DNA of 64,000 nucleotides, taken from NCBI GenBank assembly GCA_031266345.1, contig JAISBD010000007.1, positions 4,377 through 68,376 of the forward strand, read 5' to 3'. Every line of letters begins with the position of its first letter. The stretch's first letter is position 1. Below the pieces are notes generated by a model. It did no database searches. It saw only the letters and a list, made by a program, of their open reading frames with translations, and was not told where the DNA came from. A program made the translations under genes and the position numbers. Below are positions 1-64,000 of the stretch, one piece after another. The DNA is from Puniceicoccales bacterium. GTDB lineage: Bacteria; Verrucomicrobiota; Verrucomicrobiia; Opitutales; JAIRKQ01.

Positions 1-16800: not shown

Positions 16801-19800
16801 AGAATGCTACCATCGATGGCGCTATCAATATGATTAGCAGTTGCAGTGGGTTGAAGAATGTCACCATAAGTGGCCACGAAATTAGTGTCTTTGGCTCATC
16901 CGACGACGTGGGCACCATCACGCTTGGCCTCGGAGGAATTGTAAATCTATGCGAAGCTTGCGCTGCCAGTGGGTTTGACGCTGCCATTGCCGATGTGCAA
17001 AGCAAAATGGTGTACATCGATCCAGCAACGGGGAGAACGTACAGAGGGGCAAATGGCGAAATTGTGCTCGACGCAAGTAATTATCCATGGAAGGGAAGCG
17101 AGATTGGCACTTTAATTTTGGATGGAGCCGATACTTTGTCAATATCCGTACTCGACAATGATGGCACATACGAGCCTGGGTCGGGGATAAATGTTCTTGG
17201 AAATGCTTCAAATCACGGCAGATTTGTGGCCAATGCTGGAACAATCACTCTCTTGGATAGCGGAGGAGAGGTATTGAACTTGCAGGACGCAAGCGATGTC
17301 GACATCACCATTGTAAATGCACTGGGAGCGGGTGATGACCCTAATTTACTCGAGGAAATGATTAGCCTGGAAGGTCCTAGAATTGGCGATTATAGGTATC
17401 CACTGTTTTTGACACTATCCAATGAAGTAGCAGATAGTAATACCACTTTGGTGCTAGATTATACCGCCAATGCTTTGAAAGTGAAGAGCGAAGTTGCCGA
17501 TCCCGGGCTGGCTCTTGGGGGCAAGAGCACATTGTATTGCGTCGCCAATGCGGATGCGAAAATAACTTTCGTTGACCAACCGGGAGCTTTGAAAAACATT
17601 GTAACGGGCGAATACGATGGTGACTCACGCTATGAAGCTAGCGATGGTTGCATGATTGCGGCGAGGGTGAGTGGCACTGCCATAGATATTGCCGCAGGTG
17701 GCGGTGCAGCGGTGGTTCTTGATTTTCAAAATGATCCCGCCGTAAGGACGGCAATTGCAGACCCTGAGGCAGAGGATGGATACATTCAGGCACACATTTA
17801 TGCGTACAGTGTGGATGGCGATGCCGTTGGCCTAAGCCTTGACGATGGGGTGAATTTAAATATCGCCCCCGCGAAAGAAGAAGCCGATGCCTGCTACCGC
17901 CCCACTATAGCGGCTTACAAAAAGGGGAATGACAGCGGTGCTGCGGTGGTAATTAGAACTTCAAGGAGAAATGTCGGCAGTGGAATAGAATCCACCATCC
18001 CCATGCTACTTCACGCATCATCATCAGGGTCTGATCACTACCCTTCTTCTAACTCCGTGGCGGCCGTACTCGGTGCGGCAAGCGGAAATAAATGGGCCAC
18101 AGTGGGCGGGACGAACAATTGGGCTCTGGGAGATAGCAATACCCTAGGTGCGTCATCATCTTCTTCTTCCAATTCTTCCAATTCCGTGGCAACGGTACTC
18201 GGTGCGGCAAGCGGAAATGAAGGGGCCACAGTGGGCGGGACGAACAATTGGGCTCTGGGGGATAGCAATACCCTAGGTGCGTCATCTTCTTCTTCTTCCA
18301 ATTCTTCCAATTCCGTGGCAACGGTACTCGGTGCGGCTTGCGGACAGGGCGCTGCCACAGTGAACGGGGAAAACAGCTGGAATTTGGGGGACGACAATAG
18401 CCTAAGCGTTGTGTCAACATCATCAAAATCCAATTCCGCAGCAACGGTATTCGGTGCGGCAAATGGAGAGCAAGTGAATGCATGGGATAGGGAGCAATTT
18501 AAGACTACAGTAAGCGGGACAAATTTTTGGACCTTGGGGAACGGCAATACCCTGAGCGCTGTGTCAACATCATTAGGGTCTGATAACTACTCTTCTTCCA
18601 ATTCCGCGGCGGCAGTATTCGGTGCGGCAAACGGAGGGGAAAGGGGACAGCAAAGTACCATAATGATCGGGACAAATGTTTGGACCTTGGGGGATGGCAA
18701 TATCCTGAATGCTGCGTCATCATCATCATCACTATCACAATCATCTGATCACCATTATATTACTTCTTCTTCCGCGGCGGTGGTATTCGGTGCGACGAGC
18801 GGATGGGGCACTGCCACGGTGAACGGGACGAATACTTGGACCCTGGGAAGCGGTAATATCCTGAACGCTGCGTCATCTTCTTCTTCTTCCAAGTCTTCCA
18901 ATTCCGCGGCGGCAGTATTCGGTGTGGCTAGTGGAAATGACAGTGTCGCAATGGAGGAAAAAAACAGCTGGACATTGGGAGATGGCAATATCCTGAATGC
19001 TGTGTCATCATCACAATCATCTGATTATCAGCATGTTCCCAATTCCGCGGCGGCAGTATTCGGTGCGGCAAGCGGAGGGGAAAGGGGACAGCAAAGTACC
19101 ATGATGATCGGGACAAATGTTTGGACATTGGGGGACGGCAATATTCTGAATGCTGCGTCATCATCACTATCACTATCACAATCATCTGATCACTATTATA
19201 TTACTTCTTCTTCCGCGGCAGTGGTATTCGGTGCGGCTTGCGGAGGGGACAATGCCGTAATGAACGGGGAAGACATCTGGACATTGGGGAAAGATAGTGT
19301 TTTAAGTGCTTATTCCACTTCCAGCTCTCTTAGTACTTCTTCTTCTGCGGTGGCAATATTCGGTGTGGCAAATGGAGGATACTTTACCCTCAGCATGGCA
19401 AGCGGCATAGCAGTGAATACAAACGGTAGTCAAACATTGGGCGCTCTGGCGTACAATACGGATGGCGACATCTCCTATGGTAAAATAAACGCCTTCGGTG
19501 CGGATAACACGGATATGCACGATACTTATACGTCGGATGATTACGATTGTGGAATACTTGAGGAGGAGGAGGAGGAAAATCCGGACAACACTGATGAAAC
19601 AAGTAAGGGTAAAGAAACAACTATGAGTAGAAATTTGATCGGCACTGCGATCCCCGGCAATCACTTTGGTTGGCGAGTGGGAATATTTGCCGCAGGAGAG
19701 AGTATTGTGGAAGGTGAAGAGCCTGAGCAGAAAACCATCGCCTCCGCCGTGGAGACGGACTCCACCGTAAACATCTTCACCGCAAAGCTGGGAAAGACGA

Positions 19801-22229
19801 TAAATTTTGGAACAGACGAAGCCGTGATTACCCTTGGAGCTAACCAGGGATTCATTCCGGACCAACCCATTGTAATAACTTCCGAGGGTATGGAAAAGTA
19901 CATAGGAGAGCACTGGGAGGACGGATGGAAGAGTGGAGATGACGGAGAACGTGTGCTGGAAATAATGGGACAATTCTTCTATGAAAAATTGGAGGCCTGT
20001 GGGTTATCAGAGGTCAATATGTCATCACTGTTTCTGAACCGGGAGGCAATTCTTGCGTCAATTGCAGAACTTATAGAAAATGGCAGCACAGCTATCGCAA
20101 AGGACCCATTCCCCGCCCGCGCATTTGCCCTGGGTAACGACTTCAAGATCCACGTCGGCGGCAGGGTGAATGAGGCACAAGCTCCCTATCAGAGGGGACC
20201 AAATTACGGCTTCGTACCAGTGGCTCCGAAAACGGGAACATCGAACACGGTGAACATCTTCGGCGCAATCAGCAAGGGAAGGAATTCCAGCGGCACGGCC
20301 GGTAGCAGCCTGACCATCGATAGCGGCTGGACCGTTAACGCCTACGGCCCCGTGGGAGACCTCGCTTCCATCGACGTCAAAAATGGCACACTCAATACCT
20401 ATGGCAATCTCAAAAATATCGCCATTGATGGCGGTATCGTCAATGCCTATGGCACTTCCAACGGCATCGGCACATTGCGCCTCAGAAATGGCGTGCTCAA
20501 TTTGGCCCAGTGCGATGATAATGGTGCGGAAAATGCCCTTGATCAGATCGCTGAAAACCTATCGATCACCGATCCAGAAACAGGGGTGACCTATGGAAAG
20601 TCGAAAAAAGATGGGGATGAAAGCCCGAAGAGAACGGTGGTCATCGATGGTGCGGCTAAAGCGACCTATTTAGCAAATTTTGGCACAGCCGGTAAATTAG
20701 TCCTCAACGACGGCGATGTGTTGGAGTTTCACTTCGATTCGAGACAAAAAGCCCACGATGTGGTGTCCACCGGCGATGGGTTCGAGCTCGCCAAGGGATA
20801 TATCACCGTGGAAAGCCACGGCAGCCCCCCCATTGATCTCCAAGGCGGCACTTTCAAGTTTGTCGACGATGCCACCGGGAAAGAAGGTGTCCCCTCAACC
20901 GCCGATATCCTCCTCATTCGCTGCTCGGATGAGGAGCCAAATGCTGCGATTAGTCTTAATTCAGACAAATTTAACTTTGCACTTGCTTCCCTTGAAACTA
21001 TGGGGGAATCTGTGCTCCCGGAAATGGAAGAAGCGCCGGAAGGAAAGGAAAAGAGAAGCTTGCGGGGCTTGGAGAGGGAAAGCATGCTGTGGGATTTGGA
21101 AAGCATCGGCGAACAACCTTCCCTCTACGAAATCGACAAAGTCGCCACAAATCTGGGCTTGTGCTACTACGGCGGCACCGGTTTGGTGCTCTGCAGCGAA
21201 GATGAATTCCCGAGGGTCGTGAGGCAGCTCAGCTCGAGGCCATCGGAATTCGCCCAATCCCACGCCAATGGCGAACTGGCCACCAGCACCACGGCAAGCA
21301 CACTCATGGTGCAAGACGCGATAGCAACGCGATTTACCGACGTCAAAGGCAATGGCAATGACCCGTTCCTGCTCGCCGTCGCCGGCCATGCCCACCAGGG
21401 CGAAATCGGCGGGTTTGGCTACGGCAGTGACCTGTATGGCCTCACCGGCGGCGCCGATTATCTCTGCAACTTGCAGGGCGGGCGCTATCTTCGTCTGGGG
21501 ACGGCGCTGGGCTACATCAGGGGCGACACGAAATTCAACGGGGCGGCCTCCGGCCTGAAAAAAACCGCCAGGCAAAACATGTACTCCCTCGCCCTATTCG
21601 GCGCCTACGAGGCCTTCGATCTCCAAAATTTGAAGACCAATGTTAATTTTTACACCGGTCTGGGATATGGCTCCAACAGGCTATTCAGGATGGACGCCAA
21701 CAGTCATGCCTTCGGCGCTAAGTTGAAGTCCAACAACGCTTTCTTCTCCCTCGAAGTGATCAAAAATTTGTACGCTTGGCAGGGCACCCAGTTCGGCCTA
21801 TGGCTGAAGGCGGACTACAATCACATCAAGCAAAAGGGCTATTCCGAGACATCCCCCAACGGCGGCACCGAGTGCGACCACGTGTCCAGGATGGACTTTA
21901 ATTTTCTGACCACCGTCCTCGGCATCAATGTCGAAAAGGAGATCAACCATCCTTCCCGGCCTGACCGCCGGCTGCGCCTGTACGCGAAGGCTGGTTGGAG
22001 CTGCCAAGCCGTCAGGGAGCATTCCAAGGGCGTGGCCTGGATAGAGGGGCTGCAATCGGGCAACTTCACACCAACGCTGGGTTTCCCCTCCCGCCATGGA
22101 GCGGTGTTCGTCGCCGGATTCCGCAACAAATTGAATGCCCATTGGGACATCATCGGCCAGTGGAACGCCTACTTCAGCGAGGATCAATCCAACAACATTT
22201 TCTCCCTCGGCGCCGGGTATAACTTCTAA
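13854..22229 (+). CDS. Giant autotransporter adhesin-like protein (Pmp-like repeats; type Va). It has an extended signal peptide, two tandem passenger modules and a C-terminal beta-barrel.
   Basis: 2791 aa. N-terminal extended signal region ...AAVAAICFAALGFAPELRA/DP. 11 + 10 repeats of the type [S-rich]-AAAIFGAASGNGTATVDGENSWTLGDGNTLNATV. The last ~300 aa form a classical autotransporter barrel (alternating aromatic strands, ending ...NIFSLGAGYNF). Confidence 0.9.
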   Translation: MKKYFSFFGDLISGVKKTFNGLVGGAKKVFGSLKGGNRMAANMVFNGLKVVNRAAVAAICFAALGFAPELRADPGEDGSSIGVLTSAKTWDTDDHNGYIFTGDDSISGEGTAVNITAGEAFKIFTINFQNDPSVKTDIAGPEVKDEYIQAHIYAHNTDGDSDAVGLSLGDGVNLTITAAEKEADACYRPTIAAYKSGSSSGAAVIIRAPEASVGNEINVAVPVIFHATFAPTVAVLSELSAPSPSNSAAAIFGAASGNDTATVGGINNWTLEDGNTLNATLTSDTAAPTLVSTDSYYSYYSCSNSAAAIFGAASGNGTATVDGENSLALGNGNTLNATVILDTTVLASASINSYANLHPYFAAAIFGAASGNGTATVDGENSWRLGDNNILNATVISDARALAVSNSYYSYYSSPYFAAAVFGAASGYGTATVNGTNTWALGNGNNLNATVADFSYSSLYFAAVIFGAANGNGTATVDGTNTWTLGSDNNLSTPSPFSSPDSYPNSAVAIFGAASENGNATVNGENSWTLGGDNTLNATAATNSNSVAVIFGAASGGYSSAAAVEGTNNWTLGNGNNLSAPSPSSSPYSSSAAAIFGAASRNGTALVNGTNSWILGDNNILCVTASSSSATAIFGAASGGYSSTATVNGANSWTLGGSNILNATAVNSSPDSSSAAVIFGAASRDGTAAVEGENSWTLGDDNTLNATVAANSNSAAVIFGAASGSYSNTALARSVAINTNGSQTLSALAYASSAVDARVNAFGAANTDVRAYTAAEAEAAAAGYGAAEGDSAAEGDSAAESYGAAEGDPVPGAFGWRVGIFATGEDILEGGESEQKAIAAAVETDSTVNILAAKLGKAVDLTTDPSKAIVTLGASQGISSGDYAHAFALGNDFKIYIGGRVDPNKDKTSAEDDYGFVSVAPKEGTTNTVNIFGAISRGTHSSGTNGFNLAIDNGWVVNVYGPMEDFASIDVKNGTFNFYGRLENATIDGAINMISSCSGLKNVTISGHEISVFGSSDDVGTITLGLGGIVNLCEACAASGFDAAIADVQSKMVYIDPATGRTYRGANGEIVLDASNYPWKGSEIGTLILDGADTLSISVLDNDGTYEPGSGINVLGNASNHGRFVANAGTITLLDSGGEVLNLQDASDVDITIVNALGAGDDPNLLEEMISLEGPRIGDYRYPLFLTLSNEVADSNTTLVLDYTANALKVKSEVADPGLALGGKSTLYCVANADAKITFVDQPGALKNIVTGEYDGDSRYEASDGCMIAARVSGTAIDIAAGGGAAVVLDFQNDPAVRTAIADPEAEDGYIQAHIYAYSVDGDAVGLSLDDGVNLNIAPAKEEADACYRPTIAAYKKGNDSGAAVVIRTSRRNVGSGIESTIPMLLHASSSGSDHYPSSNSVAAVLGAASGNKWATVGGTNNWALGDSNTLGASSSSSSNSSNSVATVLGAASGNEGATVGGTNNWALGDSNTLGASSSSSSNSSNSVATVLGAACGQGAATVNGENSWNLGDDNSLSVVSTSSKSNSAATVFGAANGEQVNAWDREQFKTTVSGTNFWTLGNGNTLSAVSTSLGSDNYSSSNSAAAVFGAANGGERGQQSTIMIGTNVWTLGDGNILNAASSSSSLSQSSDHHYITSSSAAVVFGATSGWGTATVNGTNTWTLGSGNILNAASSSSSSKSSNSAAAVFGVASGNDSVAMEEKNSWTLGDGNILNAVSSSQSSDYQHVPNSAAAVFGAASGGERGQQSTMMIGTNVWTLGDGNILNAASSSLSLSQSSDHYYITSSSAAVVFGAACGGDNAVMNGEDIWTLGKDSVLSAYSTSSSLSTSSSAVAIFGVANGGYFTLSMASGIAVNTNGSQTLGALAYNTDGDISYGKINAFGADNTDMHDTYTSDDYDCGILEEEEEENPDNTDETSKGKETTMSRNLIGTAIPGNHFGWRVGIFAAGESIVEGEEPEQKTIASAVETDSTVNIFTAKLGKTINFGTDEAVITLGANQGFIPDQPIVITSEGMEKYIGEHWEDGWKSGDDGERVLEIMGQFFYEKLEACGLSEVNMSSLFLNREAILASIAELIENGSTAIAKDPFPARAFALGNDFKIHVGGRVNEAQAPYQRGPNYGFVPVAPKTGTSNTVNIFGAISKGRNSSGTAGSSLTIDSGWTVNAYGPVGDLASIDVKNGTLNTYGNLKNIAIDGGIVNAYGTSNGIGTLRLRNGVLNLAQCDDNGAENALDQIAENLSITDPETGVTYGKSKKDGDESPKRTVVIDGAAKATYLANFGTAGKLVLNDGDVLEFHFDSRQKAHDVVSTGDGFELAKGYITVESHGSPPIDLQGGTFKFVDDATGKEGVPSTADILLIRCSDEEPNAAISLNSDKFNFALASLETMGESVLPEMEEAPEGKEKRSLRGLERESMLWDLESIGEQPSLYEIDKVATNLGLCYYGGTGLVLCSEDEFPRVVRQLSSRPSEFAQSHANGELATSTTASTLMVQDAIATRFTDVKGNGNDPFLLAVAGHAHQGEIGGFGYGSDLYGLTGGADYLCNLQGGRYLRLGTALGYIRGDTKFNGAASGLKKTARQNMYSLALFGAYEAFDLQNLKTNVNFYTGLGYGSNRLFRMDANSHAFGAKLKSNNAFFSLEVIKNLYAWQGTQFGLWLKADYNHIKQKGYSETSPNGGTECDHVSRMDFNFLTTVLGINVEKEINHPSRPDRRLRLYAKAGWSCQAVREHSKGVAWIEGLQSGNFTPTLGFPSRHGAVFVAGFRNKLNAHWDIIGQWNAYFSEDQSNNIFSLGAGYNF
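14580..16050 (+). repeat. Passenger repeat array A (11 FGAAS-type units, ~120-150 bp each)
   Basis: Units read directly from the translation: AAAIFGAASGN[DG]TATV[GD]G.N.W.L.[DG].N.LNAT.., separated by Ser/Tyr/Pro-rich linkers. Confidence 0.9.
18040..19400 (+). repeat. Passenger repeat array B (10 units, poly-Ser linkers, includes near-identical DNA copies)
   Basis: SSSSSSNSSNSVATVLGAASGNEGATVGGTNNWALGDSNTLGA occurs twice in tandem, near-identically at DNA level (~18060-18300). A second ~120-bp block (AAAVFGAA.GGERGQQST.MIGTNVWTLGDGNILNAASSS) recurs at ~18605 and ~19045. Confidence 0.9.
21290..22229 (+). other. Autotransporter beta-barrel translocator domain of the giant protein
   Basis: ...GGADYLCNLQGGRYLRLGTALGYIRGDTKF..., YSLALFGAYEAF, NVNFYTGLGYGSNR, FGLWLKADYNH, terminal GAGYNF (C-terminal Phe). 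Confidence 0.85.
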
Positions 22230-22441
22230 ATTCCCCGCCCACCGTGGTATTACAATCTCCGCTCGCCGAACTGCCTGGGATCGAAAGCCGAATCACCCGG
22301 GACTGCAATTTTTACCAAATGTTGCAGCCCCAGCCAGGGCCCTGATTTCTGAAAAGGACACGCCAAGTGATTTAAATCAAAAATCTCCCAGTTATATAAT
22401 GGGCTGGTATTCTGTTTGGGAACTGTTTCATTGTGAATAGC

Positions 22442-23173
22442 ATGGCTGAGATTGAAGTTATCCCATATGACCCCCGCTGGCCTGAGATGTTTGAGTTCGC
22501 TAAGAAAGCGATAGAAAATTCTCTCGGAGATAATCTCATTGAGATCCACCACATCGGATCAACATCAGTTCCAAAGCTCGCAGCTAAGCCTAAAATAGAT
22601 ATCATTGCAGTGGCAAATAGCAGGAACAGGGCAATAGCAGATCTCGAAAAAATAGGGTACATGTGCAAAGGGGAGTGGAATGTTCCTTTGAAGTGCGGCT
22701 TTACGAAAAAGGAAAATATTGGCGTGAATCTGCATCTATTCTTTGAGTCAAACCATCCTGAAATTGAGTTGAACCTCATGTTTAGAGATTATCTGAGAAC
22801 CCATCCGGATGTGCGCAATGAATATGCCGCCGTTAAAAGACAAATACTAAAAGACAAACGTTCACATGAGAAAATTAATGGTTTCCCATTATATACAATA
22901 AAAAAAAGAGAATTTATTGATAGCGTTATAAGGACTATGGGGTACAATAGGCTGAGAATTTTAAAATGTATCACTGAAAAGGAAGGTAATTTCATAAAGG
23001 ATTTTCAAAGTGATCACGGGTATTTTATATTGTACAAAGGAGCGGATATCATCGGGTACACATCTGTATTTAATGGGGAAATATGCGAATGTCACGCCCC
23101 TGATGGGGAGAGTTTTGAATATCTGCTGAGTACGATGGAGAAATGGATAGGGATTAATTTTTCTTGCAGCTAG
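22442..23173 (+). CDS. GrpB-family protein (nucleotidyltransferase-like) with an extra ~70-aa C-terminal tail
   Basis: MAEIEVIPYDPRWPEMFEFAKKAIENSLGDNLIEIHHIGSTSVPKLAAKPKIDIIAV...NLHLF......FRDYLRTHPDVRNEYAAVK is the GrpB signature. The gene looks more AT-rich, with AGA/ATA codons, than its neighbours. Confidence 0.8.
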   Translation: MAEIEVIPYDPRWPEMFEFAKKAIENSLGDNLIEIHHIGSTSVPKLAAKPKIDIIAVANSRNRAIADLEKIGYMCKGEWNVPLKCGFTKKENIGVNLHLFFESNHPEIELNLMFRDYLRTHPDVRNEYAAVKRQILKDKRSHEKINGFPLYTIKKREFIDSVIRTMGYNRLRILKCITEKEGNFIKDFQSDHGYFILYKGADIIGYTSVFNGEICECHAPDGESFEYLLSTMEKWIGINFSCS

Positions 23174-23350
23174 CCCATCGCCAGGGTCAGATCTTATGAA
23201 AAAACTAATCTTCGAATCTGCAACACACCAGCCACGTCTTCCGCAATTAATAAAGCAGGGCAATCTAGTTCACCATTCGGCATTTTTACATGGACATTGC
23301 AGCGCCCATCCCCTCATTTTTTACCTCCCCTAGCTTGTGAGCCCTAGTTC

Positions 23351-24655
23351 CTAGGGATTTCCACCGTCGGGCTCTGCGTCAGCCTCTTTTATGCGTTCAA
23401 TGCTAGCTCCCAGGCTGCGTAGCTTTCCCTCAAAATGCTCGTACCCGCGGTCAAGGTGATAAATTCTTTGGATCAAGGTTTCATTTTTTGCGCACAGGCC
23501 GGCTAAATATAGCGCCGCGCTCGCCCTTAGGTCTGAAGCCATCAGCTGGGCCCCCGCTAGTTGCCGTGAACTGGAACCGTGTATGATGGCATGCGATTCT
23601 TCGAGCATGATATTCGCTCCCATGCGATTTAATTCGGGCACATGCATAAATCGGCTCGGATAAATGCGCTCACTCACGATAGATATGCCATCGATGCAGC
23701 TTAGCAGCGCACAAAATTGTGCCTGCAGATCGGTGGGAAATCCGGGATAGGGCAGCGTAATTACTTCCGTTGGGCGCAGATCTTGTTTTGTGCCATCAAC
23801 CAGGATCGTGCCGTCGTCTAATTCCCTCACACTGGCACCAATTTCTTCGAATTTATCATAGACAGCGCTGCTAATATTTGGTGTGTTGCCGCGTATGGCT
23901 ATGCGTCCGCGGGTCATTAAAGCGGCGCAAATAAATGTTCCCGCTTCTATGCGATCGCCGATAATGCGATGCCGACACCCATGTAGCTTGCACCCACCTT
24001 CAACGGTGAGCGTATTCGTACCTATGCCAGTGATTAGCGCCCCTTGCTTGCGCAAAAATAGGCAAAGATCCGTAATTTCAGGCTCACAGGCGGCGCTCTC
24101 GATAATGGTTGTGCCGCTGGCCCCCAGCGCCGCCATAAGCACATTGGCGGTGCCGGTCACGGTGCTCCCATAGCGCCCACCTAGGAATATGCGGGTTCCA
24201 ACCATGCGCTCACCGTTCACTTCTAAATATCCATTGTGCATAGCAACTGCACAGCCAAGTTTTTTAAATCCTTTGATGTGCAAGTCTATGGGACGCTGGC
24301 CAATGACGCACCCACCGGGCAAAGAAACGGTGGAATGGCCCGTGCGACCGAGAAACGCTCCCATCAGGCACACCGATGCCCGCATCTTTTTGACGGCCTC
24401 ATAGGAGGCACGGGACGTAACATCCTCGGCACACACCTTGAGCGTGTGCGTATCCATGTACTCCACACTCGCACCTACATTGCGTAAAATGCTTATCATC
24501 AAGCGAATATCGCTTAAATTCGGAATATTCTCCAGGATACACGGCTCGTCGGTTAGTAAACAAGCCGCCAATATGGGCAAAGCGGCATTCTTAGCCCCAC
24601 TGACACTCACCTCACCACATAACTCCCGCCCACCAAAAATGCGCGCAATTTCCAC
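23351..24655 (-). CDS. murA: UDP-N-acetylglucosamine 1-carboxyvinyltransferase MurA
   Basis: 434 aa. SVSGAKNAALPILAA, LPGGCVIGQRPIDLHIKG (active-site Cys retained) and HLDRGYEHFEGKLRSLGA. Confidence 0.95.
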   Translation of the reverse strand: MEIARIFGGRELCGEVSVSGAKNAALPILAACLLTDEPCILENIPNLSDIRLMISILRNVGASVEYMDTHTLKVCAEDVTSRASYEAVKKMRASVCLMGAFLGRTGHSTVSLPGGCVIGQRPIDLHIKGFKKLGCAVAMHNGYLEVNGERMVGTRIFLGGRYGSTVTGTANVLMAALGASGTTIIESAACEPEITDLCLFLRKQGALITGIGTNTLTVEGGCKLHGCRHRIIGDRIEAGTFICAALMTRGRIAIRGNTPNISSAVYDKFEEIGASVRELDDGTILVDGTKQDLRPTEVITLPYPGFPTDLQAQFCALLSCIDGISIVSERIYPSRFMHVPELNRMGANIMLEESHAIIHGSSSRQLAGAQLMASDLRASAALYLAGLCAKNETLIQRIYHLDRGYEHFEGKLRSLGASIERIKEADAEPDGGNP

Positions 24656-24663
24656 GGTGATAA

Positions 24664-25248
24664 CTACTTGACCTGACGGCTGTTAGAACGGGGACTGCTC
24701 TTGCGCTGGCTGTGGGCACGGCGGCGATACTGGGAGGGCTTTGGTTCGCATTTTTCGCACTTCTTGCCCAGTCCAAATATGCCCAAGAGTTTCTTAAAAA
24801 ACTTGCACACTATCCCGCACTTACACTCACATTCGCAAGGCTCCTGCTTTGGCGGATATTTGTCCTTTGCACCCTTCGTGCCCGCAGACCTTTCCCCACG
24901 TTTTTTACAGCTACAAGCACCCCCGCTGCCATCGCTTTTATTGTTACTATTCATATTTTTTTCAACTATGGTTGTGGATTTTTGCACGTCTTTGCGCGTT
25001 CCAATCGCGTCGTTGCGCACATCGTCAATGGACACAGATTGCTTGTTTGCTTTCTTTTGCACTACTGTCGCGGGCATGCGGCCACGCTTCAATGCACAGC
25101 GAGAACGCTCTTCTTCGCTCATGTTAGCACTCACCATGCCGCCATCGGATAAGCTGTCACGCTCATCCTCCCCAGTGTCCGTTTGCGCTTCCACAAAAAC
25201 TTCATCGGCAACCACAGTTGCATCATTTTCTTCCTCAAATTCAGGCAT
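24664..25248 (-). CDS. Hypothetical protein, acidic N-terminal half and Cys-rich/basic C-terminal half
   Basis: 194 aa. MPEFEEENDATVVADEVFVEAQTDTGEDERD... then ...GGACSCKKRG...PCECECKCGIVCKFFKKLLGIFGLGKKCEKCEPKPSQYRRRAHSQRKSSPRSNSRQVK. Ends 8 nt before the murA start, same strand. Confidence 0.55.
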   Translation of the reverse strand: MPEFEEENDATVVADEVFVEAQTDTGEDERDSLSDGGMVSANMSEEERSRCALKRGRMPATVVQKKANKQSVSIDDVRNDAIGTRKDVQKSTTIVEKNMNSNNKSDGSGGACSCKKRGERSAGTKGAKDKYPPKQEPCECECKCGIVCKFFKKLLGIFGLGKKCEKCEPKPSQYRRRAHSQRKSSPRSNSRQVK

Positions 25249-25556
25249 AATAAATTTAAATTACAGTTATAAAAAACTGGCGAAATAAAACTTTCCCAAC
25301 CAGCTTCCCCATATTATAGTACTTAAATTTCGCATTTGTCTAGAAAAATATGCAACTATCTTGCGTAATATTTTAGCCACACGGTTTAGTTGCCTTATTA
25401 TCAAAAACTTATAACAGCCAGCAGCTGTCTATGGGCAGGGCCTAGCACCCGTACAGCCGCAAATAGGAAAAAGGGGAGTAGGCATTTGGAATAAAAGGGT
25501 TGCGGGAGAGAACCGTGGAAAATTTCCTCAAGGCGGAAAAAAGGAGGGGAATCATA

Positions 25557-25583
25557 GAAAAAGAAAAGAAAAGAAAAGAAAAG
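25557..25583. repeat. Pentanucleotide microsatellite (GAAAA)n, ~5 units
   Basis: gaaaaa gaaaa gaaaa gaaaa gaaaa g, read directly. It is intergenic, ~310 nt upstream of the Cys-rich gene start (minus strand) and ~60 nt downstream of the preceding gene. Confidence 0.9.
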
Positions 25584-25644
25584 CGGCAGACCAGACCAGG
25601 GCTCCCTTGCTAGCGGGCAAGGGGGAGCAATGCTTCGCCGGGTG

Positions 25645-25983
25645 CTATTTCTTCTTCGCTTCGCCCTTGTACTCTTCGTAGTAAGCTTTGGTTATATTTT
25701 CCAATGTGCGGGTAATGTCATTTGGGAATCGCATGCGCGCCCGATGCACCCGCTCCAAATATTTCTCATCAATGGTGCCATCCCGCACCATATTCGCCAG
25801 CTTTTCACGGGCTTGCGTGGCAGCGCCCGCGAAAGCATTGCTAACTGTCTCTTCCGGTATCTTATCGAGCCACTTTCGAGCCTGACCCACAATCTGCGCA
25901 ATCAAACTGAGGCTTTTTTGGGCCTCTTTGGCGCTTTCCTTATCCCTCGCCAGTTTTTGAAAAAGGTCTACAAACTCCTTCAT
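25645..25983 (-). CDS. Hypothetical small all-helical protein
   Basis: 112 aa from the internal ATG (MKEFVDLFQKLARDKESAKEAQKSL...YYEEYKGEAKKK). The ORF-track start at 26046 adds 21 residues. No family recognised. Confidence 0.5.
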   Translation of the reverse strand: MKEFVDLFQKLARDKESAKEAQKSLSLIAQIVGQARKWLDKIPEETVSNAFAGAATQAREKLANMVRDGTIDEKYLERVHRARMRFPNDITRTLENITKAYYEEYKGEAKKK

Positions 25984-26114
25984 ACGAAAAATAATTATAG
26001 AAAGCCGGGCTCCATTGTCAATAATATTCGCATAAAAGTTGCACATTTAGCAGTGCCGTGAAAATAGTAAATACTTTCTCGACTTTTTTCCATTTGCTCC
26101 TATTGAATCGCGCG

Positions 26115-28922
26115 ATGGATATAAAAGGTACTTTAAATTTGCCGAAAACTAAGTTCCCCATGCGAGCGGACCTCGTCAATAGGGAGCCCCGGCGGATAAG
26201 TAAGTGGGCGGAGCAACATTTATACGAAAAAATTCAGGAGAAAAATAGCGCCGGTGAAGTATTTGTGCTGCACGATGGCCCGCCATTCACCAATGGCGAT
26301 GTGCACATCGGAACGGCACTGAACAAAATTTTAAAGGATATAATCCTGCGCCACCGCTCCATGGTGGGATTTCGCACACCCTACGTGCCCGGCTGGGACT
26401 GCCACGGGCTGCCCATTGAACACAAAGTCGCGAAGGAGTTGAACCGGCAGAATAAAAAATTGGACACCGTTTCCCTCCGCCGCGAGTGTGCGAATTTCTC
26501 GGAAAATTACATAAAAAAGCAACGCAAGCAATTTGAGCGGCTGGGAATTTTGGCCGATTGGGGGCACGAATATCGCACCATGGACCCGGCTTACGAGGGC
26601 GTTGTGATAAAATTTTTTGCCGATTGCGTGGAGCAGGGGCTAGTTTACCGCGGAAAAAAACCGGTGTACTGGTCCATCCCGTGCAAAACCGCGCTAGCCG
26701 AAGCGGAGATAGAGTACAAAAACCATGTGAGTAAGTCCATCTGGGTGAAATTTAAACTGGATGAAAGTTCCGTGCAAAAGCTTGGCCTGGGGAACGATAC
26801 CTACGCTGTGATTTGGACCACCACCCCCTGGACAATCCCTTCAAACTTAGCCATCGCCGTTCATCCAAATCTTAGCTATGCGGCGGTCAAAGTGAGGGAT
26901 GGGTACTACATCGTCGGTGTGGATTTATTGGAAAAGTTTTCCAATGATTGCTCGCTTCAATGCGAAGTGGCGAAGATTTTTAGGGGGGCGGACTTGGAAC
27001 ACTTGTCCGCGAAACATCCCCTAATCGGACGGATGAGTAAAATTGTGCTCGCCACCTACGTTACCACCGATGCCGGCACCGGTTGTGTCCACATCGCTCC
27101 GGGGCATGGCCTGGAAGACTATGCAACCGGTTTGGATTACGGCTTGGACATATATTCTCCCATAGATGACAGTGGGTGCTACGTGGATGATGGGCACATA
27201 CCCCGGGAGCTGGTCGGCGCTAGCGTCCTCGAGGAATCGGCCGAAAAATGCGAAGCAAACGATAAAGTAATAGGGCTTTTGGAAAAAGTTGGTGCGCTGC
27301 TACACAAGGCGGAAATATCTCACCAATATCCCCACTGCTGGCGGTCGAAAACCCCCCTAATTTTCAGGGCAATGTTCCAGTGGTTCATCGCCCTCGATGG
27401 GAATAATCTGCGGCAAAAATTGCTGGATGCCGTCGGGACCGTCTCCTGGCTGCCAGCCTGGGGCGAAAACCGCATCCGCGCGGCGATAGAGACCCGCCCC
27501 GATTGGTGCATAAGCAGGCAGCGCGCCTGGGGCATCCCCCTGCCGGTCTTCTACACCGCTGAAGGCGCCCCTCTACTGGACAGGGGTGTTATACTGGGGA
27601 TCGCCAAAAAAATTAGCCAGCGCGGTTCGAATTTTTGGTTTGAGGCGAGCGCGGAGGAGATCCTATCCGGGCTAGATGTGCCAGCATCGTGGGACATCGC
27701 CACCATCCGCAAGTCCACGGACACGCTGGACGTCTGGATCGATTCCGGCAACAGCCACGAAGCCGTACTAAAAACCAACGGCGACTTGAGTTGGCCAGCG
27801 GACTTGTATCTGGAGGGGAGCGACCAGCACCGCGGCTGGTTCCAATCTTCCCTGTGCACGGGTGTGATTTCGGAGCGGGGTCACGCGCCCTTTAAAACGA
27901 TTTTGACCCACGGATTTGTCGTCGATGAGGACAGGAAAAAGATATCAAAAAGCGACAGTAAGCCACAAACGGCGGATGACTATGTGAACAGGTTTGGCGC
28001 CGATATTGTGCGCCTATGGGTTGCATCGGAGGACTTTAGAACGGATATTACCCTGTCGGATGCCATATTTGACCACGTCGTATCCACCTACAGGACAATG
28101 CGGAATACGCTGCGCTTCCAAATCGGCAACCTCTATGACTTCGATGCAAAATCGGACAAGGTCGATCAGCGAAACATGACCATATTGGACAAATGGGTTC
28201 TGCAGAAATTGCGCCGGCTCGTCGAAGAAGCGAGCACCGCCTACACCAACTTCGACCTGCACAGGGTGTATCAGCTGGTTAATCGCTTCTGTTCGGTGGA
28301 GCTGTCCAGCATATACCACGATATCTTGAAAGACCGGCTGTACACGCATGCCTTCAATTCCCACGGGAGGCGCTCATCCCAATCGGCCATATTTATTCTG
28401 GTCAACACCCTCATCGCCCTCCTATCCCCCATTTTAACGTTTACTTGCGACGAAGCTCTGGCGTTTTTGCTGACAGACTCGGAATTTTCTGACCAACACG
28501 TGCAGCTACTCCACTGGCCAAATATCGATTCTTTCACAAATTTCGAAGCTGAGGAGAGCGAAATCGATGCGCTGCTGAAGTTTCGGGACAGCGTCAATGA
28601 GAAGCTCGAATATGCGAGGCAGGGGAAGCTCATCGGCCAATCATTGGAGGCTAGGGTGATTATAACTTGTGCGGAGAGCGACAGGTGCGCCGGCCTGCTG
28701 AAAAAGCATGGGGATATCCTCGAGGAAATATTCATCGTCTCCCAGGTGGAACTAAATTTTGCCGCTGCCAATGCGACGAATATCACCGTCGAGCATGCTC
28801 GCGGAGAGAAATGTCCGCGCAGCTGGAGGTGGTGTGAAGAATTGTTCGATGCGGGGAGTTTCGGGAGGGTCTCGGGGGAGAGTTTGGCTGCGTTGCAGGC
28901 CAAGTACGGCGACATGATGTAA
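26115..28922 (+). CDS. ileS: Isoleucine--tRNA ligase
   Basis: MDIKGTLNLPKTKFPMRADL start, HIGH motif (GDVHIGTALNK), KMSKS motif (KKISKS), WCISRQRAWG, and a C-terminal CPRSWRWC Zn-like motif. The GTG at 26058 adds 19 non-conserved residues. Confidence 0.95.
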   Translation: MDIKGTLNLPKTKFPMRADLVNREPRRISKWAEQHLYEKIQEKNSAGEVFVLHDGPPFTNGDVHIGTALNKILKDIILRHRSMVGFRTPYVPGWDCHGLPIEHKVAKELNRQNKKLDTVSLRRECANFSENYIKKQRKQFERLGILADWGHEYRTMDPAYEGVVIKFFADCVEQGLVYRGKKPVYWSIPCKTALAEAEIEYKNHVSKSIWVKFKLDESSVQKLGLGNDTYAVIWTTTPWTIPSNLAIAVHPNLSYAAVKVRDGYYIVGVDLLEKFSNDCSLQCEVAKIFRGADLEHLSAKHPLIGRMSKIVLATYVTTDAGTGCVHIAPGHGLEDYATGLDYGLDIYSPIDDSGCYVDDGHIPRELVGASVLEESAEKCEANDKVIGLLEKVGALLHKAEISHQYPHCWRSKTPLIFRAMFQWFIALDGNNLRQKLLDAVGTVSWLPAWGENRIRAAIETRPDWCISRQRAWGIPLPVFYTAEGAPLLDRGVILGIAKKISQRGSNFWFEASAEEILSGLDVPASWDIATIRKSTDTLDVWIDSGNSHEAVLKTNGDLSWPADLYLEGSDQHRGWFQSSLCTGVISERGHAPFKTILTHGFVVDEDRKKISKSDSKPQTADDYVNRFGADIVRLWVASEDFRTDITLSDAIFDHVVSTYRTMRNTLRFQIGNLYDFDAKSDKVDQRNMTILDKWVLQKLRRLVEEASTAYTNFDLHRVYQLVNRFCSVELSSIYHDILKDRLYTHAFNSHGRRSSQSAIFILVNTLIALLSPILTFTCDEALAFLLTDSEFSDQHVQLLHWPNIDSFTNFEAEESEIDALLKFRDSVNEKLEYARQGKLIGQSLEARVIITCAESDRCAGLLKKHGDILEEIFIVSQVELNFAAANATNITVEHARGEKCPRSWRWCEELFDAGSFGRVSGESLAALQAKYGDMM

Positions 28923-28935
28923 AAATTTTTTGACT

Positions 28936-29631
28936 ATGAATAAAGTTACCCAAGATCAAACCAGGGTGGGCAAGACCCATAGCAGCATGGTGTTCACCCT
29001 CGAGGACGCTCGCCAGATAATCCGCCAAAAAGCGGAGCAGGCGGAGCAAGAGGAACAAATCCCTGAAAATAAGGTTGTTGGGATCAAGCTTAGCGTCGCT
29101 GCCCCCGCGAACAATCAGCAATTCCCACAAAAAATTGGCGCCGCTTCCATCGCGGACATACTGGGCTTTAACCCAAATGTCTCCAAGCAAACGGAAACTC
29201 GAGACAGGGACCCATCGGAGGTGCCGGCAAAGTATCGTAAATATTACAAGCTCTTGCTAAAACTGAAGAGCGACTTGAAGCACGGGCTGTCCCGCCTGAC
29301 TAAGGAACACCTATCCTGCGGCGGGGATGCGGACGTGGCAGGCTTTGACTCTGGGTTTGCGCTAAGTCTGATGTCCAGCGAGCAGGAGGCACTAACGGAG
29401 ATAGAACGGGCAATCGAACGCATACACAGGAGCACCTATGGCATATGCGAGCTGACCGGTGTCCCCATCGAAGCGGAACGGTTGGAAGTTGTCCCGTTTA
29501 CGCGGTTTTCAAAGCAGGGGCAGGAGGAACAGGAACGCATCAGGGTGGCAAAGGAGCGCCCGCAGGGCCCATTGTTTGAAGCGGAGCAGTCCGATGATAT
29601 GAGCGAGTTTTCAAACTATGAAGAGGAATAA
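28936..29631 (+). CDS. DksA/TraR-family protein, atypical (long N-terminal extension, zinc-finger cysteines mostly lost)
   Basis: The C-terminal part GGDADVAGFDSGFALSLMSSEQEALTEIERAIERIHRSTYGICELTGVPIEAERLEVVPFTRFSKQGQEE aligns to E. coli DksA (DEADRATQEEEFSLELR...FGYCESCGVEI...RLEARPTADLCIDC). Only the first Cys is kept. It sits between ileS and lspA. Confidence 0.65.
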   Translation: MNKVTQDQTRVGKTHSSMVFTLEDARQIIRQKAEQAEQEEQIPENKVVGIKLSVAAPANNQQFPQKIGAASIADILGFNPNVSKQTETRDRDPSEVPAKYRKYYKLLLKLKSDLKHGLSRLTKEHLSCGGDADVAGFDSGFALSLMSSEQEALTEIERAIERIHRSTYGICELTGVPIEAERLEVVPFTRFSKQGQEEQERIRVAKERPQGPLFEAEQSDDMSEFSNYEEE

Positions 29632-30112
29632 GTTTCGCCAATATTCCCTCTTTTACTGCATTTTGCTGCCCGTGCTAATCGGCGACCAGCTTACAAAGTT
29701 TTTTGCAGACATGTGGCTGGTGGGCCGCACGGTAACCATCTGGCCAAAATACATTTTCCTATCCTATTCGCAGAACAGTGGGGCGGCCTGGAGTCTATTC
29801 CAGGGAAATGCCCTTCTGCTGGGTTTCATCGGCATTTTGGTGCTGGCGATCATGTTCTTCTCCCGCAAGCACTTAAACATAAAACGCTGCCCCAATCAAG
29901 TCGCCTATGGGATGATATGTGCGGGCATCGCGGGAAATGTTATCGATAGGCTGTCATACGGGCACGTCATCGATTTTATCGATATCAGGCTTGGAAATTT
30001 TTGCTGGCCGACGTTCAACATTGCCGATGCAGCAATTTGTTGTGGATTTTTGTGCATTTTTTATTTGCTTTTTTCCGAAAATAGGAGAAAATTAAAGGCC
30101 ATGTTTTATTAG
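29618..30112 (+). CDS. lspA: Lipoprotein signal peptidase (signal peptidase II)
   Basis: 164 aa. DQLTKFF, NSGAAWS, GNVIDRLSYGHVIDFIDI and WPTFNIADAAI. Confidence 0.93.
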   Translation: MKRNKFRQYSLFYCILLPVLIGDQLTKFFADMWLVGRTVTIWPKYIFLSYSQNSGAAWSLFQGNALLLGFIGILVLAIMFFSRKHLNIKRCPNQVAYGMICAGIAGNVIDRLSYGHVIDFIDIRLGNFCWPTFNIADAAICCGFLCIFYLLFSENRRKLKAMFY

Positions 30113-30131
30113 CGCACAGGGTAAGATAGAG

Positions 30132-30902
30132 ATGTCAGAGAACGCAGAGCCACTTATACAGGTAAGGAATTTATCGAAGCATTACGGTGAAGCTGCCGTT
30201 TTAGAGAACATAAGTTTCAACATTGAGAGTGGTGACCTGGTTTCCATAATCGGCCCCTCCGGGTGCGGCAAATCCACACTTCTGCGCTGTTTAAATTGCT
30301 TAGAAATCCTGGATGAGGGCGAAATTTGCATAAACGGCACATTGATTTCGTCGCAATTGGCGCTCGTCGATGATGCCATGTTTTGCCGCCGTGCCCACCA
30401 ATTGCGGCAGAGTATCGGCATGGTTTTTCAATCGTTTAACTTGTTCCCCCATAAAACATTACTCGAGAATATCATGCTCGCCCCGATGGTGGTCAGGAAG
30501 CAATCCCGGGAGCTCTCCCGCAGGCAAGGCATGGAATTATTGGACAAAGTTGGGCTGGCGAATTTTTATAAGCGCCACCCATGGAGCATATCCGGCGGCC
30601 AAAAGCAGCGGGTCGCCATCGCACGCGCCCTCGCCATGAATCCTGTGCTGATGCTCTACGACGAACCAACATCCGCTCTGGATCCGGAGATGGTGGAGGA
30701 GGTTTTGCAGGTGATGCGCAATCTCGATAGGGATGGCATGACGCAGGTGATAGTCTCCCACGAAATGAAGTTTGCCCGCGATGCATCGGACTATATAATA
30801 TACGTGGAAGGGGGGAAAATAGTGGAAATTTCCGATGAGGATGAAATTTTCATCTCTCCGAAGGATGAGCGCACAAAGCGGTTTTTAAAAAGGTATATGT
30901 GA
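30132..30902 (+). CDS. Polar amino-acid ABC transporter ATP-binding protein (GlnQ/ArtP-like)
   Basis: GPSGCGKSTLLRCLN, ISGGQKQRVAIARAL, MLYDEPTSALDPEMV, SHEMKFA. Confidence 0.9.
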   Translation: MSENAEPLIQVRNLSKHYGEAAVLENISFNIESGDLVSIIGPSGCGKSTLLRCLNCLEILDEGEICINGTLISSQLALVDDAMFCRRAHQLRQSIGMVFQSFNLFPHKTLLENIMLAPMVVRKQSRELSRRQGMELLDKVGLANFYKRHPWSISGGQKQRVAIARALAMNPVLMLYDEPTSALDPEMVEEVLQVMRNLDRDGMTQVIVSHEMKFARDASDYIIYVEGGKIVEISDEDEIFISPKDERTKRFLKRYM

Positions 30903-30903
30903 G

Positions 30904-32403
30904 ATGAAAAGATTTCTGTTTTTTATCCTGATACTTTTTGGCAGTAGCACCTATGGCGACGAGCTGCGCTGGGCAGCCGACACGGAGAGCGGTGCGCCCA
31001 GTGTATTTTACGACGGCAATAGCCAGCTCGCCGGCTTCGAAAAGGAGATTATCGAGGAAGTTTGCAAGGAGCTGGATAAGGCACCGATCTTTTACCAAAA
31101 TGACTGGGCTTGGCTGATCCCCGGGCTGGACCACGGCTTATACGACGCCATCGTGGAAGGTCTATTTCGCAGCGAAGAAAACAAGGATGCGGTGCTGTTC
31201 TCCATCCCCTACTACGCTTGCCCACTGTCGCTCCTTGTGCGGGAGGGGGACGAGGAAATAAAATCCCTCGAGCATTGCCGGAAGAAGAAGGTCGGCGTGC
31301 TATGTTGCTCGCGGCCCAGAATCGTGCTAAAAGAGTACGAAGACATAGAAGTTTTCGAATATCCGAATGAGCACGGTGCCTTGTCCGATGTGAAAAATGG
31401 GCGGCTGGATGCGGCTCTGCTGGACTATCCCGCCGCGATGTACTCCACGATAGCGCTCAAGGGGCTTAAAATCGTCAATAATTTCGACAGCGTAGAATAC
31501 CTCATGGCGGTGCGAAAGGGCAACTACGCGCTGATTGGGGAAATTAACGGGGCTTTGCTCAAGCTCATCCAAAATGGAAAAGTTCAAATAATTGTTTCGA
31601 AGTGGGGCCTAACCAACCCGCTATTCGACGCATATATCGCCAAGATGGTGGGTGGCAGTGGAGCGGACGCTCGGGATACCTTCGAGCGGGAGCAATCGAG
31701 CAGCAAGTTTCAAAAGTACGTCAAGTTGCTGCCAATTTTTGCCAAAGCCGCCCTAGTAACCTTAGAAGTATCGATCTGTGGAATGATAGTTGCCGTCGCA
31801 CTTGGTTTGGTACTGGTGCTCGTCAAATTATACTCGCCGCGCTGGATACGATTCATCGTAACGGTGGCGGTGGAGATCATTCGAGGTACGCCACTAATTG
31901 TGCAATTATTTTTCATATTTTACGGTCTGCCATTCGTCGGGATTACGCTGCAACCGCTTGTCGCTGGGATAGTTGCGCTGGGCATTAACTATGCGGCATA
32001 TGAATCCGAAAACTTCCGTGCGGGGTTGGAAGCTGTGCCGAGCGGACAGATGGAAGCGGCCCGCGCACTGGGCATGAGTCAGTGGCAATCACTGCGCTAT
32101 GTTGTTATACCGCAAGCATTTTGCTTCGTATTACCGCCGCTGACCAACGACTTCATCGCCATAATAAAGGAATCTTCACTTGTGTCGCTGATTACCATCG
32201 TCGAATTGACAAAAACTTACACGACCGTGGCGAGTTCATCCTTTGATTTCTTCATCCCCGGGATTATCGTCGCCGTCCTCTACCTCGCACTTGGGCTGCC
32301 CTTCGTGCGCCTAGCAAAGCTAGCGGAAAAGTATCTCGCTCTGGAAAAGAGTGCCTATAGGGCCAAGAGGATCCCAAAGAAGTCCCACATCAATGCTCAA
32401 TGA
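30904..32403 (+). CDS. Fused periplasmic amino-acid-binding domain and ABC permease (HisM/GlnP-type)
   Basis: 499 aa. The N-terminal ~250 aa are SBP family-3-like, after a signal peptide. The C-terminal ~220 aa are a permease with the EAA loop (EAARALGMSQWQSLRYVVIPQA). Confidence 0.85.
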   Translation: MKRFLFFILILFGSSTYGDELRWAADTESGAPSVFYDGNSQLAGFEKEIIEEVCKELDKAPIFYQNDWAWLIPGLDHGLYDAIVEGLFRSEENKDAVLFSIPYYACPLSLLVREGDEEIKSLEHCRKKKVGVLCCSRPRIVLKEYEDIEVFEYPNEHGALSDVKNGRLDAALLDYPAAMYSTIALKGLKIVNNFDSVEYLMAVRKGNYALIGEINGALLKLIQNGKVQIIVSKWGLTNPLFDAYIAKMVGGSGADARDTFEREQSSSKFQKYVKLLPIFAKAALVTLEVSICGMIVAVALGLVLVLVKLYSPRWIRFIVTVAVEIIRGTPLIVQLFFIFYGLPFVGITLQPLVAGIVALGINYAAYESENFRAGLEAVPSGQMEAARALGMSQWQSLRYVVIPQAFCFVLPPLTNDFIAIIKESSLVSLITIVELTKTYTTVASSSFDFFIPGIIVAVLYLALGLPFVRLAKLAEKYLALEKSAYRAKRIPKKSHINAQ

Positions 32404-34006
32404 TGCGCATCGCCTCATCCACCGATGTGAGGCCGCTTTTAATTTTCATCAAAGCGTCACTTTTCAATGTCAGCACGCCATTTTCAGCGGCAATGGTGCG
32501 GATTTCCGCCTCCGATTTTCGAGTGGCGATGGCTTCGCGCAGAGCATCGCTAGCGTCGAGGATTTCGAAGATTCCCACCCTGCCGTAGTATCCCAAACCG
32601 TCGCAGTGGTCGCATCCCTGTGCACCGAAGGCATCGGCCAAGTCGGCACCAAAAATTTGCTCCGCTTCTCGGCGAGATATTGTTTGGGGATCCATCTTTT
32701 TGGCGCAGTGGGGGCACAGTTTCCTAACCAACCTCTGCGCAACAATGAGCCTAATTGCCGAGGATAGCAAAAATTCTTCCACGCCGATATCCCACAGTCT
32801 CGTGATGGCCCCGATGGAATCATTTGTGTGCAGCGTGCTCAACACGAGGTGGCCGGTGATGGACGCCCTAATCGCGATCTCGGCGGTTTCGCGGTCACGT
32901 ATCTCGCCGACCATGATGATGTCCGGGTCTTGCCGCAGGATGGAGCGCAGTACGCTAGCAAAAGTCAGGCCGATCTCCGGGTTTACCTGCGTTTGGTTGA
33001 CCTCCTGGATATCGTATTCTATGGGGTCTTCGACCGTCATCAGGCGCCGATTCGGCGTGCGCAGCGCCCGCAGGCATGCGCTGAGCGTGGTAGATTTTCC
33101 AGAGCCCGTCGGGCCGGTCACGAGGATGATTCCGTGCGGCCGCTTAAGTGCCCCCCTAAGCAGCCCGCTGCGCGCCTGGTCAAGGCCGAGATCATCCAAT
33201 TCGACCGGGCTATTATTGTTGGCGAGTATGCGCAAACTAACGCTTTCTCCGTAGGTTGTCGGCAAGGTCGATGCCCTAATATCGAGGGTTCCCCGGGGCA
33301 TTTTAAATAGGATTTTTCCATCCTGGGGGTGATGTTTTTCGGAAATGTTCATCCGTGCCATGATCTTTAGGCGTGAAATGATGGCCGCTTGAAAATTTTT
33401 CAGATTTTCCGGCACGCGGGCAACAACCAAATCCCCATCGACGCGGTACCTAATGATGAGGCTAGCCCTTTGCGGCTCGAAGTGCACGTCGGTCGCCCGT
33501 GCTCCGATGCACCGCCGCAGGAGATCATTGACAAATTTTATCACGGCGGCATCCTCATTTTCCATATCCTCCCGCTTCTGGACATCATCGGGACCCTGCG
33601 CCGCAACACCGGACAGACCAAAGCTCTCGGCAATAAATTTGCCAATGGCATCCGGGTAGGTGAGGGAGCATTCGATGCCGTACCCCGTGGTAGCGGTGAT
33701 CCAGCGCACCTGGCTATTCGCCAATGGCCAGCAAACAACAGCGGAAATCATATCCCCACCGGCGCCGATCGGTAAAAATTTATATTCCGTCACCAGCTGA
33801 TAGGGTATTTTGCTTAAAATTTCGCCGTCAACGGTGAATTTTTTTATAATCTTCAGCCCACTCATCTCCGCCAAAGTGTGCAGAGCTGAATCTTCGCTGC
33901 GATCCAAAAACTTCGCCAATTCACCCAGGCGCAAAGCGGGGTCGGCGGATAAAATTTGTGCCGCCTCCCTGCCGAATTTTGAGTAGAAAATCGAATCTTC
34001 CATCAC
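32390..34006 (-). CDS. gspE: Type II secretion ATPase GspE
   Basis: 538 aa. Walker A GPTGSGKSTTL, Asp/His boxes (VGEIRDRETAEIAIRASITGHLVLSTLHTND) and the tetracysteine CPHC...CDHCDG motif typical of GspE. The start is GTG 34006 or ATG 34003. Confidence 0.92.
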   Translation of the reverse strand: MMEDSIFYSKFGREAAQILSADPALRLGELAKFLDRSEDSALHTLAEMSGLKIIKKFTVDGEILSKIPYQLVTEYKFLPIGAGGDMISAVVCWPLANSQVRWITATTGYGIECSLTYPDAIGKFIAESFGLSGVAAQGPDDVQKREDMENEDAAVIKFVNDLLRRCIGARATDVHFEPQRASLIIRYRVDGDLVVARVPENLKNFQAAIISRLKIMARMNISEKHHPQDGKILFKMPRGTLDIRASTLPTTYGESVSLRILANNNSPVELDDLGLDQARSGLLRGALKRPHGIILVTGPTGSGKSTTLSACLRALRTPNRRLMTVEDPIEYDIQEVNQTQVNPEIGLTFASVLRSILRQDPDIIMVGEIRDRETAEIAIRASITGHLVLSTLHTNDSIGAITRLWDIGVEEFLLSSAIRLIVAQRLVRKLCPHCAKKMDPQTISRREAEQIFGADLADAFGAQGCDHCDGLGYYGRVGIFEILDASDALREAIATRKSEAEIRTIAAENGVLTLKSDALMKIKSGLTSVDEAMRIIEH

Positions 34007-34452
34007 TTACTATCGTTGCGAACAATTTCAAAAAATTTCCTGCGCGCCTCCTCGGAGACGGGCATAGCGGTGCTATTCCCATGCGCCAACCGCACGGAAT
34101 TCGCCCTAGGTTCGGCCTGATTCAGCCTAATGCTCAACTTCGAACCGTCTGACCGGCACAGCTCGATAGTTTGCCGGGTTTTATCGTATCTTTTCACGGA
34201 GATGCCGGCCACCGTTTCTCCAAGTTTGAGCCAGCACCTCCCGTTGGAAGTTTTGTTGAGGATGCTAAACATGCACTCGTCGCCCAACAGGCAGACCCCG
34301 TGAAGCTCGAATTCATCGCTTACATTCGGTTGTTTTTCAACGACTTCAGCGCATTTTGTACAAAATGGCGAGCGTTCGCAGAGCGATGGATACCCACCGT
34401 AAGCGCCGCGAAAACAAAGCAATACTAGGAATATTGGTGCGAAAACTTTCAT
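34003..34452 (-). CDS. Secreted GspC-HR/PilP-like small protein (putative secretin-interacting T2SS component)
   Basis: 149 aa with signal peptide MKVFAPIFLVLLCFRGAYG. The core FELHGVCLLGDECMFSILNKTSNGRCWLKLGETVAGISVKRYDKTRQTIELCRSDGSKLSIRL has the G-x-A-x-I...Gd.v.G..V..I....V.L....g pattern of GspC HR/PilP domains. Wedged between gspD and gspE with overlapping stop/start. Confidence 0.5.
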   Translation of the reverse strand: MKVFAPIFLVLLCFRGAYGGYPSLCERSPFCTKCAEVVEKQPNVSDEFELHGVCLLGDECMFSILNKTSNGRCWLKLGETVAGISVKRYDKTRQTIELCRSDGSKLSIRLNQAEPRANSVRLAHGNSTAMPVSEEARRKFFEIVRNDSK

Positions 34453-34455
34453 CTT

Positions 34456-36264
34456 TCACCTCATTGGTTTTCTTTTTTTTAATTTTTGTTTTACCGGAAC
34501 GACTGACTCGCCGCCGCCATTGCCGATTGTAAACTTTCCATCGGAGCAGTAGGCATCGAGTTCACAGTTCAGCGCACTATTTTCTGCGGCTTTCCTGGCG
34601 TACTCCCCCTCCACGGACGGATTCGCCACAATGGATGGGCGAATAAAAATTAGCAGTTCATTTGTTCTTTCGCTGCGGGCTTTTGGGGAAAATAGAGCAT
34701 CGCCGACGATGGGCAAGTGGCCCAGGAGCCACAATTTCCCCTTCGAATCGGTGCACTCTTTCTCCTGTAAGCCGGCCAAAACAACGACATCCCCATCGTG
34801 CACGCTCACGAAGGATACGGCTTGCCGCTTCGTTATCACCGGCTGCTTGTTTTTATCGATCTCCACGCTGTCACTAATTTTTTGTATGAGCTGGTCAATT
34901 TTCATTTGAATTACGCCATTGGGGCCGATCAGCGGGATGACAGTCAGCTCTATGCCGATGTCCTTGTAGCTAACGCTATTCCTAATCGACTGCTGATTGG
35001 CCAGATCGGTAAAATTTGCCGTTATCACGGGGCGGGATTCGCCGACTTTTATTGAAGCTTCGCGGTTATGGGTCGTGACGATCGTTGGGGCCGATAAAAC
35101 TTTTACATTTTCGCAATTCTTCGCCCTATTGAACACGTAGCCTAGGGAAAAATTTTTCAGCGTCCCCCCAAAAATGAGCCCACTTTTGATGCTACTGTTT
35201 GAAGCACTCTGGCCGATGAAAGCTAGGCGGTGACTGCCGGTGGGACTGGGGGTCTGGGAGGGGGCCGCCGACATGTCCACATTGTAGGATATTCCCAGCG
35301 ATTCCAGCCCAGAAGTCTCGTTATCGGCGAGGGTTACCTGGGCGATGACAACCTCGATGCGCACCTGCTCGAGCAGGATGTCGAGCCCGTCGATAATTTT
35401 TTCGACGTGGTTTATGTCCTGCCGCGTCCCGCAAACGATTATGGAGTTGCTATATTTATCGTGCTCCACGGCGACGGAGCTGGAAAACTTAAATTCCTGC
35501 GAGTCTGGTTTGGCGTCGCTTTGGGAAGCTGCATTCGGCGGTGTAATTTTGCTTTGGTCACCCCCTTCGCTGCGCACCCTATCTTCAATTTTCCCCACTC
35601 CGAGGGGCCCACTCGCAGGGACCAATCGGTGAAGAATGGCCGAAATATTCTCCGCACTGCCATGTTTTATGCGAAAAATCTTCGATTCAATCTTCGAGCA
35701 GCGCGGCCTGTCCACGTTTTTAATCAGCAGCTCCACGCGTTGCAAATTCGACAGCCTATCCGTGATTACTAAGCAGTTTGAATCCTCAAAAATTAGGATT
35801 GAGGAGCTGATCGGTGACAATATGGGGCGGATAATCCTGGCAAAATCTCCGGCGGAAATGTATTCCAGGGTAAATAATTTCGCATAAAATTTTTCACCGA
35901 CTGGCAGGGACAGAGCCGATACTTCCAGCCATTCCGGCGCATGCGTGGCCGCCATGCGCGCGCTCACGGCTCGCAAAATTCCATCTCCGCGGTCGATAAC
36001 CGCAACCCCATTCATGCTTAGGACGTTCTCCAATATCCGAGCGGCATCCCGCTGTGACAAATTTTGCCGAATTTGCATGGATAGTTTGGTGTTTGCGACG
36101 GATTGGTCGCATAAAACGGACTTGCTGGTCAACTTTTCCAAAATACACAGCACTTGGGGCAGCGATTCATCGGAGAATATCAAACTTTTTACCTCGCAGC
36201 AAATCAACGAACCGTAGAAACAATTCGCCGCAAGGAATACAAAAATATATTTCAACGTACCCAT
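34456..36264 (-). CDS. gspD: Type II secretion outer-membrane secretin GspD
   Basis: 602 aa. N-domain repeats, then the secretin core ...VVVLAGLQEKECTDSKGKLWLLGHLPIVGDALFSPKARSERTNELLIFIRPSIV. Confidence 0.9.
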   Translation of the reverse strand: MGTLKYIFVFLAANCFYGSLICCEVKSLIFSDESLPQVLCILEKLTSKSVLCDQSVANTKLSMQIRQNLSQRDAARILENVLSMNGVAVIDRGDGILRAVSARMAATHAPEWLEVSALSLPVGEKFYAKLFTLEYISAGDFARIIRPILSPISSSILIFEDSNCLVITDRLSNLQRVELLIKNVDRPRCSKIESKIFRIKHGSAENISAILHRLVPASGPLGVGKIEDRVRSEGGDQSKITPPNAASQSDAKPDSQEFKFSSSVAVEHDKYSNSIIVCGTRQDINHVEKIIDGLDILLEQVRIEVVIAQVTLADNETSGLESLGISYNVDMSAAPSQTPSPTGSHRLAFIGQSASNSSIKSGLIFGGTLKNFSLGYVFNRAKNCENVKVLSAPTIVTTHNREASIKVGESRPVITANFTDLANQQSIRNSVSYKDIGIELTVIPLIGPNGVIQMKIDQLIQKISDSVEIDKNKQPVITKRQAVSFVSVHDGDVVVLAGLQEKECTDSKGKLWLLGHLPIVGDALFSPKARSERTNELLIFIRPSIVANPSVEGEYARKAAENSALNCELDAYCSDGKFTIGNGGGESVVPVKQKLKKRKPMR

Positions 36265-36977
36265 CTTTCACCCAAAAATACCGCCTCAATTAGACATTTT
36301 ACATTCAAATTACCATCCTTTGCGGCGGTGAAGTGGACATCGCCCATCCTGGTGCCGTCGCAGGTAATGGCCTCGCTGAAATGCACAAACTCTGCCATGG
36401 AAACACTGCGCAGGGCGGCGTTCACCGATGCAATGGTAATTTCATTGACCCCATACCTGCGCTCGTCCGACAATTCAAATTTGCACCCACTTTCGGCGGC
36501 AACCTTTTCGATAAAGCTCATCAGGGAACTTCCCAAATTCCTATTACTTTTCAAGCGCTCGTGGGCATCGTCAAATTTCCGACTAATCTCATCCGCACCT
36601 TCGAGCCACTCACTTTGCTTGGCAGCTAAATCATTGTAGCAGGATATCGTCCTGCGCATTTTCAAAAAATTAGCACAGCTACATACTAGGCAAAGCAAAG
36701 TGAGGGAGAACAATCCAGCAAAGATAAAAAATTTGCAGCGCAAATGCACCAGTTTTAGCCACTCGGTGCAGCATCGGCGTTCGGCGATAAACCCAGTGCC
36801 CTTCTTTTTTACAAGTGATGGGAGCAATGAGGGCTGAGTCGGCCCCCACCCCCTTACTTTTAGCCACTTTAATAAATGCCTAATCCTATCTCTGCTTAAG
36901 TGGAACATGAATGGTAAAAAAAGCCCTATTGTCGCGGAAATGAACATTGGATGTTTCCGCTGAAGTAACGTTCGCAC
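36252..36977 (-). CDS. Bitopic inner-membrane protein, GspM-like (putative). True start probably internal.
   Basis: One TM (FFIFAGLFSLTLLCLVCSCANF) followed by a ~150-aa periplasmic domain. The ORF-track start overlaps the upstream gene by 92 nt. In-frame GTG at 36749 or TTG at 36743, just before the TM, would give a ~165-aa GspM-sized protein. Assignment is by size, topology and position only. Confidence 0.4.
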   Translation of the reverse strand: MRTLLQRKHPMFISATIGLFLPFMFHLSRDRIRHLLKWLKVRGWGPTQPSLLPSLVKKKGTGFIAERRCCTEWLKLVHLRCKFFIFAGLFSLTLLCLVCSCANFLKMRRTISCYNDLAAKQSEWLEGADEISRKFDDAHERLKSNRNLGSSLMSFIEKVAAESGCKFELSDERRYGVNEITIASVNAALRSVSMAEFVHFSEAITCDGTRMGDVHFTAAKDGNLNVKCLIEAVFLGERWVR

Positions 36978-37824
36978 AACTCCTTACGGCGCTGCGATAA
37001 TTTTCCACCGAACCAACGGACTGCCCGTATCCCTTGATCTTCAGGGTTTTTTTATCGACGTCGCAGTGAACATCGGTGAATAAAATATCGTCTGGGCGGA
37101 CCCTATTCAGCGTTTCCAATGAAGTTAAACAAAAATTTTCCTGGGAGTAAAATTTGGATATGTGCTCGAGGAAAGCGTGCTTCGAAATAATGCGCGCAAC
37201 TTCAGCCTCTCGCCCGTCGAGCAACATTTTAAACCTTCCAAACTTCAGGTGGGTGCAAAAAAATATTCCCCAAGCTAGCAACAATAACCCTATTCCTATT
37301 AGGCAAAAGCGAATCCCGTGGTCTAAAAATTTCGAAAATTTTCTCAAAAATTTTGCGTGACTTTTTTGCTTAAATTCCTTTAAGTTGGCATTGAAAACTA
37401 TGGGACTCAGCGCATCGAGGCAAAAATATCCCTCGGGACAATGGAAAACTATGCTATCATCCCGATTCACCCTTGCGCGCACCATCGATAGATCGTGCCC
37501 CACCACCATGCTGGGGAAAAAATCAGGAAAAATGTAGCTATCTTCCGTTGAAAAAAATTGCTCAATTCTGCGCTTGTAGGCGATGAATATGGTCACTTTG
37601 GGTCCAGCGGCGAAAAATCCGTAGGAGACATCGGCGAGCGAAAATGGGCTAACCGCTTCCACGCGAAGTCTAGCAAAGTGCTCCAAATCGCGATTTGACT
37701 TGAGCGGCTTTTCAAAGGAAACTTCATCGATAAAAAAGTATTCCCGCCCTACAAAACGTACTTTACCACGTTTGCGATAGTGACGTTTTAGGGTGCAAAA
37801 TGATTTTCTAAAAAAATAGCTCAC
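36886..37824 (-). CDS. Bitopic inner-membrane protein, GspL/PilN-like (putative)
   Basis: 312 aa. A ~170-aa cytoplasmic part, one TM (IRFCLIGIGLLLLAWGIFFCTHL) and a ~115-aa periplasmic part. Located between the GspK-like and GspM-like genes. Assignment is by topology and position. Confidence 0.4.
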   Translation of the reverse strand: MSYFFRKSFCTLKRHYRKRGKVRFVGREYFFIDEVSFEKPLKSNRDLEHFARLRVEAVSPFSLADVSYGFFAAGPKVTIFIAYKRRIEQFFSTEDSYIFPDFFPSMVVGHDLSMVRARVNRDDSIVFHCPEGYFCLDALSPIVFNANLKEFKQKSHAKFLRKFSKFLDHGIRFCLIGIGLLLLAWGIFFCTHLKFGRFKMLLDGREAEVARIISKHAFLEHISKFYSQENFCLTSLETLNRVRPDDILFTDVHCDVDKKTLKIKGYGQSVGSVENYRSAVRSCANVTSAETSNVHFRDNRAFFTIHVPLKQR

Positions 37825-37873
37825 GGCTGCGTTCCTATTAAATCGATAATTTCACAAAAGTCAATCAAGTATT

Positions 37874-38746
37874 TCAAAACTTGCTTGCCTGAGAAACAAC
37901 CTCGAAGGGAAACCCGTGCCAACTGCGAAGGGGGTCGTATTTTACGGTGTAATTTTCCGCCAGTTTTATGCCATCCATTTCAGTGGCGATGGACAAACTA
38001 AAGCAGAGGTTTTTCTCCATGAAAAGTCCAGGATTGTGAACAATGCAGCCCCTGGAATAGAGCTCAGTGAAAACATCATTCCGTGAATTTTCACTTAAAA
38101 ATGAAGTATTTTTGAGCACCGCTTTTGCGTCATCGGGGCGCCAGCTCTCCAGTGCACAAATTGCATTTAGCAGCTCATCGCCGATCCCATGCAGCGCCAC
38201 GGCATCCGCATTTTGGCAAGTAATATTTTTTGCAAAAACCTGCCATTTTTCCGTAAAAAAACCATTCCCATCGATAAACACACGGCTAAACGTCGGCAAG
38301 GTGAGCAGGTGCTCAATTTTCGCCGGTCCCAACTTCTTCGCCCTGAACAGTTCTTCCAGTTCGCCAATCAACGATATAACATCTTGATAATCAAGCCATA
38401 ATGCAAAAAACAACTGTTCGAGCAAGTTTAAAAATTCAGGTTTTAGGGGAATTTTATTATCCTCCGGTGCAATGAAGAAGTGGTTGCCTTCCCCCAAATT
38501 ATCCCCAATGCATCGCTCAATTTTTTCCCTGCATTCCTCCATGCTGCAGTCTTTTGTCAAATGGGAATAGAGGTTAGCAATTACAATTGACAAAACCGAA
38601 TCCCTCCTTATGCGCAAGTCAAGATATGGATCGATTTGCCCAATGTAGGAAATTTCGTTGTCAACAACGCGTAAGAAAGAGACCGCCAGCATGCCCATGA
38701 CCAGCACCACTCCCAACACAAGTACCAAAATACTTCCCTTGCGCAT
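37874..38746 (-). CDS. GspK-like minor pseudopilin (putative)
   Basis: MRKGSILVLVLGVVLVMGMLAVSFLRVV has the R-G-S-x-L-(hydrophobic)n GspK/PilX-type N-terminus without the G/F-x-x-x-E prepilin motif. ~290 aa, as for GspK. I prefer the ATG at 38746 to the ORF-track start at 38782. Confidence 0.5.
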   Translation of the reverse strand: MRKGSILVLVLGVVLVMGMLAVSFLRVVDNEISYIGQIDPYLDLRIRRDSVLSIVIANLYSHLTKDCSMEECREKIERCIGDNLGEGNHFFIAPEDNKIPLKPEFLNLLEQLFFALWLDYQDVISLIGELEELFRAKKLGPAKIEHLLTLPTFSRVFIDGNGFFTEKWQVFAKNITCQNADAVALHGIGDELLNAICALESWRPDDAKAVLKNTSFLSENSRNDVFTELYSRGCIVHNPGLFMEKNLCFSLSIATEMDGIKLAENYTVKYDPLRSWHGFPFEVVSQASKF

Positions 38747-38790
38747 GGACATGCAGTTTGGCAGGACAGGCGATAAATGCAATAAATTCC

Positions 38791-39582
38791 ATGAAAAATA
38801 GATTCACGTCAAGGTGCTGTGGGTTTACTCTCCTGGAAGTTTTGGTGGCACTATCCCTCATCGCTTCCATCTCCGCTCTATCTTTTTACTTCTTCATCAG
38901 CATAAGTGAGCGCCATAAGCTTTCCCTCGAGAACACAGCGATTGACCGAGAATTGCACATGCTAACGGACATCATTTCCGAAGACCTATCCTGCATCATT
39001 CTCATAGATAAGGGATTCCCCGCCTTTGAATTTAAATCCGACGATGAGCAGCAAAAGTTTTTTATCTCATTTTTTTCCTCGAATAATGAGGAGCACATAA
39101 CGAAAGCTTTTCAATATTGCATCGGAACAACCGATAACTCGCGCAAAATTTTCACAAAACTCGAACTATCTGCCGCAGATTCCCTTTTTATGCAGAACAC
39201 AATGAATCAGCAAAGCTCGCTCCATAAAAATTTTTTGGAATATGCACCGGTTATGGTGAGAGCATTGGGTGGAAAATTGCTGAATTTCAGCATAAGGATC
39301 GCTGTGAAAACACCAACCGGCGGTATTTTCATATCACCGACAAACACCGATTTGACTTACAAAAACGGCTGCTTGCACTACAAAAACAAAGAAAAGGGAA
39401 CGGTAATGCACATAAAGGGCACGCCGCTATTCATAGACATCACCGTGCGAGCCCTCACCAATGCAACCGAGCAAAAACTATCCTCGAAACAATTTAAATC
39501 AAAGCGCGACCGTGCCATATTCCTAGCCGCAGAAATGCGAAAGAGTTGCCGAAGAATAGCGATCAGGTCCCACTCCTTCTAA
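38791..39582 (+). CDS. Pseudopilin with prepilin-type N-terminal cleavage/methylation motif (GspH/J-like)
   Basis: MKNRFTSRCCG/FTLLEVLVALSLIASISALSFYFF is the classical G-F-T-L-x-E prepilin peptidase site. 263 aa. Divergent from the GspK-like gene (44-nt spacer). Confidence 0.75.
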   Translation: MKNRFTSRCCGFTLLEVLVALSLIASISALSFYFFISISERHKLSLENTAIDRELHMLTDIISEDLSCIILIDKGFPAFEFKSDDEQQKFFISFFSSNNEEHITKAFQYCIGTTDNSRKIFTKLELSAADSLFMQNTMNQQSSLHKNFLEYAPVMVRALGGKLLNFSIRIAVKTPTGGIFISPTNTDLTYKNGCLHYKNKEKGTVMHIKGTPLFIDITVRALTNATEQKLSSKQFKSKRDRAIFLAAEMRKSCRRIAIRSHSF

Positions 39583-39836
39583 AGTAATTTCTATTCCGAT
39601 TGAAAATTAGCCATCCCTTTCCCGCAAAAGGGCAAGCTAGGCCGCCAAGTTTTGCAAGAGTTTTTCAACGTCCCCCGGGGAAAAAGATATTCAACGGCTT
39701 GACTGCTAGGATGAAAGGAAGTACCACCTCCACAGAAATAGCAGAAGATGGGAGTAAACATTTTTAGGCAAGCGCTAGCATCGAGACACGTGGCCAAGCT
39801 AAGGAAATTTTTGCCTTGGCGGCACAGGCTGAAATT

Positions 39837-41012
39837 CTACCTAAACTTGGCAAGAATTTGAATGCCGGAGTCATAGGCTGGGTGCGTTTCGCCGATGATC
39901 AGCGGTGAAGCGTACTTGAAAAATGAAGTATCAGCGATCGTTTCGTCGCCGTTGTACCACCCAAGGGGAAATTCCTTTTTTTTTCCGATTGCATTCGAAA
40001 TGTCCACGCAGCTTATTTCACAGTTATATTTTTGGATATCGGTACGCAGCAGAATCATCATTTTGCTGCTGGTTACATTTTCAAGCGCAAGCTCAACGGC
40101 CCGCCTAGCGCAGTTCACCGTTTCGGAGGAATCTGCACCGGATATCGTCATGCAGGATGTCCGCCGCCAATCGTGCAAAATCACCAAATCAACATCCACT
40201 TCAAAGTTAGCCTCCGCTATAAATTTTACATGCTGGCCGGGTGTGCGCCCTTTGGTCACGCTTTCTCCGGCACGATTCTTCAAATCGCCACCGACAACAA
40301 TCACGCAATTGCCATTCGCATGTATGCATTCGTGAATTTTTTTCACAAGCGTTTGTTCCTCAAATAAATCCGCAAATATCAAGTGCGGCGCCATGTTGGA
40401 GTCGAACCGCTTCTTTGCCAGCGCAACACCGCACAAAACCCACATATTGTCGCATCCGCTAAACTCCACAATGGTCACACTCCCAGAGGACTGCGTCGAT
40501 TGAATGTCGGCAACAATGCCGGTGAACAGCGACGAAACATGCTTTATTAAAGAACCGTAACCGAGGCAGTGGTCGGTCAGGGGCAGGGCGTTGTCGGGTG
40601 AAAATGGAATCAGCATGAGGCGCATTTCGTGGCCAATCCTAGCCACAGATTCCTCTATCTTTAGGCAATATTTTCCACTCTCTTCGTCGCCAAGTATGAA
40701 CATAAACCTAATGTTTTTGTCCCTCAAAATTACCCCCACATTGCTGAAATCTTCTTCGGAGCACTCGCTAACACGGGAACCCAATGCCGCCCCGGGAGTA
40801 AAAGATAGATTGCTGATATTTTTCTGCTGCTGAGCGGCAAGGTCTATAAAATTTCCGGCAATCAGCCCCGCAAGCCCACCGATGCAGCCATAAACATCCT
40901 CAACGGCATCGTAATTCAATGCGCTCCCTATCAGTGCCGATAAGCCAACATTCATTAGTGCGGACGGCCGTCCAAGTTGCATCAATAAGACATTTCCGTT
41001 CAATTTCATCAT
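39837..41012 (-). CDS. Phosphofructokinase-family protein with degenerate catalytic motifs (probable pseudoenzyme or altered function)
   Basis: 391 aa, collinear with PfkA. GRPSALMN for GGDAPGMN, ILGDEES for IGGDGS, IPFSPDNAL for LPGTIDNDI, VEFSGCDNMW for VEVMGRYCG. Confidence 0.65.
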   Translation of the reverse strand: MMKLNGNVLLMQLGRPSALMNVGLSALIGSALNYDAVEDVYGCIGGLAGLIAGNFIDLAAQQQKNISNLSFTPGAALGSRVSECSEEDFSNVGVILRDKNIRFMFILGDEESGKYCLKIEESVARIGHEMRLMLIPFSPDNALPLTDHCLGYGSLIKHVSSLFTGIVADIQSTQSSGSVTIVEFSGCDNMWVLCGVALAKKRFDSNMAPHLIFADLFEEQTLVKKIHECIHANGNCVIVVGGDLKNRAGESVTKGRTPGQHVKFIAEANFEVDVDLVILHDWRRTSCMTISGADSSETVNCARRAVELALENVTSSKMMILLRTDIQKYNCEISCVDISNAIGKKKEFPLGWYNGDETIADTSFFKYASPLIIGETHPAYDSGIQILAKFR

Positions 41013-41164
41013 GGTGTATTCCCCTTAAATTCCTTACCCTGCTTTTTATGCGCGACAAAGCAATAATTTTTAAAAAAAATAATATTTTTTATAAATACAC
41101 TTTTAACATTGTAATTTGCCATTTTTTTTATTTCGTATGAAACACAAGCATATATGGGAATATT

Positions 41165-42262
41165 ATGAAAAAAATTATCAACATAATGATGATGGCCATT
41201 GTTTTGGCGTGCACGGGATGCAGTTCCATTGGTCCGAAGGGGATGCGGAGTGTTCACCCACAGTACAATGACGCATTGACTTCTGTCTTGGATCGGCAAT
41301 TGTTGAATAACTTGGTTCGGTTAAAATACCGTGAAAATCCGCTATTTTTAGAAATTAACAGCATAACAGAGTCGCGCACAAGGGGCCTCGACGGTGGTTT
41401 GGGGAATGGCAAGTGGTTTTTACACCAGAGCGCTTCCCAGTCGACGCTCGTTCCAACGTTCAAATTCCTGGACTCGCAAACACCGACGATTTCCTATCAT
41501 CCGCTACGCGGCAAGGAATTTATTCAACATTTGATGACTCCAATACCATTTTCCGCCGTGCTATTGATGTCGCAATCGGGGTGGAAGTTGGAGCGCGTCT
41601 TTGACCTCTGCATTGAAAAAATAAATGGCGTCGACAACGCTTCCAACGCTTCCGGTCCAACGCCAAGAATCAAGCCGGATTACGAAAAATTTTATCGCAT
41701 GACTTCACTTTTGCAAAAACTGGAGTACGAGCACAAACTGGCGCTCGGCCTTGACAGCGCAAATAAATCCTTAGTTTTGCGCTTTATAAATGTATCTAAT
41801 TCTCCGGATATGAAGGAATTGCGGAAAATTTTAGACCTCGAAGAGGGCAGGGATGAATTCTACTTTCAAGATAATTTTTTATCCGTATCCAAGCAAAGCT
41901 TAAGCGTGAGGATGCGGTCGCTCATGGGCCTATTGTTTTACCTGTCGCACACCGTCGAGGTACCACAGGAGGACATCGACAGCGGGAAAGTGATGACGAC
42001 AGTCGATGGCGATGGTAAAGTTTTTGACTGGACAAAAAATGCAAGCGGTAAGATGTTGAACATCAAGTGCTCGAAAGTGTTGCCGAAGAATGCCTTCATA
42101 GCAACTTATCACCGCGGCCATTGGTTCTATATCGCCGATGAAGACCTGCATTCAAAGTCAACGTTCATGTTCGTCTCCTACCTTTTTAACTTGCAAGCAG
42201 GCGAAGCTTCCGCTCGCTCGGTAGCCCCGCTGTTGACAATTCCCACCACTTCAGCAAAGTAG
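41165..42262 (+). CDS. Hypothetical lipoprotein
   Basis: 365 aa. Signal peptide with lipobox MKKIINIMMMAIVLAC/TGC (LACTGC). No family recognised. Confidence 0.6.
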   Translation: MKKIINIMMMAIVLACTGCSSIGPKGMRSVHPQYNDALTSVLDRQLLNNLVRLKYRENPLFLEINSITESRTRGLDGGLGNGKWFLHQSASQSTLVPTFKFLDSQTPTISYHPLRGKEFIQHLMTPIPFSAVLLMSQSGWKLERVFDLCIEKINGVDNASNASGPTPRIKPDYEKFYRMTSLLQKLEYEHKLALGLDSANKSLVLRFINVSNSPDMKELRKILDLEEGRDEFYFQDNFLSVSKQSLSVRMRSLMGLLFYLSHTVEVPQEDIDSGKVMTTVDGDGKVFDWTKNASGKMLNIKCSKVLPKNAFIATYHRGHWFYIADEDLHSKSTFMFVSYLFNLQAGEASARSVAPLLTIPTTSAK

Positions 42263-42288
42263 CACTTCAGTGAAACATAGCGATATCA

Positions 42289-42984
42289 ATGACAAATACA
42301 CCATTTAACAACTGCCCTCCCGAAAAAAGGGGCAGTTTTACCAGCAGGCCTCATGGAATCGGCGAAAGGCCCCGTTCCCGTCGGGAAGGAGATAGGAATT
42401 TCGTGAGGAAGAACGATAGAATCCGTGCCAAAGAGGTGCGGGTGATAGGCAGCAACGGCGAACAACTCGGCATCATGACAACGGGCAGTGCCGTAGCTCT
42501 AGCTAAGAGTAAGGGGCTAGACTTGGTGGAAATTTCGCCAAATGCCCAGCCGCCCGTGTGCAAAATTTTGGACTTTGGCAAGTTTCGCTACGATGAGTGC
42601 AAGAAAAATAAGCAGGGAAGCAAGTCGCAACTGTCAAAAATCAAGGAGGTGAAGCTGCGCGTCGCCATTGACCAGAATGACTATAGCATCAAAATTCGCC
42701 ACTCCATAGAATTTTTGGAAAAGGGGTTTAAATTAAAAATTTCCCTGATGTTTCGCGGCCGCGAGCTTACCCACAGCGAAATGGGGTTTGATCTGGTGAA
42801 GCGATTCGTCAATGACCTTTGCGATTACGGTACTCTGGATGCGGAACCAAAGCTATTTGGAAAAATCATTTCCACCACCATGTCTCCCCTATCGGCGCAG
42901 AGGAAACTGGCTCAAGTCCAGGTTCATAAGAAGGTTGCCCAGCCCGCTAAGATCTTGGATGTAAGCGAGCTATTAAAACTATAA
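42289..42984 (+). CDS. infC: Translation initiation factor IF-3
   Basis: RIRAKEVRVIGSNGEQLGIMTTGSAVALAKSKGLDLVEISPNAQPPVCKILDFGKFRYDECKK..., IKEVKLRVAIDQNDY, MFRGRELTH. The ATG at 42289 gives a ~45-aa basic N-terminal extension. An in-frame GTG at 42403, preceded by aaggag (42386-42391), would give a normal ~193-aa IF3. Confidence 0.9.
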   Translation: MTNTPFNNCPPEKRGSFTSRPHGIGERPRSRREGDRNFVRKNDRIRAKEVRVIGSNGEQLGIMTTGSAVALAKSKGLDLVEISPNAQPPVCKILDFGKFRYDECKKNKQGSKSQLSKIKEVKLRVAIDQNDYSIKIRHSIEFLEKGFKLKISLMFRGRELTHSEMGFDLVKRFVNDLCDYGTLDAEPKLFGKIISTTMSPLSAQRKLAQVQVHKKVAQPAKILDVSELLKL

Positions 42985-42988
42985 ACCC

Positions 42989-43939
42989 ATGGTCAAGCTA
43001 AATCTTCATAGGGGCATATTTCTGCTGTTCATGGTGTTTGCCTGCGGTCCTGTCTGCGATGCTGCGCCAGGCAATGAGTACCTGCCACTTGCTGCAATTG
43101 CCCAAAAACATCACCTCAAAGCGGTGGTCAACCGGCCGGACCGGGTAATATTGCGCAGCGAAGAGATGGAACTAATTTTTAAACCCCAGGCACGCACGTT
43201 CCACGCAAATAATGTCCTAATGCCGCTGGGATTTTCCACGGAAGTAAGGACTGGAAAACTGTGTGTGACGCACGCTGACTACTCATCGCACATATGCCCA
43301 TTTCTTGTGAAGCGGTGCCAAAATTCCGCTCAAAGGGTGACCATCGTGCTGGACCCCGGGCACGGCGGACGGGATGATGGCACAGCGGCGGCCAGCGGAT
43401 TGAAGGAAAAAATTGTGACCCTGGATATTTGCCAAAAACTCGCACAATTTCTTACGAAGCAGGGATATGCTGTCCATTTAACCCGCAGCGAAGATAGGTA
43501 CGTCGAATTGGAAGAGCGGGCAAAGTTTGCCAATCAAAAATCGGCTAACTTATTCGTGAGCGTGCATTGCAATGCCGCCGAAACACGGTTAGCTCACGGC
43601 ATTGAAACCTTCACGCTGACCCCCCATGGGCAACCTTCCCAACATAAAACAAAATTTTCCCAATCCGCGCTGAAGCCCTATGATAATAACAGGTTCGATG
43701 GGGAAAATTTGATGCTGGCCTACAACGTGCAAAGGATCCTTTTAAGGAGGACTAGGGGGGCTGACCGCGGGGTTAAGCACGCCAACTTTCGCGTACTCAT
43801 GGACCTAAATTGTCCCGCCATATTGGTGGAATGCGGATTCCTATCAAATGCCTTGGAAAAGAAAAAGCTCGCCTCCGAGGAATACCGCTGGGTCATAGCC
43901 CAAGCCATAGCTGACGGCATAATTACCTCCCTAAAATAA
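42989..43939 (+). CDS. N-acetylmuramoyl-L-alanine amidase (Amidase_3; AmiA/C-like)
   Basis: Signal peptide, then IVLDPGHGGRDDG, ANLFVSVHCNA and ILVECGFLSN (zinc-ligand motifs of Amidase_3). Confidence 0.88.
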   Translation: MVKLNLHRGIFLLFMVFACGPVCDAAPGNEYLPLAAIAQKHHLKAVVNRPDRVILRSEEMELIFKPQARTFHANNVLMPLGFSTEVRTGKLCVTHADYSSHICPFLVKRCQNSAQRVTIVLDPGHGGRDDGTAAASGLKEKIVTLDICQKLAQFLTKQGYAVHLTRSEDRYVELEERAKFANQKSANLFVSVHCNAAETRLAHGIETFTLTPHGQPSQHKTKFSQSALKPYDNNRFDGENLMLAYNVQRILLRRTRGADRGVKHANFRVLMDLNCPAILVECGFLSNALEKKKLASEEYRWVIAQAIADGIITSLK

Positions 43940-43956
43940 TCCCACGCCGGCTGATT

Positions 43957-45282
43957 TCAAGCGATGCGCTCGCTGATGATTTCCCCTTGCACCGGCCGCT
44001 TAGGAGCAAGCCGATAGGCATCGCGAAAATATTCCAAAGCTTTGTCAAGCTTGGATTCGTTGTTGTAATGAATCATCATGAGCGGCTCGCCCTGTTTTAT
44101 TTGCATGCCCACCTTCATGACGTCGGATACACCAACGGCGTGGTCCAAGGTGCCATCCGCATTTTCAGCCAAAATACGCACGCCACGCGCAATCATACCC
44201 GCATTGACGGTATGTATGTATCCGCGCTTTTGGGCAGAAAGCTTGCGCACACACTTGGCTTCGGGAAACTTGCCCGGATTATCTATGTAGGAGACATCGC
44301 CACCCTGTGCAGCGACAAATTCTTTGAATTTTCCCAGCACGGTTCCATCGGATAAATGCTTGATTATCATCTGCTTAGCCGATAATGTCGAACCAGCAAC
44401 ACCCGCCAGACGCACGATTTCCATGCCAAGCTTCAGGATGAGGTCCTGCAGCTCCGGGTCCCCGCCGCCCTTCAAAAGTTCGATTACCTCCTTGATTTCA
44501 AGGGCGGTACCAACCGTTCGCCCAAGCGGCTGATTGGCATCGGTCACAAGGGCGATGCACTTCCTATTTAGGGTACGGGCAACCCGCGTTATCATGCGAC
44601 CGAGCTGCTTGGCCTGCTCCACATCCTTGATGCAGGATCCGCTGCCCCACTTCACATCCACAACTAAACCCTCAGCGCCGGAAGATAATTTTTTGCAAAG
44701 TATGCTGCCAACCAATAGCGGGACACTGGCCACCGCACCGATTTCCTTGCGCAATTTAGATAGACGCACATCAACGGGAGCTACGCTAGCCGGTTGCTCG
44801 CAATAGCAACAGCCAGTCTTTTTCAATTGAAGCTTAAAATTATTCTGCTCAAAATTAGATGAAAAACCGGGGATGGCGGAAATTTTTTCAATGTCGGCAA
44901 TAACGAAACCGTCATCCTTGTCCACGATCGTCGGCACCGCAATGCCACAGGAAGCGGCGATCGCGGATAGCACAAACGTGGCCTTATCACCAACGCCGCC
45001 GGTGGCGCAGCGGTCGATTTTTGGCCAAGAAATATTACCCGTATCGATCACGTCACCGGACAGCATCAATTCTTCCGTCCAAATGGCGGTTTCCTGCACA
45101 CTCATCCCTTGAAAATAGACAGCCATCAAAAATGCGGATAACTGGTGCAGCGGAATGGTGTCGCCTATTATCGCACCCGTAATCTCGCGCACTTCGTCAT
45201 CCGTCAATTCCTCCGCACATATCTTCTTCTCAATTAATATATTAAACGGAATTTTATACTGAATTTTCTTTCCTTTTTCCAT
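43957..45282 (-). CDS. Thymidine/pyrimidine-nucleoside phosphorylase family protein with a degenerate phosphate-binding site
   Basis: 441 aa, collinear with DeoA/PyNP (MAVYFQGMS, ATGGVGDK, SVPLLVGSILCKKL, VVDVKWGSG). However KHSTGGVGD is RCATGGVGD, and the SGRGLGHTGGTLDK loop is replaced by VDKDDGFVIADIEK. Confidence 0.7.
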   Translation of the reverse strand: MEKGKKIQYKIPFNILIEKKICAEELTDDEVREITGAIIGDTIPLHQLSAFLMAVYFQGMSVQETAIWTEELMLSGDVIDTGNISWPKIDRCATGGVGDKATFVLSAIAASCGIAVPTIVDKDDGFVIADIEKISAIPGFSSNFEQNNFKLQLKKTGCCYCEQPASVAPVDVRLSKLRKEIGAVASVPLLVGSILCKKLSSGAEGLVVDVKWGSGSCIKDVEQAKQLGRMITRVARTLNRKCIALVTDANQPLGRTVGTALEIKEVIELLKGGGDPELQDLILKLGMEIVRLAGVAGSTLSAKQMIIKHLSDGTVLGKFKEFVAAQGGDVSYIDNPGKFPEAKCVRKLSAQKRGYIHTVNAGMIARGVRILAENADGTLDHAVGVSDVMKVGMQIKQGEPLMMIHYNNESKLDKALEYFRDAYRLAPKRPVQGEIISERIA

Positions 45283-45395
45283 TGCACAGTCAATAAGAAT
45301 TTTTACACTTGGAACACAAGCTGTGTATGAGAGAAATTTTCCCCATTGTCAAAAAAAAACTTTCCTATTGGCTAAAATTTTCATAGCACATTGCC

Positions 45396-46031
45396 ATGTG
45401 GCATCCCGTTTATCAAATGATGTGTTACCTATTCAAGTCGGGGTTTTACGAGCTCTTCGACGGGGCGCGGGGCGGCCTGGATAATATCCCGAGCGAAGGA
45501 TCATTCTTATTGGCTTGCAACCATGCGAGCTATTTTGATCCGCCACTCCTGGGAGCCTCGTTGGGGAAAAGGGAGATCTTTTCCGTTGCTAAAAAAGGTC
45601 TATTCAATTCGCCCCTGTGGCGGTGGCTATTTACGCGGCTGAATTCCATACCCGTTGACAGGGATAGTGGCGATTTGTCGGCGATTCGCGCCGTGTTGAG
45701 CTTACTGAAGAGTGGCAAGGGAATAATGATTTTTCCCGAAGGTACGCGGACTTCCGACGGAAAGCTGCGCAAAGCCCACGCTGGTATTGGTCTATTTGCG
45801 TGCAGGAGTGGCGCTCCGGTTATTCCCTGCCGCATATTTGGCACCTATAACATCATGAATCGGTTTTCCCACTTCCCAAACTTTAATGAAAAAGCCGCCA
45901 TTATTTTCGGCAGGCCACTGCAAGCATCGGAGTACGACAATAGGGATCCGGTGAGCCGTTACCAGGATGCCGCTAACATCATCATGGAAAAAGTTAGAGC
46001 CCTCGAGCTTCCCCAATCGAACATCCTATGA
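45396..46031 (+). CDS. plsC: 1-acyl-sn-glycerol-3-phosphate acyltransferase (PlsC family)
   Basis: NHASYFDPP (HX4D), IFPEGTRTSDG, GAPVIPC. Confidence 0.88.
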   Translation: MWHPVYQMMCYLFKSGFYELFDGARGGLDNIPSEGSFLLACNHASYFDPPLLGASLGKREIFSVAKKGLFNSPLWRWLFTRLNSIPVDRDSGDLSAIRAVLSLLKSGKGIMIFPEGTRTSDGKLRKAHAGIGLFACRSGAPVIPCRIFGTYNIMNRFSHFPNFNEKAAIIFGRPLQASEYDNRDPVSRYQDAANIIMEKVRALELPQSNIL

Positions 46032-46366
46032 GTTCAAATTTTGGGCCTGCGCTGCTACCATGGCGTTGCAAAGCGACTGTAAAATATTTTGAGACTAGAA
46101 CCACTCACAGGTTAAGGGAAATAAGCAGGGGAAAATGGGATAGGGGTGGAAGAAAAGAAAGCATAGCCAGTCACGCGTGGTAACGCGGCGCAAGTTTTTC
46201 AATTTCCTAGAAATTGGTAGGTACTTTTGTTGGCTTCTCCTACGAATTTTAGCTCCGGGAATGGTGTACCCCTTTGGCATATTCTTTTCATTTTATCCTC
46301 CTTTGCTAGCTCTTTTTAAATCCAAACCCTAGCAGAACTGTAATGTAAAATTTATTGAGAACGTCA

Positions 46367-46418
46367 ACGCAGGCAGAAGTACCGCCTGCGTGCCGTGAAT
46401 AGGGGAATGACTTCCCCT
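46367..46418 (-). terminator. Two tandem hairpins downstream of the 440-aa repeat-protein gene (possible terminator)
   Basis: aggggaa-tgac-ttcccct (46401-46418) and acgcaggc-agaagtacc-gcctgcgt (46367-46391). No strong T-tract follows on the minus strand, so function is uncertain. Confidence 0.35.
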
Positions 46419-46428
46419 GAATTTTAAA

Positions 46429-47751
46429 CTACCATTTTTGGTGGCGATAAAACTTGGAATATTTCGTTTGTGATTTTGAGATTACCGGTACCCGCTTAGC
46501 GCTTGGCACCTGCTTAGCGTCGGGTGTCTGCTTAGCGCCGGGTGTCTGCTTAGCGTCGGGTGTCTGCTGAGCATCTTGCCTAAACATCTTCTCAAACCAT
46601 CCTTGCTTAGCATCTTTTTGTGGAACTGGCGCTTCCTCACTTTTTGAGGTTGCCGGCACCTGCTTAGCGTCTGGCGCCTGTTTAGCGTCTGGTGTCTGCT
46701 TAGCGTCTGGTGTCTGCTGAGTATTTTTGCTAAACAGCCTCCCAAACCATCCTTGCCCAGCATCTTTTTGTGGAACTGGCACTTTCTCACTTTTTGAGGT
46801 TTCCGGTACCTGCTTAGCGTCTGGTGTCTGCTTAGCGTCTGGCGTCTGCTTGGTATTTTTGCTAAACGGCCACTTAAACCATCCTTTCCCAGCACTTGCT
46901 TTTGATTTAGGTGAACTTGGACCCTTAGCAGATGAGTCTTTGGATGAACTTTTAGCAGTGGAAGCAGGTTTTATTCCAAAGTATATGGCAACAGGTAAGG
47001 CGATAGCAATGGCAGCGGTCAAAATATACTTTATTACTTTCCTCCTATTCCATGGCTGAGCTCCGCCGGATGGCTGAGTTTCGTCGGATGGCCGGGTTTC
47101 GTCGGATGGCCGAGTTTCGTCGGCTGGCCGAGTTTCGTCGGATGGCCGAGCTCCGCCGGATGGCTGAGTTTCGTCGGATGGCCGAGTTTCGTCGGACGGC
47201 TGAGTTTCGTCGGATGGCCGAGTTTCGTCGGCTGGCCGGGTTTCGTCGGACGGCTGAGTTTCGTCGGATGGCCGAGTTTCATCGGATGGCCGAGTTTCGT
47301 CGGCTGGCCGAGCTTCGTCGGCTGACCGGGCTTCACCCCCAAACTGGGGTACGCTAAATGGCCGGGCTTCACCCCAAAACTGGGATACGCTAAATGGCCG
47401 GGCTCCACCCCCAAACTGAGTTTCGCCAAATGGCCGGGCTCCACTCCTAAACTGAGTTTCGCCAAATGGCTGGGCTCCACTCCTAAACTGAGTTTCGCCC
47501 TGCGACTTAGGATTAGCTCTGCCCTGCGACTTAGGATTAGCTCTGCCCGATGGCTTGAGCTTAGCTCTGCCCGATGACTTGGCCTCCGGCAACCGAACAC
47601 TCAATTGAGTCGACGCCACACGCTTTGAGGTTCCCGGTTCTTTAATAGCTGCCGACTTTTTAGGTCTCACTTGAGGAGATCGAACAGGGCTGCTGTTTTG
47701 AGAGTCATACATTTTACCACTTCTTGTTATTATTGAAGATCCAGTTTCCAT
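46429..47751 (-). CDS. Hypothetical single-pass membrane repeat protein with nested tandem repeats and three GWFxxxF[SR][KQ] motifs
   Basis: 440 aa. N-terminal GETQFRSGA[QR]PF-type repeats, ~15 E[TA][RQ]P[SA]D hexapeptides, a TM (VIKYILTAAIAIALPVAIYFGI), then GKGWFKWPFSKNTKQ / GQGWFGRLFSKNTQQ / KQGWFEKMFRQDAQQ. Each motif is flanked by (QTPDAK)n. Confidence 0.6.
   Translation of the reverse strand: METGSSIITRSGKMYDSQNSSPVRSPQVRPKKSAAIKEPGTSKRVASTQLSVRLPEAKSSGRAKLKPSGRANPKSQGRANPKSQGETQFRSGAQPFGETQFRSGARPFGETQFGGGARPFSVSQFWGEARPFSVPQFGGEARSADEARPADETRPSDETRPSDETQPSDETRPADETRPSDETQPSDETRPSDETQPSGGARPSDETRPADETRPSDETRPSDETQPSGGAQPWNRRKVIKYILTAAIAIALPVAIYFGIKPASTAKSSSKDSSAKGPSSPKSKASAGKGWFKWPFSKNTKQTPDAKQTPDAKQVPETSKSEKVPVPQKDAGQGWFGRLFSKNTQQTPDAKQTPDAKQAPDAKQVPATSKSEEAPVPQKDAKQGWFEKMFRQDAQQTPDAKQTPGAKQTPDAKQVPSAKRVPVISKSQTKYSKFYRHQKW
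47054..47330 (-). repeat. 18-bp tandem repeat (~15 units) encoding the ETRPSD hexapeptide
   Basis: The plus strand reads ggc[ct]gagtttcgtcgg[ac]t reiterated head-to-tail. It generates spurious ORFs in several frames (47034..47600 -, 47052..47357 +). Confidence 0.9.
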
Positions 47752-48579
47752 TTTTTTCCTTATCTAATTGTTAATAATCTTTAAAAGAAAACAAAGGTGG
47801 TTTGATGTCAAGCAAAATTTGGTAATTTTTAAAAAACAAAAAGTATGGAAATGGAAAAATTCCCTGCTAAACGGTGGCAAACGTCGCGGGCATTTGAGAA
47901 ACATAAAATTACATATTTTCAGCAATTGGCGTGGGAGGCCATGCGCTATGGCAGGCACATTCATGCTTTCCCTCCTTCCGCTCGCATCGCCCATTTCCTT
48001 TTTATGCCCCATCTTTCCTTAATTTGTGAGCCTTGGTTTCAATTTACAGAAATTCCGAAGGTGCATATGCGGGTGCAATTCCCCAAACTCTCGGGCTATA
48101 TTATTATAGATTTATAAATTTAGTAGTATAATTATTATGGGCTGTTAATATGTTAATTGTTAGTTCAACTCATTATATTTAAAATGGTTATGAAAATTTT
48201 AAAATTGAATTTTTTGGTGAATATCCCCGCGGCACTGTGTTAACAACTGTGAAAAAGTCTATGTTATTTAAGGATGTTAGCATATTATTAACATGTTACC
48301 AACAAGCAATGTGAATAACTTTTTCAAAATACCAAATTTTCCCTGGATATTTGCATTTTTTTCTTGAAAATTATCCAATCTAGCTTTAGATGCAGGAAAG
48401 ATTGCGAAAGGTAGGTGATGACACAACATCCAAGTTTTACAAGGGGCGGTGCTGCTACGAATAAACGTAGTGTGCTGAAGAGGTACGAGCGCGTGGATTT
48501 GCTAAAAAAGCGGGGGCAATGGGGGGCTTCCAGCCTGGTTTTGGGAATGCCAAAAACGAAGCCCGAGGAGTGATGTTTC

Positions 48580-49329
48580 GTGGGCCGATCCGAATTTTTG
48601 TTCTTTCCTTTTAGAGAGAAAGGGCGGTGGTGTTCTTTGAAATTTTTTAGTCTGTTTTTGCTGCTGTGCCTGTGTGGCTGCAAGCGGGAAACTACTCTGG
48701 GTGATGAGGAGCTATCGGATCCGGAGTATCTCTTTGCCGTTCAACAAATTAGGGAAGGAAACGAAGATGGTGCTTTGCTCTCATTTTTGCATGTAATAGC
48801 TAGAAAGGAAAGCACAGCAAATTCGCATTTGCATGTCGGGCGCATATATTTGGATAGGCAAAATGACCCGATCTATGCCATTTATCACTTCCGTGAGTAT
48901 TTACTGCGGGCAAAAAATTCGAAAGAAGCCGTTGTTGTCAAACAGCTCATAGACACTGCTAAAAAAAAATTTATACGCAGTTTGCCTGGACATCATTGCG
49001 AGCTAAATGCTCACGTGGAATTGATGGAGGTCGCTAGGCGGCTACGGGAAGAAAATATCGCTTTGAAGCACAGGTTGAGGGGCTTTGAAGAACGGTGCAA
49101 ACTGTTGGAATCCCGATTGGAAGGCGAATTTCCGGCTGTTGCCACCGGCAAACATTTTGAGGGGGAGAGGCAAATCAGGCATGCCGTGCGAGTGGGGGAT
49201 ACGCTGTCGAAGATAAGTCAAAAGTATTACGGTACGCCGGCGCAGTGGAAGAAAATTTTTGAGGCCAACCAAGATGCGATCCCATTTCCCCATGCTTTGA
49301 CCGTGGGGCAGGAGTTGATAATTCCTTGA
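48580..49329 (+). CDS. LysM-domain lipoprotein with TPR-like/coiled-coil middle region
   Basis: C-terminal LysM: HAVRVGDTLSKISQKYYGTPAQWKKIFEANQDAIPFPHALTVGQELIIP. No ATG start. GTG at 48580 or, better, in-frame TTG at 48637 gives MKFFSLFLLLCLCGC (lipobox L-C-G-C). Confidence 0.75.
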   Translation: MGRSEFLFFPFREKGRWCSLKFFSLFLLLCLCGCKRETTLGDEELSDPEYLFAVQQIREGNEDGALLSFLHVIARKESTANSHLHVGRIYLDRQNDPIYAIYHFREYLLRAKNSKEAVVVKQLIDTAKKKFIRSLPGHHCELNAHVELMEVARRLREENIALKHRLRGFEERCKLLESRLEGEFPAVATGKHFEGERQIRHAVRVGDTLSKISQKYYGTPAQWKKIFEANQDAIPFPHALTVGQELIIP

Positions 49330-49340
49330 ATATGAGCATA

Positions 49341-52127
49341 TTATAGCCATCTAAATAGTATGATATTAAATCGGCGCCCAAGCTTTTTATTTACTTCGGA
49401 AAGGTTTACACTGGTGGGATCGTTTTCACCTGCGTTTGCAAATGTTGGCATGCGTTGCACTACGACTTCGCAGCACCTTGCATGGTTCCCCCATGAACCC
49501 TTTGCTGCTATTTTAAACGTGTCACCGCGGACGGTGATGAAATGTGCAAGTGCTTGTAAAACATCAGCTTGGCTTAAAACATTTTCCAGTCCTTCCTCCA
49601 AGTACCCGCTGGCCGCTCCATCGTTGAACCAAGCTTTATTTTTGCTAAAAGAGATGTAGTGTTTGCAAGTACCACGATTAATATTTGAGTCAAAAATGGC
49701 TTGTTGAAGCAGACCGCAGGTTGCGCCATCGGCCGACAAACGCCTGTTGATGAACGCGCTCAAAGTTGGAAAAAGTGCTTGCCGTTTTACTAGGGTGGCA
49801 ATATTTTTGGCGAGAATTCTCACATCGTACCTGGAAAAAGTGGCACATTGATTGGCATTTGCGCGGTAAATTCTCGGAAAAATTATGTCGCCGCGATTGT
49901 TTGTTCTTGAAGATAGATAGGCTTCCCAGGCTTCTTCGCAGGTGGAATGCACGTTAAAACTGCCCTTTATGAGCAGGGTTTCCGGCTTTATTTCCGTGTC
50001 CAAAATTTTAAATCGCCGATTAACCAACTTATTATTTGCCCTATTTAGGGTCGAGCAGAAGAAGTTGTTAAAAAAGGTTTCGTTCAAAAGATAGGCGTAA
50101 TCGAACAGGGACTCCACCTTGCAATGGGACGGCCAAATGCCCTGGGGGACGTTTTGAAATGTCGTGTAATTTGTTGGTATGTAAGGATTAGGACTGGAAT
50201 TGCCCAGGCATGTGCTTGGCAAATATCCCAGCGGTGCCCAATTTACGTGCCGCAGGGTAGCGACGCTTAAAACGCCGTGGTCGCGGCTCGGAACGTCGAA
50301 TAGCACCAAGCCATCCAGGTAGCGCAGCAGCTGCTGGTCGAATGAAGCTTTGCTGTCCGTGAAGATTGTCTGCCAGGACCAATTAGCAGCTATGTTTCCC
50401 TGACCAAAAAATATGGAAGATGGGTCTTGGAAAGCAGTGCGATTGGCGTAGGGAGCGCGGGGGTTAGCAAAAGCTAGCCAGCGGATACCGGTCATCGCTT
50501 GGGCACCTTCGATGGTGCCAATTTTCATGGCGGCGGACAGGGTAAGCAGCAATTTTTCATTTTCCGCCGGCTGGAATGTAAATGTCAAATTTTGATTAGC
50601 ATTTGCCGGGGTGAGCTGGGCAATTTCCTGCAATATTTCCTGCGTGGGTCGGTGCGTTAGCCGGATATAAAATTCTTGCCAATTGCGGGCTTGGGAGCCA
50701 TTTTGGTCCGTGCATGATATGGTGAAACTTGAATAATCCGATGCCAACATGTCAGTTTTTATTTGCAAGCAATTGTCGCAATCCCCTGCTGCGGAGATAG
50801 CTCTATCCGTGGGAGATAATTCGGTGTCTAGGGGCAGAGAGAAGATTTTCACCTCCCCCGCCTTGAAGGAATCCCTAAAATTCAGCACAAATATTGGCCG
50901 CAAATGCCGCTCAATTTCCTCTGCGCACAGCGGCAGGGTTAAAATTTTTTCTGGGACGTTTGGCTGGCGCGCTGTCCCTTTGATTGTTAGGCAAATTTTG
51001 CTGTCATTATTTCGTGCTGCAATGAGCGCATTTAATTGATAATCAGCCTGCTGCAACGATATGTTATGGGGGTTCCACAGGGAATATTTGGGACAAATTT
51101 TTATGGCCAACTTATCGTCGATTATGGCTGCTGATATGGAAAAACTAAGCTGGGTAACGATGGGATAAATGCCGTGCTGCACAGATGCGCCCAGGTCGTC
51201 TCCCAAATTGTGCAGGGTTCTCTGGGAATAATCGACCAAATACTGCGGACGATAGAGGGGATAAGTTGGCCTGACTGGGATCTCTTTGCCACTTATTTGA
51301 TTTTTTAGGCGGAAGAAGGATTGTAAAAATTTCCACGTGGGCGGGGGTGCCGGCAAGGACGCTTTCCCCTCGAAAACATAGGCATTTGCCGGAAAGTCTG
51401 TTTCCAACAACCAGGTCGATAGGTCCGTTTTCAAGCCATTGAGCGAAGATGGCACCCCATGGGAATGCAGGGTGTAAGAATCGGAATGCTGTGCTATTCC
51501 TTCCCCCACTGTGCCATCTAGGAGCGAAAATTGTTCCAAAAAATCAATGTTTCCACGCACCATTTCACTCTGATTTTTAGGGGAAAAAATTGCCGCAACG
51601 CGCTTATCTCCCGAGCATTGTGGGCACAGGAGTTGGACATAATCATCCCTCGTATCGTCTTGCAAAGACAGGTCAATTTTTTGCGATTCGTCTTGAATGG
51701 AAAATTTCCAATGGAATTTATCCGCGGCTATGCGCATTTGTGAATCGGGTTTTTCCGCTGCCTTGCCCAAACTTCCGGCATCGTAATCCGCGGTGAGCCA
51801 GCGCGAAAATTTTATAGCATATTTATCGTCATTTTTAGATGCGTGCCATATGCCGATGTCATTGCCGTTTAGGAAGTTATCGCCGTAAATATTGCTTCTT
51901 TTGGCTGAAATTGCGCCATCCGGACCGGCGGATTCCTGCAGGCGTGCCAGTGCAATTTTCAATGCAAATTCGGCGGTCCGCTTGGCGAGTTTTTCGGAAA
52001 AACTTTTTCCTAACTGGGCATGGTAGGCTAAATTTTGGTATGCCATTGCGCACATGAACAGGGCCAGCATAGCCGTGGCGTTGATTACGAATAGTAAGGC
52101 GAAACCGCGATGTTTAGGTGGCGACAT
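49341..52127 (-). CDS. Large (928-aa) hypothetical protein with a PilX/GspK-type N-terminal anchor
   Basis: MSPPKHRGFALLFVINATAMLALFMCAMAYQNLAYHAQLGKSFSEKLAKRTAEFALKIALARLQE has the R-G-x-A-L + hydrophobic helix + A..AE.AL..A...L pattern of the PilX_N/GspK N-terminal domain. The remaining ~860 aa are unrecognised. Confidence 0.55.
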   Translation of the reverse strand: MSPPKHRGFALLFVINATAMLALFMCAMAYQNLAYHAQLGKSFSEKLAKRTAEFALKIALARLQESAGPDGAISAKRSNIYGDNFLNGNDIGIWHASKNDDKYAIKFSRWLTADYDAGSLGKAAEKPDSQMRIAADKFHWKFSIQDESQKIDLSLQDDTRDDYVQLLCPQCSGDKRVAAIFSPKNQSEMVRGNIDFLEQFSLLDGTVGEGIAQHSDSYTLHSHGVPSSLNGLKTDLSTWLLETDFPANAYVFEGKASLPAPPPTWKFLQSFFRLKNQISGKEIPVRPTYPLYRPQYLVDYSQRTLHNLGDDLGASVQHGIYPIVTQLSFSISAAIIDDKLAIKICPKYSLWNPHNISLQQADYQLNALIAARNNDSKICLTIKGTARQPNVPEKILTLPLCAEEIERHLRPIFVLNFRDSFKAGEVKIFSLPLDTELSPTDRAISAAGDCDNCLQIKTDMLASDYSSFTISCTDQNGSQARNWQEFYIRLTHRPTQEILQEIAQLTPANANQNLTFTFQPAENEKLLLTLSAAMKIGTIEGAQAMTGIRWLAFANPRAPYANRTAFQDPSSIFFGQGNIAANWSWQTIFTDSKASFDQQLLRYLDGLVLFDVPSRDHGVLSVATLRHVNWAPLGYLPSTCLGNSSPNPYIPTNYTTFQNVPQGIWPSHCKVESLFDYAYLLNETFFNNFFCSTLNRANNKLVNRRFKILDTEIKPETLLIKGSFNVHSTCEEAWEAYLSSRTNNRGDIIFPRIYRANANQCATFSRYDVRILAKNIATLVKRQALFPTLSAFINRRLSADGATCGLLQQAIFDSNINRGTCKHYISFSKNKAWFNDGAASGYLEEGLENVLSQADVLQALAHFITVRGDTFKIAAKGSWGNHARCCEVVVQRMPTFANAGENDPTSVNLSEVNKKLGRRFNIILFRWL

Positions 52128-52162
52128 GGGGGTAGTGTGCGCTTTTGGATGCCTTTGCCAAG

Positions 52163-53320
52163 CTATTTCGCTTCCACGCTGCCAAATAGCGGGAGGGAAG
52201 GGTCTTTTATGGGGAACACTACCGCGATTTTCGTGCCCAAACCCGGCTGACTTTGTATGGTCAAAATGGCGCCATGTTCACGCAAAATGCGCTCCACTAT
52301 CATGAGCCCAAGTCCGTTCCCTTGTTTTTTTGTAGAAAAGTATGGGCTGGCGATTTTTAGCATGTTTTCCTCGGAAATCCCCGAGCCATTATCGGCGAAC
52401 TCTAGGATGAGTTGAGTTGCATTTAATTTGCTGCTAATAAAGATGTTACCGTGACTTGGCAGCGCCTCCATCGAATTTTTTATGATGTTGAAAAATGCCT
52501 GTTTTAATTGTTGCTCATCGGCTAAAATTGGGGGCAGGGCGGAGAAATTTTTATGCACCGCAATGCCATTGTTAACCAGTTCCGGCGATAAGACTTGCAG
52601 CACGTGATCCACGATGGCCGCGATGTTTGTTGGCCGTAAAAACAACTTTTGCGGGCGAATCGCTTGCAAAAAATTTTTAATAATGCCATCCAAACGATTG
52701 ATCTCTTCTCCGCAGATGTCGATGGATTTTTGCAGCTGCTCCCGCTTGTCCGATGGGGTGATGTGATTGATTTGCTTGCCCATTAATTGCAGGCGTAACC
52801 AAATGGCATTCAATGGATTACCCAATTCATGCGCCACACCACTCGCCAGTAAATTGATGGTCGAGAAGCGCTCATTTTCAACCCGTTGCTCGATTATGTC
52901 ATTCGTTGCCGTCGCATCGCGGATGACAAGGATGAAAAAATCACCCCCGTGCTCCGTGGCGAGGCGCATGCCGCTCATGCTCAAAATTTTCTTGTGGGGA
53001 TATTTTATTTCTAACTCTTTGATAGCGAATGGGATATCCTTTTTGCATTTTGCCATGATTTGCTTCAAAAAAGACAAATCGGGAACATATTGCTCCAGAG
53101 CTTGCCGCTGGTCGGTGACCCCAAGGATTTCCTTGGCAGCGTTGTTGCTGTACTCAATTGTCCAAGAATTCGTGAGGATGAGGACGCCGTCATTCAACAG
53201 GTCAAACACCCTGTGGCAAACTTCTTGCTCGTGGTACAATCGCCGGATTAGTAGGTGTAACTCTCTGGCATCCAGCGCATTAAGTTTTTCGAAAAGTTTC
53301 TTAAATTTGTTTTCCTTCAT
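52163..53320 (-). CDS. Cytoplasmic PAS-domain sensor histidine kinase (AtoS/NtrB-like); no response regulator in the window
   Basis: 385 aa from MKENKFKK. PAS region, H-box GVAHELGNPLNAI, N-box FFNIIKNSMEAL, G1 DNGSGISEE, G2 GNGLGLMIVERI. The ORF-track start (53761) lies inside xerC/D and is rejected. Confidence 0.88.
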   Translation of the reverse strand: MKENKFKKLFEKLNALDARELHLLIRRLYHEQEVCHRVFDLLNDGVLILTNSWTIEYSNNAAKEILGVTDQRQALEQYVPDLSFLKQIMAKCKKDIPFAIKELEIKYPHKKILSMSGMRLATEHGGDFFILVIRDATATNDIIEQRVENERFSTINLLASGVAHELGNPLNAIWLRLQLMGKQINHITPSDKREQLQKSIDICGEEINRLDGIIKNFLQAIRPQKLFLRPTNIAAIVDHVLQVLSPELVNNGIAVHKNFSALPPILADEQQLKQAFFNIIKNSMEALPSHGNIFISSKLNATQLILEFADNGSGISEENMLKIASPYFSTKKQGNGLGLMIVERILREHGAILTIQSQPGLGTKIAVVFPIKDPSLPLFGSVEAK

Positions 53321-54237
53321 AGTGTGTCGCGCGGGTGAAACTGCCGATGCCCGCCAATCAAGCGCTGCCCATCGACGGCGGTGTAAATTTGAGTCGTGGC
53401 AATGTTTGCGTGGCCGAGCATTTCCTGTATCGCGCGCATATCGGCCCCATTTTCCAGCATATGTGTGGCGAAGGAATGGCGCAGGGAATGGGGCTTTACA
53501 CTTTTTGTGATGCCCGCCCGTTGCGCATATTTTTTGAGATGCAGCCAAAAAGTTTTTCGTGAGATTGTGCGGCCTCTTATGGTTATAAATAATTGGCTGC
53601 CAGTGAGATGTGAGATAAGCTTTGGCCGTGCAGAGGACAAATAGCTGCTGAGTTTTTCCACACCGGCGCGGCCGATTGGCACGATCCTTTCCCGGCTGCC
53701 CTTCCCATATATGCGCACAAATTTGTTCTCCAAATCGATGGCTTGTATGAGTAATTCGCACAGCTCGGAGACACGCAATCCGCTGCTGTACATGAGCTCG
53801 AGCATGGCGGCATCGCGAATCCCCAGCGTGCCTGTGCAGTCGGGGGCGCTCAGCAAAGCGTCGATTTCACTCAGCGAAAGGACATCTGGCAAAACCCGAT
53901 AGTAGTGGGGGCGCTGCAAGAAGAGCGCGACATTTTCCCCCACAATGTTGGTTTGTTTGCAAAATTTGAAGAATGACCTGACAGTCGATATTTTGCGTGA
54001 AATTGTGGCACTTGCTAAAAAATGGCAGGCAAGATTTTCCAACCAGCTGCGCAGGTGGCCCAGGGTGACGTCGCGCCAGTGGAGTACGCCGTGCCCATGC
54101 AGCATCTCAGCCAATTGCAGGAGGTCGCCCTCGTAGCTATCGGCGGTGTTATCGCTGTACCCGCGCTCCAGGTTGACGCTGACTAAAAAGGCATCGATTG
54201 GATCGCGCAAGGTGCCTGCCGTAGATTTTTCACTCAC
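53317..54237 (-). CDS. Tyrosine site-specific recombinase XerC/XerD
   Basis: 306 aa. SYEGDLLQL core-binding N-domain, GLRVSELCEL, HSLRHSFATHMLENGADMRAIQEMLGHANIATTQIYTAV (R..HxxR..H..Y). Confidence 0.9.
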   Translation of the reverse strand: MSEKSTAGTLRDPIDAFLVSVNLERGYSDNTADSYEGDLLQLAEMLHGHGVLHWRDVTLGHLRSWLENLACHFLASATISRKISTVRSFFKFCKQTNIVGENVALFLQRPHYYRVLPDVLSLSEIDALLSAPDCTGTLGIRDAAMLELMYSSGLRVSELCELLIQAIDLENKFVRIYGKGSRERIVPIGRAGVEKLSSYLSSARPKLISHLTGSQLFITIRGRTISRKTFWLHLKKYAQRAGITKSVKPHSLRHSFATHMLENGADMRAIQEMLGHANIATTQIYTAVDGQRLIGGHRQFHPRDTL

Positions 54238-55438
54238 TTTTCAATACCCGTATTTTTGCGTGAAAATTTTCTTGCAGCAGATTTTGCGTGGACTTTGGTA
54301 ATCGGCTACTTGTGGGCGTATTTTCTTTGGCATCAACAAATTGTGCACTTTGTTTGCGCAAAATTTGCAAAATGGAATCGATGGCCCTGCTCTGCGACTG
54401 CTCCGTCGCATGCAGCAGCGCAGATTCAAAATTTGTCCGCTCGTCGAACCCGGACTTTACGCCGTCCTTTGCGTAGTGTAGCGCTTCTAAAATTCTCACT
54501 TCCCGCTCGGGGAAAATTTCATTATTCGTTGATAATAAATGGGATAATTGCGAGTGAAGCCGGGATTCCAAGTCGCATAGCACGCGGTATAAGTCGCAAT
54601 TTGAATCGACTATTTCTTTGCACAGGGAGAGGATTTTTTCATAATTTCCGCTGCGCATGGCGCCAATAATGGCATCGAGTTTGGCGTCGGAAATGAGGCC
54701 GTAGGCGGATAGGATGTCCGATTCTTCGATTTTGTTTGCGCAAAAGGCGGCCATTTGGTCGAGTGTCGACTGCGCATCGCGCACGCCCCCATTTGCCAGG
54801 CGCACTATCAATTTTAGTGCATCATCCGAAATTTCTATGCCGTCCAAATCGGCGATTTCACGCAGTTTTCCGTGCAAAACTGCCCCATCAACGGGGCGGA
54901 AAGAAAAGCGCTGGCAACGGGATGTTATGGTGGGCAAAACTTTGTTTGCCTCCGTGGTTGCAAATATAAATTTGACGTGGGCGGGGGGCTCCTCGAGGGT
55001 CTTCAAAAGCGCGTTAAAAGCGGCATTGGAGAGCATGTGTACCTCGTCTATGATGTATATTTTATAGCGGCATTTGACCGGCGCGTACTGGCATTCTTCG
55101 CGCAAACTCCGGATTTGGTCGACGGAATTATTGGAAGCGCCGTCTATTTCGATGACATCTAGGCAACATCCTTGGGCGATTTCCGAGGCGGTTTCACCGT
55201 TCGCATCGAATGTGGCGGAGGGGCCATTTTCTGCATTTAGAGCCGTGGCGAACAGGCGTGCCGTCGTAGTTTTTCCAGTTCCGCGGGGACCAACAAATAG
55301 GTAAGCATGCGCTATCTTTCCCGTGTTTATCGCATTTTTAAGCGTGCGCACGATGTAACCTTGGCCGACTAGCTCGTCAAAAGTTTTCGGCCGCCACCGG
55401 CGCGCAATCACCCGATATTCGTAATTATCATTTACCAT
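54230..55438 (-). CDS. dnaX: DNA polymerase III subunit gamma/tau (short form)
   Basis: RRWRPKTFDELVGQ, HAYLFVGPRGTGKTTTARLFA, IYIIDEVHMLS, FIFATTE, SRCQRFSF. Confidence 0.92.
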   Translation of the reverse strand: MVNDNYEYRVIARRWRPKTFDELVGQGYIVRTLKNAINTGKIAHAYLFVGPRGTGKTTTARLFATALNAENGPSATFDANGETASEIAQGCCLDVIEIDGASNNSVDQIRSLREECQYAPVKCRYKIYIIDEVHMLSNAAFNALLKTLEEPPAHVKFIFATTEANKVLPTITSRCQRFSFRPVDGAVLHGKLREIADLDGIEISDDALKLIVRLANGGVRDAQSTLDQMAAFCANKIEESDILSAYGLISDAKLDAIIGAMRSGNYEKILSLCKEIVDSNCDLYRVLCDLESRLHSQLSHLLSTNNEIFPEREVRILEALHYAKDGVKSGFDERTNFESALLHATEQSQSRAIDSILQILRKQSAQFVDAKENTPTSSRLPKSTQNLLQENFHAKIRVLKSE

Positions 55439-55476
55439 GGCAAAACTTTAGAAGTGAAGCAGTTGAAGTAAAGCAG

Positions 55477-55878
55477 TTATTTGAAAGTCAGGATGAAAAA
55501 TGCGGAAATGACTACGTTCCACAGCGCGATGTAGACGGCGGCGCTGGCCGTATCTTTTGCTTTTTTGGCCAATTTGTGACGTCTCTTATCAGTTACGAGG
55601 TCAACGGTCGCCTCAATGGCGGTATTCAGGCATTCCGCGAGGAGTAGCACGAAAAAATCTACCGTTAAAAGTAGCAATTTCCATCCCCAGCCGAATACCA
55701 GAAAGCAGATGGGCCAGATGACGAGGCCGCACACAAATTCCGTTCGAAATGGGCGTTCGTGCCGCATAAAATTCATGCCACTTATGGAATAGCTCAGAGG
55801 ATTTATTATGTAGCGCCGTAATTTGATTAAAAATGAGAGAAATTTTTTATTTCTTTTCACGAAAGTTAACCTATACAT
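55477..55878 (-). CDS. dgkA: Diacylglycerol kinase (DgkA family)
   Basis: LAECLNTAIEATVDLV plus three TM helices and an N-terminal amphipathic RRYIINPLSYSISGMNFMRHERPFRTEF (= ...GYSWKGLRAAW.nEaAFRqE). Start uncertain (ATG at 55929, 55878 or 55776). 55776 would cut the conserved N-terminal helix. Confidence 0.8.
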   Translation of the reverse strand: MYRLTFVKRNKKFLSFLIKLRRYIINPLSYSISGMNFMRHERPFRTEFVCGLVIWPICFLVFGWGWKLLLLTVDFFVLLLAECLNTAIEATVDLVTDKRRHKLAKKAKDTASAAVYIALWNVVISAFFILTFK

Positions 55879-55886
55879 GGGTGCAA

Positions 55887-57839
55887 ATGAATGGAAGCTT
55901 AAATTGTTACCGGGGAAATTTAGGGCCACTTTTGCGTAAAATTTTTTGGCTGTTGGTGCTTTTTTTTCTGATTCGGGTGCTGTTTATTATATATAATTAC
56001 CATTTTTTTTCCGATGTGGCGTGGCGTGATACTTTGCATGCTTTCACTTTAGGATTGCGCGTGGATGGGTGTCTCACTTCGCTGATTTGTCTCCCGATGG
56101 TTATTTTATATCTTCTTCCAATTAATCGATTTAGGTTCGTGATATTTTGCGCTGACCTATGGTTTTTTGCGGCCTCTACGCTCGCCATTTTGGTGAATAT
56201 TTTCGACATTAAATATTTTCCTTTTACCATGCGGCGCCTTGGTGGCGAAATTTTTAGCCAAGGGGAGCTATTCAGGGAAGGTCTTGGGATATATTGGGGA
56301 GCTCTGCGCCTATATTGGCATTTGATTTTGTGTGCGCTAATTTTAGTGAGCTTCGCCTGGGTAATATCTTTCAAAATCACGGCAAAACATGCTGCCGTTG
56401 AAAAAGTTAGGGGCGGCATGGGCAGCCACTTAATATTTTTTCTAGCCCTAGCTCTGACAATTGTTGGGATCCGCGGTGGCTTTCAAGGGCTACCCCTTAA
56501 AACGACGCATCTGCCAACTCTTTTGGGCAGTGGTAAAACTCAGTTTATCGCCAACAATTCCTGCTTAAATGTCATTCAAACGAGGAAAAAAACGGCCATT
56601 CCGAGCTTTCAATTCTTCCCCAGCGAAGCCGAATTGGAAAAAAAGTTTAATCCCATGCGCGGCAGCAAAAATTTTGGAACAATGCATGGGAAATTTGCTG
56701 GGAAAAATGTCGTTGTGCTGATCCTCGAGAGCTTCACTGCGCAAAATATCGGTTTCTTAGACCGGGAATATAAAAATCAGCCAGGCCGCACATTTACGCC
56801 ATTTCTGGATGAGTTGCTAGCAAAAAGTTTGTGCTTCGACGGTTTTTCCAACGGACTTACGTCGATCGATGGCTTCACTTCGGTGGCAATGGGCATACCT
56901 CCACTACTCGGGGGACCGTTTGTGAAGGGGGCATTTACCTTTAATAAAATTGAATCCCTGCCCAAAATCGCTGGCAAAATGGGCTATGCCACATTGTTTC
57001 TCTATGGCGGAAAAAAGAATTCATGTAATTTTGATTCCGTTCGCGTGTACGCTGGCATCGAAAAATATATATTCAAACGCGATTTTTTTAGGCGATATCC
57101 GCACATGAAAGGAACGGAAGTGAGCAATGAGTGGGGTGTGGATGATGAAGAATGGCTGCAATTTGTAGCCGAGTGTTTGAGCGAGACACGGTCTCCATTT
57201 TGCGCGATTATTTTTACGCTGTCGTCGCACTATCCCTTTAAAATTCCGAAAAAACATGGGGGAAAATTTCCCGCGGGTGAGCACCCCTTGCAGGAAGTGA
57301 CGGCTTACTCCGATTTTGCTCTCAGGCGATTTTTCGAATCGGCGCAGCGGACTGATTGGTACAAGGATACGATCTTCGTGCTGGTTGCCGACCACACCTC
57401 TTCCCCCACCGAGCGATACTATCAAAAAAGTTTGGGTGGCTATTCCATTCCACTCGCAATTTTTGATCCTAGCGGCACATTGAGCGGGAAAAGTGAATTG
57501 GTGGCCCAACAAATAGATATCATGCCGACAATTTTGGACCTGATCGGCTATGATGGGCAATTTTTTTCCTTTGGCTGCAGCTTGTTCGAGAAAGATGGGC
57601 CGCGTTTTGCGGTGAGCTATAAAAATGGGCTATATCAAATAATAACGGACAAATACGTGTTGCAATTTGATGGCAAAATCACCATTGGGTTTTACTTGCG
57701 CTCCGACTTTTTATTGGATCATAACTTAGTGCATTCTTTTGAATATGAAGAAGATAGGAAATGTACTGAATCGTTTTTAAAAGCATTTTTGCAGCAGTAC
57801 AGCCATAGCCTACGCATGAATCGCATGACCTGCGAGTAA
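55887..57839 (+). CDS. LtaS/phosphoglycerol-transferase-like membrane sulfatase-superfamily enzyme
   Basis: ~5 N-terminal TM helices, then an alkaline-phosphatase-superfamily domain (VVVLILESFTAQNIG, LADHTSSP-type motif VLVADHTS, IDIMPTILDL). The start is taken at MNGSL. The ORF-track ATG at 55833 would overlap dgkA. Confidence 0.75.
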   Translation: MNGSLNCYRGNLGPLLRKIFWLLVLFFLIRVLFIIYNYHFFSDVAWRDTLHAFTLGLRVDGCLTSLICLPMVILYLLPINRFRFVIFCADLWFFAASTLAILVNIFDIKYFPFTMRRLGGEIFSQGELFREGLGIYWGALRLYWHLILCALILVSFAWVISFKITAKHAAVEKVRGGMGSHLIFFLALALTIVGIRGGFQGLPLKTTHLPTLLGSGKTQFIANNSCLNVIQTRKKTAIPSFQFFPSEAELEKKFNPMRGSKNFGTMHGKFAGKNVVVLILESFTAQNIGFLDREYKNQPGRTFTPFLDELLAKSLCFDGFSNGLTSIDGFTSVAMGIPPLLGGPFVKGAFTFNKIESLPKIAGKMGYATLFLYGGKKNSCNFDSVRVYAGIEKYIFKRDFFRRYPHMKGTEVSNEWGVDDEEWLQFVAECLSETRSPFCAIIFTLSSHYPFKIPKKHGGKFPAGEHPLQEVTAYSDFALRRFFESAQRTDWYKDTIFVLVADHTSSPTERYYQKSLGGYSIPLAIFDPSGTLSGKSELVAQQIDIMPTILDLIGYDGQFFSFGCSLFEKDGPRFAVSYKNGLYQIITDKYVLQFDGKITIGFYLRSDFLLDHNLVHSFEYEEDRKCTESFLKAFLQQYSHSLRMNRMTCE

Positions 57840-57882
57840 CAATTGTTTGGCAAAATGGCACCGCTTTGCCATCATCGGGCCC

Positions 57883-59103
57883 ATGAAATTTAGATATAAG
57901 GGTTTAAATTCGGGTGGATTGGTTGTGCGCGGTGAAATGGAAGCCGACTCTCGCAAGGGTGCGATGCAGACATTGGCGAACGGTGGCATAGCCGTTTTAT
58001 TACTGCGTGAAGTATCTACCGATGCGCCATTTAAGTTAAATATTTTCAAACGCGACGACCGCGTGAAGTTTTCTGATATTGAAATGGGTCATTTTCTAAG
58101 AAAATTGGCCGATTTGTGCTGCGGTGGATTGCTCCTCGCCGATGCCCTCGAGTCGCTATGCAGCAACACATCCTCTGGCAAAGAGCGAACCCTAAGCGAG
58201 CGCATTTTGGCTCACTTAAGGGACGGGAATAGTTTTGCGCAGGCGCTTAAGAAATGCTGCAACTTTTTCGAGGATAGCACGTTAAGCATATTGGAGTTAG
58301 GTGATTTAACGGGCAAGCTTTCCCAGGCGCTGTGCAATGTGGTGAATCTGTTGCAGCGAAAAATTGAGACCAAAAAGCGCTTCATTGCGGCTTTAAGCTA
58401 TCCATTTTTTATCTGCTGCGTGGCATTTGTCGTAATTTTACTTTTCCTATTTTATTTGATGCCGCGGATGGAGTCGATGCTGCGAGGTTTTGGTGGCCAA
58501 TTGCCACCGTCAGCGCATATTTTGATGAATTTTTCGCGATTTTTGGCGCACTATTTCCCAATTTTGCTGCTACTAGCTGCGATTGCGGCCACGTTGGTTC
58601 GCTACTTCTATCGCTTTGATAAGTACCGGCTGATTTTTGATAGAATTCTCCTTCAATTACCCGTTTGGGGCCGCCTAAATGCGCTATTTACCCGTGCCCG
58701 CCTTTCCAATACGCTGGCGAGCTTAATGGCTGGGGGCGTGGCAACTTCAGAGGCGATCGGCATGGCGGTCGATTCGATTTCCAATGCTTTTTTCAAAAAA
58801 AATTACATCAAAGCGTGCGACGCTATCTTGGATGGGGCGACACTCGCTTCGGCCTTTAGGATGCACAAAATTTTTGACGGTTCCGCGGCGGATATTATCG
58901 CAGTCGGGGAAAAAACTGGAGGCATAGCCGCGCAACTCTTCTCCCTTGCGGCAATGTACGATGAGCAATTGAACAATTTTTTGAGAAAATTAATCGCCGC
59001 CATCTCTTCGGCAGCACTATTGTTTGCCTTTGCAATCGTCGCAATTTTGGCCCTGAGCCTTGTTTCAACCGTTTTAAATTTCAGCGCGAAGCTGGCGCAT
59101 TAG
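57883..59103 (+). CDS. gspF: Type II secretion inner-membrane platform protein GspF
   Basis: MKFRYKGLNSGGLVVRGEMEADSRKGAMQTLANGGIAVL is the typical GspF/PilC start. Two T2SF repeats with 3 TM helices. The ATG at 57847 adds 12 residues. Confidence 0.88.
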   Translation: MKFRYKGLNSGGLVVRGEMEADSRKGAMQTLANGGIAVLLLREVSTDAPFKLNIFKRDDRVKFSDIEMGHFLRKLADLCCGGLLLADALESLCSNTSSGKERTLSERILAHLRDGNSFAQALKKCCNFFEDSTLSILELGDLTGKLSQALCNVVNLLQRKIETKKRFIAALSYPFFICCVAFVVILLFLFYLMPRMESMLRGFGGQLPPSAHILMNFSRFLAHYFPILLLLAAIAATLVRYFYRFDKYRLIFDRILLQLPVWGRLNALFTRARLSNTLASLMAGGVATSEAIGMAVDSISNAFFKKNYIKACDAILDGATLASAFRMHKIFDGSAADIIAVGEKTGGIAAQLFSLAAMYDEQLNNFLRKLIAAISSAALLFAFAIVAILALSLVSTVLNFSAKLAH

Positions 59104-59151
59104 CACCATGCCTAGGAATTTATATCTTTGCCGAGTTAGCCCGGGAAAACC

Positions 59152-61014
59152 CTATGAATTCTTTGGCTTTTTCGCCTCGGAAAAATTGGAATAATTTAGG
59201 ATTTTTGCGGCTATGGCGGCGGGGTCCAGGCTGTAAGTTTCACGCAAAATCTCCTCGCTGGAGCCGTGCTCGATAAAATTATCCGGCCAACCGATGCGGA
59301 CTAGCTTCACCGAGATGCTATTGTCACAGTAAAATTCCGCAACGCTGCTCCCGAATCCACCCGCTAAAACATTGTCTTCGAGGGTGGCAATTGTGCCATA
59401 TTTTACGGCAATGTCGCGCAGCATTTGCTCATCCAATGGCTTAATGAAGCGCGCATTGACGATTCCACACCGCCCGCCCAGCTTCCCGTCAACTTGGTGG
59501 GCAATGTCGATGAAATGCCCCAGCGCAATTAGGCATGTGCCTTCCCCATGCTTGATGATTTCCGAGCGGCCAAACGCGACTTCCGAGCCGAGTACCTGGG
59601 TATCGTAGGTGTATGTGCTATTATATCTGATAAAAACAGGGGCGGTGTACCCTAGCGCCGCACGCAACATGGCGCACAGCTCCCCTGAATTTTTTGGCTG
59701 CATGATCACTGCGTTTGGTAAGCAGCGAAGGTAGCTGATGTCAAACAAGCCGTGGTGCGTCGGACCATCGTTGGCTGCTAAACCAGCCCGATCCAGGCAG
59801 AATATGGCATGGAGATTTTGCAGGCAGATATCATGGGCGATTTGGTCGAAGGCGCGCTGCATAAAAGTGGAATATATTGCGCAAATCGGCACCATGCCAC
59901 CCTTCGCCAGGCCGGCGCACATTGTAACGGCGTGTTCCTCCGCGATGCCGACGTCAACGCATTGCTCGGGCAAGGTGTCTCCCAGATGAGACAGTCCCGT
60001 GCCGCTGGCCATGGCGGCGGTGATGCCGATGATTTTTTTATTGGCTCGGGCGAGCTCGACGACCGTCTGCCCCAGAGCATCTTTCATGGATGTCCCCTGC
60101 TTTGCGACGGTGGGACCGACCCTGTGGAAAGATTTTGGATTTGCGGTAGCTTGGGGATTTCCCTTGCCCTTTGTCGTTTTGACGTGGAGCAAGATTGGGG
60201 AATCCGCGTTCCGGCAGAGCCTCAAATATTCCTCCAATTGCGCCAAATTATGGCCGTCCACCGGCCCGATGTAGCGCATACCATAGTGCTCAAAAAGCGA
60301 TGATGGCAGGAGCAAATCTTTCAGCGCGAGCTTTAGTTTGCGGCAGATTCGCCAAAGCTTCAGTCCCACCTTATTTCTAGTCAACACCTTGCCAATGCCT
60401 CGCATGGTGCGCTTATATAGCTGACTTAGGATGATTTTATTGAGGTAGGTAGCCATGGCGCCGATGTTGCGGTCGATGGAATAATCGTTATCGTTGAGGA
60501 TAACAAGCAACTGGCGGACATCGGCGGCGATGCTATTTAGAGCCTCCATGGTCGGGCCACAGGCCAGTGCACCGTCACCGAGGATGACAACGATTTTGTG
60601 CCGCTGATTGAGGTGGTTGCGTGCCTTGCACAGGCCCAGTGCGGTGGACAGTGCGGTGCCGGCATGGCCCACGCAAAGCATGTCATGCTCGCTTTCATTG
60701 GGGTTGTAAAAACCCGAATATCCGCCCGTCTGGCGGATGTTGAAGAACCGTTCATCGTTGCGTCCCGTCAGTAGCTTGTGGACGTAGGACTGGTGGGAAA
60801 CGTCGAATAGGATTTTATCCCGCGGCGAGTCGAAGATCCGGTGGACGGCCATGGTTAATTCGACCACTCCGAGGTTGGAGGCCAAATGCCCGCCATTCTT
60901 GTAACTCACTTCGATGAGTATGCGGCGAATATCTTCCGCAAGTGCGGTGAGCTCGCCCTGGGTCAATGGGCGCAAGTCATTGGGATTGTGTATGTTATCG
61001 AGGGGAGATTCCAT
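59152..61014 (-). CDS. dxs: 1-deoxy-D-xylulose-5-phosphate synthase
   Basis: LDNIHNPNDLRPL, GHLASNLGVVELT, GHAGTALSTALG, ILGDGALACGPTMEALN (TPP motif), IAEEHAVT. The start at 61014 avoids overlap with the upstream protease gene. Confidence 0.94.
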   Translation of the reverse strand: MESPLDNIHNPNDLRPLTQGELTALAEDIRRILIEVSYKNGGHLASNLGVVELTMAVHRIFDSPRDKILFDVSHQSYVHKLLTGRNDERFFNIRQTGGYSGFYNPNESEHDMLCVGHAGTALSTALGLCKARNHLNQRHKIVVILGDGALACGPTMEALNSIAADVRQLLVILNDNDYSIDRNIGAMATYLNKIILSQLYKRTMRGIGKVLTRNKVGLKLWRICRKLKLALKDLLLPSSLFEHYGMRYIGPVDGHNLAQLEEYLRLCRNADSPILLHVKTTKGKGNPQATANPKSFHRVGPTVAKQGTSMKDALGQTVVELARANKKIIGITAAMASGTGLSHLGDTLPEQCVDVGIAEEHAVTMCAGLAKGGMVPICAIYSTFMQRAFDQIAHDICLQNLHAIFCLDRAGLAANDGPTHHGLFDISYLRCLPNAVIMQPKNSGELCAMLRAALGYTAPVFIRYNSTYTYDTQVLGSEVAFGRSEIIKHGEGTCLIALGHFIDIAHQVDGKLGGRCGIVNARFIKPLDEQMLRDIAVKYGTIATLEDNVLAGGFGSSVAEFYCDNSISVKLVRIGWPDNFIEHGSSEEILRETYSLDPAAIAAKILNYSNFSEAKKPKNS

Positions 61015-61018
61015 GGAG

Positions 61019-64000: not shown

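Follow-up and report, generated by a model that had tools for sequence, protein, structure and literature searches.

The gene cluster described here, from a Puniceicoccales MAG (Verrucomicrobiota), most likely specifies the core components of a reduced and fast-evolving type II secretion system (T2SS), in which a secreted protein of 149 aa (hereafter X) probably takes the place of GspC. The machine would be an ordinary one, though divergent and reduced, with protein contacts and a secretion activity that we infer by analogy. In the window, that is, the whole 64-kb stretch of DNA analysed, six genes packed closely together (K-like, L-like, M-like, gspD, X, and gspE) occupy positions 32390-38746 of the minus strand. 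X and gspE overlap by 4 nt and the final codons of the M-like gene overlap the start of gspD, so that the six genes appear to form a single operon with translational coupling. Every ORF called in a first-pass annotation of this DNA is present where it had been placed, and the topologies assigned there were borne out: an N-terminal hydrophobic helix in the K-like protein, one transmembrane (TM) segment in each of the L-like and M-like proteins, and a signal-like N-terminus in X. The genes are as follows.

gspE, 32390..34006, minus strand: secretion ATPase of 538 aa; N-terminal domain of MshEN/N1E type, tetracysteine motif (Pfam T2SSE, MshEN)
X, 34003..34452, minus strand: secreted protein of 149 aa, proposed PilP/GspC-HR-like connector (family profile comparisons, gene position)
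gspD, 34456..36264, minus strand: outer-membrane secretin of 602 aa with signal peptide, N0, Secretin_N, and Secretin domains (Pfam, TIGR02517)
gspM-like, 36252..36908, minus strand: bitopic inner-membrane protein; the longest ORF reaches 36977 (241 aa) (topology, family HMM)
gspL-like, 36886..37824, minus strand: 312 aa; shortened cytoplasmic domain of ~165 aa, single TM segment, ferredoxin-like domain in the periplasm (Foldseek, Pfam PilN)
gspK-like, 37874..38746, minus strand: minor pseudopilin of 290 aa; a longer ORF to 38782 gives 302 aa (AF2/Foldseek, family HMM)
pseudopilin with a putative GspJ-like N-terminus, 38791..39582, plus strand: 263 aa, G/FTLLE prepilin site, divergently transcribed (Pfam N_methyl, TIGR01711)
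gspF, 57883..59103, plus strand: polytopic inner-membrane platform protein; alternative start at 57847 (TIGR02120, phmmer)

GspD, GspE, and GspF, which the first-pass annotation had recognised by sequence, match TIGR models, and the first two also Pfam domains. The secretin matches Pfam Secretin (4e-36), Secretin_N (1.6e-16), and N0 (2.1e-6), and scores 286 bits against TIGR02517 gspD (cutoff 351) versus 151 bits against PilQ. The ATPase, which is 78% identical to its counterparts in related contigs L002-L004, matches Pfam T2SSE (E 6.6e-128) and MshEN (E 1.4e-4), and scores 505 bits against TIGR02533 gspE (cutoff 630) versus 481 bits against PilB, both under their own cutoffs. GspF scores 212 bits against TIGR02120 (E 1.3e-62; below the 424 cutoff) and was found by phmmer with E. 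coli GspF (4e-28). These matches, together with the coordinates, bear out the earlier remark that gspF lies 24 kb from the cluster; it adjoins unrelated genes encoding an LtaS-like sulfatase and DXP synthase. The core set of a T2SS (GspD-type secretin, GspE ATPase, and GspF platform protein) is present, with TIGR gspD, gspE, and GspF as the top-scoring models, all below their equivalog cutoffs. The four small minus-strand ORFs had been described as lacking such resemblance; taken singly, they have no significant Pfam or NCBIfam match, except for a weak match to PilN (E 0.007) in the 312-aa protein.

The entire cluster with its flanks, including the order K-L-M-D-X-E, is kept in at least eight related contigs (L002-L004, L008-L011, L014, and L017/L018). 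Identity across these ranges from 78% (E) down to 26% (M-like) and the GC content of the locus from 32% in L017 to 45% in L014, and synteny across such ranges argues for purifying selection. Two distant contigs of high GC content, L016 and L021, carry the order gspG-H-I-J-K-L-M-D-X-E(-F); the G protein of L016 scores above its NCBIfam cutoff, and L021 also carries GspG in the operon. HMMs built from the K, L, M, and X families of the window lineage match exactly the positional counterparts in L016 and L021, and nothing else, and phmmer searches with the single L, M, and X sequences of L016 against 809 window ORFs returned the window counterparts only. In another contig (L019), the order is secretin-X-E-F. 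In the wider clade, M seems to be followed by D-X-E as a rule. The suggestion that the system is reduced or remodelled therefore fits what the relatives show, since the window lineage keeps only K-L-M-D-X-E, together with a J-like gene in inverted orientation and an F that has been displaced. The gene order had been called unlike the canonical one, but it is less exotic than that, K-L-M being canonical. As for the PVC-type label given in the first-pass annotation, the comparison took in Puniceicoccales, one named Opitutales member of the X family, and metagenomic contigs.

The K-type role proposed for the 290-aa protein agrees with its predicted structure. Its AF2 model (pLDDT 65, moderate confidence) was compared with the PDB by Foldseek, and the only significant matches were XcpX (9a1f_T, 5.9e-6; 5vtm_X, 1.1e-3) and GspK (3ci0_K, 3.9e-3), with 291-325 aligned columns and TM-scores of 0.35-0.42; the next match had an E of 0.75. 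In this moderate-confidence model, the protein has the GspK fold, i.e., a pilin-like fold with a large inserted alpha-domain, and its N-terminus, MRKGSILVLVLG, forms a hydrophobic helix without Glu5. It has no direct match to Pfam T2SSK or NCBIfam NF037980, for which the family consensus reaches just E 0.032. The tie to the GspK sequence family runs through two intermediates: the family HMM matches L016_K (21.2 bits) and L021_K (26.5 bits), of which the former matches NCBIfam GspK NF037980 at 4.4e-30 and the latter T2SSK_1st.

GspL has an actin-like cytoplasmic domain of ~240 aa that binds the N1 domain of GspE. The L-like protein shows the arrangement of GspL in that its single TM segment (about 166-197) leads into a ferredoxin-like domain in the periplasm. 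Its AF2 model is of moderate quality overall (pLDDT 63-65 for the K-like and L-like models), while the C-terminal domain reaches 75-87; the top Foldseek matches of this domain are the periplasmic domains of XcpY, EpsL, and PulL (E 6.8e-4; target-normalised TM-score 0.83). Pfam PilN is matched by seven of the eight family members (best E 1.8e-5), and the family HMM matches L016_L (42.9 bits) and L021_L (23.9 bits). The proposed L-type role thus holds for the C-terminal domain by both structure and Pfam PilN. The cytoplasmic domain is ~130 aa shorter than that of L016_L, and a Foldseek search with its AF2 model gave no fold match.

On sequence grounds, the M-like protein is a divergent member of the GspM family. 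The ORF at 36252-36977 exists as annotated, but its start probably lies further downstream, at 36947 or 36908; the homologues encode 138-201 aa. The protein carries a cytoplasmic insertion of 35 aa that is missing from all eight homologues aligned. The M-type role rests on topology, position after gspL, and one-to-one family HMM matches to M-position proteins of canonical-order clusters (L016_M, 36.6 bits; L021_M, 32.4 bits), and L016_M itself matches NCBIfam GspM_XpsM (E 1.4e-6) and Pfam T2SSM (0.0047). Direct hhalign comparison with E. coli GspM was unstable (P 2.3e-4 to 0.1); a ferredoxin-like fold would be expected by analogy.

The divergent 263-aa pseudopilin was confirmed, with its ATG at 38791, 44 nt from the K-like ATG at 38746, and a GFTLLE site. 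It matches Pfam N_methyl (6e-6) and, over residues 22-83, TIGR01711 gspJ (E 4.6e-5); phmmer with E. coli GspJ gave the best value among G, H, I, and J (2.3e-6), and hhalign to GspJ gave 93.6% over 60 columns. Over its N-terminal 60 aa, it is a predicted GspJ-like protein. As had been noted, the window contains neither a GspG-size major pseudopilin nor a prepilin peptidase: a motif scan of the 64 kb returned this single prepilin motif, and phmmer found no match for GspG, GspO, or PppA. Neither GspH nor GspI was found in the window.

GspC consists of a TM anchor, an HR domain, and then a PDZ domain or a coiled coil, and links the platform to the secretin N0 domain. No canonical GspC was found at the locus. 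X, whose gene separates gspD from gspE, combines a short, signal-like N-terminus and an SL.ERSPF motif with a core rich in beta structure and a C-terminal helix of basic character, and has neither a TM anchor nor a PDZ domain. Inspected by eye, the family consensus conserves no Cys and starts with a Sec-type signal peptide whose end is rich in Ala; in some close relatives, the sequence LCAC might serve as a lipobox. The family is large, with 373 clusters at E<=1e-3 in an exhaustive profile search (~370 clusters at 50% identity), and includes one named Opitutales member. The first-pass annotation had suspected that accessory components were undescribed; this applies to the X family, but not to K, L, and M, which are divergent members of known families. 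X is the sole new element of the locus, and its family is without a Pfam or NCBIfam model.

In GspC's stead, X probably connects the pore in the outer membrane with the machine in the inner membrane, a reading drawn from family profiles and gene position. GspC's HR domain and PilP are structural homologues that bind the secretin N0 domain (PMC3169554). The C/PilP-like role had been proposed before, and the signals that bear on it are weak yet consistent. X gave no Pfam or NCBIfam match singly, and a PDB profile search with it found nothing; 97 family members matched no Pfam family, while GspC_delta (NCBIfam NF041515) matches three of the 97. With the family consensus, GspC_delta is the top NCBIfam match (E 1.9e-4), followed by gspC (0.094), and T2SSC is the sole Pfam match (E 0.2); L016_X matches GspC_delta with an E of 0.006. 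The top hhalign references for the family are YghF (GspC-beta, 17%) and HofP (PilP, 7%). The best E of any signal to GspC or PilP is 1.3e-4-1.9e-4, weak and far below cutoffs. E. coli HofP, with a signal peptide followed by RDPFKPP and a beta domain, has a layout like that of X. Of five distant contexts sampled, three (L016, L019, and L021) have the X gene between gspD and gspE, and in the other two the X-family genes are orphans away from any T2SS gene.

We consider it unlikely that X has another role within a T2SS, assisting secretin assembly in the manner of a pilotin, acting as a chaperone in the periplasm, or being a substrate transcribed together with the machine. Small secreted proteins beside secretins can be pilotins, e.g., E. 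coli YghG, and the weakness of every homology signal to GspC or PilP, the lack of a TM anchor, a PDZ domain, and an evident conserved lipobox Cys in the consensus, and the orphan copies would all suit such a protein. However, hhalign of the wide X family against YghG gave just 2%, whereas GspC is the top match in both Pfam and NCBIfam among about 43,000 models; the RSPF-plus-beta-domain layout matches HofP, and the G-to-F operons of L016 and L021 showed no further candidate for GspC. A broader proposal, which we put forward as tentative, is that the X family forms a distinct class of connector, secreted, unanchored, PilP-like, and encoded in the order gspD-X-gspE, that replaces the membrane-anchored GspC across a T2SS clade with the order gspG-H-I-J-K-L-M-D-X-E-F, and that the tip of the Puniceicoccales machine is minimal, with a single GspK-like pseudopilin and a single, enlarged GspJ-like one. 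If X does replace GspC clade-wide, standard T2SS models requiring gspC would miss or misclass such systems.

It is improbable that the machine is instead a type IV pilus or competence-type filament (for adhesion, motility, or DNA uptake) with L, M, and X as equivalents of PilN, PilO, and PilP. Such a filament would account for the match of the L-like family to Pfam PilN rather than GspL, the layout of X, which is nearer to PilP/HofP than to the TM-HR-PDZ layout of GspC, the closeness of the PilB and GspE scores of the ATPase, and the absence of GspG from the window. But the secretin scores far higher as gspD than as PilQ, the K-like fold matches the T2SS-specific GspK/XcpX only, and GspL proteins outrank PilN among the structural matches of the L-like domain. 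The L-like protein also fuses a sizeable cytoplasmic domain to its PilN-like part, as GspL does, with no separate PilM; a HofM query returned nothing in the window. The distant relatives L016 and L021 have a GspG-type major pseudopilin within the operon, and no second T2SSE-family or PilT-like ATPase was found in the cluster or among the window ORFs scanned. The type IVa set of a separate PilM, a PilQ-type secretin, a PilA-type pilin, and PilT was not found in the window.

Decay of the cluster into a non-functional remnant in a host-associated, fast-evolving genome, with the missing G/H/I/O and displaced gspF as erosion, is the least probable account: it would suit the lower identity of the accessory proteins among close MAGs (39-61%, versus 72-78% for D and E), the shortened L cytoplasmic domain, the odd insertion in the M-like protein, and the lack of a major pseudopilin and peptidase in the window, but all seven genes are intact, with order, overlaps, and motifs conserved in the syntenic contigs across their whole range of identity and GC content, which is not expected of pseudogenes, and the reduced layout is common to the whole lineage and so has been stable for a long time.

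Read as a T2SS, the locus suggests the following mechanism. A GspE hexamer would dock on two partners, GspF and the GspL-like protein, the latter by way of its cytoplasmic domain. The assembly platform would arise as the GspL-like and GspM-like proteins pair through ferredoxin-like domains in the periplasm. A pseudopilus with GspK-like and GspJ-like minor pseudopilins as its cap would drive folded periplasmic proteins out through the GspD secretin. X would substitute for GspC: its beta domain would bind GspD N0, and contact with the L/M platform would be made by the N-terminal R-S-P-F motif, by the basic C-terminal helix, or by both, as with PilP in the type IV pilus machinery. The genes for GspG, the prepilin peptidase, and any GspH or GspI would have to lie elsewhere in the genome. 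The ancestor probably had a gspG-H-I-J-K-L-M-D-X-E-F operon from which G-H-I were lost or relocated, J was inverted, and F was relocated.

The canonical proteobacterial T2SS (Gsp/Eps/Xcp/Pul; E. coli gspC-O operon) has in common with this locus GspD, GspE, GspF, pseudopilins of the GspK-fold and GspJ-like types, a bitopic GspL-type protein whose periplasmic domain is ferredoxin-like, a GspM-type partner, and the K-L-M order. It differs in that the locus has a small secreted X after gspD instead of a TM-HR-PDZ GspC, D and E come after M rather than ahead of F-G, gspF is remote, J is inverted, and the window has no G, H, I, or O; all components score below curated family cutoffs. The type IVa PilM-N-O-P-Q system (E. 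coli HofMNOPQ) resembles the locus in the PilN match of the L-like periplasmic domain and in the layout of X (signal peptide, R-[DS]-P-F, beta domain), encoded beside the secretin. Unlike that system, the locus has no separate PilM, encodes X after a GspD-type secretin and not ahead of it, and includes a K-like protein with the GspK fold; its relatives have GspG. Of the curated models, that of deltaproteobacterial GspC (GspC_delta) scores best for the X family, but the scores of 16-21 bits are far under its 150-bit cutoff, and the X proteins (130-270 aa) align to only the central part of its 311 positions. The chlamydial T2SS was classed as "generic" by Denise et al., with the minor pilins and GspLM apparently missing (PMC6668835). 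Judging from this published description, both systems belong to the PVC superphylum and both have accessory proteins on which standard models fail, but in the Puniceicoccales locus the equivalents of GspK, GspL, and GspM are demonstrably present.

Our ORF check found the seven genes of the cluster where the first-pass annotation had placed them; they are listed here together with gspF.

38791-39582 (longest ORF from 38758), plus strand: prepilin-type pseudopilin, 263 aa, with a prepilin N-methylation motif
37874-38746 (longest ORF to 38782), minus strand: K-like gene, 290 aa (ORF call)
36886-37824, minus strand: L-like gene, 312 aa (ORF call)
36252-36908/36977, minus strand: M-like gene, ~218-241 aa (ORF call)
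34456-36264, minus strand: gspD, 602 aa, with Secretin, Secretin_N, and N0 domains
34003-34452, minus strand: X, 149 aa (ORF call)
32390-34006, minus strand: gspE, 538 aa, a GspE/PilB-type ATPase (Pfam T2SSE, 6.6e-128)
57847/57883-59103: gspF (Pfam/NCBIfam GspF)

Adjacent genes of the cluster are separated by gaps of ≤49 nt or overlap (the M-like and gspD ORFs overlap, the gspD-X gap is 3 nt, and X and gspE overlap by ATGA), and because of this spacing the six minus-strand genes look like one translationally coupled operon. The pseudopilin is indeed divergent, with 44 nt (38747-38790) between its start codon and that of the K-like gene; this interval is 21-48 nt in relatives (the syntenic contigs L008, L014, and L017), so that both promoters must overlap coding sequence. 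A promoter and terminator scan, in which a sigma-70 consensus was used for the promoters, gave nothing beyond chance.

Pfam and NCBIfam identify gspD, gspE, and gspF, the same three genes that had been singled out as recognizable by sequence, and add a weak PilN match for the 312-aa protein. All three genes score below the NCBIfam equivalog cutoffs, and the secretin is of the GspD type (286 bits with the gspD model versus 151 bits with PilQ). The K-like, M-like, and X proteins of the window individually had no significant Pfam/NCBIfam match, nor did individual K, M, and X proteins from four genomes. Only one prepilin signal was found in the 64 kb window by a six-frame motif scan, and phmmer searches with GspO, PppA, and the pseudopilins of E. 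coli and of L016, a distant contig, detected neither GspG nor a prepilin peptidase there, in agreement with the first-pass annotation, which had reported no GspG-size major pseudopilin or prepilin peptidase. Genes for these two components must sit elsewhere in the genome, outside the 64 kb window.

The key to the identity of the K-, L-, and M-like genes came from the X family, whose exhaustive profile search returned 373 representative clusters at E ≤ 1e-3; genomic contexts were checked for some of them. L016 (69% GC) encodes GspG (TIGR01710, 98.5 bits, above cutoff) beside three H/I/J-like pseudopilins, and GspK (NF037980, E 4.4e-30) followed by a 447-aa protein, GspM (NF040576, E 1.4e-6; Pfam T2SSM, 0.0047), GspD, an X-family protein, and GspE in that order. 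The order in a second distant contig, L021 (58% GC), is G, three small genes, K (a T2SSK_1st match), a 432-aa gene, a 189-aa gene, secretin, X, E, and F, and that in a third, L019, is secretin, X, E, and F. The L021 secretin (6750-10004) has 1084 aa, nearly twice the 602 aa of the window secretin, and accordingly has large additional regions, either periplasmic or N-terminal.

HMMs built from the K, L, M, and X families of the window lineage, when run on the L016 and L021 proteins, matched the positional counterparts with 21.2 and 26.5 bits (K), 42.9 and 23.9 bits (L), 36.6 and 32.4 bits (M), and 65.6 and 49.7 bits (X), respectively. All non-counterpart pairs gave E > 0.1, the one exception being an unrelated L021 protein of 137 aa that the X family matched marginally (E 0.022, 3.9 bits). 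In the reverse search, with one L016 sequence each for L, M, and X, only the window L-like, M-like, and X proteins were matched among 809 window ORFs. By these matches, the genes called K-, L-, and M-like here are divergent orthologs of GspK, GspL, and GspM. Ancestrally, as read from these gene orders, the clade had the layout G-H-I-J-K-L-M-D-X-E(-F); relative to it, the Puniceicoccales lineage has lost or moved G-H-I, moved gspF away, and kept a single pseudopilin, of 263 aa and inverted.

X begins with a signal-like segment, and immediately after it come a conserved S-L-x-E-R-S-P-F motif, ~20 variable residues, a beta-rich core (F-E-L-x-G-V ... F-S-I ... W ... G-E ... G ... V ... Y-D ... G ... 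L-x-L), and a basic helix at the C-terminal end. Members are annotated as hypothetical in the source records, one of them from an Opitutales MAG, and none of the 97 aligned members has a Pfam family. NCBIfam GspC_delta matches three of the 97 (1.3e-4), the L016 protein (0.006), and the family consensus (1.9e-4); TIGR01713 gspC gives 0.094 with the family, and the sole Pfam match of the consensus is the HR part of T2SSC (E 0.2). Among 17 E. coli proteins compared by hhalign, the top two were YghF (17%, P 0.0014), which is the GspC of that organism's second T2SS, and HofP (7%, P 0.005), its PilP. The layout of HofP is a signal peptide, RDPFKPP, and a beta domain, and hhalign pairs the RSPF motif of X with HofP. 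The GspC HR domain and PilP are structural homologs, each of which binds the N0 domain of its secretin (PMC3169554). When the PDB was searched with profiles of the L, M, X, K, and pseudopilin families, no significant match was obtained from either shallow or enriched alignments.

While every GspC/PilP signal of X is weak, X is likely a PilP/GspC-HR-type protein; it is not a canonical GspC, because it has neither a TM anchor nor a PDZ domain. The earlier proposal of a reduced or remodeled T2SS with K/L/M/C-like genes stands for K, L, and M, on the HMM bridge and, for K and L, the folds, and is likely for the C/PilP-like X. An X-family gene lies exactly between gspD and gspE in three of the five distant members sampled. 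That X is something other than a connector, e.g., a pilotin, seems to us unlikely. The two other distant members are orphans (L012, 1724-2389; L020, 2442-3119): the 8-10 kb read around them contained no T2SS gene, so that either the gsp genes are scattered in those genomes or the X family has a second role. Three multi-repeat proteins from the X search were Pfam-scanned, and the ankyrin and FctA ones were judged spurious, while the third had unrelated domains.

The AlphaFold2 model of the K-like protein (6-sequence alignment) is of moderate confidence (pLDDT 65, pTM 0.48), with a helix at its N-terminus, a helical insertion, and a sheet at its C-terminus. Foldseek against the PDB gave just three significant matches, XcpX 9a1f (E 5.9e-6), XcpX 5vtm (E 1.1e-3), and ETEC GspK 3ci0 (E 3.9e-3), over 291-325 columns each, with the next at E 0.75. 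The TM-scores are low (0.35-0.42) because about one-third of the model is poorly predicted; despite this, the match list of the predicted fold is clearly specific to GspK/XcpX. In the 263-aa pseudopilin, the closest resemblance of the first 60 residues is to GspJ (TIGR01711, E 4.6e-5; E. coli GspJ, phmmer 2.3e-6, hhalign 93.6%).

The L-like protein has, as GspL does, a cytoplasmic domain, a single TM segment (~166-197), and a periplasmic domain. In seven of eight family members the C-terminal region is matched by Pfam PilN (best E 1.8e-5). The confident part of the AF2 model (mean pLDDT 63) is the C-terminal alpha-beta-beta-alpha-beta-beta domain (pLDDT 75-87), which matches the XcpY periplasmic domain 5n7l (E 6.8e-4, rmsd 1.6 Å, target-normalized TM-score 0.83); in the PDB, the periplasmic domains of XcpY, EpsL, and PulL come first, above PilN, PilO, and Amuc_1100. 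The cytoplasmic domain (~165 aa, pLDDT ~60) had no fold match, and it is ~130 aa shorter in the Puniceicoccales lineage than in the L016 counterpart. No relation between the L-like and M-like families was detectable by hhalign. The alternative that the filament system is a type IV pilus is disfavored by the GspD-type secretin, the GspK fold of the K-like protein, the fused GspL architecture, and the presence of GspG in related operons.

As for the M-like protein, its hhalign match to E. coli GspM (44% with four sequences, ~1% or less with deeper alignments) was not relied on. The hhalign comparisons with single E. coli Gsp/Hof/Ygh proteins were mostly uninformative, and tblastn of E. coli GspM against plasmids, for reference alignments, returned E. 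coli only. The cytoplasmic N-terminus (window 36780-36900) contains a 35-aa insertion (about VRGWGPTQPSLLPSLVKKKGTGFIAERRCCTEW), which is missing from all eight aligned homologs and present in L001, a contig near-identical to the window; its origin by DNA duplication was not supported at the DNA level.

The L-like protein has an identical match in a hypothetical protein from a Puniceicoccales MAG (Verrucomicrobiota). A word-indexed protein search found only seven other relatives, all from Puniceicoccales MAGs or JGI metagenomes, and the K-like and 149-aa proteins are likewise restricted; a metagenome contig scan with the L-like alignment gave no match. The same seven genes are kept in order and orientation in three GTDB Puniceicoccales MAG contigs (L002-L004), and the arrangement is also present in L008-L011, L014, and L017/L018. 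Identities between the window and L002-L004 are ~78% for E, 72-75% for D, 63-68% for the pseudopilin, 57-61% for K, 50-56% for L, 53-55% for X, and 39-51% for M, and those of L, M, and X fall to only 26-33% in L014 (45% GC) and L017 (32% GC). Because the genes are intact and their order is fixed across this range of divergence, the comparison argues for a cluster under selection, and the rival reading of a decaying remnant is disfavored, the genes having been kept intact long-term. The flanks (SBP-permease fusion, glnQ, lspA, dksA-like gene, and ileS) are also kept where the contig reaches. In the window, lspA, a glnQ-type ABC ATPase, and the fused substrate-binding/permease gene (29618-32403) adjoin gspE, to which the last is convergent with an overlap of ~14 nt, and this block travels with the T2SS cluster in L014 and L017 as well as in the closer relatives.

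Gene content, folds, and orthology are documented here; the contacts, activity, and substrates of the machine we infer by analogy with characterized T2SSs. GspE, bound to GspL and GspF, would drive the building of a short pseudopilus with the K-like and J-like proteins as its cap, L and M would form the platform, X would couple the N0 domain of GspD to it, and the pseudopilus would expel folded periplasmic proteins via GspD.

The share of orphan proteins is unusually high for a single window. A giant 2791-aa ORF (13854-22229, plus strand) lies ~10 kb away from the T2SS cluster; it is an orphan, unmatched in Pfam at E ≤ 1e-5, and conceivably a secreted or surface protein. Other ORFs without a significant Pfam match are 49341-52127 (928 aa), 9008-10756 (582 aa), and 46429-47751 (440 aa) on the minus strand, and 11950-13365 (471 aa), 2145-3239 (364 aa), and 41165-42262 (365 aa) on the plus strand. 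A 391-aa phosphofructokinase-family protein (39837-41012, minus strand; Pfam PFK, E 9.5e-21) is matched over residues 8-277, its C-terminal third being unmatched. A FliR/SctT-type export apparatus protein (921-1709, minus strand; Pfam Bac_export_1, E 1.1e-52) points to flagellar or type III export genes at or beyond the left edge of the window.

The architecture of the T2SS is known almost entirely from Proteobacteria. We found no literature specific to Puniceicoccales or Verrucomicrobia T2SS. Accessory proteins of PVC systems are usually annotated as hypothetical and the systems classed as "generic" (PMC6668835). Because published detection models make gspC mandatory and class the system of Chlamydiae, another PVC group, as generic (PMC6668835), X-type systems are likely under-called, and an X-family profile would improve T2SS detection in Verrucomicrobiota. 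The machine itself is a T2SS of a known, ordinary kind, which makes the gain incremental. The new elements are modest: a sequence bridge identifying K, L, and M in a lineage in which their annotation is hypothetical, a recurrent operon layout (G-H-I-J-K-L-M-D-X-E-F), and a large unnamed X family, with no Pfam/NCBIfam model, that is probably a GspC substitute. An X-family profile would also give a natural way to test what portion of GspC, with its anchor and PDZ domain, a functioning T2SS requires.

Follow-up and report, generated by a model that had tools for sequence, protein, structure and literature searches.

To our knowledge, the membrane-targeting sequences (MTSs) described so far are single and terminal and stand on folded cytoplasmic proteins. 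The MTS of MinD has a weak affinity and binds only at a valency of at least two (PMC6803595). For bactofilin, whose MTS reads MFSKQAKS with the consensus MFSKKKK, phenylalanine and lysine are needed, the affinity is low and the sequence works only when arrayed; the phenylalanine inserts, the lysine contacts lipid, and binding takes place without a stable helix (PMC12448750). The protein treated here, called A below, has 440 amino acids and carries three short islands of the type GWFxxxF[S/R][K/Q] within a largely repetitive sequence. It is encoded on the reverse strand at 46429..47751 (stop codon included, ATG start, from the list of open reading frames) of a 64-kb stretch of DNA, the window. 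A second repeat protein of this window, B, is encoded 36 kb away at 9008-10756 and is annotated at NCBI as 'hypothetical protein LBJ94_00940' of a Puniceicoccales MAG; it served for comparison.

Repeats were located with Tandem Repeats Finder (TRF), with 50 as the minimum score. No more than three genes of the window contain tandem repeats, and in A, where all arrays lie far above the threshold, they make up about 70% (69%) of the sequence. All features of A are on the reverse strand. The protein begins with a unique segment (amino acids 1–59, 47575..47751) which has no signal peptide, is basic and is predicted to be disordered with AF2 pLDDT values below 50; the net charge of amino acids 1–100 is +13. 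A perfect 24-bp repeat of 2.2 copies encoding GRANPKSQ follows (47497..47548, 100% matches), a fifth array that an earlier note on this DNA had missed. Next to it lies a 36-bp array of 4.8 copies (47326..47499, 92% matches) with one phenylalanine per about six residues, encoding GETQFRSGA[QR]PF and degenerate copies thereof, in agreement with the roughly five copies of a 12-residue unit counted earlier. The third array consists of 15.0 copies of 18 bp (47052..47321, 87% matches, score 400) and has a net charge of -16. The previous count of about 15 units thus stands, but not their uniformity, as 13 units encode DET[RQ]P[SA] and two encode GGA[RQ]PS rather than DETRPS. Removal of an internal 18 bp from the 36-bp unit gives the 18-bp unit; across the junction of this deletion 15 of 18 nucleotides agree. 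Exact repeats in the 18-bp array reach at most 41 bp, and k-mers of 55 or longer all occur there only once.

The C-terminal part is built from a 150-bp higher-order repeat of 2.3 copies (46505..46851, TRF score 547, 87% matches), each unit of which holds one GWF island, two to three copies of Q[TA]P[DG]AK, and QVPxTSKSExxPVPQKDA. Inside these units 18-bp arrays encoding QTPDAK are nested, at 46510..46572 in unit 3 and, as sister arrays, at 46655-46718 and 46810-46851 (89-95% matches). Three nested repeat systems around one transmembrane helix had been proposed. True nesting is confined to the QTPDAK arrays within the 150-bp repeat, whereas the N-terminal arrays are adjacent and mutually related. 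Likewise, the three GWF copies said to be followed by QTPDAK and PVPQKDA blocks are indeed present, starting at amino acids 290, 334 and 384, but the third lacks PVPQKDA and decays into a unique tail. As the arrays are in-frame and near-perfect, slippage, which had been suggested for the 18-bp array, is plausible. The spurious open reading frames expected from the repeats were found as well, with 188, 137, 110 and 101 amino acids in other frames. The only hint of a variable copy number comes from the k=31 assembly of run SRR14710922, with breaks at 47087 and 47519; repeated 31-mers explain the former break but not the latter, and the Logan contig L055 starts at 47519, within the 24-bp repeat.

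The single transmembrane helix that had been claimed for this low-complexity repeat protein is well supported as a prediction. Amino acids 242–260 (YILTAAIAIALPVAIYFGI, 46972..47028) have a Kyte-Doolittle 19-residue mean of 2.15, the maximum of the protein, and AF2 places a helix at amino acids 233–257 with a pLDDT of about 87-90. This helix is the sole confident element of the model, in which 336 of the 440 residues have a pLDDT below 50. A is thus predicted to be a single-pass (bitopic) membrane protein with intrinsic disorder on either side of the membrane. Its orientation, as read from the charges, is ambiguous. The immediate flanks, NRRKVIK (+4) on the N-terminal and KPASTAKSSSKDSSA (+2) on the C-terminal side, would favour a cytoplasmic N-terminus (N-in), whereas over 25 residues the C-terminal side is the more basic one and the tail from amino acid 261 to 440 carries a net charge of +19, both of which point the other way.

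The three islands lie in this tail. Island 1 is GWFKWPFSK (amino acids 290–298, 46858..46884), island 2 GWFGRLFSK (334–342, 46726..46752) and island 3 GWFEKMFRQ (384–392, 46576..46602). They form the minima of Wimley-White interfacial energy in A, with values from -2.7 to -3.5 kcal/mol. Island 1 is the most favourable stretch of the protein (-3.4 to -3.5 kcal/mol) but contains a proline and has a low hydrophobic moment (muH) of 0.23; island 2 (-2.7 to -3.3 kcal/mol) and island 3 have moments of 0.61 and 0.66, about 2.5 standard deviations (z~2.5) above the protein-wide muH of 0.31+-0.13. Within the islands AF2 models helix for four residues of island 2 only (335–338) and for none of islands 1 and 3.

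Searches of Pfam, NCBIfam, PHROGs and PADLOC yielded no real family match for A. The only match in NCBIfam, to the XPZ region of the IgA-binding BAC protein of group B streptococci (GBS; NF038253), scores 21 bits against a curated cut-off of 1700 and covers the proline-periodic region alone, which is too low for a member of this family. A sequence search of the PDB gave nothing beyond one low-complexity match, and a word-indexed search of 5.8 billion proteins gave no homologue. An exhaustive phmmer search of 1.84 billion representatives returned 227 matches. In each of the 150 listed the best-matching stretch centres on the low-complexity DETRPS array; a few of these alignments continue over the transmembrane helix, but all stop short of the GWF repeats. 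All eight matches inspected were unrelated repeat proteins. A metagenome scan found only two loci (L056 and L057), both low-complexity. The conserved acyltransferase gene next to A was used to find related MAGs of Puniceicoccales and Opitutales; tblastn of A against the loci L002-L007 gave no match, and in the three MAGs read at the syntenic slot (L003, L004 and L006) A is missing, other genes following directly after the acyltransferase. The slot of A is a synteny break-point and a variable position of the genome. By sequence comparison A is an orphan, for which the search of about 1.8 billion representative proteins revealed no ancestor.

From these features we propose, with about even confidence, that A is a lineage-restricted, disordered bitopic membrane protein which arose to some 70% by in-frame tandem-repeat expansion and carries weak, multivalent islands for binding to the membrane interface. 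Its N-terminal half (amino acids 1–232), made up of a basic tip and three related arrays ending in the acidic DETRPS array by the membrane, would most likely be a flexible spacer or brush of changeable length. The helix at amino acids 242–260 would anchor the protein, and the basic tail would present the three islands with the proline-rich QTPDAK hexapeptides as spacing. Each island may act as a weak binder of the membrane interface, with tryptophan and phenylalanine inserting and lysine or arginine touching anionic head groups, and three of them on flexible linkers could yield avidity as do the targeting sequences of the MinD and bactofilin type. Several points argue against such a function of the islands. 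The AF2 model has no helix in islands 1 and 3, and island 1 combines its proline with the low hydrophobic moment. A periplasmic location of the tail would weaken the analogy to cytoplasmic MTS peptides, and the known peptides are found at protein termini rather than inside proline-rich repeats.

The alternative that survives best, possible though rather doubtful in our estimate, is that A is a variable repeat protein facing the cell envelope. The transmembrane helix would then be a signal-anchor with the N-terminus inside and the C-terminus outside, and the basic, proline-rich tail would extend through the periplasm like a spacer of the TonB or TolA type. The GWF islands would have the outer membrane, peptidoglycan or a partner as their target, and the arrays would allow fast variation in length under pressure from phages, hosts or predators. 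The charges immediately flanking the helix agree with this orientation. From what is established on membrane insertion by Sec and YidC, export of an N-terminal domain of 240 amino acids is difficult when a signal peptide is lacking, which likewise favours a cytoplasmic N-terminus. The proline-rich spacers with their regular period are reminiscent of XPZ and TonB-like linkers, the 21-bit match to BAC being the only one in NCBIfam, and the gene occupies a genomic slot of variable content among envelope genes encoding an Amidase_3 protein, a LysM lipoprotein-like protein and a PlsC-type acyltransferase. These neighbours, however, are on other strands and in other transcription units. Furthermore, the charge of +19 makes the tail unfavourable for export, and a folded C-terminal domain of the TonB_C, OmpA or SPOR type is lacking.

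The earlier note had suggested that A and B form a paralogous motif family; in full, this would mean that they share a G-[FW]-F-basic...F-S-[KS] motif as well as origin and function. We consider this unlikely. The pattern G[FW]F...FS[KS] is literally present in both proteins and in no other open reading frame of the window, and finding two such frames in one window has a probability of P=0.045 under shuffling. The regular expression was defined post hoc, though, and 0.3 open reading frames per window are expected to contain it by chance. Both proteins are orphans of one genome and have aromatic-basic islands between proline- and charge-rich spacers with a hexapeptide period of the form xxPDxx (QTPDAK in A, EQPDGT in B), and in both the islands are Wimley-White interfacial minima outside hydrophobic segments. 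In B there are five of them, PGFFR[KR]xWNxxxxCFSSxK, with acidic proline-rich spacers; they measure 17 residues as compared to nine in A, where the spacers are basic, and the distance from GxF to FS is 9-10 residues in B but three in A. A Smith-Waterman comparison against global shuffles yielded z~4, reached by 1/1000 shuffles. Against nulls which keep more of the sequence this signal faded. The score of the region was 105 compared to 85 for the reversed sequence and 80-88 for shuffles of local composition (p=0.04-0.10), and a repeat-aware null gave p=0.09. At the level of the motifs, for which comparison with shuffled sequences had been named as the decisive control, similarity did not exceed chance. 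A hidden Markov model (HMM) of the five motifs of B missed the C-terminal region of A entirely while shuffles scored higher, the reverse model of the motifs of A searched against B gave p=0.23-0.40, and the p-values of the HMM tests overall ranged from 0.23 to 1.0. Unit-to-unit Smith-Waterman comparisons mostly had z<2, and eleven of the 15 had z<2.2. As the copies found in either protein arose by recent duplication (units of 150 bp in A and of 141 and 177 bp in B), the eight instances represent two independent lineages, and the comparison is one against one, not three against five.

Kinship found no support outside the motifs either. There is no similarity of the DNA, blastn-short giving chance matches of 9-12 nucleotides only, and the unique regions of the two proteins do not align. 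B, unlike A, has a helical C-terminal domain of 230 amino acids with a glycine-rich hydrophobic segment, modelled by AF2 as all-helical at a low mean pLDDT of 57, and its codon usage is normal (0.229 as compared to 0.002 for A). A word-indexed search with B retrieved B itself only; the same search with its C-terminal domain found nothing and missed even the parent protein, so this negative result is unreliable. Shared composition and periodicity explain the region score, and the likeness is one of architecture and composition; homology is not demonstrable, and the family link put forward earlier is not supported.

It is also conceivable, though very improbable, that A is no functional gene but a chance or decaying reading frame spanning tandem repeats, or else a proto-gene of very recent origin that has no function. 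The codon log-likelihood of A is 0.002, higher than in any of the other five frames yet unusually low, as the neighbouring genes score 0.227+-0.042 (n=24) and the lowest of them 0.117. The repeats, at 69% of the sequence, also hold the other frames open for 101-188 amino acids, and homologues, from which constraint could be read, were found nowhere. The differences between repeat units show no bias to synonymous sites and are mostly non-synonymous. In a collection of 15 billion proteins, which does contain the neighbours of A from the same NCBI contig, the product of A is absent with any of seven start codons, as are all 17 candidate products across the open reading frame (several frames and alternative starts) and, making 19 candidates in all, one open reading frame just upstream and one start variant of the LysM gene.

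On the other side, with each array collapsed to one unit, the frame of A has no stop in 210 codons, compared to 5-15 stops in the other five frames, and from the base composition such an open frame would occur by chance with P~6e-6. It is the only frame which crosses all three unique segments, and it stays open through the repeats. A Shine-Dalgarno-like AAGGA (47757..47761, reverse strand, read from the sequence) is located 5 nt upstream of the ATG, preceded by an AT-rich intergenic region of 830 bp with 29-38% GC, and the hydrophobic helix of the protein is clean, 19 residues long and flanked by charges. Both halves of A were called by a gene caller on independent Logan contigs 100% identical to the window, and by arithmetic on NCBI accessions four annotated CDSs lie within the 3.3-kb interval containing A. 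A is therefore very probably a real gene, restricted to one uncultured gut-type Verrucomicrobial (Puniceicoccales) lineage. An internal start was considered and rejected: AGGAGG at 47046-47041 precedes an in-frame TTG at 47022 by 18 nt, a spacing too long, and the resulting product of 197 amino acids beginning at the transmembrane helix is not on record. Thirteen nucleotides downstream of the stop codon a 5-bp GC-rich hairpin is found (46402..46416, not assigned to a strand), which was scored on the forward strand and whose tail on the reverse strand is not T-rich; it might, on weak evidence, be a bidirectional terminator between convergent genes.

Only a faint chance is given to the idea of a clade-restricted set of repeat-born 'sticker-and-spacer' proteins, of which A and B would be the first two members and which would tether, bend or organise the membranes of this PVC bacterium by multivalent aromatic-basic islands on disordered proline-rich linkers, convergent or very diverged copies of one module, with A transmembrane-anchored and basic, B acidic with a helical, Gly-zipper-like C-terminal domain, and A in addition a tractable case of a gene born de novo out of an 18-bp repeat. 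Other readings were dropped. For an FG-nucleoporin-like reading, the 36-bp array with five FG or FW dipeptides in 58 amino acids is too short a stretch to judge by. A known RNA element or a CRISPR-like array is not at hand, as no Rfam family matches at E<=0.1 and the repeats are head-to-tail without spacers. A multi-core RiPP precursor, with short conserved cores between spacers, was discarded because the window has no maturase, protease or transporter nearby.

If expressed, A would be a clean natural case of a membrane protein built almost wholly by stepwise tandem-repeat expansion, from a 36-bp to an 18-bp unit and with another 18-bp unit nested in a 150-bp unit. Studies of how orphan genes are born and how disordered regions evolve in an uncultured Verrucomicrobial lineage could then make use of it. 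Should the GWF islands bind to membranes, the principle of weak MTSs acting by multivalency would extend from oligomeric cytoskeletal proteins to one repeat-bearing chain. Failing that, A is a hypothetical low-complexity protein of an ordinary kind; the paralogous family, which would have been the more interesting claim, is unsupported. For practical purposes, the locus breaks k=31 assemblies, and its four spurious other-frame reading frames should stay uncalled by annotators.

Among known proteins, the phmmer matches P0003, P0075, P0115 and P0020 have hexapeptide arrays resembling xxRPxD or TKPxD directly before a transmembrane helix, as does A. The resemblance is one of composition only and convergent. 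Their domains (kinase, surface proteins) are unrelated, and a GWF tail is found in none of them. With the EP/KP region of TonB, with TolA and with the streptococcal XPZ region of GBS BAC, A shares a transmembrane anchor and an extended, charged linker of periodic prolines, but its period is six rather than two to three and a terminal globular domain is lacking. Its helix starts as late as amino acid 242, Pfam detects no TonB_C or TolA domain, and the tail is predicted to be disordered to its end, which sets A apart from envelope spanners of this type. The Phe-Ser-Lys core of the bactofilin MTS recurs in A as ...LFSKNT and ...PFSKNT, with ...MFRQDA at the third island; the bactofilin motif, however, needs a free N-terminal Met-Phe and a bactofilin domain, whereas the FSK tripeptides of A are internal and Pfam finds no such domain. 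Compared to the targeting sequences of MinD, FtsA and MreB, which act from the terminus of soluble cytoplasmic proteins, the islands of A are internal, are triplicated within proline-rich repeats, contain a proline in one case and stand beside a transmembrane anchor of their own; they share no sequence homology with these, and their lipid binding is putative. In their build they are partly alike, with a length of 9-11 residues and hydrophobic residues at i, i+1, i+4 and i+5 accompanied by lysine or arginine. The C-terminus of E. coli MinD, KGFLKRLFGG, is comparable with GWFGRLFSK of island 2, and while the MinD sequence is effective at two or more copies, A holds three on one chain.

A minus-strand open reading frame at 46429..47751, beginning with ATG, specifies a protein of 440 amino acids, and five repeat systems were detected within it by Tandem Repeats Finder, all on the minus strand. 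These are a perfect 24-bp repeat of 2.2 copies (47497-47548) encoding GRANPKSQ, a 36-bp array of 4.8 copies (47326-47499) encoding GETQFRSGA[QR]PF, an 18-bp array of 15.0 copies (47052-47321) encoding DET[RQ]P[SA] and two GGA[RQ]PS variants, a 150-bp higher-order repeat of 2.3 copies (46505-46851), and three short 18-bp QTPDAK arrays nested within the 150-bp units. The tail carries three aromatic-basic motifs of the form GWFxxxF[SR][KQ], referred to here as GWF islands, at amino acids 290, 334, and 384. The reading frame, arrays, hydrophobic segment, and three islands described in the earlier note were thus recovered, as were its long spurious reading frames, the repeats holding other frames open for 101-188 amino acids. 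The perfect 24-bp repeat had however been overlooked, only one pair of the arrays said to be nested truly is, and the third island lacks the PVPQKDA block ascribed to all three. Throughout the window tandem repeats occur in just two further genes, that of a 582-aa repeat protein (9008-10756, minus strand) and a giant 2791-aa reading frame (13854-22229, plus strand). The latter contains 120-249-bp tandem repeats at 14587-16043 and 18044-18391 and gave no Pfam or NCBIfam match.

Deleting an internal 18 bp from the 36-bp unit gives the 18-bp unit, with 15 of 18 nucleotides identical across the junction, and the GGARPS variant agrees with the latter half of the 36-bp unit in 13 of 18. The N-terminal arrays form one diversifying repeat family, and these unit relationships suggest that most of the protein arose step by step via repeat expansion. 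Across the three 150-bp units the stretches GGATGGTTT, encoding GWF, and TTTAG are nucleotide-identical, and the three intervening codons differ between any two units. Two Logan contigs of a k=31 assembly of run SRR14710922, 100% identical to the window, end at 47087 and resume at 47519, so that 47088-47518 with the 18- and 36-bp arrays is lost. Repeated 31-mers account for the break at 47087. The one at 47519 lies inside the perfect 24-bp repeat, where the window has no repeated 31-mer, and possibly stems from copy-number heterogeneity in the reads; slippage at the arrays is plausible. Exact repeats in the gene reach 41 bp at most, and k-mers of 55 or more each occur only once, so that the copy numbers seen here can be resolved by a large-k assembler.

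Searches of Pfam, NCBIfam, PHROGs, and PADLOC yielded no real match, the only family match (21 bits versus a cut-off of 1700) being to GBS BAC, in its Pro-periodic XPZ region, and the PDB gave a low-complexity match only. Among 5.8 billion proteins a word-indexed search found no match; negatives of this kind are to be read with caution for short or unusual queries because the same kind of search with the C-terminal 229 amino acids of the 582-aa protein missed that protein itself (P0001), although it is in the database. With phmmer, run exhaustively over 1.84 billion representatives, 227 matches and no same-frame product were obtained. In the 150 listed, the best stretch centred on amino acids ~140-235, the DETRPS array, a few alignments extended over the transmembrane helix, and none reached the GWF repeats. 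Eight that were inspected are unrelated repeat proteins, among them surface proteins carrying ETKPS repeats and, from actinobacteria, kinases or membrane proteins whose ARPAD repeats adjoin a transmembrane helix. A metagenome scan retrieved two low-complexity loci. The nearest genomes are Puniceicoccales/Opitutales MAGs with 64-76% identity for the adjoining acyltransferase. In three of them the conserved block closes with thymidine phosphorylase and this acyltransferase, and synteny stops exactly past it (L003 10642-11957; L004 5298-5419; L006 10636-12395), with different genes following: a 574-aa protein, gatB, or a 485-aa protein and a giant autotransporter-like reading frame. This slot seems to vary across the clade. 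In L003 it is a 1.3-kb stretch devoid of reading frames of at least 100 amino acids, and L006, an Opitutales MAG, encodes a 2624-aa repetitive, autotransporter-like product at 12633-20507 near the syntenic acyltransferase. Parts of the 440-aa protein found no match by tblastn in L002-L007. With no homologues and different genes in the slots of the MAGs, the gene lies where synteny breaks off and is, as far as sequence comparison tells, an orphan restricted to its own lineage.

For the hydrophobic segment YILTAAIAIALPVAIYFGI (amino acids 242-260) the Kyte-Doolittle average is 2.15. Single-sequence AlphaFold2 was confident only at a helix from 233 to 257 (pLDDT ~87-90) and gave 336 of the 440 residues a pLDDT below 50, a model of a disordered chain pinned by one transmembrane helix. 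Charge is strongly partitioned, the net values being +13 for amino acids 1-100, -16 for the DETRPS array, and +19 for the tail (261-440). The most favourable Wimley-White interfacial segments are the GWF islands (-2.7 to -3.5 kcal/mol); the helical hydrophobic moment of islands 2 and 3 is 0.61-0.66 versus a protein mean of 0.31+-0.13, and island 1, which contains proline, has 0.23. The charges immediately flanking the helix (+4 on the N side, +2 on the C side), together with the absence of a signal peptide, would favour an N-in/C-out topology. An envelope-facing, length-variable spacer protein with its tail outside fits much of the data and is a minority reading, though a substantial one. A cytoplasmic tail would instead be favoured by its charge of +19 and by the greater basicity of the C flank over 25 residues, and would be well placed to bind the anionic inner leaflet.

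The earlier note had also proposed a paralogous motif family with the 582-aa protein. Within the window only these two proteins match G[FW]F.{2,12}F[SR][SKQ], a regular expression derived from themselves, which is expected in 0.30 reading frames per window after shuffling (P(>=2)=0.045) and which, in the other loci fetched, occurs singly in ten reading frames that represent three distinct sequences. The eight motif instances amount to two independent observations, since the copies within each protein are recent duplicates (150-bp units of 87% identity; 177- and 141-bp units of 80-95% in the 582-aa protein). Smith-Waterman comparison of the tail with the repeat region of the 582-aa protein scored 105 versus 61.7+-10.7 for global shuffles, 85 for the reversed sequence, and 80-88 for shuffles preserving local composition (p=0.04-0.10); a repeat-aware null gave p=0.09. 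Single-unit comparisons mostly remained at z<2, the few higher scores being due to "GWF" and a hexapeptide proline periodicity (QTPDAK versus EQPDGT). A hidden Markov model of the islands of the 582-aa protein did not detect the 440-aa protein, the reciprocal model gave p=0.23-0.40, the two genes share no DNA similarity, and the spacing from GxF to FS is 3 residues versus 9-10. By the criterion that the note itself had set, the family link is refuted as a statistical claim, and true paralogy is improbable. The remaining likeness is one of architecture, aromatic-basic islands in Pro-rich charged spacers. The 582-aa protein, likewise an orphan whose sole database match is itself (NCBI LBJ94_00940, "MAG: hypothetical protein"), has five 17-aa PGFFR[KR]xWNxxxxCFSSxK islands between acidic spacers and an all-helical C-terminal domain of 230 amino acids, in which a Gly-rich hydrophobic segment, IAIGTAASVAGMFGMGQGVHQVGTAVMGIL, resembles a glycine zipper and has a Kyte-Doolittle value of only 1.27. 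Its gene is convergent to mlaE-mlaF (7102-8993) and adjoins lpxI (10831-11673).

Because repeats trivially lengthen open frames, coding of the 440-aa protein was assessed with each array reduced to one unit. Its own frame then stays open across 210 codons (P~6e-6 from base composition), the other five having 5-15 stops each, and is the only one to cross the unique segments 1-59, 233-287, and 420-440. AAGGA lies 5 nt 5' of the ATG, the upstream 830 bp is AT-rich (29-38% GC), and a small hairpin lies 3' of the stop codon. Accessions MDR1255505 (acyltransferase) to MDR1255510 (928-aa reading frame, 49341-52127) and locus tags LBJ94_01065 to 01090 imply four annotated coding sequences in 46032-49340 (3.3 kb); none of 19 candidate products tested around the gene was present in a collection of 15 billion protein sequences. 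Codon usage is best of the six frames yet atypical, with 0.002 bits per codon versus 0.227+-0.042 for 24 neighbouring genes and a normal 0.229 for the 582-aa protein. Differences between the repeat units show no enrichment at synonymous sites, a pattern consistent with young repeats that offers no sign of purifying selection. All in all this is probably a real coding gene, and a non-functional reading frame or proto-gene, with which the codon score and unit differences could be reconciled, is very unlikely given the openness of the collapsed frame. An internal TTG start (47020-47022, minus strand), yielding 197 amino acids from the transmembrane helix, is unlikely as AGGAGG 18 nt upstream is too far. 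This perfect AGGAGG (47041-47046, minus strand) encodes Arg-Arg, a sigma-70-like match lies nearby at 47009-46980, and the product would resemble a signal-anchored or secreted GWF-repeat protein.

The unusually long upstream spacer (47752-48579) separates the gene from a divergent gene for a LysM-domain protein (48580-49329, plus strand) whose N-terminus, LLLCLCGC, is lipoprotein-like and whose middle part is a coiled coil. Within the spacer lie a 51-aa reading frame (48418-48573), called by a gene caller on the Logan contig, and several sigma-70-like matches distributed over both strands. The exact 249-aa LysM product was found on the Logan contig only, which suggests that the NCBI record uses another start.

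The 440-aa protein is of a familiar kind, the disordered membrane or surface proteins that are made of tandem repeats and specific to one lineage, and stands out by an unusually transparent repeat-expansion history and a putative multivalent interfacial-binding tail. In the proposed mechanism each GWF island would be a weak interfacial membrane binder, and three islands on flexible linkers would provide avidity. This proposal draws on analogy with two known membrane targeting sequences (MTS): that of MinD is weak and works only at a valency of at least 2 (PMC6803595), and that of bactofilin, MFSKQAKS, requires its phenylalanine and lysine, is of low affinity, and becomes effective only as an array on a polymer (PMC12448750).

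Follow-up and report, generated by a model that had tools for sequence, protein, structure and literature searches.

The window analysed here, a stretch of 64,000 nucleotides, carries on its minus strand an ATG-to-stop open reading frame for a 928-aa protein (Table 1), lying exactly where the first-pass annotation had placed it and beginning with the N-terminal sequence quoted there. Exact sequence look-up showed the product to be identical to NCBI entry MDR1255510.1 (LBJ94_01090), a "hypothetical protein" of a Puniceicoccales MAG; the source of the gene is a Verrucomicrobial (Puniceicoccales) gut bacterium. The gene order dnaX-xerC/D-histidine kinase-928-aa gene and the 35-nt gap after the kinase were likewise described correctly, the likely start of the kinase being the Met of MKENKF, which gives a 4-nt overlap with the xerC/D stop. 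The genes for GspE, GspD and GspF are also present at the places originally given for them. No paralogue of the 928-aa protein was found within the window.

Table 1. The 928-aa protein gene, the regions of its product, and neighbouring genes (positions are those of the window)
Feature	Position	Strand	Basis or remark
CDS of the 928-aa protein, stop codon included	49341..52127	minus	ORF list, exact sequence look-up, full-length homologues
Residues 1-8 (MSPPKHRG), short basic leader, last residue nearly invariant Gly; predicted prepilin-peptidase site G8↓F9	52104..52127	minus	Column counts; weak in-register NF037980/TIGR02600 matches in homologues
Residues 9-67, pilin-type alpha-1 helix (9-31 hydrophobic, 32-67 amphipathic)	51927..52103	minus	AF2, hhalign, permutation test, PilX_N matches
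Residues 72-154, four beta-strands, the last ending in conserved DESQK(I/V)(D/N)L; candidate first half of pilin beta-sheet	51666..51914	minus	AF2 strands 72-76, 91-99, 102-110, 138-146; conservation
Residues 323-534, beta-sandwich module of ~14 strands, nearly invariant LWNP(H/Y)N and PGEVKIFS	50526..51161	minus	AF2, pLDDT mostly 86-98
Residues 720-868, helical, motifs G.FNV(N/H)S(T).. and L(A)..I...VK.R.(P)F..L..F(I/V)NR; resembles helix-hairpin-helix / GspK SAM-like domain	49524..49970	minus	AF2 helices 731-738, 766-783, 789-793, 806-814, 853-860
Residues 869-928, three C-terminal beta-strands (RGDTFKI.A.G / CEVVVQRMP / GRRFNIILFRWL); candidate second half of pilin sheet	49344..49523	minus	AF2 strands 870-879, 882-896, 918-927
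PAS/HisKA/HATPase_c histidine kinase, directly upstream	52163..53320	minus	Pfam/NCBIfam
xerC/D	53317-54237		Co-directional string with the 928-aa gene
dnaX	54230-55438		Co-directional string with the 928-aa gene
LysM-domain lipoprotein, convergent, lipobox LCGC, TPR-like region; stop 11 nt from that of the 928-aa gene	48580..49329	plus	Pfam LysM 4.5e-8
gspE ATPase	32390-34006	minus	Pfam T2SSE 6.6e-128
gspD secretin	34456-36264	minus	Pfam Secretin 4e-36, Secretin_N, GspD N0 domain
290-aa ORF in gsp cluster, K-type N-terminus (MRKGSILVLVLGVVLVMGML, no Glu5), PEDNKIPL motif; candidate canonical-size GspK	37874..38746	minus	Sequence
274-aa pseudopilin, canonical G↓FTLLE prepilin motif	38758..39582	plus	Pfam N_methyl 6e-6; TIGR02532 above cut-off; weak gspJ
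gspF platform protein	57847..59103	plus	Pfam T2SSF 2.8e-34

No Pfam or NCBIfam model matched the 928-aa protein, whether it was scanned whole or as separate N- and C-terminal parts, and sequence-profile searches of the PDB, run with the whole family and separately with its N- and C-terminal parts, returned nothing significant. That is, the original statement that ~860 residues of the protein match nothing holds for the curated libraries (Pfam, NCBIfam, PDB) but not for uncurated sequences, among which thousands of proteins match it from end to end. Rather than being an orphan, the protein belongs to a large, uncurated Verrucomicrobial superfamily comprising 5,652 or more clusters at the 50% identity level, one member of which is named "Verru_Chthon cassette protein A" in UniProt. 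Most of the best-scoring members are 1,050-1,370 aa long, the family as a whole spans 930 to ~1,490 aa, identity to the 928-aa protein goes down to 21-25%, and all 29 of the genomic loci found belong to Verrucomicrobiota. The 928-aa protein is part of an outlying, shorter (~930-990 aa) branch found in Puniceicoccales/Opitutia MAGs; a profile search of a word-indexed protein database gained one new sequence, which was partial (P0036).

In a 68-sequence alignment, the columns at the junction between the basic leader and the hydrophobic stretch are near-invariant (G8 in 46/49, F9 in 45/49, A10 in 44/49 and L11 in 47/53 sequences), and ~22 hydrophobic residues follow directly after the Gly-Phe junction. 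Position +5 is Phe in the 928-aa protein (G↓FALLF) and I, F, A, V or L among its relatives, with Glu5 in none of the 58 sequences that cover the position; the N_methyl signature (IPR012902/TIGR02532/PF07963; G↓F-T-L-(I/L)-E with Glu5) is absent from the 928-aa protein. AlphaFold2 (AF2) predicts residues 7-67 to form a single continuous helix reaching ~35 residues past the membrane segment and bearing conserved small residues (A48, A52 and A59, with L56, L63 and Q64 also conserved). The motif is unlikely to be a chance occurrence: when all six frames of the window were scanned for a basic or polar residue followed by Gly, a hydrophobic residue and an extended hydrophobic stretch, this ORF alone came up.

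Profile comparisons point in the same direction. The N-termini of 14 of 20 homologues match, weakly but in register, the GspK model NF037980 T2SS_GspK (over positions 1-67), TIGR02600 (over positions 1-60) or both (E 2e-7 to 6e-3), one of the NF037980 matches extending to GspK profile position 128, and PilX_N (PF14341) is matched by 2 of 27 family N-terminal segments (best E 2.6e-4). The NF037980 matches amount to 16-22 bits against a cut-off of 130 bits and cover the N-terminus only, while the 928-aa protein itself gave no pilin, GspK (NF037980, Pfam T2SSK/T2SSK_1st), PilX_N or N_methyl match even when its termini were scanned alone. The best PDB matches of the N-terminal profile were to full-length pilins, with the G↓F sites in register, at a non-significant E of ~0.3. 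Alignment of the family with three GspK sequences by hhalign gave 81% probability (E 1.2e-5), reliable over the ~75 columns of the helix, and the helix scored 33.8 against GspK vs. 9.05 +/- 1.86 for shuffles (0/100 reaching the score; z ~13). The conserved G-F-A-L, the helix and the GspK profile matches together support the initial suggestion of a GspK/PilX-type, pilin-like anchor.

Behind the helix lies a head of ~860 residues that is confidently predicted (AF2 model of the 928-aa protein, pLDDT 90.5; a model from 12 close homologues only was unusable, at pLDDT 47) and conserved across thousands of proteins. The strands at both ends of the chain flank a large insert in the AF2 secondary structure. 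The C-terminal strands are the most conserved part of the superfamily (invariant R867, D869, G877, E887, Q891, R892 and R918), and D146, E147 and K150 are the conserved residues of the DESQK motif. Judging by the predicted strands, residues 72-146 and 870-927 probably make up a pilin beta-sheet interrupted by an insert of ~720 residues, the placement of the N- and C-terminal strands in one sheet following from strand order alone. The insert itself is probably composed, again judging by the model, of an alpha/coil region, the beta-sandwich (invariant columns N352, P353, G424 and E425), a conserved loop-rich region and the helix-hairpin-helix (HhH)-like helical region. In the last of these, the C-terminal segments of homologues gave sub-threshold matches at the same place to HHH_6 (4/10), HHH_3 (1) and T2SSK (1; E=0.17). 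A Foldseek search of the AF2 model against the PDB returned no match at E<=0.001, and thus no confident match to an unrelated enzyme family, the outcome that had been set as refuting a pilin reading; GspK (3ci0_K) ranked second, below significance (E=0.03, probability 0.23, TM 0.17). As for the earlier question of a PilY1-like beta-propeller, none was seen by Pfam, AF2 or Foldseek.

The GspK alpha-domain reportedly spans roughly 110 residues. GspK is described as a pilin with an alpha-domain inserted into its beta-sheet and has been proposed to sit at the pseudopilus tip (PMC8179133), and the predicted strand order of the 928-aa protein, with extra domain(s) between N- and C-terminal beta-strands, may reflect a topology of the same kind. 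Both also have a basic leader ending in Gly, a Glu5-less hydrophobic alpha-1 and conserved small residues in alpha-1C, and then show, in the same order, the strand motif "D-E/A-S/Q-x-K/x-x-N/D-L" behind the first strands and a HhH/SAM-like helical motif. Column-shuffled controls were run on sub-regions picked by eye, with three GspK sequences for comparison; tblastn of GspK against phage records gave one useful sequence (Acinetobacter GspK). Under these conditions, the DES motif aligned in register with GspK "D(A/E)(Q/S)xxFNLN" (15.0 vs. 8.96 +/- 1.94 for shuffles, 3/100 reaching the score), the HhH-like region scored 17.8 vs. 9.38 +/- 1.63 (0/100), and the C-terminal strands were not significant (8/100). 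Hence, sequence similarity to GspK is statistically solid for the N-terminal helix only, and the head keeps faint GspK-like landmarks. There are differences as well: the 928-aa protein is three times longer, its ~720-residue insert includes a ~210-residue beta-sandwich that GspK does not have, and its gene lies outside the gsp operon and not beside gspI/J/L.

Other pilin systems offer partial parallels. PilX proteins are typically ~170-200 aa long. PilX/PilX_N minor pilins share the Glu5-less N-terminal pattern, but the 928-aa gene has no fimU, pilV, pilW or pilY1 neighbours. The PilY1/PilC tip adhesins resemble the 928-aa protein in size class (~100 kDa) and in the place proposed for it on a minor-pilin tip complex; however, PilY1 falls outside the pilins and carries a beta-propeller at its C-terminus, whereas the 928-aa protein has neither PF05567 nor a propeller-like C-terminus. 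The same concept is found in the modular minor pilins (Streptococcus sanguinis PilB/PilC, ETEC CofB, Thermus ComZ), in which a pilin module is joined to bulky modules and is expected at the tip for ligand binding, and which are widespread, the largest in the survey having 860 residues (PMC8179133). Their N-termini are of the Glu5/N_methyl type (IPR012902) and their modules are mostly appended C-terminally, whereas in the 928-aa family N_methyl is unmatched and the modules are apparently inserted into the pilin module.

Neither a prepilin peptidase nor a major pseudopilin was found in the window. A six-frame motif scan identified the 274-aa pseudopilin as the sole Glu5-type pilin in the window, and it matched gspJ-type models, not those of the Verru_Chthon B/C/D cassette. 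The 290-aa K-like ORF has no Pfam, NCBIfam or PDB match, belongs to a family found in Puniceicoccales only, and aligned with the 928-aa family by hhalign at the N-terminus only (18% probability). Since the gsp cluster already encodes this K-like protein, the 928-aa protein would be a second cap-type subunit. T2SS genes are present in the window and in syntenic loci, which runs against the lack of T2SS/T4P co-occurrence that had been named as a refutation; gspF, ~6 kb away, keeps its position relative to the 928-aa gene in four of these (L003, L005, L007 and L008).

Four further Puniceicoccales/Opitutales loci share the order dnaX-xerC/D-kinase-928-aa gene; another one, on a short contig, keeps kinase, target and LysM gene. 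Kinase homologues at the same place are 381-398 aa long in L003, L005, L007 and L008, with a 201-aa piece, cut by the contig end, in L010. Upstream of the homologue, the other Puniceicoccales-type loci have dxr (L002 and L011), a dnaX-like ORF (L012) or no kinase (L009). We discarded the idea that the 928-aa gene and the kinase are functionally linked, since the kinase precedes the gene in closer relatives only (35-67% identity).

Based on these data, we favor the hypothesis that the 928-aa protein is probably a giant cap-type minor (pseudo)pilin of the GspK/PilX class for the GspD/E/F machinery of the window, a function that we infer from the features above. Under this hypothesis, the preprotein would be inserted into the inner membrane and cut after G8 by a prepilin peptidase encoded outside the window, and its helix would be taken up by the GspE/F machine. 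Since the helix lacks Glu5, as in GspK and PilX, the protein would be located at the (pseudo)pilus tip, probably on a complex that other minor pseudopilins form. In a GspK-like arrangement, the ~720-residue insert would interrupt the pilin sheet as the GspK alpha-domain does its own, and the head would be displayed at the tip, where it would most likely bind a ligand; this could be a surface or a polysaccharide, as in adhesion, or else a secretion substrate or the secretin. The roles initially put forward, adhesin or substrate gate at the filament tip, are conjectural. Counted against this hypothesis are the position of the gene outside a gsp cluster that already has a K-like ORF, the lack of a prepilin peptidase and a major pseudopilin in the window, the absence of a direct pilin-model match and of a significant PDB match, the limitation of solid GspK similarity to the helix, and distant loci without T2SS genes within 10 kb and, in 24 of 25 cases, without an adjacent pilin gene.

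Several of these points would also suit an inner-membrane protein of bitopic topology whose signal anchor stays uncleaved, the pilin-like helix serving just to tether a large periplasmic domain that acts in the envelope independently of a type IV filament, possibly with the peptidoglycan-binding LysM lipoprotein. The gene sits among housekeeping genes, 11 kb from the gspD/E cluster and behind the kinase; a LysM lipoprotein homologue lies within 2 kb of the 928-aa homologue in all nine Puniceicoccales-type loci; the distant homologues have neither pilin nor T2SS genes within 10 kb, save for one locus of 25 in which a pilin gene is adjacent; and neither a direct pilin-model match for the 928-aa protein nor a significant structural match to a pilin was obtained. 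A plain anchor, however, gives no reason for a near-invariant Gly-Phe-Ala-Leu at the leader/hydrophobic junction across identities as low as 21-25%, for the in-register GspK/Verru_Chthon_A profile matches of 14/20 homologues and the hhalign result, or for a pilin-like helix with conserved small residues that continues ~35 residues beyond the membrane segment. We regard this explanation as rather unlikely.

A third possibility, which we consider quite improbable, is that the protein, although a cap-type pilin, serves not GspD/E/F but another type IV filament system, one that is specific to Verrucomicrobia and resembles the "Verru_Chthon cassette"; the copy in Puniceicoccales would then be left over from that system. 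Verru_Chthon cassette protein A (TIGR02600) belongs to a cassette with the prepilin-type proteins B, C and D. It is Verrucomicrobial, longer than 1,000 aa and has an N-terminus of the same kind as the 928-aa family, and the homologue bearing this name in UniProt shares 28% identity with the 928-aa protein over a third of the latter's length. Further, in nearly all distant loci the gene is accompanied by a conserved secreted protein of ~235 aa rather than by gsp genes, and the single flanking pilin gene across 33 loci, in L032, encodes a 449-aa Glu5 pilin directly upstream. However, the 13 of 20 homologues that match TIGR02600 score 15-29 bits against a cut-off of 332 (12 on positions 1-60 and one on 228-270 only), the 928-aa protein has no match, and the bodies of the two families are not alignable by HMMER. 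None of the larger relatives (Prosthecobacter, Akkermansiaceae, Opitutaceae, Cerasicoccus), when considered as true TIGR02600 members, qualifies. Nor do B, C or D prepilin-type genes adjoin the gene or occur in the window; the 928-aa family is instead paired with the ~235-aa protein, which comes after the gene in other Verrucomicrobia, and in the Puniceicoccales/Opitutia branch with nothing, the partner gene not being found in the window either. The gene is full-length and conserved, at 34-67% identity, in reduced Puniceicoccales genomes, and this retention argues for a working role with whichever filament machine remains, in this window GspD/E/F. A literature search on "Verru_Chthon" or on GspK in Verrucomicrobia returned nothing relevant.

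Finally, it is very improbable that the protein is Sec-exported and soluble (periplasmic or secreted), e.g., a carbohydrate-binding or -degrading enzyme cut at A27-M28-A29↓Y30, as A-M-A at residues 27-29 and the beta-sandwich matches to CBMs, lectins and glycosidase accessory domains (the only ones in sequence and fold searches, all weak and non-significant) might suggest, given that the AxA varies across the alignment (G/S/A in column 27, L/M/I in 28 and L/A/T in 29), that the conserved G-F-A-L lies at the start of the hydrophobic stretch and not at its end, that ~22 residues are long for a Sec h-region, that the AF2 helix runs on unbroken through the site, and that no enzyme family matched significantly in Pfam, NCBIfam or PDB. 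The cleavable Sec signal peptide that would have spoken against a pilin-like anchor is thus not borne out; the evidence supports an N-terminus that behaves like a class III (prepilin-type) signal with a Glu5-less GspK/PilX alpha-1.

The binding and secretion partners of type II secretion systems and type IV pili are determined by the minor pilins at the filament tip, and knowledge of these comes almost entirely from Proteobacteria and Firmicutes. Verrucomicrobia are major degraders of polysaccharides in soil, water and guts, and the superfamily described here combines its size with the absence of a Pfam or NCBIfam model, and a confident predicted structure with the absence of a solved relative. 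Should its members prove to be cap pseudopilins, no larger pilin-like subunits would have been described (930 to ~1,490 aa, compared to 860 in the published survey, PMC8179133), and they would provide a handle on how Verrucomicrobia use T2SS/T4P-like machines. The prediction is directly testable since cultured species (Luteolibacter arcticus, Cerasicoccus frondis and Thalassobacterium sedimentorum) carry homologues. More tentatively, it is possible that the superfamily represents an undescribed class of cap pseudopilin, so far of Verrucomicrobiota only, in which a ~720-residue head with a novel fold, inserted into a GspK-like pilin module, forms the working end of the T2SS/T4P-like filament of these glycan-degrading bacteria (e.g., as an adhesin or for polysaccharide or substrate capture), and which even streamlined termite-gut Puniceicoccales may have kept because it is essential for host-associated life.

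The ORF under study lies exactly where the first-pass annotation had placed it, and NCBI lists the identical protein as MDR1255510.1 (locus tag LBJ94_01090), annotated "hypothetical protein", from a 69-kb contig of a Puniceicoccales MAG. The earlier reading of this protein (the target) as a pseudopilin is supported in part, namely for its GspK/PilX-type anchor. In an alignment of 68 sequences, with members down to 20-25% identity to the target, the last residue of the leader is G (46/49); F (45/49), A (44/49) and L (47/53) come next, with about 22 hydrophobic residues, position +5 after the prepilin cleavage site is I, F, A, V or L and never Glu (Glu5), and the relatives do not conserve the target's A-M-A (residues 27-29), a lookalike of a Sec cleavage site. 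Pfam and NCBIfam returned no match for the target, and 14 of 20 homologues scanned matched the T2SS_GspK model (NF037980) and/or the Verru_Chthon_A model (TIGR02600) with E values of 2e-7 to 6e-3, all far below the curated cut-offs and nearly always N-terminally and in register (NF037980 positions 1-67, TIGR02600 positions 1-60); the exception is one homologue (P0035), with a TIGR02600 match at positions 228-270. PilX_N matched two of 27 N-terminal segments, and the best, non-significant PDB sequence matches of the N-terminal profile were to full-length pilins of Geobacter, with the G↓F sites in alignment. Using hhalign, the family matched three bona fide GspK sequences at 81% probability (E 1.2e-5), reliably over about 75 columns, with an N-terminal score of 33.8 compared to 9.05 +/- 1.86 for column-shuffled GspK (0/100 shuffles reaching the score). 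Hence, three kinds of evidence, i.e., conservation, profile matches and the single continuous helix predicted by AF2, identify a pilin-type (class III) signal followed by an alpha-1 helix of the GspK/PilX sort, which makes a Sec signal peptide unlikely. A six-frame scan of the window for such an N-terminus picked up the target ORF alone.

The first-pass annotation had found nothing recognizable in the remainder of the protein and overlooked a whole superfamily; at 50% identity, an exhaustive HMM search recovered 5,652 representative clusters with E<=1e-3, 3,399 of them with E<=1e-30. MAGs of Puniceicoccales/Opitutales, which may be termite-gut bins judging by their isolate names, carry close full-length homologues (34-67% identity, 915-988 aa); distant homologues (21-30% identity, 960-1,490 aa, aligned end to end) are carried by Akkermansiaceae, Luteolibacter, Prosthecobacter, Chthoniobacteraceae, Cerasicoccus, Thalassobacterium and other Verrucomicrobiota. 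All loci from species-representative genomes (29/29) were of Verrucomicrobiota, a taxonomic limit that is provisional because the locus scan relied on a pair of peptide patterns taken from the close family. Several MAGs have the homologue broken into two successive ORFs (L010 969-3850; L020; L022 7473-11164; L031 9968-13662), which are frameshifts, pseudogenes or assembly errors. One homologue carries the UniProt label "Verru_Chthon cassette protein A"; none of the 20 homologues tested approached the TIGR02600 cut-off (15-29 bits against 332), and in all but one of them the similarity is confined to the first 60 positions. On these grounds, the target family is a distinct and uncurated one that has the pilin-like helix in common with TIGR02600.

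The head is conserved and confidently predicted. AF2 gave a pLDDT of 47 with 12 close sequences, and a mean pLDDT of 90.5 (pTM 0.89, 661 residues at pLDDT >=90) with 68 diverse sequences. Three collinear correspondences to GspK, chosen by eye, were each evaluated with hhalign against column-shuffled versions of the three GspK sequences: the strand plus D-E-S-x-K-x-(N/D)-L with "..L.D(A/E)(Q/S)..FNLN" of GspK (score 15.0; shuffles 8.96 +/- 1.94; 3/100 reaching it), "L..xI..LA..IV..VK.RGPF.SL..FVNR" with "A..LLQ.RP..GW.....F" of the GspK SAM/HhH-like domain (17.8; 9.38 +/- 1.63; 0/100), and the C-terminal strands of both (11.5; 8.98 +/- 1.88; 8/100). At the SAM/HhH-like site, sub-threshold Pfam matches in homologues were to HHH_6 (4/10, best E 0.005), HHH_3 (one) and T2SSK (one). 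These similarities are consistent with a head built on a GspK-like ground plan, which is unproven because the regions were self-chosen and only three GspK sequences were used.

Features discussed in the text (window positions unless residues or one of the loci L001-L033, which carry target homologues in other genomes, are named)
Feature	Position	Strand	Remarks
Target CDS	49341..52127	-	ATG start, 928 aa
dnaX	54230-55438	same as target	
xerC/D	53317-54237	same as target	
PAS/HisKA/HATPase_c histidine kinase	52163-53761	-	mechanical ORF, 532 aa
LysM-domain lipoprotein	48580-49329	+	lipobox LCGC, TPR-like middle part; convergent with target
K-like ORF, 290 aa	37874-38746	-	inside gspD/E cluster; K-type N-terminus MRKGSILVLVLG..., PEDNKIPL motif
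Two ORFs between gspD and K-like ORF	36252-36977 and 36886-37824	-	within gspD/E cluster; no family assignment except a faint PilN match (E 0.007) of the 312-aa one
Divergent pseudopilin, 274 aa			within gspD/E cluster; canonical G↓FTLLE motif
Giant ORF, 2,791 aa	13854-22229	+	no Pfam match at E<=0.001
ORF of tandem repeats, 440 aa	46429-47751	-	no Pfam match
FliR/Bac_export_1 family gene	921-1709	-	E 1e-52
Secreted protein, ~235 aa	L001 13148-13921 and 13985-14671; L004, L013-L029, L031-L033		directly downstream of homologue
449-aa protein	L032 5435-6784	+	canonical G↓FTLVE prepilin motif; Opitutaceae MAG, directly upstream of 1,491-aa homologue
Helix	target residues 7-67		AF2
Four strands	target residues 72-146		AF2; last ends in conserved DESQK motif
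Alpha/coil region	target residues 150-320		AF2
Beta-sandwich, ~14 strands	target residues 323-534		AF2; invariant LWNP(H/Y)N and PGEVKIFS motifs
Loop-rich conserved region	target residues 535-720		AF2
Helical region	target residues 720-868		AF2
Three strands	target residues 870-927		AF2; most conserved residues of whole superfamily

Within the window, gspE, gspD and gspF were found where previously described, and a second K-like gene, missed at first pass, lies in the gspD/E cluster. Its N-terminus (MRKGSILVLVLGVVLVMGML) is GspK-type without Glu5, Pfam, NCBIfam and the PDB give no match, and its homologues are confined to Puniceicoccales; it is probably the divergent, canonical-size GspK of the system. 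Because the cluster already has this gene, the target would be a second cap-type subunit rather than the only GspK of the gsp system. Between gspD and the K-like gene lie two ORFs that probably encode divergent components of the assembly platform (GspL/M- or PilN/O-like). Elsewhere in the window, besides a giant ORF, a 440-aa ORF is composed nearly throughout of tandem DNA repeats (periods 18, 36 and 150 nt) encoding PSDETR-like and QTPDAKQ-like peptides that flank one hydrophobic segment, and a FliR/Bac_export_1 gene means that the genome of this Puniceicoccales bacterium encodes a component of a flagellar or type III export apparatus.

The co-directional order dnaX-xerC/D-kinase-target, with a 35-nt gap before the target, was as the first-pass annotation described. 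The mechanical kinase ORF overlaps xerC/D by ~440 nt; since homologous kinases measure 381-398 aa, translation most likely begins at the Met of MKENKF near 53320, which gives a 4-nt overlap with the xerC/D stop. Overlaps of 8 and 4 nt connect dnaX, xerC/D and the kinase. Consensus scans of the 35-nt gap found no promoter- or terminator-like sites, and co-transcription of the target with these upstream genes is therefore plausible. The stop codons of the target and the LysM lipoprotein gene are 11 nt apart. Four other loci (42-66% identity) keep the order gspF-sulfatase in one direction, DAGK-dnaX-xerC/D-kinase-target in the other, and LysM convergent, and a fifth locus, L010, lies on a short contig and preserves the kinase-target-LysM portion. 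The link to the kinase is probably plain synteny because more distant Puniceicoccales-type loci have no kinase upstream; the L002/L011 locus (34% identity), for instance, has dxr upstream and SHMT downstream. The LysM gene lies <2 kb from the homologue in 9/9 Puniceicoccales-type loci, even with differing upstream genes, a link that may or may not be meaningful; the lipoprotein may serve as a peptidoglycan anchor like FimV/TsaP, or its position may be just synteny. Outside this clade, a conserved secreted ~235-aa protein that belongs to no known family, with 2-3 copies at some loci, nearly always follows the larger homologues (1,100-1,490 aa); neither the window nor the Puniceicoccales-type loci have it. 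No gspD/E/F genes occur within 10 kb of these larger homologues, and only one locus of 33 (L032) has a Glu5 pilin gene adjoining the homologue.

Lack of Glu5 is a hallmark of the top subunit in GspK/PilX work. With a pilin-type N-terminus without Glu5, a large, conserved and confidently folded head, and a co-occurring T2SS/T4P-like machine, we favor, with some reservation, the hypothesis that the target is a cap-type minor pseudopilin: a prepilin peptidase with its gene outside the window would cleave it between G8 and F9, GspE/F would extract it from the inner membrane, and it would sit at the filament tip upon other minor pseudopilins, with its head displayed to bind a ligand, either in adhesion or in capturing a substrate or the secretin. 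The main alternative, which we regard as less likely, is a membrane-anchored periplasmic protein unrelated to filaments; a mere signal anchor would leave the invariant G-F-A-L unexplained. That it caps a distinct, Verrucomicrobia-specific filament system seems improbable, and a Sec-exported enzyme, whose cleavage site would be the unconserved A-M-A, is highly improbable.

Against the curated tests of membership, the family agrees at the N-terminus and fails those on model cut-offs, the Glu5 motif and gene context. We found no paper on it or on the TIGR02600 family, and it represents a very abundant yet unstudied family without a solved structural relative. Cap pilins of the GspK/PilX type are known already, as are pilins that extra modules have made larger (PMC8179133). 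Compared to the modular pilins surveyed there, the target family is larger than their maximum of 860 aa, and it seems, judging from the predicted model, to carry its modules as an insertion.
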